From: a virus | IMG/VR virus record: IMGVR_UViG_3300020196_000003 | Length of the DNA: 64,000 nucleotides | Reading direction: 5' to 3' (one strand) | Shown: piece by piece, positions 1 to 64,000 of the stretch | Numbering within the stretch: the first letter of the stretch is position 1 | How the letters are laid out: every line of letters begins with the position of its first letter | Position numbers and translations under genes: made by a program | The notes under the pieces: model-generated | The model's database searches: none | The model's input: only the letters and a program-made list of their open reading frames with translations | Told to the model about the DNA's origin: nothing

Positions 1-544
1 TAACGATCAATTCTACCGCACCATCAAAAGTTCTATCTGAGGAGGGTTGTTGTGTAAAACAACTAACTCCCATTGGAAATATCGTAATCACATCGCATTC
101 ATTTTTGGGTTTAACCGAAGGAATACTTGTCGGACATTGATTGTCTTCACAAATATCCGTTAACTTTAAAGGTATCTGAATTTGATCATCAAACTGAGGA
201 TAAATTTTACTACAAATATTGTAAGTTAAACCTTGTGTAATTGTGTCTACAACAATGTTGTCATTACAATCGACATATGTTATGTCTGTTGTTTGGTCTT
301 TTGATTTTATAAAATAACAATAACAGTTACAAGTGCAAGTAATTCCTGTATTGATTGTAATTTCATATGTTATATCACATTCCACAATACCTAAATCGAC
401 AACAAAAAAACAAGTATCAGGTGTTTGTCCAGATATATCAATAGAAACATAATTAAATGATGACTCACTCAAACCAGAAAAATTTGATATAATTGGAGGA
501 TATGTTCCATCACAGGAATAGAGTATATAACAGTTTTCTATCAT
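1..544 (-). CDS. Cys-rich putative virion protein, probably SprB-repeat type (partial, runs off window start; not in ORF track)
   Basis: ATG at 544-542 opens MIENCYILYSCDGTYPPIISNFSG...CTCNCYCYFI...SCFTQQPSSDRTFDGAVELIV with no stop before the window edge. TATTTATA motif lies 7 nt upstream, and the last residues resemble the start of an SprB repeat. Confidence 0.75.
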   Translation of the reverse strand, partial: MIENCYILYSCDGTYPPIISNFSGLSESSFNYVSIDISGQTPDTCFFVVDLGIVECDITYEITINTGITCTCNCYCYFIKSKDQTTDITYVDCNDNIVVDTITQGLTYNICSKIYPQFDDQIQIPLKLTDICEDNQCPTSIPSVKPKNECDVITIFPMGVSCFTQQPSSDRTFDGAVELIV

Positions 545-560
545 GTTTTAATATAAATAA

Positions 561-1541
561 TTAAAAACTGTATTTTTGAAGATAAGTTTTCATGTTTTCA
601 ATATATTTTATTGTTGAGCTTTTAGAATCTATATAATCAAAATAATTTATGTTTTCTTTTAATTTTTTTAATGGGTCTATATTAATATAGGAACCTTTGT
701 AGAATTTTGTATTTTTTAAGTCTTCAGTAACTCCTGCCATATGTAAAATTGGTTTTTTTTCATAGACTTCAATATTGTCGGTCGCCCATGAAAAATCAAG
801 TTCTTTTGTTATAACTGTTTGTTTGTTGTCCTTCCACAAGTTCCACAATAAACTCCACATTTCTGCAGTCCAAAATTGAATTTCTCCAGGTGATATTGGA
901 AATCTTTTTTGATAATCTAACATTTGATTATACAACCCTATTGAGTCTTCATATATTTTTTCCCACAACTCATATGTTGTATCTTTGATAATATACTGAC
1001 CTCCACCTGAATGTAGTCTATTTTTTTCAATAACGTCGATATCAATTTTTACAATTTCTGCCATTTCTTCTAACAACTGATTTCTTGTTGAACTCGGGTA
1101 TTGTTGTTCATATCTTCTACAACAATCAACTATATAGTCATAACTAATATATCCATTCGTGTCTGACAAATAACAAACGTCATCTTGAATCATTTTTTCA
1201 AAATTTGGTAAAGTTCTAAATATTATATCCGCGTCATGTAGAAAAAATAATTTTCCGTTTTGAGGACAATCTTTAATCCACTTTGAAATCAGGTATGGTT
1301 TTATAGAAGGTATGTAATGTTTTTTTTTTCTTTCGTCAAAATAGTAATGGACTTTTACTCCCATTTTTTTTAACTCTGAAGACTCCTTAGATGGCTCTTG
1401 ACTTGGGGTTACAATTGCAAAAATTATATGAATATTTGATGGGTCAATTTTTTTTTCAATAAAGTTGTGAATATAAAGTTTGGCTTGCCAAATGAAGTAT
1501 GGAACATCTGGTTGTGCTGTGACAAATAATAGATTTTCCAT
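561..1541 (-). CDS. GT-A glycosyltransferase resembling peptidyl-Ser O-galactosyltransferase / Hyp O-arabinosyltransferase (GT96/GT95-like)
   Basis: DxD motif HDADIIF. Ordered motifs PYFIWQ, YIPSIKPYLISKW, GGGQYII and WTAEMW match what I recall of the SGT1/HPAT family motifs. Confidence 0.65.
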   Translation of the reverse strand: MENLLFVTAQPDVPYFIWQAKLYIHNFIEKKIDPSNIHIIFAIVTPSQEPSKESSELKKMGVKVHYYFDERKKKHYIPSIKPYLISKWIKDCPQNGKLFFLHDADIIFRTLPNFEKMIQDDVCYLSDTNGYISYDYIVDCCRRYEQQYPSSTRNQLLEEMAEIVKIDIDVIEKNRLHSGGGQYIIKDTTYELWEKIYEDSIGLYNQMLDYQKRFPISPGEIQFWTAEMWSLLWNLWKDNKQTVITKELDFSWATDNIEVYEKKPILHMAGVTEDLKNTKFYKGSYINIDPLKKLKENINYFDYIDSKSSTIKYIENMKTYLQKYSF

Positions 1542-1575
1542 AAAAAAAAAATAAATAAAAAAACTATAAAGTGAA

Positions 1576-1827
1576 TTAACCTACCTTATCAATTGTAACA
1601 ATTCAATATGGAATTACTGTAACGTTTCATGAAGCCACTTGATGTTTTATAAACATCTGATTATTAACATTACTATTTATCTCCCATTTTAATTTTACAT
1701 TCTTGTTCGCGGTTGTTGTTTGGAAAAATAAGTTCCAAGCAGGAACAACATAAAGAGAATTCTATGATTAACCGATTCGACTTAAACTATTAGGAACATC
1801 TAAACCGTTTTGGTAAAGTCAAAATCT
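1576..1827 (-). pseudogene. Relic 3' end of a beta-rich (BclA/C1q-like) structural protein gene
   Basis: One frame reads F*LYQNGLDVPNSLSRIG*S*NSLYVVPAWNLFFQTTTANKNVKLKWEINSNVNNQMFIKHQVAS*NVTVIPY*IVTIDKVG*. It is protein-like, with 5 internal stops and no start codon. Confidence 0.55.
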
Positions 1828-1829
1828 GT

Positions 1830-2054
1830 TTATGAAGAACAGTAAACAATTTCATAAAACAAACACCCCTGACTATCAATGATGGTGAGTTGCATGGCAG
1901 GAGCTGTGTCGAATTGCGAAGGTAAATTAAAAATATGAGGTAAGGTTGATCCTGTTCCTAAATATTGGCATTGATTACCATATATATCACAAGCAATACC
2001 ACTAAATGGCGGGACTAAATCAACTATTGTTGTGACTGAAACTTGGTTTGCCAT
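1830..2054 (-). CDS. Small Cys-containing hypothetical virion-associated protein
   Basis: 74-aa ORF abutting the SprB-repeat gene. The IIDSQGC motif resembles an SprB-repeat end. Confidence 0.65.
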   Translation of the reverse strand: MANQVSVTTIVDLVPPFSGIACDIYGNQCQYLGTGSTLPHIFNLPSQFDTAPAMQLTIIDSQGCLFYEIVYCSS

Positions 2055-4253
2055 TTAACTACAATCTACACAAGAAATGTTATAATCAATTACTAAATTA
2101 ACTTCTATTTCTGTATCTTGTAATGGATTTATAACTTGTGGTTTACAGGATTTATTAATTTCTTCACAGTTTGTTTTTATCGTAATTCTATTAGAAACTA
2201 AATCAATAGTTACGTCCGAAATTCCAACAAAACCATTCAAAATGTCAGTGATCGCTTCCGCCCACTGAATATCGTTAGGATAATCTGTTCCACCATTAGA
2301 TGAATAAAATTCAGTAATGGCGGATTGTGAACCCACTTTAGCTGAAATAGAAAATGTCGCAGAGTCTATAATACAATTGGTATCTCCACTTGTTAAATCA
2401 TAAAACCCTTCTAGAAACATTGATCTAACAGTTCTTTTTGTGACTAATCCACTATCGATAAAAATATTATTACAAACATTGTAATATTGATAATTACTAA
2501 ATTTTTTTGTTCCTTGTAAGGTTGTGTATTTCGTAAGACTACATCCACTTTCGTCAATCACAGTTAAACTATAAGTGCCTGCGGTTAGACCAGTCACAAC
2601 ATAGCCATCTTGTGTCTCTGCAGTACCTCCACTCCAATTGAGAGTAAATGGCGGAGTTCCTTGTGTTATAAATGCGGTTATAGACCCGTCTTTACCAACA
2701 ATTGGTTGGTTAGGAACTAAATTAAAATTTACAGGTTGACTTGTTGATATGTTTATTGGAAATGTTTGAATACAATTAGGTGTTGAAGAATCTTGTATTG
2801 TTAATACATAATTTCCCGTGTATAAGTTGTTAAAAACATTGAATGGACTTGTGACTGTTGTTGGATTTGTACCTGTGGGTCCTACCAAAGTATAAATATA
2901 CGGAAATGTTCCACCAGTTGATGCTTCAACTTGTAAAATCCCATTGTTCAAACCACAAGTTGTTCCTGTCACTTGAGTTGTAGCACTAAATAAATTAACA
3001 GACTCAATTACTGTGGATGTAGTATAAGTACACCCTGTCGATGTGACTGTAACAATATAAGTTCCATTTGATAACCCATTGAAAGTTTGATTAGAATTTC
3101 CCATTAAGCCAACTTTACTAATACCTGTAGAACCAGATATAGAAATTTGTAGATTTAATACGGGACTTAATCCACCATCAACTAAAACATTCAAAGATCC
3201 ATTGTTCACTGAACAAGTAGAATTTGTTGTCGTTAACTGAACGGTTGTAAAAGAATTAGGAGTTGTCAAACTTACTGAATCGTAAATTGTACATAGTCCG
3301 GCATCGGTGACTAAAAAAGAATAAAATCCTGTTGACAATCCTGTAAATGTAACTGATGAACTAAATGTTATTTCAACTTGTCCTGTAGAAGCACTAAAAA
3401 AATATGGTGGAGTTCCATCTACAATTATAAATTCTACCTCTCCATCGTTACTAAAACATGTTGGTTGTGAAATTACAATAAAACCACCCGAAGTTAATGG
3501 GGCAACTGAATTAACCGTAAATGATTGTGAGGAGGAACAACCAATAGAATTAGTAACTGTTGCGATATATACACCTGCCGTTAGACCGGTAATTGTAGAC
3601 CCTGTTTGACCATTTGCGTTGGAAGACCACGTTATTGTGTAATCGACTGATGGCGATGTTAAACCTGTGATAAATATTTTACCACTTCCATTTCCAATAC
3701 AACTAGCATCATCAACAACATAACCACCAAAGGTGATACCTGATGATGGATTTAAAATTACTGAAGCGGTAATTCCATTACATCCTCCACCATCATCGGC
3801 AACTATGTAGTAAGTTCCCGCAGACAGACTTGTGAAATCTAAATAGTTTGTGGTAGAAATTCCACTAGTTATTAGATTATTCGTAATGTCATAAAGTAAA
3901 AATGTTGTAAAACCATAAACGGATGAGGTGAATCCTGTTATACTTCCGTTGTTGAATCCACAACTAGTATTTGTAGAATCAATTGTGGCGGTTGTTCCTG
4001 TTGAAATATAGACTGTAATTATAATTGAAGCCGAAGTACCGTCAGTTATTTGTAAAAAGTAAGTTCCACCTGATAAACCAGTTACCCTATATTCGTATGG
4101 TTCGGTTAGAGCTGAAGTTGGTAGTGGACAACCTGCGGTTATACAGTTTACCGCAAATGGGGGTGTTGATCCTGTGACGCTGAAAAACAGCTCAGCTGAG
4201 TTTGTATTTGTACAATCACCTCTTACACTATATTGTTCAATCGAAATACTCAT
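2055..4253 (-). CDS. SprB-repeat (Ig-like) virion protein, putative fibre/adhesin
   Basis: Repeated units of C-x-x-x-(N/D)G-x-I ... GTPP(Y/F) ... GLTAGxYxxTVTD-x-x-GC; Thr/Gly/Ser-rich. Confidence 0.75.
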   Translation of the reverse strand: MSISIEQYSVRGDCTNTNSAELFFSVTGSTPPFAVNCITAGCPLPTSALTEPYEYRVTGLSGGTYFLQITDGTSASIIITVYISTGTTATIDSTNTSCGFNNGSITGFTSSVYGFTTFLLYDITNNLITSGISTTNYLDFTSLSAGTYYIVADDGGGCNGITASVILNPSSGITFGGYVVDDASCIGNGSGKIFITGLTSPSVDYTITWSSNANGQTGSTITGLTAGVYIATVTNSIGCSSSQSFTVNSVAPLTSGGFIVISQPTCFSNDGEVEFIIVDGTPPYFFSASTGQVEITFSSSVTFTGLSTGFYSFLVTDAGLCTIYDSVSLTTPNSFTTVQLTTTNSTCSVNNGSLNVLVDGGLSPVLNLQISISGSTGISKVGLMGNSNQTFNGLSNGTYIVTVTSTGCTYTTSTVIESVNLFSATTQVTGTTCGLNNGILQVEASTGGTFPYIYTLVGPTGTNPTTVTSPFNVFNNLYTGNYVLTIQDSSTPNCIQTFPINISTSQPVNFNLVPNQPIVGKDGSITAFITQGTPPFTLNWSGGTAETQDGYVVTGLTAGTYSLTVIDESGCSLTKYTTLQGTKKFSNYQYYNVCNNIFIDSGLVTKRTVRSMFLEGFYDLTSGDTNCIIDSATFSISAKVGSQSAITEFYSSNGGTDYPNDIQWAEAITDILNGFVGISDVTIDLVSNRITIKTNCEEINKSCKPQVINPLQDTEIEVNLVIDYNISCVDCS

Positions 4254-7240
4254 TATTGATTACAATAGATTTCGAACGATAATCCGATGTTTATTTCAAA
4301 CTGATTAAAGTTCGGTATGCAATTATTATTGAAAACGGTCACAATTTCATCATCTTCATTAATATTATAACTGTAACCTGAAAGTTGTAAATTATTTAAC
4401 GCCTCAGTTAATCCATTAATCCAATCTTGATTAGTCGGAACATTGAAAGGTCCGACTCCAACAAAAAATTCATAGTTTGTAAGTACAACGCCATTTAATC
4501 TCAAATCCGCGTACCATGTAGAAACTACAGTATTCGGTAAACACGTTGCCGAATCCAAAGAATTATTAGAGTAAAAACTGTCTAAAGTAGAATTTAACAC
4601 AGACCCCATCGAGGTAATGATTGGGTTATCATTCCAAGGATATAATCCACATATAACTTGTTGGACTGGACAATCGTAAACAAAAACTTGAGTAGAAAGT
4701 GAACATGGTTTACATGGTACGGGAACAATTTTACATCCTTCTTGTCTTCTCCATACAAACTTTTGTCTATGAAAAATAGAATTTTCTAATTTTACACCTG
4801 TATTCCAAATAGTGGTTGCAGGAACCATTTGTTCAACCATTCTAATCCAATAGCTTCCCATACCATTGATATAATCTATCATAGTTTGATATGTAAAATT
4901 ATCGTTAGTAATTCCTGCTTGTGTTTGTGATTCTAAATATTTCCAATATATAGATTGCAGTGTTGGGTATCCCCCTGTTTTGCCGTCCGTTATAAATTGT
5001 CTATTTCTAGTGTTTACCATGTTTCTCCAAAAAGTTTGAGCAAATTCGAAAAAAGTTTTTTGTTTTGGTTTTGGAACTATTGTTGTCCAATCTATACCTC
5101 CGTATCTCGGGTAGAGATTTTGTACCTTACAAGGCGTATCCGGTGTGTAGAAAAGACCTTGTTCGGGGATTGGGTAATTATATTGTCGAGACATTGTCCA
5201 AACATCATAGACTAAACCTTGTGCGGGATTCATCATAATGTCCACATTTTTAACATTTAATGTTAAACATTCTTCACCAACAGAATAATAAGCCGTAAAT
5301 CCACCATCAGATGCGAGTCTGAGTGTTGGATTTGTATCTGTCCAACTTTTTTTGTTGTCACTAATTCTTTTTAACTTATATCCCAAATTCATGTATGGGA
5401 AATTTCTATACAATTGAAGATATTCTTCACCGTAATTGAAAGGTAATAATTCTGTTTGAAAATTAGGGTTGTTACCTATAAATATTTGATTTGTTGGTGG
5501 TGCAAACTCCGGCATTCTATGATCTGGTGTTGATTCAAACCAACCTCCACCTATTTGGAAAAAATACGATTCTGATTGAGTTGCCATCTTTGGACATCCA
5601 AAATCATCAACAGGATAATCTTCTCTTGTTGTTAAAACTGTTCGATTTGCTAACGTTGTTGTAAAACCAGTGTATTGAATTCCTTGTATGGAAAATGTGT
5701 TGTTTGTTTCTAGTACTGGAAATTGTTCAGTAAATGTTCCTCCAGATAAACTTAAAAACTGTTGTTGGAATTCAGACATGTTGATTCTTTGATCGGCAAC
5801 ATAAATGTATTCGTTAAAATCTATCAGTGCTTCTGGAGCCCCCACCATTCTAAGCAAACATTCTATTGATTTACGAGTTCCTTTGGATTTGAACAACCAC
5901 GCCGAATTTATAATTAAATTTCTATAAAATTGATAGTTTATCTCTTCAGGTGTTGGTCCTATTTGTAATCCAGGAAATGTGTTTGGTTGGGTTGTAAAAA
6001 CCGCTTGTAATAATTCTTCGTTTGATATTGGCGAAAAGTTTGTAACCCATCCTAATGTTTGAGCCAAATTTTTAAGAAGTTGTGATGGTATGTCATTTTT
6101 AACGGTATAATGAACACTATTAATATTCCCTAAAACAGAAATGAAGGACTTTGTTTGATCAAAACTTCTACCATAAATTTGTAACAATTTTTCAAATTTA
6201 CGATCTGGAGTATCAAATTCTTTCAAGCATCCAGTTGTCAAAAATCTCGATATAATATTTGTATTATACGTATCTAAATTAATTGCAAAATCATTAATTT
6301 TGGTAAGATAATTATCGAAAACTTGGGATTCAATATCTAAATTCCACACCCCACTTTTTGGAAATGTTGCAAGTTCAGTTGTTATAGTAAAAGTTCCATC
6401 TTCTTGTTCTTTAGGAACCGTAAAGGTTGCGGTATATGCCGGAGTTATATTTCTATTCAGTAAAAATTTTTCTACTGGATCAAACTTCAAGTTGAAAACT
6501 CTGTTAACTTCAAAACTATTTGGTCGAATAACCAAATAGTCGTATGAAATACTGTCTCGATTAAATGGATTACCATCAACTATCATTTTTAAAGAAGTAG
6601 ATTTATTAGTTGTTGGGTATAAATAATTTATTGGATATTCATTTCCATTCACTACTAATACATATTTTTTATATTCCAACTTCATGTTTCTCAAAATAGA
6701 AATTTCCATTTCATTGAACAACATATTGGTTTCTGCGTTAACTGTGTAATCTATATCGAATGGGTTTCTTATCGATGTTATCAGTATTTCTAAAGTTGTA
6801 TCGTTTTCAACTGAGTCATAAGTTATATTAAAGGCTGTCTCTTGTGTGATAAATTTGTCAGTAGTTGGAGAAACTTCTAAACCTGCCGGAAAAAAATTTA
6901 TTATTTTGGTTATTGATACTGAAAATCTTTTAATCAATGATCCATACTGTGTAAAATTAGTAACTTGGGATAAATCGTAGTTAGGATATACTCTGTAGTT
7001 GTTCGCCAATATTTCCGCGGCTTCGACGTTGTTTTCAATATTTATACCTTGTAAATTTATAGGATCTGAAAAAGTTCCGATATTAAATTTTCTAGTTTGT
7101 TTTTCAGAAATATTTGTGGTAAAGTTGAAATTTGCTTGTGTCAAACCTCCTCCAGTTACTAACTGAACTCCAACCAAATTATTTGAAAATTGATTGGCGG
7201 CGCTACTCTGAGTGGGACAAGTAAATTTATTAACCGCCAT
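4253..7240 (-). CDS. Baseplate wedge protein (P2 gpI / T4 gp7-like domain)
   Basis: LLKNLAQTLGW ... WLFKSKGTRKSIECLLRMVG signature; lies in the baseplate cluster. Confidence 0.6.
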   Translation of the reverse strand: MAVNKFTCPTQSSAANQFSNNLVGVQLVTGGGLTQANFNFTTNISEKQTRKFNIGTFSDPINLQGINIENNVEAAEILANNYRVYPNYDLSQVTNFTQYGSLIKRFSVSITKIINFFPAGLEVSPTTDKFITQETAFNITYDSVENDTTLEILITSIRNPFDIDYTVNAETNMLFNEMEISILRNMKLEYKKYVLVVNGNEYPINYLYPTTNKSTSLKMIVDGNPFNRDSISYDYLVIRPNSFEVNRVFNLKFDPVEKFLLNRNITPAYTATFTVPKEQEDGTFTITTELATFPKSGVWNLDIESQVFDNYLTKINDFAINLDTYNTNIISRFLTTGCLKEFDTPDRKFEKLLQIYGRSFDQTKSFISVLGNINSVHYTVKNDIPSQLLKNLAQTLGWVTNFSPISNEELLQAVFTTQPNTFPGLQIGPTPEEINYQFYRNLIINSAWLFKSKGTRKSIECLLRMVGAPEALIDFNEYIYVADQRINMSEFQQQFLSLSGGTFTEQFPVLETNNTFSIQGIQYTGFTTTLANRTVLTTREDYPVDDFGCPKMATQSESYFFQIGGGWFESTPDHRMPEFAPPTNQIFIGNNPNFQTELLPFNYGEEYLQLYRNFPYMNLGYKLKRISDNKKSWTDTNPTLRLASDGGFTAYYSVGEECLTLNVKNVDIMMNPAQGLVYDVWTMSRQYNYPIPEQGLFYTPDTPCKVQNLYPRYGGIDWTTIVPKPKQKTFFEFAQTFWRNMVNTRNRQFITDGKTGGYPTLQSIYWKYLESQTQAGITNDNFTYQTMIDYINGMGSYWIRMVEQMVPATTIWNTGVKLENSIFHRQKFVWRRQEGCKIVPVPCKPCSLSTQVFVYDCPVQQVICGLYPWNDNPIITSMGSVLNSTLDSFYSNNSLDSATCLPNTVVSTWYADLRLNGVVLTNYEFFVGVGPFNVPTNQDWINGLTEALNNLQLSGYSYNINEDDEIVTVFNNNCIPNFNQFEINIGLSFEIYCNQ

Positions 7241-8145
7241 TAAGGTGTGATATTATTAAATGCTTTAGAAAAATCAATATTGTCGCCTCGGTTTTCTCTT
7301 ACTTCATAGAGTAGAGAGTTGAATTGGTCTTTGATTTCATATAAGTTATACTGTTTATAAATATTATTATCAGTATCGTAAATTGTATAGATACCGTCTT
7401 CAATCGACTTAGTTTGGTTTCCATATAAGGCAATTGCAAGGGTTGAGATGTCTTGGTCTACAATTTCAATTTCTGTTGAAATTGGATTAAAATATGTGTT
7501 TGTTATAATAATATTTTGATTAGGTTGTCCAATGAATGGAGTTGCACTTGGTTTGTTACTAGGCGAAGACGATGGTGATAAAGTACAAAACATCAAATTT
7601 GTTGCACCCTCCACATATCGATATCTAATTGATTTTTGAATTGTGTTGGTTAAGTTTTGAATGACGGGTTCGCAATAAAAGGATGAAGTTATTATTCTAA
7701 AAAAATTTGGAATTTTAGTCCCATCTGAATTCAAATACTCAACTCTAAATCCAACGAGACCTTGATTTATAAATTTATTTTTGTATTCAACAGGAACATT
7801 ATTAAGATCAATTACAATTCCTTTGACATTAGGTAATGCAGACAAAACCCCACAATCAGTTATTGTTGTTCTAATTTGTGCTGGTCTTATCATAAGTGTA
7901 TATATTCCTAAACTAGTGAATTGATCTGCGGGTAATTTTAAACTGTATAATCCCCCTAAAACCTCCACAGTATTTCCACCAGTCTCATTATTGTTAAAGT
8001 AGGGCCTCAAAACATCTTGTGCGTTTAAAGTGGTTAAAATAAAGTTTTCCGTGTCATCTCTTGATGGTGTATAAACCATGACAATTTCTACGTCCTCGGG
8101 GCTTACGTCTGCCGGTCTTATTGTCCCATAATTACCTGTTGCCAT
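7240..8145 (-). CDS. Hypothetical structural (baseplate-region) protein
   Basis: 301-aa ORF coupled to the wedge gene and preceded by a TATTTAT motif. Confidence 0.55.
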   Translation of the reverse strand: MATGNYGTIRPADVSPEDVEIVMVYTPSRDDTENFILTTLNAQDVLRPYFNNNETGGNTVEVLGGLYSLKLPADQFTSLGIYTLMIRPAQIRTTITDCGVLSALPNVKGIVIDLNNVPVEYKNKFINQGLVGFRVEYLNSDGTKIPNFFRIITSSFYCEPVIQNLTNTIQKSIRYRYVEGATNLMFCTLSPSSSPSNKPSATPFIGQPNQNIIITNTYFNPISTEIEIVDQDISTLAIALYGNQTKSIEDGIYTIYDTDNNIYKQYNLYEIKDQFNSLLYEVRENRGDNIDFSKAFNNITP

Positions 8146-8171
8146 TTTTTTTTCTTTTTTTTAATAAATAG

Positions 8172-9347
8172 TTATGTTGATATTTTTTCAATGTTAAAGT
8201 ATTTGTATCCATATTTTTCCAAATCACCTACATTATCAACTTCACCAATTCTTTGTATATTTTCTAGTGGGGTGTATTTACCCCTTTCTACAAAAACATT
8301 AGTTATAATTTCGGGTTCATCAATAACATTAATCAAAGCCTCATTTTTTGTTAGAGCACTCAATACTATGTCACCAGGTGCCAACCCATATGAATCTGTG
8401 ACATATATCGTAAAATCTTCATAATCTAAGTATGTTATTCCATTAATTGTATAGGCAGTATAAGTATTAGATTGATTTGGTCCCCAAAACGTTCCTATTG
8501 CACCTGTTGTTCCAGTTACTTGTAGTCCTAATTTAAATTTGCCAGCATACAAACTTGATTTTGGTCCAAATTGTGATAAATCATTTACAGTCGATAAAGT
8601 TAAACCTGTGATTTGGAATGGAACTGTTGTATAGTTATATGAATAATAATCATTAATATTTGTGTTCGAATCTCCTGTGAAAATATAATCGTAACTTAAC
8701 GGGGTGTTCGCCCAACTACCTCCCGCAGGATAAAATGTTATTGATCCATTAGGGTTTGATATTGTTGCGTTTGTGAAAGGAATATTAATTTTTTTTTGAA
8801 CTTTAGAAATGCCCCAAGGCGAGTTTGCCGTCAAAGTTATTGTATAACTTGTTTGACTAACAGGATAAGTATGTGTAATTGGAGTAATACCCAAAACTAA
8901 TTGTGTTGGGGAACCGTCACCCCAATTAATTGTGTAAGTAGTTAATTGTAAAAATTTTATCAACTCCAAGTCAGAAGTGTTATAGAATGTATAGGTATAA
9001 GGGTTTAATGTGGTTGCAGTAACAATAAAATTGTTTAACACGTCAAGTTGTAAAATCATTCCGTCTGTTGGAGTATAATAACCCAAATCGACAGTAGATT
9101 CAGTAAACATTATATTGATACTCAAACCACTAAGAAATGAAGTGCCTCCAGTGTTTCCTGATAATATATACTCCATTGGAAGATAAATTCCCGTTGTTCC
9201 TGTTGTAGTCGCACTGAGTGTTGTTGCAGTCAAACAACATGGATCTATAATTGTTGTGATATCGGTTTCGCCTGTATACGTTACGTACACTAAATCACTT
9301 TTAATGTTCTCAGGAGATACTATAAAATTATATTGTTGTAGTTCCAT
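8172..9347 (-). CDS. PKD-like domain structural protein
   Basis: YTINWGDGSP...THTYP...YTITLTANSPWG resembles the PKD motif; Thr-rich. Confidence 0.6.
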   Translation of the reverse strand: MELQQYNFIVSPENIKSDLVYVTYTGETDITTIIDPCCLTATTLSATTTGTTGIYLPMEYILSGNTGGTSFLSGLSINIMFTESTVDLGYYTPTDGMILQLDVLNNFIVTATTLNPYTYTFYNTSDLELIKFLQLTTYTINWGDGSPTQLVLGITPITHTYPVSQTSYTITLTANSPWGISKVQKKINIPFTNATISNPNGSITFYPAGGSWANTPLSYDYIFTGDSNTNINDYYSYNYTTVPFQITGLTLSTVNDLSQFGPKSSLYAGKFKLGLQVTGTTGAIGTFWGPNQSNTYTAYTINGITYLDYEDFTIYVTDSYGLAPGDIVLSALTKNEALINVIDEPEIITNVFVERGKYTPLENIQRIGEVDNVGDLEKYGYKYFNIEKIST

Positions 9348-10150
9348 TATGGGTTAACGTATTCATACCATTTTATCGGTGTTACTGAATCTCCAACTCG
9401 CAAATTTGTTGAGGTGGAAAACACTTCATATGTTTTAGTTGAGTAATTCAACTCATACCTATAATAGAAATAATCAGAATTATTAAAAGTAAACTTGTTT
9501 GGTAATATTAAATCTTGTTTAGTATTGGTCATTTGTTTGAATGTTCCTATTCTTGCATCAAAAAATTTTGCGGTTACATAAAATTCATCTATATATATGA
9601 AATTTTTGCTCCTTAGCCAATAGATGAAAAAACCTTCTTTATCACCTATAAAATCCAAAATCATTTGCGGTTTTTTAATATCAACTTGAGGAACTAAACT
9701 TGATAATGTTGCAATTTGTGTAGTTCCTTGTTGAACTGGAAGAATTATTGATAAGTAAATTTGTTGTTGTTTTTCATCTACACTATCATAAAAATCCAAC
9801 TTGAAAAAAGATTTTGTAAATGGTTTAGAATAATAATAAATTTCACTAACACTAAATCCATTATTGAGATATGAAATCGACCAATTACCAACTGTATTTG
9901 CAGTTATAGGTTGTGAATAATCATAAAAATAAAAATCATATTGTATCGAGGTGTTTTGGTTTGGAAATATATTTTGTGAAAATCTTGCAATTTCAAAATC
10001 TGCTGCAGGCCCAATGACTTGATCAATAACTTCAACTTCATATTCATCAATCGCCTGATCTTTACCCGTAAAATCCCACTGCATATTGATTGGAACGTTG
10101 ACATAACCATCGATACTACTTTTTATTATTTTAATTCTATTCGCATTCAT
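9347..10150 (-). CDS. Hypothetical structural protein
   Basis: 267-aa aromatic, beta-rich ORF overlapping both neighbours in the baseplate operon. Confidence 0.5.
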   Translation of the reverse strand: MNANRIKIIKSSIDGYVNVPINMQWDFTGKDQAIDEYEVEVIDQVIGPAADFEIARFSQNIFPNQNTSIQYDFYFYDYSQPITANTVGNWSISYLNNGFSVSEIYYYSKPFTKSFFKLDFYDSVDEKQQQIYLSIILPVQQGTTQIATLSSLVPQVDIKKPQMILDFIGDKEGFFIYWLRSKNFIYIDEFYVTAKFFDARIGTFKQMTNTKQDLILPNKFTFNNSDYFYYRYELNYSTKTYEVFSTSTNLRVGDSVTPIKWYEYVNP

Positions 10151-11948
10151 CGGATAAAGGATCTGCTATTGTTGTAATATTCAACGGTATTGAACCTGAA
10201 GTTGCGTAATCATTGGGTATATTAAATAATTCTGGCGTAATTCTGAATATTGTATTTTTGTATGGATAATGTGCATCATTTAAAAAAGGATAATCTACAC
10301 CAATACCATCAGTATCGATAAACCCGTATGGATATTTATCTCTCCACCTGAAAAGTACCGCTAACGTTGAGTAATAAGAATAATCAGGTATTCCGACTAC
10401 ATTCAATGAATCTGCTTCTTCAACATAATCTGAAAAAGCCGCAATTCGAATTACACTATGTGGTTGATAAAAATAACCAGGTTGATTGGTCGGCGTGAAA
10501 TTAGTAAGTAAGGTAAACCAATTTGTATTATATTTTATTTTGTGTTGATATTCTGAAATAACCCTTTCAAATTGATTATAGTCATTCCATTCACAAAAAT
10601 CCCCATCTATTGTGTCTCCTGATTGTAAAAAATTGTTATAAAAAAATGGACCTGATCCAATAAGTGAAACATAGCTATTTTGTCCTATTAATGGGTTCGA
10701 GTTTATATTATTGTCATCCCACCAAATTTGGGGTTTATTGTTTTCTAAAAAAGTATTAAAATACCAACCTTGTTTTAAATTTTTAGTCCACCCAAAATAC
10801 CCTCTCCAAATTGTAGTAAAAAATAATTCAGATAAAGGTCTTCCTTGATTGTCACTCAATCCTTGTATGTTAACATCACAATTGAAGGAAAGGGTGTATG
10901 TTCTACTTCCTTCTTTCGTTGAGGTCCTGTTTCGATTATCTGGTGTTAATGCGTCTACTTCACATTTTACTTTGTCACCATATATGTTTCTTTCAAAACC
11001 TGCATTTACAACTACCGCACATTCAGGATTTGTAAGAATTCTATGTCTTCTAACATAATATTTACTTATTGTGTCTGCAGAATTGGCAACGTTAATAATT
11101 CTTCTGAAAGTTCCTTGTTGATTACTGTTAAAAGTTGTACCAGTATATCCAATATTTTTTATATTGAATATAAATTGGTCTGAGCCTTTTCCCGAATTTC
11201 CTAAGCTTGCTACTTGAAATATTTCAATTCCATTATAATTGATTGTTAAATAAACATATTCACCAACCTCCAACCCGTGTCTAACGGGACATTTGAATGA
11301 TATTTCATTAGTATTGTTATTATTTCCAACAATTACATAGAATGGGATCCCATCAGATGCCGTCCAATTCCAAGTAATTTGTTTTCTCGGTTCAGAAGCA
11401 AACAATTGTTTATTATAATCATTATTAAATGCGTAACTAATATAATGACTCCAATTATAAGTTGAAGCACTTACGTTTTTGAAGTTCAAATGATTACTAG
11501 GTGGTTGAGTATATCCTACAACATCGTTGTCTGTTCTGATAAAATCGAATTCGAAATATTGTGGAAATCCACTCCAAAGAACTAAAGGATTTATTGGTGG
11601 GTTTGGAATCAATCCATTAATGTTTGCATTACCCGATGGGTAATAATTTGCCGCGTTTTGAACTTCGTTTGTGTAATATAAATTGTTTCTAAAAGGTATA
11701 TATTTTGTAGCTCCTGTCAAACCATTTTCAAATAAAATTGTATATTTCGAAACAGGTCTAAAGACTGTTGAAGCTTGTCGTTCTTCATCAAATACTGTTG
11801 CTAAATTAACATCTACACTTCTATCATATTCGATTAGATTTCTGAAACTTTGAGTAAAAGGCACGTTCAAAAATTCATCTTGTTTAGGTGCGGATTTAAA
11901 TCTTTGTGTTGAAAGAATTATTTTGGTTGAGGGATCTACATTCATCAT
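10137..11948 (-). CDS. Hypothetical structural protein
   Basis: 603-aa ORF translationally coupled within the baseplate operon. Confidence 0.5.
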   Translation of the reverse strand: MMNVDPSTKIILSTQRFKSAPKQDEFLNVPFTQSFRNLIEYDRSVDVNLATVFDEERQASTVFRPVSKYTILFENGLTGATKYIPFRNNLYYTNEVQNAANYYPSGNANINGLIPNPPINPLVLWSGFPQYFEFDFIRTDNDVVGYTQPPSNHLNFKNVSASTYNWSHYISYAFNNDYNKQLFASEPRKQITWNWTASDGIPFYVIVGNNNNTNEISFKCPVRHGLEVGEYVYLTINYNGIEIFQVASLGNSGKGSDQFIFNIKNIGYTGTTFNSNQQGTFRRIINVANSADTISKYYVRRHRILTNPECAVVVNAGFERNIYGDKVKCEVDALTPDNRNRTSTKEGSRTYTLSFNCDVNIQGLSDNQGRPLSELFFTTIWRGYFGWTKNLKQGWYFNTFLENNKPQIWWDDNNINSNPLIGQNSYVSLIGSGPFFYNNFLQSGDTIDGDFCEWNDYNQFERVISEYQHKIKYNTNWFTLLTNFTPTNQPGYFYQPHSVIRIAAFSDYVEEADSLNVVGIPDYSYYSTLAVLFRWRDKYPYGFIDTDGIGVDYPFLNDAHYPYKNTIFRITPELFNIPNDYATSGSIPLNITTIADPLSDECE

Positions 11949-14900
11949 TCTTCTTCTACTGAGACGTAAAGTTTATAAAATCTATCGATTGCCGTTTTAC
12001 CATTATTTAATCCAAAATAGAAGTGATATGGTGCACCAACCACAACCGCTTGATTAGGTATTCCTGAAGGTTGTCCGAAATTTACAACAGTTGGTGGAAT
12101 TAATGGTTCTGGAACTCCAGCCAAAGTATAGTTTGTAATATAACCTAAATTAGTTGTACTAGTTTTATATTTTTCTCCCGATGTTGTAAAATTTAAATCT
12201 TGATAATTTTTCTTAAAAAAACCTTGTCCTATGATATCAGTATACCAATTATTATCTTCTGTTCCAAAAATATTCTGACTAGGATTACTTTTTTTCAAAC
12301 TCCATTTATAGTGAGGAACTTCTTGTGATTTAGGATAACCAAAGTAGTTTTGAATCAAAGGATTGAATGAGTATGTCTCGATTCCTGGCGATTCTATTTG
12401 TCTATATCTTGAACTTTCTTCAGGTGTTTGAAAAAACAAACCAAGTACAGGTTTAATTTCCGCGCCAGAAGGTGGGTTAGAGGGATAATAGTTGTCTCCG
12501 AAAAAAATATAGGAATTTGCATTAGGTCCTTGTAAATTTTCAACTATGAAGGGAAGAACTTTCCATTCAGAGTTAATTGACAACATTTGAGCCCAATCTC
12601 CATCAATTCTATCTCCACCTCGATTACTGTTAAAAAACTGAACGATACCTTTTCCTTCCGAGTTCTTTCCACCAGTACTGATAGGTATGATTCTTTGTCT
12701 GACTCCTTGATTCAATATTCTAGATAAAAATCCTAATTGGACTATATCTGCGTTATCTTGGTAAGATGTTGACTTTAACTGATCGGCATAATATGACGAT
12801 GCATCAGTTTTACAACAAATTTCATTAATAAAAGAATCCCTTGGACCTAAGTCCACTAATGTAGTTGGAAATTGTATTTGTCTTTTATTATAACCATATC
12901 CAGGATAGTTTATCAGAGATGAGGGAATGTTGGGATTTGGGGTCGGACTTGCCTTTCCAATAAATTCTTGAATTGTATTATTCCAAGGTGAAGACCTGTA
13001 ATAAAAAATATTATTGATATCATCGAATATGATTACATTTTTACAATATGAATAGTTTGATGATGAAGGATTTAAACTAAATTGGAGTCTTTTATTAAAG
13101 TTAAACATATATAAAACTCCGTTTATCCAATTGTTTTGAAATGCTTGTGCAAATACCCCCCTACAAGCCGCAAAATTCATTGTAAATCTAACTTTCCATT
13201 CTAAAAACAATCTCACATCTTCATCGTATTGTGAGACATATTTTTTGTTCAATAAACAGTAGCATCCATTAATCATTCTATTTGCAGGAATTGAGCATTG
13301 TCCCGCAGGTAACACACCAACGTTATTACCCGAACCACTATAACAAGCTAAAGGAACCATTCCCTCGCAAGTCAAAGTATTAGTTAAACCTGATGTGATA
13401 TCATCTTGATCTAAAGATTCACCACTCGGTAAATCTAAACCTGCACTAATTGTTGGTGGAGATAATACTCCTCCAACGGCGTAAAATGCAAAATTATTAT
13501 TTTGATGTAACGCATATCCTGTATTAATTTGTGCGCCATTTTCTGTTTTGGTAGAAGTTGGTAATCTGTCACTTCTCATAACTATTCTATTGGAGTCTAA
13601 GAAATTAATCTCTGAAAGTGGATATGTATAGTATGCCGGTGAATATGTAGATACAAGTCCTGCTTGAGCTATAAAATATGGACCATTTACTGGATGTTTA
13701 TAATATTGTTGTTTCTGACAATTTGAATTGCAACTACCACCACTACCCGTAGTTAATGCAATAGGTAAACTTACGTTTGAATTCCATCTCATATATGTAC
13801 CCCCAACAGTATAAAAAGAAACAGGGAGTAATGGTAAAGATTGAGAGTTGATAAGTGTTTGTTGTAAATTTGAAGTACTATTAGTATTTGTATTAAAAAA
13901 TGATGGAAATGGGGAATAGTTATTACTTAGTGTATCGTCCGTACTTAAATAATAATATGGTAAGTTAGATGTGAATGCGGTGTAGGATCCCGAATCAGCA
14001 GTAAAAGTGTATGAAGGGAAGTATAAATTATTAGCATTATTAGTCGATGTATCGTGTTGTTGTGGTTTTACTCCAGTTGGTAGTGCTTGTATTGGTATAT
14101 TCAAATAATACTGCCCTTGAATATTAACTTGGTTATAAGAGTTATAACCGAAAATACGAGATAAATCATAGTTTATAGTTTGTTTTGGTGTGTTTGGATC
14201 CACACCTCTAACAAAGATACAAATTTCTAAGTTTTCGTAATTACTCATGTATTTTATATAATCCGCTATTGTTTCAGTAATAAAACCATCTAGATCACAG
14301 TTTGGTCTTATATATTGCATGTTATGATATAAATAAGCTTCAGGAAAAAAACCTGAAAGTCCTATTGGGTTTTTTATATTGTTAAATTCTGAAATTGTTA
14401 TTCCTGTTATAAGTTGGAAATATTCTAAATCAGGATTGAATTGTAGATATGATTGTTCAACGGCAACGTTACCGTTTACAGGTAATTGACTGACTTGTGG
14501 AGTATTTATAACAATTGTAGCCGAGAGTGACGCGGTTGGATTTGAGGGATTTGCGTATGGAACTGTAGTTGATGTTACACCCGTTGTAGTTACACCAGTA
14601 ATTGCATTATTTTGGAATTGGTTTAAAGTAGCCCCTGTCAAATTAATCATTCTTGATATTAGACCACTATTTGTTGACAAAGGGTTTTGAAATGTTAATA
14701 GATTTCCTGCGCCAATTTGTGACGCGCTTCCTGCATTCATTAGTATAACAACAACTTGATCTTCAAAAGGAGTTGAACCTGAAGTTGGGTTTACAATTGT
14801 TTTGATTTTATTTACACCTGAATTAGCTACATTCGATGTTCCATTGTAAAAATATTTATCTCTTGTGTTAAATTCGTTTAGTTTTTGTGCTAAAGTTACT

Positions 14901-17500
14901 GCCGTAGGGTAAGCAAAAAATCTTATATCAGGACCAGTTCTTTTCCTAGCGGAAAATAAAAAGGGTTGTGGTGATTTTAATAAATATTTTTCATTTGATA
15001 TGTATTTGTTTGGATCTGTAGATGACAAAACATCATATCCCGAAAACATTCTTTGGAAGTCTAAGACGGCTCTGACTACAACATCTTGTGATATATCATC
15101 ATTAGTAATCAAAGTTGTGAATGATTTGAAATAAGGATTAAGACCTGCACATTCATAAGGATCATCTCCGTTTTCGTCATTTTCAAAATTTGGATGACTT
15201 ATTACGTAAGATTGTGGCGAATTCAATGGGGCGATTAGTGAATTTGGCTGAGTCACCTTTAACTCAAATCCGGCAGATCCACTACTGCTCAATCCATTTT
15301 GAGTGTCTTGGATTTCTTGTTTAATTGTGTTTTCATCAAAATCATCATCTAAACTAGCGTTACCACATTGACACTCACAACTTGTACAATCTGGATATGC
15401 AATCATTGGCAGTCCTATTCTTGGAAAATTATCTATTTTACCATTTTTTGTATTGTTAATAAAAAATTTTGTATAAAATATTGTAAATACAATACCTGCG
15501 GCCACTGTTGCTAAAGCATACAGACCTTGACCTATGATTTGTAAAATTGTAGCCACTGAAATTACTGGACCTCCAACGTTTGCATCCGTTAAACTTAAAA
15601 TGTAATAAGCCAAGTCCACACCAGCCTTTACACCCATTGCAGTTATATAAGGGCCTAAAAATAATAACACATATTTTAATATGGGCCAAAGAAGTGCAAT
15701 CAAGTGAGCTACAAATAACAAGACAAGTATTGGAAAAGTTAGAATGTTTATAAGAATGTTGAAAATAAAAAATATGAAATCGAAATTTCGTATAATGTCG
15801 TTTACTGGAAACGTACTAACCGTTGATTTACAAGTGCGATTGTCTATTTCTTTTATACCTAAATGTTTGGCTCTTCCAAAACCATTTTTGTATCTGTCAA
15901 GGAACATTGCCGTTGTATATATTCTGTTATATTGGAATTCATAAAAAGTATCCTTGCAATCTATAGCTTCTTGTACATCTACATAATCATCCCAATCTGT
16001 GCTAAATGCATAAGAACGATAAAGATCAAACAATGATTGTGGATATTGTTTAAAGTTTATAATTTGTGGTTGTGATGGGTCTGTAGGATTTGCAACAATT
16101 TGAAGTGTGTCTCCAAAATTTAATGCAATTGCATTTAATGTTCCTGTATATGGAACTCCATTTATATATATTATATATGATGTTACATTAACCGCTGTTG
16201 GATCCGCTAAACCTTGATTAAAATTTATTGTTGTAGTTGCTCCCGTTACAACTCCTATAGGTAGTGTATATGAATATGTTGAGGTTGAACTATTTGTGAA
16301 TGGATCTTGTGTGTAGTTTGACCATCCGTATTCTTTTATATTCGGTACTAAAAAATTTGCCCTTAAAAAACTGCCTTGCAGACCTTGTTCATTTCGCCAC
16401 CTCAATCTAAATCGATACTTTCCTTTTGTAGGTATTCCTTTACTTGGATCGTTGGATATTATTTGTTGTCCAAATTCGTTGGTAAATACATAGTCCAAGT
16501 TCATTGGGATATTGACTAAAAAAGTTCCGTCACTATCAATTACTTCACCACCCTCCCCAATTTGATATTGTTCCAAAATTGGTAGTCCTTGGTCATCAGA
16601 ATTTATGGTCTGTCTAATTGATTCAATTATACCTGGTCCTGAGACTAACTCACATAGGTTTCCAGTATTATTTTTTGGTTTACAGCTCACCTTTAACGCG
16701 TCGTCATCTGTTGTGGAAACTATTGACCCCATAAAAATCGCTGTGGGTTGGATATTAATATTAGCCAATTTGGTTAAATCAAAATCTGCTCTAGTGATTG
16801 CGACTTGACATAAATCTTGGTCTCCCCAAAATGGGACAACATCAACGTCAAAAATTAAATTTTTGATTTGTGGTAATTCTCTTAAGTTAGTTGATGTTTT
16901 GTATTTTGCCCCGTCAACTTGGGACTCAGTTGCCAAACCTTGTTGGACTAAATCTTGAGGATGTAATGAAAAACATCCTATATCAGAAAGGTCAATATCC
17001 ATTACTATTTTTTGTACACCTATCGGAACTCCAAAAATCATAAAATCCCCACTTTCATTTGTTTTAACTGTAAATCTATAATATTTGTCGTAAACTTCGA
17101 TATAAGTATCGCTCATCAAAACATCCGAAATGTTAGGAAAAGATCCTGTTGATTGATGTCCTCTATAAGATGGTAATTTTGGTAATAAATTATATCTATA
17201 TCCCTCGTCATTTGTATCTGTGATTGTTTTGTAAGGATATATGTCCGTTATTGATGGATTTAATTCATCCGCATCTTCTAACGGAATAAAAACGGATATT
17301 TTAGCGTTAGGTAATCCGAATCCGTTATTTACAAAAACTCTACCAACCACAACACCATAATCTGCACACATTCTTGTGTATACATTATTCGCTAATAACT
17401 TCAAGGATAAAACTTCAAGAGATTCCCAATCTTGTTCCAAATTGACGTTGATATACTTATCACTACCAACTTCGGTCCTTATTCTGTATGATTTAGGCAT
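11945..17500 (-). CDS. Large baseplate/tail-associated protein with N-terminal carboxypeptidase-regulatory-like domain and internal hydrophobic helices
   Basis: 1851 aa. GVVVGRVF...GLPNAKISVF...TVKTNESGDFMIFGVPIG prealbumin-like motif; ~110-aa hydrophobic block near aa 570-680. Confidence 0.55.
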   Translation of the reverse strand: MPKSYRIRTEVGSDKYINVNLEQDWESLEVLSLKLLANNVYTRMCADYGVVVGRVFVNNGFGLPNAKISVFIPLEDADELNPSITDIYPYKTITDTNDEGYRYNLLPKLPSYRGHQSTGSFPNISDVLMSDTYIEVYDKYYRFTVKTNESGDFMIFGVPIGVQKIVMDIDLSDIGCFSLHPQDLVQQGLATESQVDGAKYKTSTNLRELPQIKNLIFDVDVVPFWGDQDLCQVAITRADFDLTKLANINIQPTAIFMGSIVSTTDDDALKVSCKPKNNTGNLCELVSGPGIIESIRQTINSDDQGLPILEQYQIGEGGEVIDSDGTFLVNIPMNLDYVFTNEFGQQIISNDPSKGIPTKGKYRFRLRWRNEQGLQGSFLRANFLVPNIKEYGWSNYTQDPFTNSSTSTYSYTLPIGVVTGATTTINFNQGLADPTAVNVTSYIIYINGVPYTGTLNAIALNFGDTLQIVANPTDPSQPQIINFKQYPQSLFDLYRSYAFSTDWDDYVDVQEAIDCKDTFYEFQYNRIYTTAMFLDRYKNGFGRAKHLGIKEIDNRTCKSTVSTFPVNDIIRNFDFIFFIFNILINILTFPILVLLFVAHLIALLWPILKYVLLFLGPYITAMGVKAGVDLAYYILSLTDANVGGPVISVATILQIIGQGLYALATVAAGIVFTIFYTKFFINNTKNGKIDNFPRIGLPMIAYPDCTSCECQCGNASLDDDFDENTIKQEIQDTQNGLSSSGSAGFELKVTQPNSLIAPLNSPQSYVISHPNFENDENGDDPYECAGLNPYFKSFTTLITNDDISQDVVVRAVLDFQRMFSGYDVLSSTDPNKYISNEKYLLKSPQPFLFSARKRTGPDIRFFAYPTAVTLAQKLNEFNTRDKYFYNGTSNVANSGVNKIKTIVNPTSGSTPFEDQVVVILMNAGSASQIGAGNLLTFQNPLSTNSGLISRMINLTGATLNQFQNNAITGVTTTGVTSTTVPYANPSNPTASLSATIVINTPQVSQLPVNGNVAVEQSYLQFNPDLEYFQLITGITISEFNNIKNPIGLSGFFPEAYLYHNMQYIRPNCDLDGFITETIADYIKYMSNYENLEICIFVRGVDPNTPKQTINYDLSRIFGYNSYNQVNIQGQYYLNIPIQALPTGVKPQQHDTSTNNANNLYFPSYTFTADSGSYTAFTSNLPYYYLSTDDTLSNNYSPFPSFFNTNTNSTSNLQQTLINSQSLPLLPVSFYTVGGTYMRWNSNVSLPIALTTGSGGSCNSNCQKQQYYKHPVNGPYFIAQAGLVSTYSPAYYTYPLSEINFLDSNRIVMRSDRLPTSTKTENGAQINTGYALHQNNNFAFYAVGGVLSPPTISAGLDLPSGESLDQDDITSGLTNTLTCEGMVPLACYSGSGNNVGVLPAGQCSIPANRMINGCYCLLNKKYVSQYDEDVRLFLEWKVRFTMNFAACRGVFAQAFQNNWINGVLYMFNFNKRLQFSLNPSSSNYSYCKNVIIFDDINNIFYYRSSPWNNTIQEFIGKASPTPNPNIPSSLINYPGYGYNKRQIQFPTTLVDLGPRDSFINEICCKTDASSYYADQLKSTSYQDNADIVQLGFLSRILNQGVRQRIIPISTGGKNSEGKGIVQFFNSNRGGDRIDGDWAQMLSINSEWKVLPFIVENLQGPNANSYIFFGDNYYPSNPPSGAEIKPVLGLFFQTPEESSRYRQIESPGIETYSFNPLIQNYFGYPKSQEVPHYKWSLKKSNPSQNIFGTEDNNWYTDIIGQGFFKKNYQDLNFTTSGEKYKTSTTNLGYITNYTLAGVPEPLIPPTVVNFGQPSGIPNQAVVVGAPYHFYFGLNNGKTAIDRFYKLYVSVEEE

Positions 17501-17577
17501 TAAAAAATCGTTTTTTCATAAATAGTTTATTTCCCATTTTCATAGAAAAATAGTCCAATTCATAAAAAAATAAATTA

Positions 17578-19425
17578 CTAAGAAAAATTAACCGATTTTA
17601 AGTTCAAAACTCTAATATTAATATCTTTGTTGGGGAATCTAATTTGGTATACTTGAGTGGGGGTTGCAAATATAGTATCGGCCGTAGGTTGAATTTGTTT
17701 TGTCAAAGGATCTAAGTAAGGCATTGAAGTTTGTGCTGAAGAATACTGTCCTCCAACTTGATTAAAAAATAAAATATCAGAAACACTTACTACTCCATTT
17801 TCTGACTGAAGAAGTTTTCTGATTTCAGAGATGTTAACATTCTGTCCTAATTGAATTACTAACGGATTAAAATATTCTGAGACAATCTGGATCGCCTTTG
17901 TTATAAGCGCCCCTTGGTTTTGACTGTTATCAAGTACAAGATCTACTGTTACACTCAAATCAATTGTTTCTGCCGCTTCCACAGATATATAATCATTTAT
18001 CATTCTATAATTCGAAAGATAATTAGCAATGTTTTGTTTAAGAGTGTTCGACACCACATTTGATAAGCTACCTTCAGTATCATAAGATAACATTTTGATT
18101 CTTATCTTATTGTTTTCTTCGGTAATTGCAACTTTAGCTGGCGCACCAAATTGGGATGGCATAGTCCTAATCAAAGAATTATAATCATTAACTGTAACCG
18201 CCCTTTTCTGTGCCGCAAAATTAAAAGAAACCATGTTTCTAACATCTTCAGTTGTTGGTAAATTAGCGCCACCGATAGTTGCGGTAACATTATTACACTG
18301 TAAACTGTTGATAACAGTTCTATTTACCGAATCCGAAGGCCCATTTACTGCAAAAGAAATAGTCCCAATCTGATTAATGGTGTTTAATCCAACATTACTA
18401 GCTAATCCTCCTCCAATTCTATATTGAACAAAAAGAGTGGTATTGGGCGTTAGTGCCGCTCCCATGGCGTAATTGTTGGTGTATCTACTCAAATCGAATC
18501 CTTTGCCGTCTCTTGCAAATTCTCGAAGTTGTTCTTCAGCAGAAATATTTCCTCCACCAAAAGTTAATTTACAAAAACCTTGAGGTGTATATTCAGAAAT
18601 AAATTTATTCGATGTCGTTATGTATCTTCCAACTTTAATACCTGGTTGATCAGAAACTTTAGTTGGGTCTTCAACAAAAATTCTATCTTGAACTAAGGCG
18701 TCCACTTCATACCACCTGTCTAAACCCAAACTTAAAAAATCTTGTGGGCTTGGTGTTGTTGAATATTGTGTTCCAGGTTTTAACAAAACACTTGTTATAT
18801 TGAGAATATTTTTTTCAGGAAGAAACAATTCTAAATAAGGTTTAACATCATTTGGTGTTATAACTCTTTTGAAAACTTTTGTAACTCCATTTACAACTAC
18901 TTCTCTTTTTACAATAGTATAATTAATTAGTTTTCCACTCGAGTCAAAATTTGGAATTTTAACTCTATTAGGTGACCCTTCAGCGTTTATTGGTGACGCA
19001 AAATCAATATCGTAGACTGTTTCAAATGGTTGTCCAGCGCCATTAACTAAAGACCCTCTTCTCAAAATTCCACAATATCTCAGATCTTCTCTATCTCCAA
19101 AAGCTGGAACGGTAATTGAAAAATCTACTAATCCAACTGAAGGTCTTTGACCCGGCACTTTCAATCCGTAAGTTCTTGCAATATTGTATACAGAGTTTTT
19201 TTGTTGGGCAAATTGTAATACGGTTTCTTGAATACTTCTGTCTATCTGGTAATTCAAATTATCTGTCACGGCAGCATTCAAATCCAACATTACTGAAAAA
19301 ATACCGGCGTCGTTGAAATTTTGAACTAAATCTGGATAGTACGTTCTTGTAAAATTTATAAGTTCAGTTCTAACTCCTTGGAAGTCTCTAGCTACGTATG
19401 ATATTTTTTTTTCTGCCATATTCAT
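17578..19425 (-). CDS. Baseplate wedge protein, T4 gp6 / baseplate J-like
   Basis: YVARDFQGVR N-terminus, AQQKNSVYNIARTYG, YRIGGG..NV and AQKRAVTVNDY; adjacent to a gp25-like gene. Confidence 0.85.
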   Translation of the reverse strand: MNMAEKKISYVARDFQGVRTELINFTRTYYPDLVQNFNDAGIFSVMLDLNAAVTDNLNYQIDRSIQETVLQFAQQKNSVYNIARTYGLKVPGQRPSVGLVDFSITVPAFGDREDLRYCGILRRGSLVNGAGQPFETVYDIDFASPINAEGSPNRVKIPNFDSSGKLINYTIVKREVVVNGVTKVFKRVITPNDVKPYLELFLPEKNILNITSVLLKPGTQYSTTPSPQDFLSLGLDRWYEVDALVQDRIFVEDPTKVSDQPGIKVGRYITTSNKFISEYTPQGFCKLTFGGGNISAEEQLREFARDGKGFDLSRYTNNYAMGAALTPNTTLFVQYRIGGGLASNVGLNTINQIGTISFAVNGPSDSVNRTVINSLQCNNVTATIGGANLPTTEDVRNMVSFNFAAQKRAVTVNDYNSLIRTMPSQFGAPAKVAITEENNKIRIKMLSYDTEGSLSNVVSNTLKQNIANYLSNYRMINDYISVEAAETIDLSVTVDLVLDNSQNQGALITKAIQIVSEYFNPLVIQLGQNVNISEIRKLLQSENGVVSVSDILFFNQVGGQYSSAQTSMPYLDPLTKQIQPTADTIFATPTQVYQIRFPNKDINIRVLNLKSVNFS

Positions 19426-19883
19426 TAAATATTAAGGATAACAAAATCTTGAGATTCGAAGGCTGAATCTGTAATTTTGTAATCAATTTTGATTCTTGCG
19501 GTGTGTTCTAAATTAGCGATGTTTGTTACTTTGAACTCTCTTTCTCCTGAACTATTTACGGTGTAACCTTTGTTTTCTAAACCAGCAGAAGCAGGTTCCA
19601 CAGTTATATTTGTTACTTGTAAATTTGGCATGTAAGTTTTGACCGTATCTCGTATTTCAGATTCTATATCGGAAAAGGTTGGTCCATCTAAAGGTTCGAA
19701 AATATATTCATATAATCTAGTACCGAAATTTGGTAAATAATATCTTGAGCCTTTTCTTGTTAAAAGTAAGTGGACAAGATTTGATCTAATTTCAGTTTCT
19801 GTAGTACTTGTAACGTCCAAATACCTTCCAGTAAACGAATCCACAAAAGGGAAAGAAATACCATAAGTAATACCATTTGCCAT
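19425..19883 (-). CDS. Baseplate wedge subunit, gp25/GPW-like
   Basis: IRSNLVHLLLTRKGSRYYLPNFGTRLYEYIFEP is the gp25 family signature. Confidence 0.9.
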   Translation of the reverse strand: MANGITYGISFPFVDSFTGRYLDVTSTTETEIRSNLVHLLLTRKGSRYYLPNFGTRLYEYIFEPLDGPTFSDIESEIRDTVKTYMPNLQVTNITVEPASAGLENKGYTVNSSGEREFKVTNIANLEHTARIKIDYKITDSAFESQDFVILNI

Positions 19884-19933
19884 ATCACATATAAATATAA
19901 CTTAGGTTTTTTTTAAGTAAAAAATATATAAAT

Positions 19934-19960
19934 AAAAAACCCTCCTGTTATAGGAGGGTT
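19934..19960 (-). terminator. Rho-independent terminator
   Basis: - strand AACCCTCCT-ATAAC-AGGAGGGTT followed by a T-run. Confidence 0.8.
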
Positions 19961-19969
19961 AAATTTTAT

Positions 19970-20092
19970 TTATCTTCTTCTATATTGTCTTTGTCTGTAG
20001 GATTCAACACTTTCAACCATAACAACAGGAGTTCTTCCGAGTCTTCTTAAATTTCTTTGACTATAATATTTTTTATTTATAAATATTACCAT
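19970..20092 (-). CDS. Possible 40-aa Arg-rich micro-ORF or gene remnant (not in ORF track)
   Basis: MVIFINKKYYSQRNLRRLGRTPVVMVESVESYRQRQYRRR*; ends just before the terminator. Confidence 0.35.
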   Translation of the reverse strand: MVIFINKKYYSQRNLRRLGRTPVVMVESVESYRQRQYRRR

Positions 20093-20104
20093 ATAAAAAA
20101 ATCA

Positions 20105-20317
20105 CTACCGAAGTAATGATTCTCCTTTTTTATATAAAGGTTCGTATGGACAATGCTTACAACGAGACCCACAACAACTCCCTCTTTTAATATGATACGA
20201 TTCTGTCATTACGATCTTGTTGTTTTCATCTTTATAAAAGTCAGGTTCAGGATATTTTTTTGTTGTCTCCTGAACATATAACTGTTGTATCCAATCGTTT
20301 GATGCGCTTACTGTCAT
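20105..20317 (-). CDS. Small Cys-rich metal-binding protein, DUF5522-like
   Basis: YHIKRGSCCGSRCKHCPY motif. Confidence 0.7.
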   Translation of the reverse strand: MTVSASNDWIQQLYVQETTKKYPEPDFYKDENNKIVMTESYHIKRGSCCGSRCKHCPYEPLYKKGESLLR

Positions 20318-20319
20318 GA

Positions 20320-22179
20320 TTATACTATTTCACAAGCTCCACCCGCACAAGCGGCTTCACCACTAAGGTTTGTATTATCTTGTAATTCGATTACTTTTGT
20401 TAAATCTACATCTGATAATGTTTTAATCAAGCGGTCGAAATCTTCTTCTGTACAATCTTCAAATGGTGCTTGAGTGTATGTTCCTCCATTATATGGTAAC
20501 ACAGATAAACCATTATAAAATTTTCTGTTGTTCCACATCCAATCCCCAACTAAATCCCACTCGTCTTCTTTAATTGAAACCGTCGCTGATACGTTGTGTG
20601 AGTTTTGACCTCCTCTGTGTCCAAATTTGATCCACTCTTGAGATACTTTTTTAACACGTTCCAACATTTGGAATACTGACTCGTGACGAAAAATAGATCC
20701 TTCAGGTGACTTTTGTGGGATTGTAATTACCGCAGTGTCATGAGGTCTAAAGAACTCATCTTCAACTAACTGAGGGTGATTGATTGCCAAGTAAGAATAG
20801 ATTGCTTCGTTTTTACCAACACGAATTCTTCTTAAATAGAAATTATTATGCCAAGCGTGAATACCTGAAGATGTACCTAAAACCAAAGATGAAGTTCCTG
20901 ATGGTTTAACAGTTGTTGTTCTTGCCGCCTTGTTGATTCCAATAAGATTAACAACTCTTTCATTTTCTTGTTTAACAGCAATCGCCGCAGCTTTCATATC
21001 ATAACCCAAAACAACACCTGATCCAATACCTGTCATACCAACTCCGATAAGAGCGTCTTTTTCGGTTGTTCTTTTCCAAACATCACGAAGATAGTGGAAA
21101 TCTGTGTAACCTGCTTGGAGTGTCCCGATAAATGCCGCCCCTTTAACTCTTTTTTCAAAGTCTTCTTGAGATTCGATGTCAGACGCATTTACCTCACACA
21201 AGTTACAGAACTGATAGGGACGAAGACCGATTTCACAACAAGGATTAGTTCCCCAGTCTTTATCGTTTGATAAATAGATTCCAGGTTCTCCCGCTCCTGA
21301 CAACTCGATTCGTTTCCAAAGGTCCATAAAATAATCTTTAGTAACTTTGTGACGAAGAAGAACTGCTGAGTTATTTGCTCTACCTCTTTGGGGATTTGAT
21401 TCCCACCAACCTCCAGACTTACAAGAAATCATTTCATCATCATCTGCCGAGAATAGTGAAATCAAAGCCGCTCTGCGAATACCACCTGCTAATACTGAAT
21501 CTGCAATATGGCAAATAATATCGTGGGTTTCAATAGGTGAGAGTTTTTCACCGTCAACTTTGTTTTCAAATACTTTGATAATGTTATGAATACAATCTTT
21601 TAATGGTTGTGGTCCAGGAGCTTTTCCTCCTGATGTAACCAACAATGCACCCTTTTGACGGATATCTGAAAAGTCAAAAATTGGTGTTGATGATTTAACA
21701 CCTAAATAAGATTCGATCAATACTTTGATTGCATCAGCCCACCCTTCAATGCTATCCCCGATTAAATATCTTCTTGTTCTATTTGGATTCGGTTTTTTAA
21801 TTTCAGGTAGTTTTTCTACGTGATGTTTTTGAACTGAAAATCCTACACCTGTACCACCTAACAATAAAAACATTGTTTCTGAAAATGCATCAAAGTGGTC
21901 AATTGGCATGTATGCACAGTTATAAATTCGGTTTGGTGAGATTTCAATTGGTTTTCCACCAAATTGTAAAGATCTCATTGAAGGTAAGATTTTTTTATCA
22001 TATACCATTTGATAAACTTCTTCGATCTCATCTTTAATTTGTGGGTATTTCTTTTGGTGCATTTGTTTGTTTCTTGTCACCAGTTCTTCCCACGTTTCTC
22101 GTCTGTTTTTTTCAGGAAGAAACTTTGCGTATTTCATATACACCGTGATATCACTTAATATTCTTTGCGAAATATCCAT
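20320..22179 (-). CDS. nrdJ: Class II (B12-dependent, monomeric) ribonucleotide reductase
   Basis: LPSMRSLQFGG, IYNC, GTNPCCEI active site, TVKPSGT and C-terminal ACAGGACE; no small-subunit gene nearby. Confidence 0.88.
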   Translation of the reverse strand: MDISQRILSDITVYMKYAKFLPEKNRRETWEELVTRNKQMHQKKYPQIKDEIEEVYQMVYDKKILPSMRSLQFGGKPIEISPNRIYNCAYMPIDHFDAFSETMFLLLGGTGVGFSVQKHHVEKLPEIKKPNPNRTRRYLIGDSIEGWADAIKVLIESYLGVKSSTPIFDFSDIRQKGALLVTSGGKAPGPQPLKDCIHNIIKVFENKVDGEKLSPIETHDIICHIADSVLAGGIRRAALISLFSADDDEMISCKSGGWWESNPQRGRANNSAVLLRHKVTKDYFMDLWKRIELSGAGEPGIYLSNDKDWGTNPCCEIGLRPYQFCNLCEVNASDIESQEDFEKRVKGAAFIGTLQAGYTDFHYLRDVWKRTTEKDALIGVGMTGIGSGVVLGYDMKAAAIAVKQENERVVNLIGINKAARTTTVKPSGTSSLVLGTSSGIHAWHNNFYLRRIRVGKNEAIYSYLAINHPQLVEDEFFRPHDTAVITIPQKSPEGSIFRHESVFQMLERVKKVSQEWIKFGHRGGQNSHNVSATVSIKEDEWDLVGDWMWNNRKFYNGLSVLPYNGGTYTQAPFEDCTEEDFDRLIKTLSDVDLTKVIELQDNTNLSGEAACAGGACEIV

Positions 22180-22195
22180 TTTAATTTTTTTTTAA

Positions 22196-23587
22196 TTAAT
22201 TATTTGTTTGATTTTGGGAGTCCTTTTGTTTCCTTTTTTCAAGTAACTCTCTAACTCTTTGTCTTTGTCTTTCCTCTTTTTGTTCTTCTAACCCTAAGAA
22301 AGTCATAGAGCTTTCAGTATCAATTTCAATCATTGCATTATCAAATTTACAATTTTCAAACACTACCCCATCATCACCTATTCGAGACTTTGTTATCGCG
22401 ATGGTTGCCAACTTTAATTCTTTTTGTTGCAACGTTTTAGCCACCGAGATAATAACATGTCCGACTTGTGCTTTTTTAATTGATCCACCCATTTGATCGG
22501 TCGTTACAAGTTCTGAAGATATTGATGACCTATTTCCTTGAGTTGCGGTCCATCCAACTAAGTTCATTTCGTGACACATAGCCTCGAATGCTCTCATAAC
22601 AGATCCTTCACTTTTCCACTCATCACCTAAGTTTTTGTCAGGAACAATACAATCAATATAGTCTAAAACAACCATATCAATTTTAATTCCTTCGGAAACC
22701 ATTTTTCTAATTTGATTTTTAATTTGTAACATCGTGAGTGTATCAGATGGAAGTTTTTTCAAAATAAGTTTGTTTGGCATCTTGTCGTGGATCTCTGTAA
22801 CCGTATTCATAACATCTTTCTTTTTTTCTGACAAATCATCAGGATGAATCTTTGTCCATAATGTGAAGTGTTTTCTTTGTATTACTTTTGGGTTGTCTTC
22901 GAAAAAGATTTGTAAAACATTGAAACCAAGGTTAAATGCGTGGTTTGAGATTTTGGTTAGTACCGTAGATTTTCCAACACCAGTTGGTGCTAAAATAACT
23001 CCGATTTCACCTTTAGCCAAACCACCTTTTAATAGTCTGTCAATTCCAGATATACCCATAGGTATAGGATGTCTATAATCATCTTCGAGAACTTGATCAA
23101 GGTTTGAGAATACGTCTAACATTGACGTATCTTTTGCTCCGACCTGAAGGGCCGTTTTTACCATTTCTTCGAGAGTGTCATAGTTTTCAAACTCGCCCCC
23201 ATCAATGATCTTCTGTGCTTTTCCCATAACCTTTTGAAGTTCTTGTTGTTTACAGAATTTCAATGCTTTTTCTTGAACAAAACCTACTCCATCAATAGGT
23301 GCATCTTTAATTTTTTTAATTGTGTCTAAGACAATCTTCGATGCCGTTGCCTGTTGTAGTTCAGATTTGCTTATTTGTTCAAGTGTTTCAAAAGACGGTG
23401 TGTGATCGTATTTTAGGTAATACTCTTTTACCATTTGAATTAATATTTTAAAATACTTGTTTTCAAAATAACTGTTTTCGATAACATCAAGAATGGAGTG
23501 TGAAAAGTCTTTATCTACAATAATTTGATTTAATAGTTGTAATTGAAAAGTGTTTCCTAAATACTCAAAATTTTTACTTGTCGCCAT
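22196..23587 (-). CDS. Replicative DNA helicase (DnaB / T4 gp41-like)
   Basis: Walker A APTGVGKS, Walker B VVLDYID, WTATQGNR and KSR motifs. Confidence 0.9.
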   Translation of the reverse strand: MATSKNFEYLGNTFQLQLLNQIIVDKDFSHSILDVIENSYFENKYFKILIQMVKEYYLKYDHTPSFETLEQISKSELQQATASKIVLDTIKKIKDAPIDGVGFVQEKALKFCKQQELQKVMGKAQKIIDGGEFENYDTLEEMVKTALQVGAKDTSMLDVFSNLDQVLEDDYRHPIPMGISGIDRLLKGGLAKGEIGVILAPTGVGKSTVLTKISNHAFNLGFNVLQIFFEDNPKVIQRKHFTLWTKIHPDDLSEKKKDVMNTVTEIHDKMPNKLILKKLPSDTLTMLQIKNQIRKMVSEGIKIDMVVLDYIDCIVPDKNLGDEWKSEGSVMRAFEAMCHEMNLVGWTATQGNRSSISSELVTTDQMGGSIKKAQVGHVIISVAKTLQQKELKLATIAITKSRIGDDGVVFENCKFDNAMIEIDTESSMTFLGLEEQKEERQRQRVRELLEKRKQKDSQNQTNN

Positions 23588-23620
23588 ATGTTTTTTTCCT
23601 GTTGGTAAAAATAAATAGTC

Positions 23621-24070
23621 TTAGTTTTTAATAAATTCAGAATAAAAATAATTATATTTTTTACCTGAAAAAATGTCAGTAAGTGACGCAAGTATGTTTT
23701 TTAACTTTGGCCGTAGGTCTACGGTATATCTGACCTTTGGAGGATAAACTTTAGCATCAAACTCACGCTGACAAATTGTCATGTCTCCAAGTTTAATTAT
23801 CAAGTTAAAATTTTCAGGACCTTCAGTAATTGATGTGTCTAACACATTAGGATTCTCAAAAATTTCATATTGATTATCTAACATATAAGTTACCGATCTC
23901 ATTTTTAAATCATACTTGAGTTCATTACATAAACTTGTAATGTGTTCATAAAACTCTTCAGATTTATGAGCGTTCTTATTAAACCCTCTAACATTAAAAA
24001 ATCGTTGAACTACAATGTTGTTATTACACATTAACAAAAATTCTAATTTTGTTATATCCTGGTCTTTCAT
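23621..24070 (-). CDS. Hypothetical protein in replication operon
   Basis: 149-aa ORF coupled to the exonuclease gene (ATGA overlap). Confidence 0.6.
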   Translation of the reverse strand: MKDQDITKLEFLLMCNNNIVVQRFFNVRGFNKNAHKSEEFYEHITSLCNELKYDLKMRSVTYMLDNQYEIFENPNVLDTSITEGPENFNLIIKLGDMTICQREFDAKVYPPKVRYTVDLRPKLKNILASLTDIFSGKKYNYFYSEFIKN

Positions 24071-25089
24071 TTGTTTGTTTTATTTTTGTTATTTCTAAAT
24101 TTTTGTTTTTCTTTTCTTGTTAATTTTAGGAATGGTTTTAAAAAACTTACCCAAGCGTCGTCACCCTTCGGTAAGTATTTAAAAAACCCGTCCTCCATCA
24201 TCATTCGAATTAGATTTCTATACCCTCTTCCGTCGGGATCCATCGACTCTGAGTAATATAGTCCAACTAATTCTTTTTCCTCTTCATTTAAAAGGGGGTT
24301 ATCCAAGTTAACAAGTTTTTCGTTGATTACAAAAAACTCATCACCAAAAATACCCTCTTTTGTTTTCCCACTGAGGAGGTTATGAAGAACAACGTTTTCT
24401 TTTTCTTCTTTTAAAAGTTTTTCACTCTTTTGTAAAATATATACTAATTCAACATGTTGTTCAAGTAACTCAGGAAACATTTTAATTAAAGTTTTCTCAC
24501 CAAGATAGAATATACCATCAATATTGTCGGAGATATCTCCTGTGAGTATTTTAATTGTTTTAACATTATAGTGAGGGACTTCGATATCGTGAAGTTTTAT
24601 TTTATCTCCCAACTTATAATATTTTTTTGTGGATGGTGAATAAATCGAAACTTTTTCGTCAATCAGTTGAGTCAAATCTCTGTCACTCGAAAAGATTGTT
24701 TTTTCTTCGTCTAAAGAGACTTTGCAGTACTGAGCAATTAAGTCATCAGCTTCTGCATGTTCTGTCTCCAGTTGTCTTACAAACATCTCCTCAAGGTATT
24801 GTTTAACCCTTTGTTTTTGTTCCAAAAAAGATTCTTCTTTCAATTCCGTTTCAGATGATTTACGGTTTAACTTATACTTGGGATAAATTAATCTTCTCTG
24901 AGTCGATGAAGTTTTAGAGTCCCAAAGAACAACAACTTTATTGTAGTTATGTTCTTCGAGGAATTTGCGAAGAGTGTTTATAAAGTGCCATACACCACCA
25001 ACATGTTTTCCATTATGATAGAAATCTCTAACACCATGAAATCCAATTTTCAATAAATTATTTCCATCTACTAATAATGTTTTGGACAC
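24067..25089 (-). CDS. 5'-3' exonuclease / flap endonuclease (T4 RNase H-like)
   Basis: LLVDGNNL, YKLNR, EADDLIA, SSDRDLTQL and GDISDNIDGI..GEKT motifs; GTG start. Confidence 0.92.
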   Translation of the reverse strand: MSKTLLVDGNNLLKIGFHGVRDFYHNGKHVGGVWHFINTLRKFLEEHNYNKVVVLWDSKTSSTQRRLIYPKYKLNRKSSETELKEESFLEQKQRVKQYLEEMFVRQLETEHAEADDLIAQYCKVSLDEEKTIFSSDRDLTQLIDEKVSIYSPSTKKYYKLGDKIKLHDIEVPHYNVKTIKILTGDISDNIDGIFYLGEKTLIKMFPELLEQHVELVYILQKSEKLLKEEKENVVLHNLLSGKTKEGIFGDEFFVINEKLVNLDNPLLNEEEKELVGLYYSESMDPDGRGYRNLIRMMMEDGFFKYLPKGDDAWVSFLKPFLKLTRKEKQKFRNNKNKTNK

Positions 25090-25110
25090 TTCCTGAAAAT
25101 TAAATGATTT

Positions 25111-26118
25111 CTACTCTACTTCTTCTTTTTCTGTTTTCAGATCAAAGTCACCATCAACTCCGATTATATCTTTCCAATAGTCAGCATACTCTTTCTTATA
25201 CTTTTCTATTGATGCCTTTTCTTCGGTTGTATCTTTACCGGGTAAAAATCCGTGGGGAGTTACAATAATTCTTCCGTCTTCAAAACCAAGACCATTAATG
25301 TGGTTTTTCATAACTGACACTTTTGTCCTTGAAGCAAACTTTACAGTCCTCTTATCTTTTGTTGCTGTGATCTTTGTTGTACCAGCACCTTTTTGATTAC
25401 CAAATAAGAACACCAAAGAGGAATTTAACCAAATTGCTTCACCACCTTTTGCCTTAATTTTTGGTTGACCAAAAGGATTATCGGGCAACTCTACCCATGG
25501 TTGGTTAACCACTATCAAAGTATTTTCGTGTTTGGAATCTGATTTACGAGATCCTGAAATTCTTTGGTTAATACCCATACCGATTTTGTCGGCCAATGCT
25601 GCTGCATTGTGTTGTTTTCCACCTCGCCCTTCATAAGTCATTTTACATGGAACTGATCCGACTGAATCCCACACTATACAAAGTGAATAATCTAACTCAC
25701 CTTTTTCTTGTGCATCCAATAAATCGTTTATATATTCCGTAATTTGTTCAATGTAGTCGAAGTTATTATTAAATAAGAAAAATCCATCCCATGTTAATTC
25801 ACCCGTTTCTTCATCTACCACTTCTTCACAGTCAAGTCCCATAAGTTTGGAGTGTTCAAAAGACCACTTCTGTTCAGTAATAATAAAAACAGGAAGAATA
25901 CCCTTTTTTTGTGCGTCAACTGCAGTTTTAATAAGTGCAGTAGTTTTTCCTGTATCCGAGTGACCGAGCAACATATTCAAGTGTCCTATTGCAGGACCAG
26001 GTAATCCAACCGCATCAAGGAATTCTGAACCAAGATCAAAAAATCTTTGTGGTTTATATTTTGCGTCCGCAGAGAACTTCTTTTTTATCGAAGTAAAGTC
26101 ATTTTTCTTAAGAGCCAT
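25111..26118 (-). CDS. uvsX: RecA/UvsX-like recombinase
   Basis: GHSDTGKTT Walker A, IVWDSVG Walker B, VVNQ, KGGEAI and KNH. Confidence 0.85.
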   Translation of the reverse strand: MALKKNDFTSIKKKFSADAKYKPQRFFDLGSEFLDAVGLPGPAIGHLNMLLGHSDTGKTTALIKTAVDAQKKGILPVFIITEQKWSFEHSKLMGLDCEEVVDEETGELTWDGFFLFNNNFDYIEQITEYINDLLDAQEKGELDYSLCIVWDSVGSVPCKMTYEGRGGKQHNAAALADKIGMGINQRISGSRKSDSKHENTLIVVNQPWVELPDNPFGQPKIKAKGGEAIWLNSSLVFLFGNQKGAGTTKITATKDKRTVKFASRTKVSVMKNHINGLGFEDGRIIVTPHGFLPGKDTTEEKASIEKYKKEYADYWKDIIGVDGDFDLKTEKEEVE

Positions 26119-26339
26119 TATAGTCCGTGAATTTTAAAATTTGCGATTGTTTCTAACTTATCTTTTGCATTTGTCATCTGCTCAACTAAGTTATCCATTT
26201 CTTCTGTATGTTGTGGATGTTCTCCAATACCAACAGGATTTGTGAAATAAATATAAAGTCTTGCTTCTGCATCTGCGATTTCTGCCTCATATTTTTTTAC
26301 AAGGGCTTCTTGTAATTTTTCTACCATAAAAGGGTTCAT
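26118..26339 (-). CDS. Small helical phage protein (start likely MNPFM at 26339)
   Basis: YFTNPVGIGEHPQ motif flanked by coiled-coil. The longer upstream start overlaps a terminator hairpin. Confidence 0.65.
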   Translation of the reverse strand: MNPFMVEKLQEALVKKYEAEIADAEARLYIYFTNPVGIGEHPQHTEEMDNLVEQMTNAKDKLETIANFKIHGL

Positions 26340-26362
26340 AATTTGTTTTTTAAAAATATAAA

Positions 26363-26396
26363 CAAAAAAGGGCACTTTGTATATAAAAAGTACCCA
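26363..26396 (-). terminator. Putative terminator downstream of SSB gene
   Basis: - strand GGGTACTTT...AAAGTGCCC hairpin followed by TTTTTT. Confidence 0.6.
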
Positions 26397-26409
26397 ATTT
26401 TTTGTGTGA

Positions 26410-27273
26410 TTAAAACGGTAATTGTTCGTCGATTTCGTCTTCTAACTGTGGGTCATTGACTTCGTTAATTAGTTTAGAAGTTGATTTTCCTCCTAAAGAA
26501 ACTTCTGAAGTTTCATCATTCGAATAAACATACCCACCTTTTTCTGAGTCCCAACGTGGAGTTTCTCCTCGTGCAATTGCTTCGAGATATTCAACAGGTT
26601 TTTTAGAGTATACATCTTCCCAAGTCATTCCGTCCTCAACCCATTCTTTACCTTGAGTGACATCATTTGAAATTGATGATGGATCGTCATACATTACTGT
26701 TTGAATTACCGTATAAGTCGCTCCTTTCGGAGTTTTTGCTTTAGTCAATTCTAAAATAAGGTCTCGACCATTATCAGGATCTGTAATATCACCTTTAGCC
26801 TTCCAAATAGGAATAATTTTGTCAAGGATTCCTTCTTGTTTGTAGTTGTGTTTGAAACGCCAAAATTTTACTCCGTCTTGTTCGTTGTCACGATCAATAA
26901 CTTTAACAATGTAAAACTTCCGAGCTTTGTATTGTTTTGCAAGTTCTTTATCAGACTCTCTACCCGTTGATATAAGTTCTTCATAAACCTCATTCAAGGG
27001 TGAACGCTCATTATCATTTTTTGATGGATCATAAAATTTTTGCCATTTTCCGTCCACTTGAACTTCGTGGAACCATACTTCTTTAAACGGTGAAGATCCG
27101 TCGGACGTTGGTAAGATTCTAAGTTTTCTTTGTCCTTGTTTTTCATTGTCTTTCAAAAGAGCCGCAAAGTATTTCTTCATTCGGTCTTCAGATGACATTT
27201 TTAATGTAGTGTTAGAACTACTTTGTGATTTTTCGTACTGCGCAAGTACTGCGTTTAGTGAATTTGTCGCCAT
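26410..27273 (-). CDS. Single-stranded DNA-binding protein (T4 gp32-like)
   Basis: LRILP, DITDPDNGRDL and acidic C-terminal tail ending EDEIDEQLPF; upstream of the recombinase. Confidence 0.8.
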   Translation of the reverse strand: MATNSLNAVLAQYEKSQSSSNTTLKMSSEDRMKKYFAALLKDNEKQGQRKLRILPTSDGSSPFKEVWFHEVQVDGKWQKFYDPSKNDNERSPLNEVYEELISTGRESDKELAKQYKARKFYIVKVIDRDNEQDGVKFWRFKHNYKQEGILDKIIPIWKAKGDITDPDNGRDLILELTKAKTPKGATYTVIQTVMYDDPSSISNDVTQGKEWVEDGMTWEDVYSKKPVEYLEAIARGETPRWDSEKGGYVYSNDETSEVSLGGKSTSKLINEVNDPQLEDEIDEQLPF

Positions 27274-27307
27274 GTGTAATTAAAAATTTAAAGTTTATGT
27301 GTAAAAA

Positions 27308-27336
27308 AGTATAAGTATATAGAAAGGTTTTGTCAA
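27308..27336 (-). promoter_or_regulatory. Sigma70-consensus promoter upstream of the SSB/recombination operon
   Basis: - strand TTGACA-N17-TATACT, ending 34 nt before the SSB ATG. Confidence 0.6.
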
Positions 27337-27351
27337 TTGGTGTTGAAAAAA

Positions 27352-28023
27352 TTAAGAGTTATATTTGTTCAATAATATGTCGTCTTCATCGTCCATCGGT
27401 TCATTGAAAGATTTTTCAATTTCAGATGGGCTAAAACTTTCAACTTCATCTTGTGTTAGTACGTACTCATTTTTTCCCGTTTTCTCCATTTCTTGTTGTT
27501 TATCTTGGAAAAAGTCGGCCAAATTTTGTTTGAATGGCCCTGAGTCTAGTGATCTTAGTTGTAATTTTTCTTGAGCCGTCTTTGGTCTATATTTTTCGAC
27601 CTTTGTGTCTAATGTGTCAAGTTTAGAGACAATAGAATCCATTTCCGCCAATTTTTCTTCCATTTTTTTTATTTGGTCGAACAAATTAGTAAAATATTCT
27701 TCTTGTTTATCTGCCATCGTTTTTTGTGAATCAACCAAGTCTGTTATGTCAAGTTCTTCAGTTTCTCCTTCGGCCCCTTCCTCCCCTTCGACTGGTACTT
27801 CTTCAACATCAGGATCTGTTTTAGGATCTATAGGTGCCCCCTCAGCTTCGGCTGGCGGTGTGGGTGGTGCTCCTGCCGCTGCTGGATCTACGGGTGGTGC
27901 TCCTGCCGCTAACGGATCCGCAGCTGGTTCTGCGGGTGGTGGTGGAACCTCTTGTTCCATTATGTAATTGTTGATAGACCTATATCTAGCAAGTTCATTT
28001 AATATTTTTTCGTCTAATTTCAT
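27352..28023 (-). CDS. Acidic Pro/Ala-rich coiled-coil protein, putative head-internal or scaffold-like
   Basis: N-terminal ILNE...IMEQ, low-complexity PPPPAEPAADP tract, then coiled coil. Confidence 0.5.
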   Translation of the reverse strand: MKLDEKILNELARYRSINNYIMEQEVPPPPAEPAADPLAAGAPPVDPAAAGAPPTPPAEAEGAPIDPKTDPDVEEVPVEGEEGAEGETEELDITDLVDSQKTMADKQEEYFTNLFDQIKKMEEKLAEMDSIVSKLDTLDTKVEKYRPKTAQEKLQLRSLDSGPFKQNLADFFQDKQQEMEKTGKNEYVLTQDEVESFSPSEIEKSFNEPMDDEDDILLNKYNS

Positions 28024-28024
28024 T

Positions 28025-28249
28025 TTATCCGTTTAGTAAAGTTTTTATACCATGGTTGGTTTCTACTTGTATTTTTTTGAATGTTTTCATAGTATTGTCA
28101 ACTCGTTCAATTAAACCGTCTTTTATTCGAACTGTGTAACAATCTCCAGTATCAAGGTCACAAACTTGTTTAGTTCCGTCACCCATGTCTTTCTCGGAAA
28201 CTCTTGTGTTTTTACCAAGATAATTATCCAATATCATTTTTGTACTCAT
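28025..28249 (-). CDS. Hypothetical protein
   Basis: 74-aa ORF with CDLDTGDC, preceded by TATTTATA. Confidence 0.65.
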   Translation of the reverse strand: MSTKMILDNYLGKNTRVSEKDMGDGTKQVCDLDTGDCYTVRIKDGLIERVDNTMKTFKKIQVETNHGIKTLLNG

Positions 28250-28270
28250 ATCGTTTTTTATTTATAAATA

Positions 28271-31200
28271 TCATGTTATTGTAAAAGTTTGAACTGTTAA
28301 AAAAGCATTGTTAGCTTTTAGGAACTCATCTCTTAAACTTAATTTTTCTTGTTCGGTTAGTGTGGTGTAAACATTAGGTGGTTGTTCGACCGGGTAATTT
28401 AATACATACATTTTTGCAATAGCCGAAGAAACACCTTCTCTAGTGTTAAAATCAAAATTATTTTGTTCTGCTTTTAATAAAGTTAAGATTGGACTAGTTT
28501 TATCTACAAGAAATTTTACAAAATCTTCAAACGAATTAAAAGCAGCAATTGGTAAATTTGAATTTGTTCCTCTTGTAACACAAAAATAATTTTTCTTGAT
28601 TAAATTAATAAAGTTCGGTCCGTATATTTCTTTAAGGTTTATTGTATTGTAATTATGCTCGTATGAAAATATACCGTTTTCTTTACCTGAATCTACATAT
28701 ACAAAACTAAAGGCCATGTTTGCAATAACAGCAGTTGTTTCACCTGTTGCCGAATAACCGCTTGCAATTAACTGTTTTTTAATCTGTTCGAATAACTGTT
28801 TTATAGTTTGTGTGGTTGGTTTCGGTGTATCGAGTCCAGTATACTTTAAGTATATAGGATTTATATTTTCAACACAATCTTGATTTTTAGTTAATGTTTC
28901 CTCTGATTTAATATTAGACAAAATATTATCTTTTTGTGCTAATACATTTTTGGAACTTTCTCTTTCTTTTTTCTCGTTCTGTTGGATTCTTGTTTGAATT
29001 GTTTCTAAAATTTTAATATTAAGTGTTTGTAAAAAATTATCAATTTTTGGAAGAGAGTAAAAAGGTTGTCTTGTTCCTTGAAAATTAGTAGTAAAATTTT
29101 CCTCAGATATATCGTGTGTGATTTTGGTAATCATATAAGGTCCTGAAAACATTGGAACATTTCTTATATTAAAATACATCATAGGTTGTATCAAAGCACA
29201 ACCCATCATATCCACACTACATTCATAACTTCTATTTTTATATAAATTATATAAAGACACTGACTGTGTTGTAGATCTTCTGTTTCCACCTAAATTTGCC
29301 ATCTGATTTAGCATTTCTAGTGACTCAGCGGTCGGTTTACCAGGTGTTTGATTTACAGCAAAACTTTTGAAAATTTGTTGGTTTGGTCTTGTAATGTCGA
29401 CATTAAATCCAACAACTTTATTTGATTTGTCCCAATCTTTTTTATAAGACTGATTTTCTTGCAAAGGATTATCACTAGCCCTTCTCAAATCAAACGCATC
29501 ATCTCTATATCTATAATCTATATTATCTTTCATGTCTAAGTGTTCGCTTGGTTTATTTGCATAGTAGCATAAAAATTTGGGAGAACTGTTTCTATAGTCA
29601 ACATTCAAAAACGTTCCAAAAAGTGTGTTACCAAATTCTAATGTTCCATCAGGTCTTGGTGTTGGGTTTTTTTGCGTGTCTTGTACGTTGTAAAAATTAA
29701 CATATGATGGCAACATAAAATATTGAAAGTTATTCTGAACTAAAATAGTCGTAATCATATCTAACAAAGTGTTTTTATAACTTCCATCTTTTATAAGATC
29801 TTGGATTAAAAAAATGTCAACAATAATTTTATCTCCAACATTTCTACTTGCCCGGTCAACCAGCATCACATCCTCAAAAAGTGTTTTGTTTTGGAAATCA
29901 AAACCCGCAATCCAACTATCGTTTAAAGCCTTGAATGTTTCCCATAGTTCAGTTCTTGTTTGTTCCGTAAATCCGGCTTCCAAATTAGCCCTATTTTCGG
30001 CAAATTCTTGATTTATTAGAACTGAAGGTAAGTTTTTTCTAACTTGTGGTAACATAACATTAATTACATTACCAATATAATTATCAGATTCTATAATATA
30101 ACTATCCATTAAATTGTAGAAAGATGTTAGATTTAAATTATTCTTTTTTAATTTTTCGCTAGCGTAAAGTTTAATAATAGGTGCAAAGTCTTCAACATTT
30201 TTTTCATTAAACTGCACGTTCATATCAATAAAAAAATCAGTAATGTAAGATCCATTATTTTTATATTCCAATTCAGGAATTGATGATGTCCCAACATAGT
30301 TTAATAATTTTTTCCATGTCTCAGGACTTTGCTGTTGCGATGCCGATAACGATACTTGAGGCGGAAGTGTTCCATTTTCGTACGGACCATATATAAATGG
30401 ATCTTCTAAAAATCTTGTCGAAAAAGTCAGATACAATCTTCTGTTAAACTGTGTTGGGTTACCAAATTTGAAAACTATATCATAGTTCATGAAACCTGAT
30501 AAGACTTGTTGAAACTGAGTATTTTGACTTGCGATTATTTCTGTGAGTTTCGTTTCTGGCGAAGTTCCTGTTGGCGTTTGAATTTTCAGGAGTTCTCTCA
30601 TCAGTCCCTGAAAATTTTTATATGTTTGGTCACTAACTATTGTTTTGAAGTTCGGTTGATTATTACTTACTTGTGTGTAGGACCCATCCTGATTTTTCAT
30701 AACATTTAATTGTGTTAATGATTCAGAATTTGTTGTAGGTGGTAGTGTGTCGACATAGTCGTATATAGATCTACTAAAATTTAAAAATTCTGATTCAAAT
30801 AAATCCAAAGTTTTAATGTCAAAAGTTGTAAACAACTCTTCAAAATTTGTATAGTCATTTTGTTTTCCAGTAATCAAAAAGTTTTGTTGATCTTTTTGTT
30901 CGTTAAGAATTTGTTTTAAATATGTAATTGGATTATTTTTTTTGACTTGTGAATTATTGAACCATCCATATTGTGGAGCATTCCAAAATAACCTTACAGT
31001 TCCGTTGAACATAGATGGGTTATCAAATAGTTCTTTTTTCATGTTACCGTTTCGGAAAGTCTCGTCTTTTGCTTGATTAATGTTTGTACCGAAAGATGGT
31101 AAGACATAGTAACCTGTAGTATCCGTAGTTCTTACAACAACGGAATATGGCGATATTCTCATTGTTCTTAACTTGTTAGATGGGTCAAAACCAATCGATC

Positions 31201-34200
31201 CATATATTGTAGAGTCCAAGGTATTAAACATAATCAACTTTTTGTTATCTAAAAGTGGTTGTATTGATCCCGAAGATATTCCTTGTATGTATTGATTTTG
31301 GACAACAAATGGTGAAGTTACTGAATCAGCTTGATTAGATGAAATCAAGTAAATACCCTTACCACCTGTGGTTCCTGAAATTTGACTTATAATTGTTATA
31401 TCCCCATTGAAATTGGGTCCATTTATAATTTGTCCTTGCGTTAAAACATTACTATATATTTGATCAACCTGTAAAGGGGGATTGAGAACTCTGAAGTCTG
31501 ATGTTGTAGTGTTTGCGGTATAAGTGTTTAATTTATAAATACCATTAGAATTTGATGGCCCACTATATTGAGTTTGAATCGTTATCGCAGGATTGATTGT
31601 TGATCCCGATAGGATACTTCCTGTACCCAAAGAATTTAAAGTTAAGCCACTGACACTAACATAACTATTAAGAATGAAACTTGTTACATTCGATGTTAAT
31701 CCTGGTGTAATGTTATAGGTTCCAGTTCCCCCACTTGTATTAGGCCCAAAACTATTAACAATTAAATTAATAATTGTATTCCCAATCGTAATTTTCAACT
31801 GATCTCCAACCGTAATTAAATTTTTAGTTATAGAACTTACACTCAACACATTCCCCGATGACGAACATGTACCAGTCACAGTAAAAACATTGCAATTACC
31901 ACTGATACTTCGAGTTTTTGCAATACCTGAAACTTGTGTTTGACCGCTAAAAAGTTTTAGTCCTTGTAAAAAAACGTTGAAGTCGTCCAGTGTCTGCGGA
32001 TAAAATCCCGTTGTCATGTCGGTAAATGGCTTATTCCCCGTGGTTTGTTGTAACACTAAATTTTTTTGATTACCATCAATATTTAGATTAAAAGTTTTTG
32101 TGGATGATGAAAACCCTGGATCCCAATTTTCTAAATAATTAAAGTCTTTCCAAACATCGTCTATAAAATCTTTTCCTGTATTATCATAAATTTTATATCT
32201 ATGCCAAATAGAACCGTACTTTAAAATCCAAGCATAGGGTAACTTATGAACCGCACCGAATTTTTTTATTGTTGCTAAAATATAACTCAAATCTGTAATT
32301 GCTTGACCATCAAATGTTTTGTATTTTTCTCTTAAAGTTCCTAAAGGTAAACTATTAAGGAATAAGTAAGCCGCAGTTTTGTATGGATAAGGATCATTTT
32401 GTTTATATCTAAAATTAAATACCCCTTGTTGTATAGCATTAATAAAATATGGGGTGTTTAACATAGAAGTTGTTTGGGTTTGAGTTATATTTTCATTATA
32501 GTTTTCATATAAAATATTTCCTTCTGTAATTAATTGATCTTTAAGTTGTCTATCTTTATAAAAACTTTTCAAGTTTGAAATACTAGAATTTACATTTAGA
32601 TCTAAAAAATTAAAGTGGGTAAAAGGTCTTACTTTGTTATCATCGTTATCTTCCGTGAAATTTGTAATTGTTAACTGAACGGTATTGTAATTTAAAACTT
32701 TTTGAGTGTCGAAAACTTCATTTGCGTTATTCAAAGATTTACCATCCGCCAAGTTTTTTTTATCCCATTTCAAATCAGTTATAGGATATGTGTCTCCAAA
32801 TTCAAAAGTATTCGATACAGATGAATTTTCAAAATATTTAGTTAGGTTGGTTATGTTTTTCGGATTACTTACCGAAACATTCGGTTGGGATTTTGTTGAG
32901 ATTATAATGTCCTCGTTAAATAAAACATTAGGATTTTCAACGTCATTTTTGATATAATTAGTTACAAATTGTCCTCTTATAAAAGATTGCCAACTTTCAC
33001 CTTGTCCTTGATTGGAAATGTGTCTTAAAAATGGGACATAGTTGTTGCTATCCAAAAGATATTCTTTTATTGTTTTAGCCAAAAAAGGATTATCTTGCCC
33101 CAAACTTTTTAGAATATTCACGGCTTCATCATCACCTTCTGCTTCGTATATAGATAAATCATAACCTGATTTTCTGTTTAGTCTACTAAAATATGAATTT
33201 AGAATAATCCTTTCATATATTTCATAAAAATATTTAGATTCTTCTTTATTTTGAAATACTTCATTGGAAATTGGAAAATCAATACCATTAAGTGAAATTC
33301 TTGATGGTTGGGAATCAAGTTCATTAAATTCAGCCGCAGATTTGTCAGCGTCATTTTGTCTTTGTGTATAACCTTTTATAAACTGTTCAACAAATTCTAC
33401 TTCAGGCCAAATTTCGGGATTATAAGCTCGATATGAATTTGCGACATTTTGTGCGCCCGGATAAATAATTTGAAATTTTTCTTGATTATCGTCGCCAACA
33501 GTTTCTTGAATTACTTGGGGCCAAGGATAAATTGGTTCATTGTTTTGTGTTGATCCTTTGATGTCAACGCTTGGTGCAGTAGTTTGGTTTCCAAATATTG
33601 CGGCTTTTCTGTAAGGATTTTCTCTTTGTTCCCAAGCCTTTTTGTGAACTTCATCCATAAGTCTTAAAAAAGCCTCACCTTGACAATAAAAAACCGCTAA
33701 AATATTTCTAATTGAAGGTGTGAATCCCAAACTTCCTTTACCTTGAGAATTGAATTTAGAAGCCAAATTTTCAGTAATTTGTTGTTCGATTTGGGTTCTA
33801 AACTTTTGTGCGGATTTTCCAATATTGTCTGTAATTGACATGAAAGATTTTGGGCCTTCGAAAAAATAAAAAACTCCATCAACCAATTTAAATAAATCTT
33901 CGAGTGTTCCTTTATAAATTTGGTATGCAATATCAGTGGACGTGACGCTTGATATTGGTGTGTTAGCCGGTGAAAGCTGTCCTTTTGGTGAGTTTGGTAC
34001 ATTTCTGAAACTTTTTTCTATGTCTACATTGGTGATAAGTTCTTTTTTTGTAAAAGTTTTAATGTCAATCGGTACAGAAATTTTACTTTGAACTACTTTT
34101 GTTCCAACTGTATACGAACCTTTTTCTCCAAAAACACTGTTTTCATTGAGTCTTTTGTTGTTCTCTAAAATAATTCCATTAAGTTCAGTTATTGCAGTCT

Positions 34201-35374
34201 CCCTTTTTTGAGCATCATATTCTGTTTTAAAAAAATATAAATTTTGTCCGCTGTTTAAGACTATCGGAACTTTAGTGTCCATGTAAGTATTGAACCAAGA
34301 TGATCCATATAAAAAAACTTTTTGTTGGTATAGTGTAAGTGCATTTGTATAATTTGTCATTTCGGTAAGAACACCTAAATTTTCTTTAGCAAAATCATTC
34401 AAAACATTGTCAATGAATTTTTGTAATCTAAAATTCAATTGATTGAGAGTTAACTCGGGAAAATTATCCGGTATTAATCCTTTTGATTTATAATCCGAAT
34501 AAATTTCTTTCATTTTTTGATATCCCCTACTTACAATTTTCGGTTTCTGAATTGATTCTTCTTTTGTTTGTGATCCTTGAGTTTTACTAGCAGAGGCCAA
34601 ATTTACTACATTATTATACATATGTGGAACTGCCATAAGAGATCCAAAATTTACATATGAAAGTAAAGTATATTTATATCCATAAAATTTTAGAGTTATA
34701 TCAAAATTATGTGTTGTTGAATTAAATTTAGAAGAAAAACTTTGCAACATTATAGGAAACTTTACGGCTTTTCCATAGTAACCTTTCATTGTTAGTGTAA
34801 ATTGTGGATAAGGTAGTTGAAAAAACGCCGAATAAGGGGAGTTGTTTCCTCCTTCGAAAAGAGCTCTTCCTTTTACATCTTCTAACTCAATGTCTATAAC
34901 TGGTAAAAAGTCTGTACCAAGTGAAAATCTAATATTTGTAATACCCAAAAAACCGTTGTCTACTGCGCCTGGTCGTCCGTTTGACCAAAGATTTTGAGTT
35001 ATGTAATAATCATCACTTTTATTTGGATTTTTAACGGAGGTTAATTTAGGTTGATTAACTCCTTGACCTTGTAATGTATTTTTTCCTGTCAATTCATCAG
35101 ACCATGCGGTATCTAAAAATTTTTTATGACCAGGATTTAAAAAGTTAATTTTACCAACAGAAATTGTTCTCTGTTGGTCATTCATTGCAGAGCCAACCGC
35201 TAATTTTGTTCTTGGCAAAACGTTGCACTCCAAGTTGGCGTAAAAAATTAAATCTTCTTGTTTTACAAGTCGGTCTTTTACGTTACCCTCTTGATCAATA
35301 AGTTTGTTGGGATCAATTAAAGCTATGTTATCGTAGTCAAATTCAACAAGTATATTTTCCCCGTTATCTGCCAT
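28271..35374 (-). CDS. Giant baseplate hub protein (gp27/GPD-like termini)
   Basis: 2367 aa. N-terminal GITNIRF...IDIELEDVKG and late YECSVDMMG...FSGPYMITKITHDI...TNFQG hub-type motifs; follows the LysM/gp53-like gene. Confidence 0.6.
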   Translation of the reverse strand: MADNGENILVEFDYDNIALIDPNKLIDQEGNVKDRLVKQEDLIFYANLECNVLPRTKLAVGSAMNDQQRTISVGKINFLNPGHKKFLDTAWSDELTGKNTLQGQGVNQPKLTSVKNPNKSDDYYITQNLWSNGRPGAVDNGFLGITNIRFSLGTDFLPVIDIELEDVKGRALFEGGNNSPYSAFFQLPYPQFTLTMKGYYGKAVKFPIMLQSFSSKFNSTTHNFDITLKFYGYKYTLLSYVNFGSLMAVPHMYNNVVNLASASKTQGSQTKEESIQKPKIVSRGYQKMKEIYSDYKSKGLIPDNFPELTLNQLNFRLQKFIDNVLNDFAKENLGVLTEMTNYTNALTLYQQKVFLYGSSWFNTYMDTKVPIVLNSGQNLYFFKTEYDAQKRETAITELNGIILENNKRLNENSVFGEKGSYTVGTKVVQSKISVPIDIKTFTKKELITNVDIEKSFRNVPNSPKGQLSPANTPISSVTSTDIAYQIYKGTLEDLFKLVDGVFYFFEGPKSFMSITDNIGKSAQKFRTQIEQQITENLASKFNSQGKGSLGFTPSIRNILAVFYCQGEAFLRLMDEVHKKAWEQRENPYRKAAIFGNQTTAPSVDIKGSTQNNEPIYPWPQVIQETVGDDNQEKFQIIYPGAQNVANSYRAYNPEIWPEVEFVEQFIKGYTQRQNDADKSAAEFNELDSQPSRISLNGIDFPISNEVFQNKEESKYFYEIYERIILNSYFSRLNRKSGYDLSIYEAEGDDEAVNILKSLGQDNPFLAKTIKEYLLDSNNYVPFLRHISNQGQGESWQSFIRGQFVTNYIKNDVENPNVLFNEDIIISTKSQPNVSVSNPKNITNLTKYFENSSVSNTFEFGDTYPITDLKWDKKNLADGKSLNNANEVFDTQKVLNYNTVQLTITNFTEDNDDNKVRPFTHFNFLDLNVNSSISNLKSFYKDRQLKDQLITEGNILYENYNENITQTQTTSMLNTPYFINAIQQGVFNFRYKQNDPYPYKTAAYLFLNSLPLGTLREKYKTFDGQAITDLSYILATIKKFGAVHKLPYAWILKYGSIWHRYKIYDNTGKDFIDDVWKDFNYLENWDPGFSSSTKTFNLNIDGNQKNLVLQQTTGNKPFTDMTTGFYPQTLDDFNVFLQGLKLFSGQTQVSGIAKTRSISGNCNVFTVTGTCSSSGNVLSVSSITKNLITVGDQLKITIGNTIINLIVNSFGPNTSGGTGTYNITPGLTSNVTSFILNSYVSVSGLTLNSLGTGSILSGSTINPAITIQTQYSGPSNSNGIYKLNTYTANTTTSDFRVLNPPLQVDQIYSNVLTQGQIINGPNFNGDITIISQISGTTGGKGIYLISSNQADSVTSPFVVQNQYIQGISSGSIQPLLDNKKLIMFNTLDSTIYGSIGFDPSNKLRTMRISPYSVVVRTTDTTGYYVLPSFGTNINQAKDETFRNGNMKKELFDNPSMFNGTVRLFWNAPQYGWFNNSQVKKNNPITYLKQILNEQKDQQNFLITGKQNDYTNFEELFTTFDIKTLDLFESEFLNFSRSIYDYVDTLPPTTNSESLTQLNVMKNQDGSYTQVSNNQPNFKTIVSDQTYKNFQGLMRELLKIQTPTGTSPETKLTEIIASQNTQFQQVLSGFMNYDIVFKFGNPTQFNRRLYLTFSTRFLEDPFIYGPYENGTLPPQVSLSASQQQSPETWKKLLNYVGTSSIPELEYKNNGSYITDFFIDMNVQFNEKNVEDFAPIIKLYASEKLKKNNLNLTSFYNLMDSYIIESDNYIGNVINVMLPQVRKNLPSVLINQEFAENRANLEAGFTEQTRTELWETFKALNDSWIAGFDFQNKTLFEDVMLVDRASRNVGDKIIVDIFLIQDLIKDGSYKNTLLDMITTILVQNNFQYFMLPSYVNFYNVQDTQKNPTPRPDGTLEFGNTLFGTFLNVDYRNSSPKFLCYYANKPSEHLDMKDNIDYRYRDDAFDLRRASDNPLQENQSYKKDWDKSNKVVGFNVDITRPNQQIFKSFAVNQTPGKPTAESLEMLNQMANLGGNRRSTTQSVSLYNLYKNRSYECSVDMMGCALIQPMMYFNIRNVPMFSGPYMITKITHDISEENFTTNFQGTRQPFYSLPKIDNFLQTLNIKILETIQTRIQQNEKKERESSKNVLAQKDNILSNIKSEETLTKNQDCVENINPIYLKYTGLDTPKPTTQTIKQLFEQIKKQLIASGYSATGETTAVIANMAFSFVYVDSGKENGIFSYEHNYNTINLKEIYGPNFINLIKKNYFCVTRGTNSNLPIAAFNSFEDFVKFLVDKTSPILTLLKAEQNNFDFNTREGVSSAIAKMYVLNYPVEQPPNVYTTLTEQEKLSLRDEFLKANNAFLTVQTFTIT

Positions 35375-35687
35375 AATAAAAAAAGTAGTTATCTAGTGCG
35401 TTTTTATAATCTTGTAATGAAGCCACTAATGGATAAGGAACTGTTAATACTGCGCCATCGGGTATTGAGTATTCACTTCCCGAGTATTGTGGATTTGCAA
35501 CCTGTATCAACCATCCAAAGTATGGTGTCCCATAAAATTGTTGAGAAATTTTATCCAATCGAGATTGACCAATTATAAAAATATAATTTTTATCGGATGT
35601 TTTTGACGGAATCAATACAAATGGTACAACATTTTGTTCTCCGTTTATCAAAAAATCAGTATATCTGTTCCAATATTGAAGTGCCAT
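35364..35687 (-). CDS. LysM-like / gp53 / tail X baseplate protein
   Basis: RLDKISQQFYGTPYFGWLIQVANP...IPDGAVLTVP. Confidence 0.8.
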   Translation of the reverse strand: MALQYWNRYTDFLINGEQNVVPFVLIPSKTSDKNYIFIIGQSRLDKISQQFYGTPYFGWLIQVANPQYSGSEYSIPDGAVLTVPYPLVASLQDYKNALDNYFFYYGR

Positions 35688-35688
35688 T

Positions 35689-38600
35689 TTAGTTAAAAGT
35701 TACTTTACCATTGAAGGTTTTTTTATTGTCATTAAGATTTACACTGCTATATAAATCTTTCAATTTTTTGTTCTTATCGTTTAGATTGGTTGTCGATGGT
35801 GATACAAAATTGCATTTTTTTATTTGTGTGTCAGGAAGTTTAAATTTGGACAAAGTATCATACTCTTGTGATTTTTCAATGTTTTCAAAAATGTTGCTCC
35901 ATCCTTTTTGAAATTCCGTATAATTATTTTTTAAACTTAAACATCTTTCTTTCAATTTTTCAATTACCGTTGCATTTCCTTTAATTTCATTACCGCTTGT
36001 TAAATCTTCTATAAATTTCGTATATAAATCTTCTTTTGTAAATAATGGGGACATCGCGATATAAAACCTATTATAGGCACAACTATCTCCGAAAGGGTAT
36101 TGGTTACCAACGCCAGTTTTATTTTGAAATTTGCAGTCTTGTCCATTTTCTATGGTAGATTTTTTTTTATTATAAAATCCATCTTTGGATGTAACATTAT
36201 TACTAACCAATAAAGATTCAAATTTAGAAAGAGCCTCAGGGACTTTATTGGTATACAAGTTTGCCAAAGTTCCTTCTGTTGTTGCCGGTCCAAAAAAAGT
36301 ATCACCACTCAAATCATATGTAACGGGTTCATTATTAGATCCGAGCTCACCATCTAATTTTGAATTTACAACGTCCAATTGTCTAAATATGAAATTTAAA
36401 TTAGTCTGATTTTTTATTAGATTAGAAGTGTTATTTGTAACGATATCAGACATCGGGCCTTTTCTTTCGTTAGCATAATTTTGTAATTTATCTTCAAGTT
36501 CTCTTTTTATTTTGTTTGTCATTTGACTTACTCCTTTCAAAAATTCTAATATTGGGTCATCATTTTTTTCAATGTCTTTTTTAACATCTCCTACTAACTC
36601 ATCTATATAACCCAAATCTACATTACTTTTACCAAAAAGAATTGTTTTAGTTTTATCATTGGTGTATTCAGAAAGTTCTCCTTCAGTATATGACCTATCT
36701 TGAAGTGCAATTTGAACTAAACCATAGTTATAATCATTATTAATTTTAGAAATACATTCATAATATGATTTAAAATAAAGTTGTAGTCCGTCTTGTAAAG
36801 ATAGTAATGTAGAGTCATAGTCCATTTCAGTAGCGCTTGCTACTACTCCTACAGTTGTTCCCCCTTTTTTTGGTTGGATATTATTTGCAATATTATCCGC
36901 CTGTTGTGAACTAAGATTTGGAAGACCCGATGTTAATTGTTGGACCACATATTGGTCCAATTTACTAGTGTCTTCTGTTGGAGTGGCTCTTTCGTCATAG
37001 ATTTCAGTATTAGCATAATAGTTAAATGATAATGCATTTTGAAGTTCTTGTACGGGTTCTCTAAGACCCATACCACCTATAATATTAAACGTCAGGGTTA
37101 TGTTTGCCAACATAGGTTGAACTCCGATACCTTCAGGGTTGATGTCCAAAATAAGAGGATCGTAACTAATAGATAATTGTGTTGGTACAATCTTAGTGTG
37201 ATAAAAGTCACCAACTCTTAAGATTAGTATAGGAGGAGCACCAAAAGTAGTGTTTAGTGCGTCATTATATTTTGGTCGACCATCCGTTCCTATTACAGGA
37301 ATTGTTTGTCCTGGTCTTGTACATTGCTGTAAAAATGTTAATCTAGCATTCAAACCTTCAGGTGTCATTGAATGGAAAGTTGGGCTAAAAAATTTAATTT
37401 TTTCTTTTATTGTATCATATATCATTGGGTCACTTTCTTTTATAACCTGGAAATAGTCACATTCAGTAAAAAGATTTCTTAGTATTTTTTTCGATATTCC
37501 TTCTTTGATTTTTTGTTCAACTGTAAGTTTTGGCTCGGGTTTAATACTTTGGGTTTGGCCTGTTAATATATTCGGGACTGGTGTTGGTTTTGGGGTTGGT
37601 GGTGCTTGACTTGGTTGTGGTTGTTCAGTAATTGGTACTTCTATTGTTACACTTTTAATCGAAACTCTCCTACAAGCCATTGCCGGTATACTATACCACT
37701 GAGCTTTGCTAGAAGATTCAACATCTCCCGATGTTGGGTTATTTGTTGAGACTGTTGTTATATTTTTTGTACAGTCAACTGAGGCGTTCAATACAGGACC
37801 ACCTTGTGATGTTGTAACACTTATATCAACATTATCATCGGGGGATTTAGGTTTTTCTTGTGTTTTTGGTATAACCAATTGTTCGCCCGCAGAATCAAAG
37901 TTCATGGTAAAAAAACCATCGGATTGATATTTTTCTAGTGTATTACCGTCTTTTAATTTTTGAGCTAAAAACCATTTTTTCACCGAATCGTTTCTTCTTT
38001 CAGATAATTTTTTATTATATGATAATTTTTGGGGAGCTGAAGCAGACCCAACTAACTGCATTGTAACTTTACCTTTTTTGTCAACTAATACTTCATTTAA
38101 TTTATTCAAAAAGTCAGTTTGTATAAATTCAAAATTACCTTGTATTACCGAAGAAAAAAAGTTAGGTATTCCATCTTTCGAAAATGGATCAGTTCCAACA
38201 TAAACTGTTTGGGGGGCTTGTTGTAGATAAGTTGGTTGTAGTCCTATATATTGATTATAATAAATATCGTATGGTGAGGCGGCAACAGTTTCTGGATTGC
38301 CTTTTGGAATATCATTTTCAAAATAAAATGCGTATCCAACAAAAGTATCTACATTAGTTTTATCGTACTGAATGTTTGTTTGGGTTTGAGTTCCTGTACT
38401 AGTAGAATTTTGAGTATTGTCTGATCCTGACGAATCCCCTTCGACGGTTGTTTCTTGGTTGATGGGTAAACTTTCATAAACTTGTATTTGTTCTTCACTT
38501 GTCAATCTCGGGTTATTAAGTATTTGTTGATACGTATAAAGATCTTTTGTTGGTATAGTGTTGAATTTAATTCCTAACTCATATAAATCATATTTAGTAC

Positions 38601-40767
38601 AACCAGCAAAAAATGAGTCAACAACACTTTGTATTCTTTCCTTTGACGCACCTTTCATTTGTTTTTCAATAATTGTGTTCATCATGGATGGTGAGTCAAC
38701 AACTATTGTCCAAGAAAGTGAACCTGTTCTTGATGTATTTTTGTAGGTATAAATTGGTTCAGGTCTTCCAATAAAAGATGTTGAATTAAAATCCGGTTTT
38801 GTGTCATCAGAAAACTTTAAGTTATACGGTGGAAACCACATTATTCTACCACCATTAGGTCCTTTTTCACAAACAGGTAAATCATCGTAAGTAAAACCAG
38901 GTCTGTCCGATGTTCTCCAAGCCAAATTTTCTAAAGAAAACATATATTTTTTTACTTTACCATCAACAATATTGGTGGATCCAGGATTTTTTAGTGGTGC
39001 AATATTTAAATTATACGTGTTATCAAATATAGAATAATCAAACTTTCTACCTGATGTTGTTATACCATCAACTTTTTGTAAATCAGCATAAGTATAATAT
39101 GGTGTATCTTTTTGGAATATTCTACAATACTCTAATCCAGCCTGAGTACCATCCGATTGATTAACATATGAAAGTACTTTAGATCCTTTAGTCAATTCTT
39201 TGTAACCGTCATTGAACACTTTTGATACTTGATTTATTGCCGTACCTACATGTTTTAATCTTGCCTGTCCTTGAACTTGATCGGCCGATTCTACTAATTT
39301 TTGAGTTTGGTATAAGATAGACCCTGGTTTGAACGCTATGTCCGTTGATTGATATCTTAAGTAATCTGCAGAAATTTCATTAAATTCACCATCGGAAGAT
39401 CCAACACCACCACCAATTGTTGCATGAAAACCTGCATTTTCTTTATATTTGGGTGATGTCCAAACTAATTGTCCTGAGGTTCCTCCGCCATCACTGTATG
39501 ATTTTCCTTTAAGCCCGAAATTTAATTGATCTTCATTTCCTTCGTATAAGATTGCAAGCTCTTGAGGCCCATAAACAATTGTGGCTTGTTGTTGTCCGAA
39601 TTGGTTTACTGGAACTTGGTTTGGTGGTGAATCGATTAAACTCGGTTCAACGTTCGAGTTTCCTACATAATAGGTTCCTGTTGCAGGTGTATCTTGTCCA
39701 ACTAAAGTTCCCGCTAAAGCCGAAATTCCTTGTATAAAACCTATGTTATACGAGGGTCTATAAATATTATAGTTGAGGGTTGCAAATAATACTGATCTTG
39801 TCCCGTTACCAGTATTTGCAACAAAAATTTCTGAAGGATTTCTTGTTTTATTTAAAATAGGAGCCAATAAACCACCTGTTAGATTATTTACAATATTTAA
39901 TCCAGAGTTGGTTTGTTGTGGATTAGTATAAGGATTTGTTTCTTCGAAATAGTCTCCTGGTATAAATGAAACAGGAAAATATGTACCTGTCAATCTATTA
40001 GCTAAAGAAATTGTTGCCAATACAGGCCCTTCGGGAACTGTTATTCTCCAGTCTCTAATAAATAATGGTTGTTGCCCTGTTGCTAACAGACTAGCTGAAA
40101 ATGGATCTGTGATTGTATCTAAATTAATTGACCCAATCGTTGCTTGTTCTATTTCTTGCGCAATTCTTTCATTGAACGCAAATTTCAATTGTGCGGCTCC
40201 TATTTTTGCTAAGTAACTGTCTGCGGATAAGGGTCCATTTGATCCTATTGGATCATCTTGAAAAACAATATTAAATGGTGAATATGAAGAAAAATTGAAA
40301 TAGTTAGGATACCAATATGGTTGATAAATATTATTTCCAATTTGAACGTCTGTAATAATTATCAAATCTTTGTAACCTCCACTAGGCCCAAATTTATTTG
40401 TAACATAAGCAGATTCAATATAAAATTCGTTTAATAAAACCAATCCTTGTGTTTGTTCTCCGTTCAATGGATAATACGGTCCTTGGTTTGGTTCTGATAT
40501 AGGTGTAACATTAACACCAATAGGTTCCCCAAACCCGCCGTCGGGCCCATATTCATTCAGTGGATATAATTCCGATGCGAATAAATTGCTTGATACATAG
40601 TTATTCGGGGAGTCAATAACATTACTTACTGTTAAATTTGTTTCGAAATTTATTGGGTTTCCTGGTGAAGTATAAGCACCAAGAACATTGTAAGGTTGTA
40701 AATTTCTTACCAACAATTGTTTTCGAAACAATTCAGAATTACCAAAAGACAAAAAACTATCTGCCAT
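35689..40767 (-). CDS. Tail-tube initiator (gp48/gp54-like) with inserted OmpA-like domain
   Basis: FPPYNLKFSD...IGRPEPIYTY...RTGSLSW and APPILILRVGD...PMLANITLTF tube-fold halves; OmpA-like VGSASA...YNKKLSERR...CRRV between them. Confidence 0.65.
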   Translation of the reverse strand: MADSFLSFGNSELFRKQLLVRNLQPYNVLGAYTSPGNPINFETNLTVSNVIDSPNNYVSSNLFASELYPLNEYGPDGGFGEPIGVNVTPISEPNQGPYYPLNGEQTQGLVLLNEFYIESAYVTNKFGPSGGYKDLIIITDVQIGNNIYQPYWYPNYFNFSSYSPFNIVFQDDPIGSNGPLSADSYLAKIGAAQLKFAFNERIAQEIEQATIGSINLDTITDPFSASLLATGQQPLFIRDWRITVPEGPVLATISLANRLTGTYFPVSFIPGDYFEETNPYTNPQQTNSGLNIVNNLTGGLLAPILNKTRNPSEIFVANTGNGTRSVLFATLNYNIYRPSYNIGFIQGISALAGTLVGQDTPATGTYYVGNSNVEPSLIDSPPNQVPVNQFGQQQATIVYGPQELAILYEGNEDQLNFGLKGKSYSDGGGTSGQLVWTSPKYKENAGFHATIGGGVGSSDGEFNEISADYLRYQSTDIAFKPGSILYQTQKLVESADQVQGQARLKHVGTAINQVSKVFNDGYKELTKGSKVLSYVNQSDGTQAGLEYCRIFQKDTPYYTYADLQKVDGITTSGRKFDYSIFDNTYNLNIAPLKNPGSTNIVDGKVKKYMFSLENLAWRTSDRPGFTYDDLPVCEKGPNGGRIMWFPPYNLKFSDDTKPDFNSTSFIGRPEPIYTYKNTSRTGSLSWTIVVDSPSMMNTIIEKQMKGASKERIQSVVDSFFAGCTKYDLYELGIKFNTIPTKDLYTYQQILNNPRLTSEEQIQVYESLPINQETTVEGDSSGSDNTQNSTSTGTQTQTNIQYDKTNVDTFVGYAFYFENDIPKGNPETVAASPYDIYYNQYIGLQPTYLQQAPQTVYVGTDPFSKDGIPNFFSSVIQGNFEFIQTDFLNKLNEVLVDKKGKVTMQLVGSASAPQKLSYNKKLSERRNDSVKKWFLAQKLKDGNTLEKYQSDGFFTMNFDSAGEQLVIPKTQEKPKSPDDNVDISVTTSQGGPVLNASVDCTKNITTVSTNNPTSGDVESSSKAQWYSIPAMACRRVSIKSVTIEVPITEQPQPSQAPPTPKPTPVPNILTGQTQSIKPEPKLTVEQKIKEGISKKILRNLFTECDYFQVIKESDPMIYDTIKEKIKFFSPTFHSMTPEGLNARLTFLQQCTRPGQTIPVIGTDGRPKYNDALNTTFGAPPILILRVGDFYHTKIVPTQLSISYDPLILDINPEGIGVQPMLANITLTFNIIGGMGLREPVQELQNALSFNYYANTEIYDERATPTEDTSKLDQYVVQQLTSGLPNLSSQQADNIANNIQPKKGGTTVGVVASATEMDYDSTLLSLQDGLQLYFKSYYECISKINNDYNYGLVQIALQDRSYTEGELSEYTNDKTKTILFGKSNVDLGYIDELVGDVKKDIEKNDDPILEFLKGVSQMTNKIKRELEDKLQNYANERKGPMSDIVTNNTSNLIKNQTNLNFIFRQLDVVNSKLDGELGSNNEPVTYDLSGDTFFGPATTEGTLANLYTNKVPEALSKFESLLVSNNVTSKDGFYNKKKSTIENGQDCKFQNKTGVGNQYPFGDSCAYNRFYIAMSPLFTKEDLYTKFIEDLTSGNEIKGNATVIEKLKERCLSLKNNYTEFQKGWSNIFENIEKSQEYDTLSKFKLPDTQIKKCNFVSPSTTNLNDKNKKLKDLYSSVNLNDNKKTFNGKVTFN

Positions 40768-40817
40768 TATTTTATTTTATAAATAGATAATAGAGGTTTT
40801 TTTTACAACTAAATCAC

Positions 40818-42671
40818 TTACTGCGGTTTGTTTTTAGTACCAGTCTCTGCTGATGGAGATTTACCAATCATAAGACTATAAATACTTTTAGCAAAATCTT
40901 GGTCATTGAATGCCGCTTCTGCCACATTTTGAAAGTCTGATTTACTTAAATTTGCAGTATTGGGTCCTCCGTTAACAGTAACTTCATGTTTTACCGTCAC
41001 TTGACCTGAAGCCTCGACTTTTTTTGGATCTCCGTAAGCCTTTTCAAATGTATTTTTCATTTCTTGGAATGTTTTAGTAGCAGCATCATCAATAGCTGTT
41101 TTTCCTTTTGTTTCCATGTCTGAAAGATTTTTAACTAAATCGCTCAAGTTTTTTTGGTATCCTTGTTCGTCTCCTTTAAGCAAAGATTTAATTGACTCTT
41201 CTACAGGCGTTAATACTTGACTGATTGGTTTTCTAGTTCCCTCTGTTGTTATTGGTTGATTTATACCCCTCGCGTAATCTGTATTTAGTTTCATCATAGT
41301 AGTAAATAATTTTTCAACAGGTTCTGCGGTTGCCCTTCCAAAACCAACGGCCGCCTTTGTGCCACCTATCGCAAGATTAATTTGTTGTAGTTGAGTTAAT
41401 TGATCGTATGCTAATTGTTCAACAGTTTTTGCTTGTTCCGTTTGAGATTCTTTTAATTTTGTAATATCTTCGGGAGTCAATTGATCGACTTGTTTTAACA
41501 CAACTTCTCCAGTTTTCTCATCTTTAACGTTTATAGTTGCAACTCCATCCTTCATTTGTGCCATGCTAGCAATCAACTCTTTTGTTTCTTTATTACCTTC
41601 GGCAAAACTTGGAAGTTTTATTTGGGACATTTTTTTGTCAAAGTCGGCGGCTTTAATAGACATCCCGGCAAGTTCATCAGCTGTCATTCCAAGAGCTCCT
41701 GCAACTTCGCGTAATCTTCTTTGAGCTCCTGGCATTATTTCAAACTTATTTGTTTGTTCATTAAATTTTGTAAATTCTTTAGATATGTTTAATATTTCAT
41801 TTTGTAGTGCTGCCGGATCATTTTGAGCCATGTCCATTGCTCTCAACGGATCTAATAATGCACCACTTGTAACTCCCAATCTTTGAAGTTCGGCCGACAT
41901 TTCTATCGCTTTTTCAGGAGAAAATAAATCGTCGGCAATTTTGAATACTTTACTCATGTCTACCCCAAGTCTAGCTGCTTGAACGGACATTTTAGTTAAC
42001 CCCTCAATTCCATTGTTAAAATTATACAAATTTAATTTTCCGATATTTGATACAACTAAATTAGACACCCCTGCTACTGAAACTCCAGCACTTCTTGCTG
42101 CGTTGGCAACTTTTAACATTTCATCTCCAACATCATATATTGATATTCCAACCTCTCTGAAGTTTTTAGTTAAAGTCCCTATTTCTTGTCCAGTACCTTG
42201 TGCGGCAGCACTCATTTCGACAATAGCCTCTTTACCTATACTTGCGGCCCCACCTAAACCTTCTGCCATTTTTTCTATATTTTTTACTGCGTTTTCTTGT
42301 TCAATTCCCATTCTAATTAAGTCTGGAGAAACGTCAGCTATAGATTGTCTGAATTCTTCCATTCTTCCTTTACCAACACCCATAGTAGCCGACAAGGATG
42401 TTGCTTGTTCATCTAAAAGTTTAAGGAATGGATCTTTGTTCAATCCTTCACCAGCCAACGCATTACTTACTGATTGCATAGTGGATTGTGTTGTATCTAG
42501 AATACCTTTTAATCCGACAGTCCAAGAATTAATTAATTTTGGATTAAAGTTAAGTAAGTCTGATTTTTCCTCTAATGATCCTACACCCCCTTGGATCCAT
42601 TGTTTTTTAGCCTTTGCAATCTCGTCAGCAACTAATTTTTCAACCTCTGCTTTAGTAAATGTATCCCCCAT
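40818..42671 (-). CDS. Tape measure protein
   Basis: 617-aa Ala/Met/Gln-rich helical protein directly downstream of the tube and chaperone genes. Confidence 0.7.
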   Translation of the reverse strand: MGDTFTKAEVEKLVADEIAKAKKQWIQGGVGSLEEKSDLLNFNPKLINSWTVGLKGILDTTQSTMQSVSNALAGEGLNKDPFLKLLDEQATSLSATMGVGKGRMEEFRQSIADVSPDLIRMGIEQENAVKNIEKMAEGLGGAASIGKEAIVEMSAAAQGTGQEIGTLTKNFREVGISIYDVGDEMLKVANAARSAGVSVAGVSNLVVSNIGKLNLYNFNNGIEGLTKMSVQAARLGVDMSKVFKIADDLFSPEKAIEMSAELQRLGVTSGALLDPLRAMDMAQNDPAALQNEILNISKEFTKFNEQTNKFEIMPGAQRRLREVAGALGMTADELAGMSIKAADFDKKMSQIKLPSFAEGNKETKELIASMAQMKDGVATINVKDEKTGEVVLKQVDQLTPEDITKLKESQTEQAKTVEQLAYDQLTQLQQINLAIGGTKAAVGFGRATAEPVEKLFTTMMKLNTDYARGINQPITTEGTRKPISQVLTPVEESIKSLLKGDEQGYQKNLSDLVKNLSDMETKGKTAIDDAATKTFQEMKNTFEKAYGDPKKVEASGQVTVKHEVTVNGGPNTANLSKSDFQNVAEAAFNDQDFAKSIYSLMIGKSPSAETGTKNKPQ

Positions 42672-42696
42672 TATTTAGTTTTTTAAATAAATATTT

Positions 42697-42852
42697 TTAA
42701 TCTTTGTTTTGTTCTTCAACAAATTTTTGTATTAAATACTTTCTTACATAAGTTGGCATTGACATAAACTCTGAATATTGAGTTCGGAATATTTTGGAAA
42801 AATAATAAAGTTCATCCAAAATTGTTTTTTTATAAGGCAAAGAAAGGCCGAA
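42697..42852 (-). CDS. gp51/GT-like tail chaperone C-terminal ORF, probably expressed by frameshift
   Basis: ILDELYYF...YSEFMSMPTYVRKYLI motif. It overlaps the upstream chaperone in the +1 frame and has no convincing own start. Confidence 0.6.
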   Translation of the reverse strand, partial: FGLSLPYKKTILDELYYFSKIFRTQYSEFMSMPTYVRKYLIQKFVEEQNKD

Positions 42853-43600
42853 AAAACTCCACCCCAAAAGTAATGTCAACCATTACTCTTTCTCCTGACG
42901 GGGCGATTACTTCTTTTGATAAATCCAATCTTGGTTCGTTACTATATAAAAATTTTCTGATGTATTTAGAATCTAATATTGGCATTGACTCCACAAACGA
43001 TGATATTTTAATTCTATCTGTATCACCATCTAAAGAAACAATATGTTTATTCAATTTTGTAGTAATAGTTGGTGCCACTCTAAAAGAGGGATAGCTGGCT
43101 AGTGTTTTACTAAGGTCTATTGTTTCACTTAGAGATAGTAGTTTTAATGTTACATTTTTTTTCGAAACAGGTAATGTAACTTCAAAAAGTCCATGTTCGT
43201 TTGGACTTGTTTCTACTTTTTTATAATTCAATTCGTCTAAATAAACAGAGGTCGAAAAATTTTCGTTGGTTTTTGGGTCAACAACGGTAACTTTATACTC
43301 TGGCCCAAATGCGGTGTTTCTTAGAAATAAAAGTATAGCTTCTACATCTCCGTCTAATAATTCTTCTGGTCTTAAATCGTGTTCGAAAAGTTTATTTCTT
43401 AATAGGGGTAGTATTATAGTTTCATTAACACTTCGTGTTCCATTAAAGTCCGACAGTATGTTTTCATCAACTGCCGTTAGGTATCCTACTTTTACCGATT
43501 TTTTTTTAGATTTATAATAAACTCCTTGAGTTGGTAGGTTAATAACGTCATGTGGTAGAGTTAAATTCCCATGACCTACAGTGTATTCATTTTGTTCCAT
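42830..43600 (-). CDS. Tail/baseplate hub assembly chaperone (T4 gp26-like)
   Basis: LPTQGVYY, YLTAVDENIL, GDVEAILLFLR..AFGPEY and VTLPVSK; ends ITFGVEFFRP; lies between tube and tape measure. Confidence 0.75.
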   Translation of the reverse strand: MEQNEYTVGHGNLTLPHDVINLPTQGVYYKSKKKSVKVGYLTAVDENILSDFNGTRSVNETIILPLLRNKLFEHDLRPEELLDGDVEAILLFLRNTAFGPEYKVTVVDPKTNENFSTSVYLDELNYKKVETSPNEHGLFEVTLPVSKKNVTLKLLSLSETIDLSKTLASYPSFRVAPTITTKLNKHIVSLDGDTDRIKISSFVESMPILDSKYIRKFLYSNEPRLDLSKEVIAPSGERVMVDITFGVEFFRPFFAL

Positions 43601-43618
43601 TTTTTTTAAAAAAAAGAT

Positions 43619-43650
43619 AAAAAAAAACCGTAACTAGTAAAGTATACGGT
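43619..43650 (-). terminator. Putative terminator after tail tube gene
   Basis: - strand ACCGTA...TACGGT stem followed by a T-run. Confidence 0.5.
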
Positions 43651-43674
43651 CTTTTATAATATGTATGTTTTTTA

Positions 43675-44163
43675 TTAGTAAACTAATATACATCTATCCA
43701 TTTGCATTGAACAAGTAATTCCCGCAATACCATCTTGCGAATATGAAAGACTTCCTCCGTCGTAACCTAAAAGAAATGCCCCTTCTAATATCCATTTTTC
43801 AACTACAACACCTGTTGGGTCTAACATTTCAAGATCTACATTTTTTTTGTAACCTGCAGCATATCCCATACGACCTGTAACAGACTCCGCACAGGTACGA
43901 ATCCATTCCATAATTGCTTGAGACGCAGATGGTCCAATAGGGTCTCGAAATTTAACTTGAAGTGCTTCCCATTTAAATCTACCCGCAACATATGTTTCAG
44001 TGTTTAGAAACTCTATAGCTTTTGACGTAATCGTAAGTTTTGGGCGTGAGGTACTTTCAACATACCACTCATTTATTCCAAGTGACGATGGAAATCTGAG
44101 GATCCATCGGTTTTCCCTTTTTGGTTCGTAGGGAATCGGCATTTTCATTAACAAATCAGCCAT
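43675..44163 (-). CDS. Tail tube protein (gp19-like)
   Basis: 162 aa; EPKRENRW, YVAGRFKW, YKKNVDLEMLDPTG.VVEKW.LEGAF. Confidence 0.85.
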   Translation of the reverse strand: MADLLMKMPIPYEPKRENRWILRFPSSLGINEWYVESTSRPKLTITSKAIEFLNTETYVAGRFKWEALQVKFRDPIGPSASQAIMEWIRTCAESVTGRMGYAAGYKKNVDLEMLDPTGVVVEKWILEGAFLLGYDGGSLSYSQDGIAGITCSMQMDRCILVY

Positions 44164-44200
44164 GTTTTAATTTTTTTTTAATTTTGTTTTATTTTTTATT

Positions 44201-44207
44201 ATAAATA
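44201..44207 (-). promoter_or_regulatory. TATTTAT putative phage late promoter (example: tail tube gene)
   Basis: The same coding-strand motif precedes about 20 genes in the window (see findings). Confidence 0.65.
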
Positions 44208-44274
44208 TGAAGTTTTGAAAAATTTTCTATTTACTTCGAATTTTTTTTAAATTAATTATTATTTAGTGGTTTAA

Positions 44275-45105
44275 TTATTTAAATTTAGTTTTTTTTCCAC
44301 CTCCTGTATGATAAATATCTAATCCTGATTCATCATCAAAATTTCTTTTCATCGCTCGAACGTTTTTTAAATCATCATCTGAAAATCCAATATATGGAGT
44401 AAAGTGATTACTTATTTTGTTCTTCAGATAAGCCTTTTCTTGTAGTCTTTGAGATAGTGTCCTAATATACTCCATAAACTGTTTCATCGCACTTACTTTA
44501 AGTTCTTCAGGATTCGCAGCAGAACCCTCACCGAAAGTGACAGGATGATACTTACACATTTCTAAATAAGATTGGATCAATTCTTCATCGGACAAATCTT
44601 CCTCATCATTTATTTCACGATATTTTCGAAGATTTTTTACTAACTTATCTTTATCTAATCCATGTTTATTTTTTTTTATAAGTTGATATATTGTAGTTTT
44701 AAATATACTTGGTGTGTGTCCTCTTGCGGTAATTATTGAAAAAATTGATCCGTTATTTACTGCCTCCACAAAATCGGGCCAAGCAGGACCTACAGGTGAA
44801 TTCATAGAATCAATCAAAAATTGATCATCATATGTTACACCAAACTCTATGTAATCATCTTTTGCCGTACCGATTATAGTATGTCCTTTATAATTAAAAG
44901 GTTTTTTTCCTACAATTTCTCTATATTTAGCAAAATCTTTTGTGGTCATACCAACAACATTTCCTTCATCATCCTTTAGACGGATAAAAGTTGGCATATA
45001 CATTAAATTATCATCCCAGTCAAACGCATAATATTTCATTGTTGGTGTCAGTTGGTCTTGTATTATTTCTGATATAATACCTCTTACTAATTTTTTATAG
45101 TCCAT
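44275..45105 (-). CDS. HAD-superfamily hydrolase/phosphatase
   Basis: Motif I FDWDDNL, motif II IITARGH, Lys (ELK) and motif IV GFSDDD.KN. Confidence 0.65.
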   Translation of the reverse strand: MDYKKLVRGIISEIIQDQLTPTMKYYAFDWDDNLMYMPTFIRLKDDEGNVVGMTTKDFAKYREIVGKKPFNYKGHTIIGTAKDDYIEFGVTYDDQFLIDSMNSPVGPAWPDFVEAVNNGSIFSIITARGHTPSIFKTTIYQLIKKNKHGLDKDKLVKNLRKYREINDEEDLSDEELIQSYLEMCKYHPVTFGEGSAANPEELKVSAMKQFMEYIRTLSQRLQEKAYLKNKISNHFTPYIGFSDDDLKNVRAMKRNFDDESGLDIYHTGGGKKTKFK

Positions 45106-45126
45106 AATAATAAATATTCTATAAAT

Positions 45127-45156
45127 AAAAAAAAGGGGAACTAATGTCCCCCTTTC
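45127..45156 (-). terminator. Rho-independent terminator after sheath gene
   Basis: - strand AAAGGGGA-CATTAGT-TCCCCTTT followed by a T-run. Confidence 0.8.
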
Positions 45157-45172
45157 ATTTTAATTAACCACA

Positions 45173-48100
45173 CTAAATGTTTTCGAAAGATGCTCCTGTT
45201 GGAGTAATATAGAATGTAATGTCAATGAATTCGAGAGACCTTGTTGGTTTGATGTAAATTTTTCCTGTTAATTGGTTTCTATCAATATCTTCAGGATCGC
45301 TTGAAACTGTAACTCTGAAGTCAAATAAACCTCGATCTCTTCTAATTGAGTCTAAAATTGGATTAACTGCGTTTAGGAAGTCTTGTCTAACTTGTGCGTC
45401 GTTCTGTTCGAACAATAATCGTACTGAAACCGCTGAAATTAACTTACGTGCTTGTAACAATAATCTTCTAACATTGATTCTATCAAGAGCGGATTCTCGT
45501 AATTGTAGTGTTTTGTTACCCCATATTACAGTTCCTACGTCAGAATAAGTTGCAATTGGATTAATTCTACCAACATATAAAATGTCTCTATCCTCTTGAG
45601 TCAATTTTTTACGAGCTTTGATACAATTAACTATACCTCTAGTATATCCTGCTGCCGCAAACCATGGAAAGGCAATATTATCTGTTAAGGCTAAGTTTCT
45701 TGTTACTTCAGCTGTTGGTGGGATATAAATTTGAGTGTTATTTACACTATCTCTTGTCAATACCCACGGATAATAAGTTGCCGTATAGTTTGAATCAATT
45801 CCTGTATTTTCTAAATTATCAACCGCTTCTGTTGGGTAAATGAAACCGTCGATACCAGTTACAGTTGGTAAATATAAATCATAATCGGGCGTTGTACATA
45901 CATACAAAGAATCCGCTCTGTTAAATTCTATCATTTGAACTGCATCCTCAACTAAGTTACTATTATTTAAATAATCAATACCGGGTGTCACAAAAAGATT
46001 TATATTTACTGCTTCAGGATTCGAAAAAGTTTGTTGTCCTAATAAGTATGCGTAGTAGTCGGTGTTTGCAAAATTCTGAGTTCCATCTCCCAAAGAAATT
46101 TCTTTAAAAGCTCCCCAACCCGTCGCGTTAGGGTATCTACTCGATGGACAAGCTCCTCGTAGATAACCGGCTCTACCAATTTGAAATCTATCTTCGTTTG
46201 TTCTGTATTCTCTATATATATCCCACCCATCAAATCCACCTTGTACTAAGAATGTGAATTTACGTGCGAATAATCTATAATATGTATTTGTTGGTAATTC
46301 AGGTTCAGTTATGAAAGCAGAGTTACCACAGACAAATCTTGGAGACCCACTTGTTGAAAATTCAGGACCAAGTGTTAAACCACTTGCATTTATGTCCATG
46401 TGGAAACCTGCAGATCTGTAATTGAACGGAAGACCATCAATATCACAAGAATTTAAAGGATTTCGCTTACCAACATGTTCGAAAAATGCAGGATCCCAAC
46501 CTAGATTATTAGAAATACCTAAGTAAGTTCTTCTCACGTTGTCTCCTGGACTTACCAACGAATCGTCATTACCTGAAGATAAACCAAATGGTGGATTGTA
46601 AATTACCTCACCAGGGAAGTCATATTTACCTTTGATAATTGGGAAAGGTGATTTTGCGCCTGCATAATTTCTAAAGTTAAACCCGTTAAATCCGCAAGGA
46701 AGTGCGTCAATTGGAGCGTCTTCATTCATTTCAACCATTACATATTTTGAATTCAAAATGTATTCCCCATCAAGAGTACCAATTTTATTTGCAATAAAGT
46801 TGTTCTGTCCAGGATCCATTGTACAATTTGTAAATTTTTCTAAAACTACAGGGTTTGCATCGGTATCAAAATAGTCACGAATTAACACATCAAATGTTAA
46901 ATTATTATAGGTTTGATTGATCAACGATATTTTAATCAAAGTGTTTGCCGCATCACCATCAGAAATTGTATAAAATCTAAATAAATCGTAAACTTTGTTA
47001 CCACGTAATTCAGAAACAACATATGGAGAAACTGGTGTTTGCCATCTATCTAAATACCAACCAATCGAATTAGGGTCTCCACTTTGAGCAGAGTCTAACT
47101 CTATAAAATTGGGGTTAAGGCCTCGTATATAACCCTTTCTCCAAGAATAATTTAACCACGATTGGAAAACTTCTTCATTGAACAAAGGAACTTCGATTCT
47201 TGGTTTTTGAAAATTAGAAATCCCAAATACTTTACTAATATATTCAGGATCGTTTTGTGATAAAGATGTTTCGAATGAAAAATTTGTTCCGAATTTGTCT
47301 GTACAATTGACTGCGAATGTTAAATAGGGATTTTTAAGAACCCCTATATATTTACCTGTCATATCCAAACTAGCGTCCGTAATTCCTGTTACTGAATAAA
47401 GTGGATTTGTATCTGTGGTGTAAGTTGAAATACCTCTTGACCTTAATGTCGCAACAACAACATTGTCGTAATCAACGTAAGACGTTCCTGTAAAGTAGTA
47501 TATTTTACCAACAATAGTTCCCGCATAACATTGTATATTCACAGGAGTTGGGGTTGGTGTTGGTGATACAAAAGGAGAGGGAGTTATACATGGATTTACC
47601 GCAGATGGTGTTGGTGTTGGTGATGCACTCGCCTGTGGTGTTGGTGTTGGGAAAGGAAAATATGCTGTTAAACCAGAAATTAAAGTAGAGAACGAAAAAC
47701 CAGTATAGTTGGTATTGCCCATGTTATTAAACAAAGAGTAATACCATGAATCGTTAAACGATGACTCCAAATTAGTATCATCCAATGACACTGAAGGAAC
47801 TTCGAAAACATTTGTTTCTGCCGTCCAACCAGCCCCATTTAAAATATTATAATCACCAGTATCAATTGATCCAAAATAAGCAATTTGTTCATCCTCAGCC
47901 AAATATGGGTTATTACTTGTAATTACATTGAAAATTAAATTATTGATTTGAGTTTCCAATGTTGAAGTATCCCCATTGAATTCTTCATACTGTTCTGTGA
48001 GAATCGATTGAATTTCGTAAGGAAAATTTGCTTGAAAGCCAATAGTCGAAGTTGAGTTAGTGCAAGCCGTAAAAGGTACTGAAAACACTAACTCTTTAGG

Positions 48101-48523
48101 TATAACACAAACATTTTCACAGGTATTGAAGTTAGTGATAGAACTCAAGCACCAAATACCTATTGTGGATGGATCAACATTAGCCGAAGTTGTGATCGAC
48201 CAAGATGGTCCAGCATCGTAACCTGATAACCCTAAAATTCGTGTTACAAATAATTGGTTTGATTGTTGTAGATATGCTTTTGCAATATATGATGCCTCAA
48301 ATTTTGGAATTTGTGTATTTACAAATTTTTCAGGTGAAGTCCCTCCGAATACTGTTTGGAATTCATTGAAATTTGTTATGAAAATAGGTTCGAATGCTGG
48401 ACCTATTAAAGTTTCACCTACTATACCTAATGTAGTTACTCCCACACTTTGAGATACGAAACTCAAATCAACTTCAGAAGTATATACTCCAGGTGAAACG
48501 AAAACTTTACTGTTTGTTGGCAT
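45173..48523 (-). CDS. Tail sheath protein (gp18-like) with Pro/Thr-rich insertion
   Basis: FVSPGVYTSEVD N-terminus, YYPWV, PWFAAAG..RG, WGNKTL, DRINVRRLL and IYIKPTRSLEFI. Confidence 0.95.
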   Translation of the reverse strand: MPTNSKVFVSPGVYTSEVDLSFVSQSVGVTTLGIVGETLIGPAFEPIFITNFNEFQTVFGGTSPEKFVNTQIPKFEASYIAKAYLQQSNQLFVTRILGLSGYDAGPSWSITTSANVDPSTIGIWCLSSITNFNTCENVCVIPKELVFSVPFTACTNSTSTIGFQANFPYEIQSILTEQYEEFNGDTSTLETQINNLIFNVITSNNPYLAEDEQIAYFGSIDTGDYNILNGAGWTAETNVFEVPSVSLDDTNLESSFNDSWYYSLFNNMGNTNYTGFSFSTLISGLTAYFPFPTPTPQASASPTPTPSAVNPCITPSPFVSPTPTPTPVNIQCYAGTIVGKIYYFTGTSYVDYDNVVVATLRSRGISTYTTDTNPLYSVTGITDASLDMTGKYIGVLKNPYLTFAVNCTDKFGTNFSFETSLSQNDPEYISKVFGISNFQKPRIEVPLFNEEVFQSWLNYSWRKGYIRGLNPNFIELDSAQSGDPNSIGWYLDRWQTPVSPYVVSELRGNKVYDLFRFYTISDGDAANTLIKISLINQTYNNLTFDVLIRDYFDTDANPVVLEKFTNCTMDPGQNNFIANKIGTLDGEYILNSKYVMVEMNEDAPIDALPCGFNGFNFRNYAGAKSPFPIIKGKYDFPGEVIYNPPFGLSSGNDDSLVSPGDNVRRTYLGISNNLGWDPAFFEHVGKRNPLNSCDIDGLPFNYRSAGFHMDINASGLTLGPEFSTSGSPRFVCGNSAFITEPELPTNTYYRLFARKFTFLVQGGFDGWDIYREYRTNEDRFQIGRAGYLRGACPSSRYPNATGWGAFKEISLGDGTQNFANTDYYAYLLGQQTFSNPEAVNINLFVTPGIDYLNNSNLVEDAVQMIEFNRADSLYVCTTPDYDLYLPTVTGIDGFIYPTEAVDNLENTGIDSNYTATYYPWVLTRDSVNNTQIYIPPTAEVTRNLALTDNIAFPWFAAAGYTRGIVNCIKARKKLTQEDRDILYVGRINPIATYSDVGTVIWGNKTLQLRESALDRINVRRLLLQARKLISAVSVRLLFEQNDAQVRQDFLNAVNPILDSIRRDRGLFDFRVTVSSDPEDIDRNQLTGKIYIKPTRSLEFIDITFYITPTGASFENI
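47543..47650 (-). repeat. Pro/Thr (ACA-CCA) low-complexity repeat inside sheath gene
   Basis: PTPTPQASASPTPTPSAVNPCITPSPFVSPTPTPTP. Confidence 0.85.
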
Positions 48524-48555
48524 TTTTGAAAAGTCTTTATTTATTTATTTTTACT

Positions 48556-48562
48556 ATAAATA
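48556..48562 (-). promoter_or_regulatory. TATTTAT putative late promoter of sheath gene
   Basis: - strand CAATATTTATAG, 32 nt upstream of the sheath ATG. Confidence 0.65.
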
Positions 48563-48610
48563 TTGCAATTTTTTGTAAAAACTTTACATTGATCAAAATA
48601 TTTATACTTT

Positions 48611-48641
48611 GGTAGGATTTTATTCTGCCTTTATTCTACCT
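48611..48641 (+). promoter_or_regulatory. Putative operator (inverted plus direct repeats) upstream of RHH gene
   Basis: GGTAGGAT(T), then TTATTCTGCC and TTATTCTACC 11 bp apart; the first site is the inverted copy. Confidence 0.5.
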
Positions 48642-48646
48642 ATGTT

Positions 48647-48808
48647 ATGAAAGATCCGAAGAAAATAAAAAATCTTAAAATAGATGCAGAAGTTCACAAT
48701 GTGTTAAAAAAATATTGTGATAAACGAGGTGTTAAAATGTATAAATTTTTGGAAAATTTAATTTTAGAAAAATGTAAAGAAAAAAAAGATATTTACGGAG
48801 AATTTTAA
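48647..48808 (+). CDS. 53-aa ribbon-helix-helix-like DNA-binding protein (not in ORF track)
   Basis: MKDPKKIKNLKIDAEVHNVLKKYCDKRGVKMYKFLENLILEKCKEKKDIYGEF*: alternating beta-strand (KNLKID), helix, G-turn, helix. Confidence 0.7.
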   Translation: MKDPKKIKNLKIDAEVHNVLKKYCDKRGVKMYKFLENLILEKCKEKKDIYGEF

Positions 48809-49848
48809 ATTAAAATTTGTACAAAAGATATTTCAGATTCCAATCCAAGATTTAATTTAGTAACATCAATTTTTAAAGTGTCATCCGTATTAATCTGAAT
48901 TAATGTAACGTCGTCACCATAGTACTGATCATTAATATATACTGAATAACTTATAATGTTAACTGTGTTTTGAAAATTCAAATTACATGTATATTCAAAA
49001 AAATATTCTCGTGATAAGTTTCCTATAGGATAGTTAAGTGTTATTATTTGTGGTTGAACAGGATCTTGTTTTTTTTGGGGTCTTTTTATTGGTCTTTGAT
49101 CTACTTCATACATTTGGATAGTTCTTGATATCGCAGGACTGACCTCAAATTTATTTTCATCGATTAAAAACCCCATCATTGTAAAATCATACTTTTGAAT
49201 ATAGTATTTTCTTTTTTCTAAATCCATTACAGACTCGTCCGTGAATGAATCATTAATAATTGGAATATAATGTCCGTTTATTGTTTGATACGCTTGTCTT
49301 GAAGCAAAAGTTTCCATTACTCTTTGATTTAATGTATTAACCTCTCTCATTCTATTACAAACTATTGCAACTGAGTATTTTAAATCGATAGGAAGTGGTT
49401 GTGGTATTTTATAAATGTCAGATCCTACAACATTTCCATTCCATGTTGGTACTTGCATATAATAATACATTCTTCTATTAGGAATACCATACATCACCGC
49501 AGGGTTGTTTCCGTATTTAACTTCAGGGTTTCTAATAACCGTAATAAAGGGTGGTTCTAAGTTCTTATCGATATTTTGTAAGTCCCATGTTTCAACAAAC
49601 TGAGACCAATTTTGAGTTGTTACTAATATATCAACAACAGGTATATTAATTCCTTCAGAAACAATTTTGAATTTTTCTTTTACAAAATCCAAAAATCCAC
49701 GATCCAAATCTGTATGAAGAAGCGATTTAGGAAGATAAGTTCCATCTTTGGTAATCATATCTTTGATTTGTTCCCTTCTTGGTAAAAGAGTTTTTGGGTA
49801 AGTCAAAGGTAATGTAGGTTTAACAGGTCCTTTCTTTGGTATTGCCAT
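48805..49848 (-). CDS. Tail terminator / sheath stabiliser (gp15-like)
   Basis: PLPIDLKYSVAI and YDFTMMGFLID motifs; lies between neck and sheath genes. Confidence 0.55.
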   Translation of the reverse strand: MAIPKKGPVKPTLPLTYPKTLLPRREQIKDMITKDGTYLPKSLLHTDLDRGFLDFVKEKFKIVSEGINIPVVDILVTTQNWSQFVETWDLQNIDKNLEPPFITVIRNPEVKYGNNPAVMYGIPNRRMYYYMQVPTWNGNVVGSDIYKIPQPLPIDLKYSVAIVCNRMREVNTLNQRVMETFASRQAYQTINGHYIPIINDSFTDESVMDLEKRKYYIQKYDFTMMGFLIDENKFEVSPAISRTIQMYEVDQRPIKRPQKKQDPVQPQIITLNYPIGNLSREYFFEYTCNLNFQNTVNIISYSVYINDQYYGDDVTLIQINTDDTLKIDVTKLNLGLESEISFVQILI

Positions 49849-50363
49849 TATAATCCTCTAAATTCATTTGGTCCAACAGGAGCCGCGATTATGGTCTTGA
49901 AAAAAGGTTTGAACCCTTTATACGTATGTTTTGTATCAGATACAACTCGACCATCATTAACAACCGTATAATAACGAACAAAATTTTCACTATCGTAATA
50001 ACCAACGTAGTCTCCAAAATCAATATCTATTTGTAAATCTTGTAAAGTTTTCAAATAAACCGATATTGTAATGTTTCCTGGCTCAACCTGATCCATTTTT
50101 GTTGATGTCCCAATAAATTTGTTTTCGGGGGCTGCGATAGTTACTTGAGCATTAAACTCAACGGGGGGTAAAAATTTTATTCCGTCACTAACAACTTCAC
50201 CATAAACATCATCGGTTTTAATTTTGTTTGTATCAATTTTATATAAAACACAAGTGTAATTCATGTCACCAATTAACCACTCTTGACCCATACCAATCTC
50301 AAGTTCAAAGTCTTTATCTCCAAAAAATTTACCAAGTCTTGTTATTGGAACATTACTCTTCAT
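49848..50363 (-). CDS. Neck / head-closure protein (gp14-like)
   Basis: LYKID....DDVYGE....F.PPVE, and IDFGD..Y....YY.V. Confidence 0.6.
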   Translation of the reverse strand: MKSNVPITRLGKFFGDKDFELEIGMGQEWLIGDMNYTCVLYKIDTNKIKTDDVYGEVVSDGIKFLPPVEFNAQVTIAAPENKFIGTSTKMDQVEPGNITISVYLKTLQDLQIDIDFGDYVGYYDSENFVRYYTVVNDGRVVSDTKHTYKGFKPFFKTIIAAPVGPNEFRGL

Positions 50364-50420
50364 TATATTGTTTTATTGATAAATATTTATTTTATTGTTA
50401 TTTTTAGTAAAAGACTTGGA

Positions 50421-53318
50421 TTGGATAATATATCGTCTTTAGTTGAACACAAAGCTCTTGAACTACTTAACTCTTATAGTGGTGCAAATAACTATATACT
50501 TTTTTTAAAACAAAAAAAAGAAAACTCAAAAAAGTTTTATCCCACAAGGGCTCAGGCTGATTACATTGTCTCTTATTTTGAAACAACACCAAAGGTTGCA
50601 AGAAAATGGGTTGACTTAGACACTTATTTCTCTAAAAAGTTTGCTGAAGAAAAATATTTGCTAGAAATCCCAAATCAAATCTATGTTGAAAAAGTATTAG
50701 TTGAAAAAGAAAAGTCTTATCATATTTGGGGTAAGTTTTTTGAAAAGGATCAATTATCTGAATTTTGGGTTCCTAAATCTGCACTTATCAAAACACATAA
50801 CGTTCAGAGTGTTGAAATTGATTATTCTAAGTATTCTCATCGTCCTCCTCTAAATCACCAAAAAATTGCGATTGAAAAATTGGCAGGTTCAAAAAGATTT
50901 ATTTTGGCAGACGATATGGGACTTGGCAAAGCGGAATTCGTTGAAAACAGAGTATTTACCCCTAATGGTAGAAAAAAAATAGGGGATTTGATTGTTGGTG
51001 ATGAAGTAATTGGTAGTGATGGTAAAAAATGTTTAGTTAGAGGTGTTTATCCTCAAGGAATTAAAGATTTATATAGAGTCACGTTTAATGACGATTCTTC
51101 TGTTTTAGTTTCTAAAGAGCATTTATTTTCTGTTAAATCAAGAAGTTTTGGTGATAATACTAAAAATAAAAGAAATAAAGAATCTATTGTATTATCGGTT
51201 GAACAAATGTTAGACGAAAACTTAACTCTTGGGATTAATGGTTCACAGAATAATAAAAATAGGACATATAACTATAAAACATTTTTTAAAGAAAAAAATG
51301 GTAACAATAAATGGCAAATTCCTATTGTAAAACCAATAGAATTTAATCATAATAGTTTACCACTTAACCCATATTTATTAGGTCTTATTTTAGGTGATGG
51401 TGGTATAACACAAAAAGGTATTAGTTTTACAACAAAAGATGATGAAATTGTTGAGTATATTATAAATATTCTACCAAAAAATACACAAATTATCAAAAAT
51501 AATAATTCAAAGTATGGTTATAGAATAACAAAAATAAATGGACACAGAAATGAAGTTATACAAATTTTAAAAGAATTAAATTTAATGGGTTGTGGATCAG
51601 AAAATAAATTTATTCCAAACATATACAAATATTCATCAATTGAATCAAGATTAGAAATTATAAAAGGTTTGATGGATACTGATGGAACTTGTTCAGTTAG
51701 TAAAAAAGGGTGCTTTGAAGGGACTGAATTTTCAACAACATCTGAAAAATTATGTAATGATGTTATTGAAATTGTTAATAGTTTAGGTGGTATTGCAAGA
51801 AAAAAATCACGAAAACCTTGGTATAGACATAAAGGTATCAAAAAAGAAGGTAAAAAATCTTATAGGGTAAATATTAAATTACCAAAACATATGAATCCGT
51901 TCAAACTTAGAAGAAAATTTAATTTGTATAATAACCCAAAAAAATATAAAGTTGGTAGATATATCAAAGATATTAAATATGAAGGTGTTGGTGAAGCAGT
52001 TTGTATTTCTGTTAATTCACCAGATAAATTGTATGTTACTGAAAACGCTATTGTTACACATAATACAACATCAACAATAATCGCAGCACTTGAAACTCAG
52101 GCAAAAAAAATATTAATTGTTTGTCCGGCATCATTAAAAATAAATTGGCAAAGAGAAATTGAGAACTATTCAGATCGTTCCGTTTTTATTTGTGAAGGAA
52201 AAAAGTTTTCAACCGAACATGATTTTGTAATTATCAATTACGATATATTAAAAAACTTCCACGATCCAAAAAGTAAGGAATTAACTTTATTAGAACAATG
52301 TAATTTTGATTTGGTTATTTTGGATGAGGCACATATGATCTCGAACGCTCAAGCACAAAGAACAAAAATCATTAATAGTTTTGTTAAAAAAATTAATAGA
52401 GTATGGTTGTTAACTGGAACGCCGATGACTTCACGACCTATGAATTATTACAATCTTTTGAGTATCATCGAAAGCCCTGTTGCACAGAATTGGATGGCAT
52501 ACGCCATTCGATACTGCCAAGGGTATCAGTTTAAAGCGGGAAATAGAAAAGTATGGAATGTTACAGGAGCCTCTAACTTAGAAGAGTTAAGAGATCGAAC
52601 TTCTAAACAAATCCTTAGACGATTAAAAGAAGAAGTTTTAGACCTACCTGATAAAATTATTACACCTGTATACTTGAGATTACAATCAAAAGAATATGAA
52701 AATCTAATGGGCGAATACTATGATTGGTATGATAAAAATCCTGACGAATCATCATCACTTACCGTTCAGTTTTCAAAGTTAATGAAAGTTAGAAAAGTAA
52801 TTGCCAACGAAAAAACAAGACAAACTATTGAATTTGCCGAAAACATTTTAGAACAAGGGAAAAAAGTTATTATTTTTACAAACTTTACAGACTCACTCCA
52901 AACAATCTATCAACACTTTAGAAAACAAGCGGTTTATTTAGATGGTAGTTGTTCTAACTCAGTTCGTCAACAAGCTGTTGACCAATTTCAAACAGATGAA
53001 AAGATCAAAGTGTTTGTAGGAAATCTCAAAGCCGCAGGAGTTGGTTTGACATTAACGTCCGCTGAGGTTGTTATTATGAACGACCTTTCATTCGTACCGG
53101 CAGAACACTCACAAGCTGAAGACAGGGCTTACCGATACGGTCAGAAATCAAATGTATTAGTTTACTATCCTATTTTTGATAACACAATCGAAGCGGCGAT
53201 TTATGATATTTTAATTAAAAAGAAAGAAATCATAAGAACTGTAATGGGTGATCAAATACCTGAAAATGTAGGTGATGTTGCTGAAGAAATTCTTAACATG
53301 ATTCTTAAGTATAAATAA
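50421..53318 (+). CDS. SNF2-family (SMARCAL1/HARP-like) helicase precursor with intein; start probably TTG near 50421
   Basis: LADDMGLGK/T, VCPASLKINW, ILDEAH, LTGTP, GVGLTLT and QAEDRAYRYGQ. The longer ORF start at 50283 overlaps the opposite-strand neck gene. Confidence 0.9.
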   Translation: MDNISSLVEHKALELLNSYSGANNYILFLKQKKENSKKFYPTRAQADYIVSYFETTPKVARKWVDLDTYFSKKFAEEKYLLEIPNQIYVEKVLVEKEKSYHIWGKFFEKDQLSEFWVPKSALIKTHNVQSVEIDYSKYSHRPPLNHQKIAIEKLAGSKRFILADDMGLGKAEFVENRVFTPNGRKKIGDLIVGDEVIGSDGKKCLVRGVYPQGIKDLYRVTFNDDSSVLVSKEHLFSVKSRSFGDNTKNKRNKESIVLSVEQMLDENLTLGINGSQNNKNRTYNYKTFFKEKNGNNKWQIPIVKPIEFNHNSLPLNPYLLGLILGDGGITQKGISFTTKDDEIVEYIINILPKNTQIIKNNNSKYGYRITKINGHRNEVIQILKELNLMGCGSENKFIPNIYKYSSIESRLEIIKGLMDTDGTCSVSKKGCFEGTEFSTTSEKLCNDVIEIVNSLGGIARKKSRKPWYRHKGIKKEGKKSYRVNIKLPKHMNPFKLRRKFNLYNNPKKYKVGRYIKDIKYEGVGEAVCISVNSPDKLYVTENAIVTHNTTSTIIAALETQAKKILIVCPASLKINWQREIENYSDRSVFICEGKKFSTEHDFVIINYDILKNFHDPKSKELTLLEQCNFDLVILDEAHMISNAQAQRTKIINSFVKKINRVWLLTGTPMTSRPMNYYNLLSIIESPVAQNWMAYAIRYCQGYQFKAGNRKVWNVTGASNLEELRDRTSKQILRRLKEEVLDLPDKIITPVYLRLQSKEYENLMGEYYDWYDKNPDESSSLTVQFSKLMKVRKVIANEKTRQTIEFAENILEQGKKVIIFTNFTDSLQTIYQHFRKQAVYLDGSCSNSVRQQAVDQFQTDEKIKVFVGNLKAAGVGLTLTSAEVVIMNDLSFVPAEHSQAEDRAYRYGQKSNVLVYYPIFDNTIEAAIYDILIKKKEIIRTVMGDQIPENVGDVAEEILNMILKYK
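50931..52064 (+). mobile_element. Intein (378 aa) with LAGLIDADG homing endonuclease, inserted in Walker A
   Basis: Splits GLGK|T. Begins AEFVENRVFTPNG and ends AIVTHN before Thr; LAGLIDADG blocks LLGLILGDG and IIKGLMDTDG. Confidence 0.92.
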
Positions 53319-53364
53319 TTAATCAAATCTGTTTTAGTTTTTTTTTACTGAATATTTATCGTAA

Positions 53365-55506
53365 ATGAAAGTCTACATTAAATACGAAACTCCGGAATTA
53401 AAAAAAAACAAAGATTTTGTAGAAAAATTTATCAATTTTCTACAAAAAGAGTATCCTTTGAAAACAAATTTAAAATTAATGTTTTTAAATGATAGATATG
53501 GAAAAATGTCTACAGGAAGTAGAAGGGGGGACAATTTGATTAAAGTGCTAGCCAAAGGTAGACTAAACAGAGATATCATGAGAACTTTAGCACATGAATG
53601 GGTTCATGAATACCAAATGACAATTTTGAAAAGAAAACAAGGCCCAAATATTGGTGGAGTTAATGAAGATGAGGCAAACGCATTTGCTGGTCAAATTGTT
53701 AAAAAATTTGAAGAATCTTATCCTGAACTAGAATCAATAATGTATGAATCGAAATCAATTACAGGAAAATTAAATCTACTTACGGAACAAATGTTATTAA
53801 CTGAAAAAAATTTAATTAAGGATAAATTTATTTTGGAAATGAAAAAAATTGGGATTGATAAACTACCATATTCTTATTCATCTCTAAAAAAATTTATTGA
53901 TACAAAAACTATGGATATTCACTACAACAAACATTACAAAGGTTATGTTAATAAGTTGAATAAGTCTTTGAAAAACAAAGACGGTGACATGGAATTAGAA
54001 GAAATTATTAAATCTATAAGTAGATTCGACACTAAGGTTAGGAACAATGCTGGCGGTGCGTTTAATCATGCTTTGTTTTGGAAAATGTTATCGCCGAAAA
54101 AACAAATACCAAGAGGAGAGATATATAAACAAATAAAAAAAGATTTCGGAAATATTAAAAAAATGAAAGACGAATTCAATCAAGCAGCAAAAGATCGTTT
54201 TGGTTCTGGATGGGCTTGGTTATATCTTTCTAAAGATGGTAAATTAAAAATAATGTCTACCCCTAATCAAGATAACCCACTTATGAATGTTGTAAAAAAA
54301 GGAGGGTTTCCACTTTTAGGCTTGGATGTTTGGGAACACGCATATTATTTAAAATACCAAAACAAAAGAGATGAATATATTAATAATTTTTGGAATGTTG
54401 TAAATTGGGATTTTATTGAGGAGTTATATTTATCAAAAACAAAAAAAACAATCAAAGAAGATATTTTTAATAAAGGAGTCATTAACGAGATTAGTAAAAC
54501 TTTTGCATTCCCATATACCACAAAAGGCTTAAGAGAACTTATACATTCTCAATATGTTGGTTGTTACAATAAACAATATAAAAATGGTTGTCTAGGTAAA
54601 ATAGAAACAAAAAAATGTACAACTGAATTAGGGGTTTTAGGTGGTGATTATTCTGAAAAAAAATTCGGAGGTACTAGTCAGTGGTCGATAATTAATAGAT
54701 TCGATACTAATAGTCGTGTTAAAAAAGAAATCTATAATATATGGTTAGAAGAAACTCAAGGAGTAATCGACTTCAAAACATGGATCAAGGATCACGCATA
54801 TGATTTATTTGCGAACGATGGAATGTATTTAGATAGATTGGCAGAACCAAATATAGGAACTATTGAGATTGGTAAAGATAATGAAAGTTATGCAAAACAA
54901 ATAATTAGACAAATATACAATCTTAGTCCTGATCAAGAGGGTGTATCTTATGAATTATATGAACATTGTTCTGGCGATGTTAATGATAGAAAGAAAGGAC
55001 AAGATATTGTTTTAATTATAAAAGGGGGAGATACCATATATTTCCAAGTCAAACCTTTTTTAAATAAAAACAATGAAATTGAATATTTCGATGGTGGAGA
55101 TAGAGGGTATTATTTTAAAGTTTCATCATGGCATAGACAAACAAAATATAAAGGGGAAAATGTCGATGTAATTTTATATGTAGACAGAACCGAAAATAAA
55201 TATGTAATGTTTAGAAATGACCACAATAGAATGTTAACGATAAGTAACCCGAAAACACAACCGCCTTACTTTATTTATTATTATGAAATGCCGCTACAAA
55301 GTAATTTTGAAATTCCTATACAAAAAGAAATTTCTAAAATACCTGTCAAAAATTCAATATCTAGAGACGTTAAAAAAGAAATTGACTTTTATAAAGAAAG
55401 AATTAAATATTTTACCAACAAAATAAAAGAACTTGGGGGTGAAAATCAAGAAATAAGAAAACTAGTAGAATTATATAAAAAAAATTTAAACAAGATAATA
55501 ATATAG
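53365..55506 (+). CDS. Multidomain protein: HExxH peptidase-like domain, Fe/Mn superoxide dismutase, putative PD-(D/E)XK-like domain
   Basis: TLAHEWVH...EDEAN; SOD motifs LPY, HYNKH..YV, GGAFNHALFW, FGSGWAWL, NQD and DVWEHAYY; C-terminal GQDIVL...YFQVK. Confidence 0.8.
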   Translation: MKVYIKYETPELKKNKDFVEKFINFLQKEYPLKTNLKLMFLNDRYGKMSTGSRRGDNLIKVLAKGRLNRDIMRTLAHEWVHEYQMTILKRKQGPNIGGVNEDEANAFAGQIVKKFEESYPELESIMYESKSITGKLNLLTEQMLLTEKNLIKDKFILEMKKIGIDKLPYSYSSLKKFIDTKTMDIHYNKHYKGYVNKLNKSLKNKDGDMELEEIIKSISRFDTKVRNNAGGAFNHALFWKMLSPKKQIPRGEIYKQIKKDFGNIKKMKDEFNQAAKDRFGSGWAWLYLSKDGKLKIMSTPNQDNPLMNVVKKGGFPLLGLDVWEHAYYLKYQNKRDEYINNFWNVVNWDFIEELYLSKTKKTIKEDIFNKGVINEISKTFAFPYTTKGLRELIHSQYVGCYNKQYKNGCLGKIETKKCTTELGVLGGDYSEKKFGGTSQWSIINRFDTNSRVKKEIYNIWLEETQGVIDFKTWIKDHAYDLFANDGMYLDRLAEPNIGTIEIGKDNESYAKQIIRQIYNLSPDQEGVSYELYEHCSGDVNDRKKGQDIVLIIKGGDTIYFQVKPFLNKNNEIEYFDGGDRGYYFKVSSWHRQTKYKGENVDVILYVDRTENKYVMFRNDHNRMLTISNPKTQPPYFIYYYEMPLQSNFEIPIQKEISKIPVKNSISRDVKKEIDFYKERIKYFTNKIKELGGENQEIRKLVELYKKNLNKIII

Positions 55507-55535
55507 TTCAAAGATATTTATATAAAAAATATTTT

Positions 55536-56663
55536 ATGGCAATAATCAATGAACCCGAAAGAAGTGAGTTTTATCAAAAGGTAAGACATCTTTTAGGTGC
55601 CCCATTAAGATCCGTGGAATTGGAGGACGAAATGATGGATACTTTATTAGAATATTCAATAGACGACTATTCTCAATACGTACAAGATTGGTTAATTGAA
55701 TCTCAATGGACATCATTGTATAATTTGAATCTTGACACTCAATCTTTATCAAGAGCTTTCATTACTAAAAGTTTAGATTTTGAAACAAGATACACTTTTG
55801 CCTATTCAAAAATTGTTGGGTTACAAGCTGGAGGTGATTGGGAAATTAAAAAAGATTACGTTCAGTTAGTTCCAAATCAACAAATATATGAAATACCGGC
55901 CGGCAGAGAAATTAATGAGGTTCTTTGGTTTACACCATCTACATTGAACAATCTAATGTTTGGTTTAGGAGGATTTGCAGGAATTGGTACTGGAACAGGT
56001 TTAGGAGGAGGGGGTGGTCTTGCCCAAATCGGTAACATGGCAGGAAGTTATTATTTAACACCCGCATTTGATACTTTGTTAAGGATGCAAGAAGTTAATA
56101 TCCAAAGAAGAATTTATGCGGGTGATTTAACTTATTATATAACGGCTTTACCAGATGGTAAAAAAGCTTTACATCTTTTGAACACACCAGGTGGTAAATT
56201 TGACTTTGGAAACGCTGAATTGGCGAAAGGGCAAGTATGGTATTGGTATTATGACACATCACAAGGGGATAGAGACAAATGTTTGGCAGACAATCCCGAT
56301 ATTGTTTTGTTGCCATCAGATGTTCCTTTTAATAAAATATCTTGGTACAAGTTAAATAATCCCGCACAAGTTTGGGTTAGAAAATGGTTTGTGGCATATT
56401 GTAAAGAAACATTAGCAAGAGTTCGTGGAAAGTTTAGTGGTAGTTTAAAAACCCCTGACGGAGATCTTACTATGGATTACACCACTTTAGCGACTGAAGG
56501 TAAAGATGAAAAGTTAAAACTAATCGAAGAACTGACAGGCGCAGATGGAAGACTTACAAGACTTCGTCCTGAAAAAGTTATGGAAAAAGAGGCATTATTA
56601 GCGGAAAATCTAAACAAAACTCTTAAATTTAGAGCTATGCCTCGTCAGATATATGTAATATAA
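55536..56663 (+). CDS. Neck / head-tail adaptor (gp13-like)
   Basis: LLGAPLRSVEL N-terminus and WVRKW..A.CKE.L..VRGKFSG...TPDG..T.D C-terminus. Confidence 0.75.
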   Translation: MAIINEPERSEFYQKVRHLLGAPLRSVELEDEMMDTLLEYSIDDYSQYVQDWLIESQWTSLYNLNLDTQSLSRAFITKSLDFETRYTFAYSKIVGLQAGGDWEIKKDYVQLVPNQQIYEIPAGREINEVLWFTPSTLNNLMFGLGGFAGIGTGTGLGGGGGLAQIGNMAGSYYLTPAFDTLLRMQEVNIQRRIYAGDLTYYITALPDGKKALHLLNTPGGKFDFGNAELAKGQVWYWYYDTSQGDRDKCLADNPDIVLLPSDVPFNKISWYKLNNPAQVWVRKWFVAYCKETLARVRGKFSGSLKTPDGDLTMDYTTLATEGKDEKLKLIEELTGADGRLTRLRPEKVMEKEALLAENLNKTLKFRAMPRQIYVI

Positions 56664-56667
56664 TTTT

Positions 56668-57015
56668 ATGGCAATCGTAAGAAAAAAACCAATCAGAAAA
56701 ACAGTTTTTAGAGGTGATAGATCATTGAATTTGGACACGTTTGACACAATAATTACGAGTGAAAATTTTTACAAAACTAATGGTGAAAACTTAATAATAG
56801 TTAAAGATGTAAATATTTGTAAAATTAAATTAGACTCTACTACAACAGATACTATAAAAATAAAAACCTTGACTAACTGTACCATAATTCCTGACATAAA
56901 TAGAATAGATGAGGAATGGGATGAAATATCAGTCGGTAAAGGAGCTTGTGTTGAGTTACAAAATGTTAACGGTGTTTGGTACATCCTATCTTCTGACGGA
57001 GTAAAACTTGAGTAG
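56668..57015 (+). CDS. Hypothetical beta-rich protein
   Basis: 115-aa ORF after the neck gene; its 3' end overlaps the polymerase 3' end by 30 nt. Confidence 0.6.
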   Translation: MAIVRKKPIRKTVFRGDRSLNLDTFDTIITSENFYKTNGENLIIVKDVNICKIKLDSTTTDTIKIKTLTNCTIIPDINRIDEEWDEISVGKGACVELQNVNGVWYILSSDGVKLE

Positions 57016-59805
57016 GTCATTTTCAGGAACATAACTCAACATTGTTTTATCGGCATTTTTGTACATGTGATATGGAGTTTCATTAACTCTATTCCAAAAT
57101 GACATTTCTTCATCTGATATTTCCATTACATCTTCCAACTTGTCTTGATCACCCTCATCGAAAGGTTGCCCATTTATTAGTTCACATTGGTCTTTAGTGA
57201 AGAAAGGTCTATCTTCAGGATTCTTTACTAATAATCCGTTTCTTACTTCTTGTTTAAATACAACAAGTAATGGTTCAACTCTTTTATTAAATGTTAAAAT
57301 TGCTCTTTGGATATTGTATTGACCTTTCATTGCTGGGTTGTTTTCTAAATCCGAAGGGTCAATACGATAACAATTTAACTGAATTATAGAATCTAAGTTA
57401 TCAGGAATACTTCCACCGTAAGTATCGATATGTTCTTGTGACCAACCTTTTTTTGGTCTGTTAACTTTCTGAACATCTCCGTGCGATGCTTTTGTTGCGT
57501 TGTTTACATAAAAGATTACATCACCAAGATTAATATTAAGACCTTCTTTTATTGCAAGTTCCATATGTGCTTGACGAGACATTAAACTTCCTGCCTTTGT
57601 AGTTTGTTTACTACGAATGATATACTCGTCAATACTTTGTTTTACTTTAGCTTTGTTTGCAATATCCATAAGAGGTATTTGTAAATCAAATATTTGTTGT
57701 ACATATTCATAGTACCATTCCACAAACTCTTGTCCTTTACCATCAAGAAGTAATTTGATTCCTTTATCCAAGAATTTCTCAATATAGATTGGCATTTTTT
57801 TAGATTTGATTGAGTTACCTGTAAGTTTGATTTTACCTTTTGCGGTCATAAGAGCGTAGTTCTTACGAGCTAAGTTTATACATGCAGGCCATTGACCATC
57901 AGTATCAAGAGCCATCTCACCTCTCATTGCAAGATCGTTAAACTCCATTACATCAGCTTCCTCACCGAAATATTCTCCACCTTCTTTGACTTTCCAGTTC
58001 AGACCTTTACCAACATATTTTCTTTCTTCAACACCTTCAGGAACCGAAAAGTTAATACCGTCCGTGTCCATTACAAGAGGTGTATAACCACGATCCATAA
58101 AGAAATGAATCATCATACGAAGATACTGACGACCTGTGCAAGTAATCATCTCACCTTTGTCCATATCACCCCAATGAAAAACTTGTGGAGCCGACAAGGC
58201 ACCAAACATAGAGTTAATAAAAATCTTGATCGGTAATTGTTTTCGGTCATACGAAGTTGATTTCTTTTTATCGATCGTTGCATATTCCTCGGCCATTTGT
58301 TTGTATTTAATACGAGTATTACGGAAGTATGATAATAAACCTTTCATTGCGCCTGTTACATCACACTCGGGGAATACATCGTGTACCAACTGAATAGAAG
58401 GGTATAGAGATGAGTAGTCGAGTTTTAATACATTCTTCGAATAACCTGTTCGGATCAAACGAGAAAGTCCGCCTACGAAGTTCCCTTTGTCGTTTTTTGC
58501 AGGAATCGCAAGTGCATGTTTATAAGACCAAGCTAACATCAACATTTTCCATAATGTTGCAGTTCCCATAGTTGAAACCCTTTCATATGTTGTTGGAAGA
58601 AGTGATGCCAACAAAAAAGATCCTTGATTGAATTCTTCGTCAACCAATAGAGTTTCTTCTAAGTCATCGTCAAGATAACGCTCAATAATGTCGGCACCTG
58701 TTGTTTTAATATAAACATTCGGGTGTCTACCGCAAACTTCATCAATCTTTGAATCTATACCAACTTTTTTGTATTTACCATTTTCAATATTTAACCAATA
58801 CTCCTCCTTCTTCCGATACATAGATCCAATTTTATTATGTTCAACATAAATACGATCAGGGGATTCAGCCTCAATATATTTGGTAATATACTTCAAACCT
58901 GCTTCTTTGATGTTTGAATTAATTGCTTGAGCTCTTCTAACTGAATGCAGAATATCAATAATGTTATAACCCCACATTTGAGTTTGAGTAAACTTCTCTA
59001 CTTCGTTTGCAAGTTTCAACATTGACTCTTTTTGTGAAATAGATTTCTCAGGGTTAAACGATTTGGCAACTCGTTTAATATCAAGATTTAAAATTTTACA
59101 TCTTTCATAAATCCAATACCAGTCAAAGTTAAATGAGTTGTATCCTGAAAGAATGGAAGGTTTTTGTTCCTCAATAATATTAAAGAACTCCGTAATACCT
59201 CTACGTTCTTCGTCTTCATTAGCACATTCAATAACTTTTTTAAATCCTTTATTTGTTTTAATTCCGATCATGAAGATACGACCATCCTTGGGCTCAAGTG
59301 AGGTAGTTTCAAGGTCAAATACCATTCTCGTAATGTCGTTGTATTCTTCGAAACCTTTAAATAATCTTTTTTCTTTTGATATGAGGTATTGTTCAACGGG
59401 AGGTAATACCATTATGAGGTCTCTTACATTTTCACCCCAAGGGTCTACTCCACCTTCTCTAAAGAACTGAATGAGGTTTCTATAACCTTTCATAGATTTT
59501 ACAAGAAATGTTAAACCACGTTCTAAACGATCATTACCGTCAGTTCGTAGTTTTTCAATTATTATACCATGTTTGGTCATGGCTTCTTTTTGTAATGTCT
59601 TAGATTTCGAATAGAAGTTGAGATTTCGTAGATCACCCACCCAAGCAAAAGATACTAAAGTATCTAGTTGGATCTGTTTTCCTTTATTAGGAACTTCTTT
59701 TATTTTGAAAATCTTGTCTGTTAGATAATCGTATTCTACTGATACGATGAATTCTTCAGGATCATTACCCTGAAGAAATTGTTCTATTTCTTCTTGTGAT
59801 ATCAT
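56986..59805 (-). CDS. Family B DNA polymerase
   Basis: ExoI FDLETT, ExoII GYNSFNFD, motif A LDYSSLYPS, motif B K..INSMFG and motif C MDTDG. Confidence 0.95.
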   Translation of the reverse strand: MISQEEIEQFLQGNDPEEFIVSVEYDYLTDKIFKIKEVPNKGKQIQLDTLVSFAWVGDLRNLNFYSKSKTLQKEAMTKHGIIIEKLRTDGNDRLERGLTFLVKSMKGYRNLIQFFREGGVDPWGENVRDLIMVLPPVEQYLISKEKRLFKGFEEYNDITRMVFDLETTSLEPKDGRIFMIGIKTNKGFKKVIECANEDEERRGITEFFNIIEEQKPSILSGYNSFNFDWYWIYERCKILNLDIKRVAKSFNPEKSISQKESMLKLANEVEKFTQTQMWGYNIIDILHSVRRAQAINSNIKEAGLKYITKYIEAESPDRIYVEHNKIGSMYRKKEEYWLNIENGKYKKVGIDSKIDEVCGRHPNVYIKTTGADIIERYLDDDLEETLLVDEEFNQGSFLLASLLPTTYERVSTMGTATLWKMLMLAWSYKHALAIPAKNDKGNFVGGLSRLIRTGYSKNVLKLDYSSLYPSIQLVHDVFPECDVTGAMKGLLSYFRNTRIKYKQMAEEYATIDKKKSTSYDRKQLPIKIFINSMFGALSAPQVFHWGDMDKGEMITCTGRQYLRMMIHFFMDRGYTPLVMDTDGINFSVPEGVEERKYVGKGLNWKVKEGGEYFGEEADVMEFNDLAMRGEMALDTDGQWPACINLARKNYALMTAKGKIKLTGNSIKSKKMPIYIEKFLDKGIKLLLDGKGQEFVEWYYEYVQQIFDLQIPLMDIANKAKVKQSIDEYIIRSKQTTKAGSLMSRQAHMELAIKEGLNINLGDVIFYVNNATKASHGDVQKVNRPKKGWSQEHIDTYGGSIPDNLDSIIQLNCYRIDPSDLENNPAMKGQYNIQRAILTFNKRVEPLLVVFKQEVRNGLLVKNPEDRPFFTKDQCELINGQPFDEGDQDKLEDVMEISDEEMSFWNRVNETPYHMYKNADKTMLSYVPENDLLKFYSVRR

Positions 59806-59830
59806 ACTTATTTACTTTTGGTGTATTAGC

Positions 59831-59848
59831 TGTCGAATAAGGTCGACA
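59831..59848 (-). promoter_or_regulatory. Hairpin in polymerase 5' leader
   Basis: - strand TGTCGA-CCTTAT-TCGACA, 25 nt upstream of the ATG. Confidence 0.4.
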
Positions 59849-59889
59849 TTTACCTTCGTAAATAAATATAGGAGTAATAATTACTCTTA

Positions 59890-60732
59890 TCAACAGATAT
59901 AAGTAGAATCTTGCATTACACCATTAAGAATTAAAAATACGTTATAACTTCCACCCTGCCACATAACAAAATAACCCGTATCTTCCGTAGAAAAACAAGT
60001 TTTGTCATTTGAATACAGAAGGTCTCCAACGATCAATTGCTGACTATTAGTATATCTGTCATAGTATCCATTTACACTATCAGTCCCTGCTTCCAAACCA
60101 TTGAGGGCTAAACAGGCTAATATGGTGTTATTTCGGAAGTCACCAAAATTTGTTGTACTATAAACAAGTTGATTATAAAACTGATGTACACAAACAGGTT
60201 GATTCGGTGTCTGTGTGGGAGTTGGGGTTAAAGTTGGTGTCGGAGTAACAGTCATGGTTGGTGTAACACTTATTTCTGGTTCATTAGTTGGTGTGGGTGT
60301 TGGTGTTGGAAATGGGGTTGTACAACAACTATACTCTAAAGTATAACAAGGATTATAAAGGATATCAATCGAGTTAAAACTTTCAACAACATTTATATAT
60401 AGATTTTCTCTAACAGGTAGCACTAAAGTTCCCGTTTCATTAATAAAAACAAATTGACCCTCATACCTACCTATTTTCGAAGTGTCTTGAGGCGTAAATT
60501 TGTAATATATATAAAACTCGGCCGAAGCATTAGGATCCATTTCTAACTTTTCTACAAAACCAGCACTTTTAGTTAAAATTTTTGGAATTCCATTTTCGGT
60601 ACTCACCATTGAAAAAAAAACAGATGAGGTTTCAATAAATTTCATCATAGAATCAAAATCTTGCGTCCCGTTTTTGACAACTTGCATTTTGAGTAAAGGT
60701 AAACTTGTATTTTGTCCTATTGTGAATTCCAT
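59890..60732 (-). CDS. Virion protein: BppU-like N-domain, Pro/Thr linker, variable C-domain (start revised to MEFTIGQN)
   Basis: N-terminus aligns with the neighbour's MEFFIRKN; TATTTAT lies just upstream of 60732; contains a TPTPTPT tract. Confidence 0.65.
   Translation of the reverse strand: MEFTIGQNTSLPLLKMQVVKNGTQDFDSMMKFIETSSVFFSMVSTENGIPKILTKSAGFVEKLEMDPNASAEFYIYYKFTPQDTSKIGRYEGQFVFINETGTLVLPVRENLYINVVESFNSIDILYNPCYTLEYSCCTTPFPTPTPTPTNEPEISVTPTMTVTPTPTLTPTPTQTPNQPVCVHQFYNQLVYSTTNFGDFRNNTILACLALNGLEAGTDSVNGYYDRYTNSQQLIVGDLLYSNDKTCFSTEDTGYFVMWQGGSYNVFLILNGVMQDSTYIC
60202..60320 (-). repeat. Pro/Thr mucin-like linker
   Basis: TPFPTPTPTPTNEPEISVTPTMTVTPTPTLTPTPTQTP. Confidence 0.85.
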
Positions 60733-60769
60733 CCGAACTTTTTTAATAAATACCTTGTTTTTAATTTCA

Positions 60770-61810
60770 CTAAGGACAAATACCCCCCACACAATTGTTA
60801 ATTCCACCACTTACTGAGATGAAATCGTAATGTTGAGTAAATGCACCACAAAACGTTTGAGAACCGTTGAAAGGTAACGTTATAGCAACAGTATTTCCAC
60901 TACAATTTACGTAGATAGAATTAAGTACATTGTTTTGTGTTTTTGTGTATGTGAAGCATTTACAACCAAATGGAGATCCACATTGGTGAGAATTTATTAC
61001 TTGACTATAATTACCAAACATACCACTGTACTGACCGACGTATACGATGGTGTTTGGTAAAAACGGAACCCCATTTCTTTTCAATACTCTAAACCAAGCA
61101 CCATTCGTAGCAAATGAGTATGTGTCAAAATTGGGTGTTGCCCAAAGGGTTTGACTAATTGTTAATGCAGACATTACGGGTGTATATGCCGTTACATATT
61201 CATCACTTTCTGAGCAAGCAAGGTTTGAGTTGCCAGACCCAAAAGCTATAACCCACTCTGTGTATCCAGTTGGTTGTGGGCCATTAGTTGTTGTGGTTGT
61301 TGTCACAGGCATTAATGTAGTTGTTGTGGTAATTGGTGATACTGTGGTCGTAGTTGTTGTTACTGGAGGTATTGGTGGTTGTGGTGTTAATCCACCAAAA
61401 CAACACGGATAATCTACAACATAACAAGACTGAAATTCAAAATCGTTGATTACAAAACTTTCAGTAACATTAATATATATTTCTTGATTGATAGGTAGTG
61501 TTAAAATACCTGTTTCATTCCGAAACAAAAACTGACCTTTGTATCTTCCAACTTTTTTTGTGTCGAACGGTGTAAATTGATAATAAACATAATATTGATC
61601 TTCAGTTATTAAATCCACAGGTTCTTTTTTCATAAATCCTGCTGGCCTCGAGACTATTCTTGGAACATCAGTTGTGATATCAACCATAGAAAAAAATACG
61701 TCAGTGCCCTCCAAAAACCTCATCGATCTGTTGTAGTCATTTCTTCCATCCTTGATAACATTAATCTTCAACACAGGAAGTGTTGCGTTTTTTCTGATAA
61801 AAAATTCCAT
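60770..61810 (-). CDS. Paralogous virion protein: BppU-like N-domain, Thr-rich linker, Cys-rich C-domains
   Basis: LPVLK...YYQFTPFDTKKVGRYKGQF...LTLPI...INV, and three TTTTT tracts. Confidence 0.65.
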   Translation of the reverse strand: MEFFIRKNATLPVLKINVIKDGRNDYNRSMRFLEGTDVFFSMVDITTDVPRIVSRPAGFMKKEPVDLITEDQYYVYYQFTPFDTKKVGRYKGQFLFRNETGILTLPINQEIYINVTESFVINDFEFQSCYVVDYPCCFGGLTPQPPIPPVTTTTTTVSPITTTTTLMPVTTTTTTNGPQPTGYTEWVIAFGSGNSNLACSESDEYVTAYTPVMSALTISQTLWATPNFDTYSFATNGAWFRVLKRNGVPFLPNTIVYVGQYSGMFGNYSQVINSHQCGSPFGCKCFTYTKTQNNVLNSIYVNCSGNTVAITLPFNGSQTFCGAFTQHYDFISVSGGINNCVGGICP

Positions 61811-61837
61811 CAAATCTTTTAACTATAAATACTCCAA

Positions 61838-63505
61838 TTAAAATTCTTTTCTTAAATTAGATTCATAGAAATCAAACCTGTTGTGTTCGGTTGGAGTTAA
61901 AAGTAAGAGGCCTGGATATATTTTATTTTTAATTGTTTGTTTAAAACAATGAGACATTAAAGTTTGTTCATATGGAAAATCAAATTTGGTTTCAATATAA
62001 CATTTATAATTTCCCTCTTTGGACAAAATAATGGGCCAATTTGATAAATAAATTTCTCCAGTAGCATATGCTAACCCATCATAAGATTTTATATTTTTAT
62101 ATTCTAAATATGGTGAGTTTGCCGACTGACCGTGTTTAGGTAGTTGTTGATTGTTAGGCCAATGTTTTGATCTGAAATCTTGATCAACATTATACCATGA
62201 CCATTGTCTTTCATGACTTCCATAAAACTCTGTAAAGTTTAATTTTAAAAAATCAAAATTTTCTTTTTTTATAATTTGTAAAAGTTTTTTATACAGATGT
62301 CTAACATTTCTATTAAAACCATTTTTACAAACCGATTCACCACCAGTGTAAAAAAACATGTCATCTTCAAAAAACAAATAATATTCCATATCTGAGTTTT
62401 CGAAATGTTCGGCCACCCAAACTCTACCCCCCGTTATACCTATATTATCTGTTTTTATGTGTTCGAATCCATATCTATCACAAAGATCAATATACTTAGA
62501 GGTTGTTGAGTAATCTGTTGAGTTATTTAGAAGAAATTTATTAGTCTTTTCGATAAAATCTGAATCATATAATAACATTGAGTTTATTAACGCTTCGAAT
62601 TGTTTGGGGCTGTTGAAACTTATAATATATAAACCAACTTGACCATTAGTAATAGTCTTTATTATTCGTTCTTTCTTAAGTGATTTAATTGTTATATTAT
62701 TGTTTTTTAAATCTTCAAAAAATTTATATAAAAGACCATTGGGTTCAATTTCAACATAATCAATTATTGTTGGGTTGTTGTATAATAATATTGAGAACAA
62801 ACTTTCTTCAGTCCCCATCAATCCTCTTTCAATCGTGGATTTCATAAGATTATAATAAAGAGTATTCATTTGTCTAATCAGACTGACGGGACCACCAAAA
62901 AAACCACCACGACAGACTTTATTGACTCTTGTACCTGTGATCTGATCCATTTTTTCAATATCAAACCCATGAATTTCTTTATCTGCCTGATAAGGAAAGC
63001 AAACAAACGTAAAGTTATCAAAAAGACTTTCTATTTTTGGTAATACCTTGTCATGCGTTAAATAACCCATTTGAACGGTATTTGCCAATCCAGCATCTAT
63101 CCAATACAATTTTTCTGAATTAAATTTATCAAGCAAAACGGCGTCATGTAAAATAAACATTTTAGACATTACAATAGGGTTATACATTTCAAGTTTCGCT
63201 TGAGTTGAATCCTTTAACCAACCTGCTAAATTATACCACGTAGGATTCGTTCTTATTTTTTGAATTGAATTAAAAAATTCATTATTTTTGAACCAATTTA
63301 GATCACGCAAAATAAATTGCGTGTTTGAATCATTTCTTTTTTCCATAACAAATTTCTGAAGTTCTACATCTCCAAAAATTATCATATTATTATCAACCTT
63401 TAGAAGTTGTTCGAATTTACTTAAATAGTGGTCAAAAGATCTTGACCAATTTTCAGATAAGTTTCCTCTACCTATATCCCATAAACCTGTTACTAATGTT
63501 ATCAT
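61838..63505 (-). CDS. Two-domain glycosyltransferase: HtrL/YibB (WlaTC)-like plus GT-A domain
   Basis: ITLVTGLWDIGR, YWIDAG, CRGGFFGG and GTEE; second domain with YLFFEDD. Confidence 0.75.
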   Translation of the reverse strand: MITLVTGLWDIGRGNLSENWSRSFDHYLSKFEQLLKVDNNMIIFGDVELQKFVMEKRNDSNTQFILRDLNWFKNNEFFNSIQKIRTNPTWYNLAGWLKDSTQAKLEMYNPIVMSKMFILHDAVLLDKFNSEKLYWIDAGLANTVQMGYLTHDKVLPKIESLFDNFTFVCFPYQADKEIHGFDIEKMDQITGTRVNKVCRGGFFGGPVSLIRQMNTLYYNLMKSTIERGLMGTEESLFSILLYNNPTIIDYVEIEPNGLLYKFFEDLKNNNITIKSLKKERIIKTITNGQVGLYIISFNSPKQFEALINSMLLYDSDFIEKTNKFLLNNSTDYSTTSKYIDLCDRYGFEHIKTDNIGITGGRVWVAEHFENSDMEYYLFFEDDMFFYTGGESVCKNGFNRNVRHLYKKLLQIIKKENFDFLKLNFTEFYGSHERQWSWYNVDQDFRSKHWPNNQQLPKHGQSANSPYLEYKNIKSYDGLAYATGEIYLSNWPIILSKEGNYKCYIETKFDFPYEQTLMSHCFKQTIKNKIYPGLLLLTPTEHNRFDFYESNLRKEF

Positions 63506-64000
63506 TATCTTTCTAAATAACCAGTTTTATACCAAGTTTTTGAGTTGTCGTCAACACCTTCGTTTCTAAACCAAAAACAACCACCTCTATCATTTGGTAA
63601 ATGACCTACAATAGGGAAGGATTCAACCCTAGCTCTAAAATCATTATCTTTATTATAATTCATCACAATTTTTTGTATGTTATGTTTTCCAAGATAAGCA
63701 GATAAAACTATATCATCACTCCAAGATTTACCAACAAATTCATCAAAAAAATCTTGTTTAAAAAAACCATTTTTATATGACACTGTTTTATATCCTTCTA
63801 AAATTTTAACTCTTGTATCTTTTTGAACTGTTGTACAAAAATGACAACTACCATCAAAAGAAGATATACCAGCAAACCCTAACGCAGAATCTGGATATTC
63901 TTTTCTTTTTTCAATATGGTATTCTATAAAACCATCGATATATTCTAGATCATCATCAACTGTTATTAAAATTGTATCATCATTCCTATCTAATCTCATT
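63505..64000 (-). CDS. GT-A glycosyltransferase (probably 5'-truncated by window edge)
   Basis: ILITVDDDLEY DxD motif, EGY and SDDIVLS. Confidence 0.7.
   Translation of the reverse strand, partial: MRLDRNDDTILITVDDDLEYIDGFIEYHIEKRKEYPDSALGFAGISSFDGSCHFCTTVQKDTRVKILEGYKTVSYKNGFFKQDFFDEFVGKSWSDDIVLSAYLGKHNIQKIVMNYNKDNDFRARVESFPIVGHLPNDRGGCFWFRNEGVDDNSKTWYKTGYLER

Follow-up and report, generated by a model that had tools for sequence, protein, structure and literature searches.

A phage glycosyltransferase family with distant likeness to plant HPAT is encoded beside threonine-rich virion proteins, its candidate acceptors

Introduction

To our knowledge, glycosylation of the phage particle has been demonstrated in mycobacteriophages only, where it alters antibody recognition. 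Passages of two articles describe phage-encoded transferases in Che8, Rita and other mycobacteriophages, locate the glycans at the C-terminal ends of the capsid and tail-tube subunits (PMC11256854, PMC12619734), and cite Freeman et al. (2023, Cell Host Microbe 31:1216) as the origin of this work. The transferase genes are placed, in the passage concerned, near the 3′ end of the genome and away from the structural genes (PMC11256854). Our literature search returned no paper on the enzyme family described below, PHROG 4417, nor on "prophage pi2 protein 34" as a transferase, and nothing relevant on poly-Thr tails of phage structural proteins.

Here we analyze a 64,000-nucleotide stretch of IMG/VR virus record IMGVR_UViG_3300020196_000003, referred to as the window. 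A preliminary description of this DNA proposed that the phage encodes a glycosyltransferase resembling the plant hydroxyproline O-arabinosyltransferase HPAT (GT95) and the Ser-directed galactosyltransferase SGT1 (GT96), and that the enzyme serves Thr/Pro-rich proteins of the phage's own virion. The core of that proposal is kept, with several corrections, among them that the acceptor signature accompanying the enzyme is poly-Thr, not the Ser-Hyp of extensins. On the evidence as a whole, it is fairly probable that an HPAT-related phage enzyme glycosylates Thr-rich tracts of virion proteins during late infection. What we infer to be new relative to the mycobacteriophage systems is that the virion would be glycosylated by another kind of enzyme, one related to HPAT, at a recognizable poly-Thr acceptor tag.

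Results

A soluble GT-A glycosyltransferase of PHROG 4417

The gene under study has the following position:

561-1541, minus strand: HPAT-like glycosyltransferase gene, a 326-aa ORF with an ATG start

Its product is a stand-alone GT-A glycosyltransferase that belongs to PHROG 4417 and appears to be a distant relative of plant HPAT. PHROG 4417 is a phage protein family whose function is annotated as unknown; the match has an E value of 1.2e-65 and pairs residues 6-319 with profile positions 3-290 of 293. Five motifs had been listed for the ORF, and all are present in the order claimed: PYFIWQ at residue 14, YIPSIKPYLISKW at residue 76, HDADIIF at residue 102, GGGQYII at residue 179 and WTAEMW at residue 224. 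They reflect conservation across the family, not chance. In an alignment of 49 sequences, Y15, W18, Q19, Y76, D103, D105, G180, Q182, W224, M228, W229 and H267 are invariant or nearly so, and the residues invariant in the same alignment include Y76, D103, D105, Y131, G180, Q182, W224, F250, H267 and G270.

A Pfam search with the 326-aa protein gave no match at E values up to 10, and the 49 homologues returned noise only. A sequence search of the PDB likewise gave no match, and megablast with 6 kb of the sequence found none among isolated phages. The profile search of the PDB returned TAL-effector repeats and a weak match to GNPTAB only. An enzyme that transfers sugar-1-phosphate, as Stealth and GlcNAc-1-phosphotransferase enzymes do, would leave phosphoglycosylated Thr or Ser on its substrate; we consider such a reaction very improbable here.

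The AlphaFold model of the protein, computed with the 49-sequence alignment as input, has a mean pLDDT of 97. It shows a Rossmann-like fold of the type that binds nucleotide-sugars, together with a DxD motif and a C-terminal metal-site His, as expected of a GT-A enzyme, and its closest solved folds are retaining GT8/GT24 enzymes. From these fold neighbors, the enzyme is predicted to act, probably, with retention of anomeric configuration. The protein begins directly at the first strand, and its highest 19-residue Kyte-Doolittle mean is 0.74, so that no hydrophobic or membrane segment is apparent; a membrane-bound enzyme was ruled out on this ground. It is thus highly likely that the protein is a GT-A glycosyltransferase that is soluble and has a metal site of the DxD...His type. 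Some homologues have the domain joined to PF11397, protein O-fucosyltransferase (O-FucT) or GT6 transferase domains.

The gene was also said to follow a TATTTAT motif. This was confirmed at 1551-1557 on the minus strand, where the motif starts 16 nt upstream of the ATG. The same heptamer occurs within 45 nt upstream of 15 of the 38 gene starts in the window; its frequency in random 45-nt windows is 1.8%. It probably serves as an element of a late promoter or of the initiation region.

Relationship to plant HPAT

HPAT sequences were retrieved with a 72-residue probe, which returned 829 database proteins; only retrieved sequences were used afterwards. All 120 matches listed, of the 829, carry the HPAT domain PF23452, and many are named hydroxyproline O-arabinosyltransferase by NCBI/UniRef. 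A second search, for longer HPAT relatives, added only algal multi-domain HPAT-like proteins and fusions, none of them named SGT1.

Scored against a profile of the phage family (169 sequences), 101 plant HPATs had a median of 11.3 bits and reached 15.5 bits at most; the highest value for 10,100 shuffled HPATs was 8.8. Profile-profile comparison with hhalign gave P 8e-4 with plant sequences alone and P 1.2e-5 (probability 81%, 246 columns) when 14 algal domains were included, and an improvement on adding diversity is what true homology predicts. The reversed HPAT profile gave P 0.56, and GT8, GT6, GT60-like and HtrL controls, each represented by one sequence per family, gave P 0.07-0.96 over 9-42 columns. 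Single plant HPATs reached P 1.4e-4 to 6e-4 over 103-213 columns; single algal HPAT domains reached P 0.006-0.062 only.

In the alignment, nine residues conserved in the phage family (Y15, W18, Q19, Y76, D105, Y131, W224, M228 and H267) fall on identical, invariant or near-invariant HPAT residues, which in the Parasponia enzyme are Y78, W81, Q82, Y136, D165, Y188, W253, M257 and H294, respectively. Phage D103 is aligned with a Glu, E163 of Parasponia HPAT. A folded HPAT model (pLDDT 85) has an N-terminal helix at residues 6-31. Along the hhalign alignment, the secondary-structure strings of the two predicted models agree at 67% of aligned positions, versus 35 ± 6% for shifted registers. Comparison of the phage model with solved structures led to the GT8/GT24 folds, and the HPAT model shares these neighbors, its own closest set being GT8/GT6/GT24.

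The likeness to plant HPAT motifs noted in the preliminary description is therefore reproduced with real HPATs at the level of profile alignment and the nine shared residues; the Pfam model of GT95 does not match. PF23452, with a cut-off of 23.9 bits, misses the 326-aa protein at E values up to 10, finds one match only (E 0.38) among the 49 homologues, and has no match in a six-frame search of the phage record. Glyco_transf_8 (PF01501) matches neither the protein nor the six-frame translation of the record. One profile-profile comparison gives moderate support to an HPAT homology, which we judge quite likely. By sequence, the enzyme appears closer to GT95 than to the other GT-A families tried and is not itself a GT95 member.

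The gene lies in a structural region of a jumbo phage genome

The parent IMG/VR record comprises 151,972 bp at 32% G+C, with a CheckV completeness of 52%. Since relatives that have a copy of the gene at 63-65% identity measure 274-318 kb and are 93-100% complete, the record is about half of a jumbo myophage genome of roughly 290 kb. The transferase gene forms the far end of a minus-strand block that begins at a baseplate wedge gene (17578-19425), and the intervening genes encode very large fiber-like proteins of PKD and SprB type. Tail tube, baseplate hub and sheath genes are found at 42830-48523; a capsid gene was not identified in the window. The immediate neighbors of the transferase gene are:

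2055-4253, minus strand: fiber- or adhesin-like protein of 732 aa (15% Thr, 12% Ser), encoded upstream of the transferase
2-544, minus strand: start of a 709-aa gene directly downstream of the transferase (first 181 residues), after a 16-nt spacer

The 732-aa protein, part of this tail and fiber block, matches two models below their thresholds, the SprB repeat with 24.9 bits (cut-off 28) and Por_Secre_tail with 21.2 bits (cut-off 27), and sub-threshold matches of this kind in the neighboring proteins point to a Bacteroidota host. In the part of the 709-aa protein that lies beyond the window are an SprB repeat and a 28-residue Ser/Pro/Thr tract; the next gene downstream, likewise outside, encodes an 835-aa protein in which PTPT tracts and a T8 run occur.

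Transferase genes number at least seven in the record: the HPAT-like gene, an HtrL_YibB-like gene, a PF11397 gene (E 1e-67), one GT4, one GT9 and two GT2 genes. Two further glycosyltransferases had been placed at 61838-64000, and the first of these stands:

61838-63505, minus strand: putative second glycosyltransferase, 555 aa, of which the first 250 residues match HtrL_YibB (PF09612, E 2e-19)

No glycosyltransferase is recognizable at 63505-63999, where profile searches returned no match. The PF11397 glycosyltransferase begins just beyond the window, at the equivalent of 64265-65509.

Stand-alone enzymes are coupled to poly-Thr tracts

An exhaustive search of 1.8 billion cluster representatives gave a family of 813 clusters at 50% identity, present in at least 594 IMG/VR contigs and 131 bacterial genomes. 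Among isolated phages, tblastn found the gene in 77 records. For closer inspection we took seven siphophages that are unrelated: Enterococcus phiFL1A and VPE25, Lactococcus 1706 and CHPC836, Clostridium phiCTP1, Lactobacillus iLp84 and Staphylococcus SA2. In all seven, the gene is the immediate successor of the tail-tube gene or of the capsid gene, or lies no more than one gene away from the latter, and the capsid and/or tail-tube proteins end in T6-T10 tails of pure Thr. In Chryseobacterium phage MA9V-3, long Thr/Ser tracts are encoded by one of the two genes just upstream and by a third gene further upstream.

Close relatives that lack the gene provide matched comparisons. Five Streptococcus relatives of phiFL1A (capsid 60-69% identical) retain the same gene order with the transferase absent; in these phages the capsid and tail-tube proteins terminate in short Ala/Pro/Gly tails. 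Four relatives of CHPC836 (capsid 55-62% identical) have neither the gene nor poly-Thr tails.

The reverse test started from the tracts. A scan of IMG/VR for DNA able to encode T9 yielded 85 loci with an in-frame run of T8 or longer. The gene was present at nine of the 85, versus none of 116 control loci with acidic runs (Fisher p 3e-4), and in every one of the nine it lies on the strand of the poly-Thr ORF and adjoins the 3′ end of that ORF. Pairwise identity is only 30-60% among these nine enzymes and 31-37% between them and the enzyme of the window.

Bacterial genomes were sampled at 79 loci, divided into stand-alone forms (up to 370 aa) and fused forms (450-1380 aa) and scored for a gene with a T-run within 6 kb. 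Such a gene accompanies 29 of 40 stand-alone forms versus 3 of 39 fused forms (Fisher p 2e-9). It occupies position -1 in 35% of cases and position -5 or -6 in about 20%, with 0-6% at other positions; the gene at -5/-6 is the capsid gene in cases where the transferase follows the tail tube. The remaining 11 of 40 stand-alone loci have no T-run by the criterion used, some of them being on very short contigs and one being borderline. Fused cellular forms occur in Chitinophaga, Pedobacter, Sphingobacterium and Acidimicrobiia, and their scarcity of Thr-run neighbors means that the family as a whole is not tied to poly-Thr. For the stand-alone enzyme, a tie to Thr-rich tracts appears well supported by four independent lines of evidence: the isolated phages, the nine matched absences, the reverse test and gene position. 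The expectation that the transferase tracks such tracts across phages is borne out.

Could the enzyme instead modify something other than the virion? Its target might be a host envelope polymer (teichoic acid, LPS or capsule) or phage DNA, with the Thr-rich neighbors merely co-inherited as parts of a fiber or decoration module. A passage of PMC12619734 presents DNA glucosylation and serotype conversion as the best-known activities of phage transferases, the closest folds of the model include the LPS enzymes LgtC and WbbM, and the fused cellular forms largely do without Thr-rich neighbors. Weighing against a non-virion target, the gene is situated inside late structural operons; in the seven siphophages it follows the capsid gene or is flanked by the tail-tube gene and the chaperone gene; it adjoins the poly-Thr ORF at all nine divergent loci; gene and tails co-occur and are jointly absent in two matched lineages; and the protein has no membrane segment. 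Moreover, the classic T4 enzymes for DNA glucosylation belong to the GT-B class. On these grounds we rejected a DNA-modifying or serotype-converting transferase, and we regard a non-virion target in general as unlikely.

Thr/Pro/Ser tracts in the jumbo phage

Pro/Thr tracts had been claimed at four places in the window. Three were found, in the sheath and in two proteins near the HtrL_YibB-like gene; the fourth, near 37575-37625, is a weak Pro-rich linker only:

47543-47662, minus strand: Pro/Thr/Ser tract, candidate acceptor, aa 288-327, in an insertion of the 1116-aa tail sheath (45173-48523)
60193-60324, minus strand: (PT)n tracts, candidate acceptor, aa 163-206 of a 306-aa Cys-rich protein (59890-60810)
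61316-61393, minus strand: Pro- and poly-Thr tract, candidate acceptor, aa 141-166 of a 347-aa protein (60770-61813)
37531-37662, minus strand: weak Pro-rich linker QPQPSQAPPTPKPTPVP in a 1692-aa protein (35689-40767), below the tract criteria

Across the record, 8 of 145 ORFs carry Thr/Ser/Pro tracts. Three are downstream of the transferase gene: those for the 709-aa and 835-aa proteins follow immediately on the same strand, and that for a 496-aa protein lies further away on the opposite strand. Two are beside the HtrL_YibB-like gene, at 59890-61813, the 347-aa ORF being directly downstream of it; two are near the GT9 gene outside the window, and the remaining one is the sheath. An estimate that allows for tandem clusters and seven transferase genes gives a p of about 0.05-0.08 for the adjoining of tract and transferase genes within this genome, which is only suggestive.

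The tracts in the window are internal linkers of the sheath and of fiber-like proteins. They are mixed Pro/Thr linkers, with examples such as PTPTPT and SSASPSAPSSPS, not clean poly-Thr tails, and because they stand alongside at least seven transferase genes, sequence does not decide which enzyme serves which tract. Among 79 IMG/VR relatives, the gene at +1 carries a Thr/Pro tract in 64% of loci and the gene at +2 in 73%, with no tracts in genes seven or more positions away. These roughly 80 relatives form one lineage, so the pattern represents conserved synteny rather than independent events.

Discussion

Proposed role and acceptor

Because the gene adjoins poly-Thr capsid, tail or fiber genes in many unrelated phages, the enzyme probably sugar-coats the virus particle. 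That the 326-aa enzyme itself glycosylates Thr-rich tracts of virion proteins is fairly probable. We propose that a soluble, cytoplasmic, metal-dependent GT-A enzyme, the phage branch of an HPAT-related family, would move a sugar from a nucleotide-sugar to Thr hydroxyls, and perhaps Ser hydroxyls, in Thr-rich virion tracts late in infection. For the phage studied here, the likely acceptors are the Thr/Pro/Ser linkers in the fiber-like proteins of the genes that immediately follow, with the sheath linkers as a possible addition; for small siphophages, we expect the acceptors to be the C-terminal poly-Thr tails on major capsid and tail-tube proteins.

GT2, GT4 and PF11397 genes are absent from five complete small phage genomes that encode the enzyme. 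If the tails are glycosylated by the phage, the homologue would start the glycan in such phages, being their sole recognizable transferase, and we suggest that it is the initiating enzyme there. In the phage of about 290 kb, the products of the other transferase genes, at least six, could lengthen the glycan or act on other tracts. The virion would bear a glycan coat, and that coat may act in shielding, solubility or adhesion.

The identity of the acceptor residue bears on how far the plant analogy extends. A true equivalent of HPAT or SGT1 would add arabinofuranose to hydroxyproline, or galactose to Ser, in extensin-like Pro-rich tracts, and the remote homology, the conserved residues held in common and the Pro-rich tracts of this phage are all in keeping with such an activity. 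Against it, the siphophage tails contain no Pro, the Pfam HPAT model has no match, and a search of the record, which covers about 52% of the genome, found no 2OG-Fe(II) prolyl hydroxylase (PF13640). Nor, as far as we know, is UDP-L-arabinofuranose a usual bacterial metabolite. We therefore give strict equivalence to the plant enzymes very little credence. Given that no prolyl hydroxylase was found and that the siphophage tails are free of Pro, Thr and not hydroxyproline is the likely acceptor for the virion-directed enzyme that we favor.

Implications

If the family does the job described in mycobacteriophages, glycan-coated virions would be widespread, with bearing on phage therapy (immune recognition and clearance), dairy phage biology and phage adhesion. 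A simple sequence rule would follow, in which a poly-Thr tail and an adjoining transferase gene predict a glycosylated virion protein, and the HPAT family, considered plant-specific, would gain its first prokaryotic and viral relatives. Several carriers are already in culture: Enterococcus VPE25 and phiFL1A, Staphylococcus SA2, Lactococcus 1706 and Lactobacillus iLp84.

A broader reading, for which we see even chances, is that PHROG 4417 constitutes a viral and bacterial sister of plant GT95/GT96, a new CAZy family that initiates mucin-like O-glycosylation of virion poly-Thr tags in hundreds of lineages. Such tags would then be found on capsid, tail-tube, sheath and fiber proteins of Bacillota, Bacteroidota and Actinomycetota phages, among them phages of Enterococcus, Staphylococcus, Lactococcus and Lactobacillus, and the poly-Thr tag with its adjoining gene would amount to a portable "glycosylate me" module for phage particles.

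Comparison with known systems

The nearest relatives appear to be the plant and algal HPATs (HPAT1-3, RDN1/2, PLENTY, NOD3 and FIN; GT95; PF23452), with which the catalytic domain is collinear and the order of secondary-structure elements equal. Common to both are YxxWQ after the first strand, a conserved Tyr, [D/E]xD, W...M and a C-terminal His. HPAT acts, and the phage enzyme would act, on hydroxyls of low-complexity peptide tracts rich in Pro or hydroxy-amino acids. The two differ in that the phage enzyme is soluble and without an anchor, whereas HPAT is a type II Golgi membrane protein; in that the phage enzyme has DxD where HPAT has ExD; and in that the acceptor signature beside the phage enzyme is poly-Thr, as opposed to Hyp.

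The GT8/GT24 enzymes (glycogenin, LgtC, GlyE, Skp1 alpha-galactosyltransferase, LARGE1 and UGGT) share the fold at a sequence identity of only 7-11%. Comparison of the phage family with one GT8 sequence gave an hhalign P of 0.15 over 30 columns, in which the N-terminal YxxWQ was not recovered. A64R of Chlorovirus PBCV-1, which functions in N-linked glycan synthesis on this eukaryotic virus, is a weaker match than the GT8 enzymes and belongs to a different family.

In biological role, the closest parallel is offered by the mycobacteriophages, whose glycosylation has been shown experimentally, whereas that of PHROG 4417 phages is predicted from genomes. The hosts differ, those of PHROG 4417 phages being Bacteroidota, Bacillota and others. 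The C-terminal poly-Thr tails of the seven Firmicutes siphophages are carried by the same two proteins, capsid and tail tube, that bear glycans in mycobacteriophages. The arrangement of the genes is distinct: in the mycobacteriophage passages cited above the transferase genes are distant from the structural genes, whereas the PHROG 4417 gene abuts the gene for its presumed substrate.

Glycosyltransferase complement of the record

In the 152-kb record G000, which covers about half of the phage genome, at least seven genes encode glycosyltransferases. They fall into six families: HPAT-like (the 326-aa transferase, window 561-1541, minus strand), HtrL_YibB, PF11397, GT4, GT9 and GT2, the last with two genes. 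The PF11397 transferase gene adjoins that of a 1750-aa protein in which collagen triple-helix repeats (Pfam Collagen, E 6e-174) make up nearly the whole length.

Additional glycosyltransferase genes and the collagen-repeat gene
Window 61838-63505: putative glycosyltransferase, HtrL_YibB-like
G000 100248-101492: glycosyltransferase, outside the window
G000 about 111.2 kb: glycosyltransferase, outside the window
G000 112309-113298: glycosyltransferase, outside the window
G000 about 122.7 kb: glycosyltransferase, outside the window
G000 about 138.8 kb: glycosyltransferase, outside the window
G000 102242-107494 (window-equivalent 66259-71511): collagen-repeat protein, outside the window

At the right end of G000, a 21-base unit (CATCATCCATTTCCATGTCTT) is repeated in tandem over the last 60 bases, and the contig break probably fell within a repeat. 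A minus-strand block of replication and nucleotide-metabolism genes at window 20320-26118, encoding a ribonucleotide reductase, a DnaB-like helicase and a UvsX-like recombinase, separates the baseplate/fibre module from the large structural genes, which are likewise on the minus strand.

The TATTTAT motif

The window contains 60 copies of TATTTAT, as compared with 42 +/- 7 in shuffled sequences, and the motif is frequently found in spacers of less than 30 nt. Of 38 gene starts, 15 have a copy in the 45 nt preceding them, against 1.8% of random 45-nt windows. The motif appears to be either a late-promoter element or one for translation initiation in this phage lineage.

Examples of TATTTAT in the window
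553-559
1551-1557
8164-8170
17518-17524
40779-40785
45110-45127
53353-53359
61825-61831

Threonine-rich proteins and C-terminal tails

At nine IMG/VR loci, the ORFs that carry poly-Thr and precede the transferase gene encode large proteins (558-2069 aa). Runs of 7 to 16 threonines (T7-T16) repeat within them at intervals of 80-100 residues, in many cases with cysteines on their flanks, as if the runs were linkers joining small disulphide-bonded domains.

Among the isolated siphophages compared, the major capsid and tail-tube proteins of any one phage end in the same few residues, a C-terminal tag common to the two most abundant virion proteins. In 1706 both terminate in ...TTTTHHD. Matching ends are also present in phages that lack the transferase, namely CHPC873 (...STAV on both proteins) and Javan570 (...PGVGG on both). 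In Staphylococcus phage SA2, the tail-tube gene is overlapped at its 3' end by an annotated 87-aa ORF (9661-9924) composed mostly of Thr runs. A frameshift might add this ORF to the tail-tube protein and make its poly-Thr tail longer.

Cellular forms of the transferase domain

Contigs from bacterial genomes also encode the transferase domain, as the N-terminal part of chromosomal proteins of 450-1380 aa in Chitinophaga, Pedobacter, Sphingobacterium, Mucilaginibacter and Acidimicrobiia. No Thr-rich neighbours were seen beside these long forms on their contigs, and the remainder of each protein, outside the transferase domain, had no match in Pfam. Together, these two observations suggest that the cellular branch may use a different acceptor.
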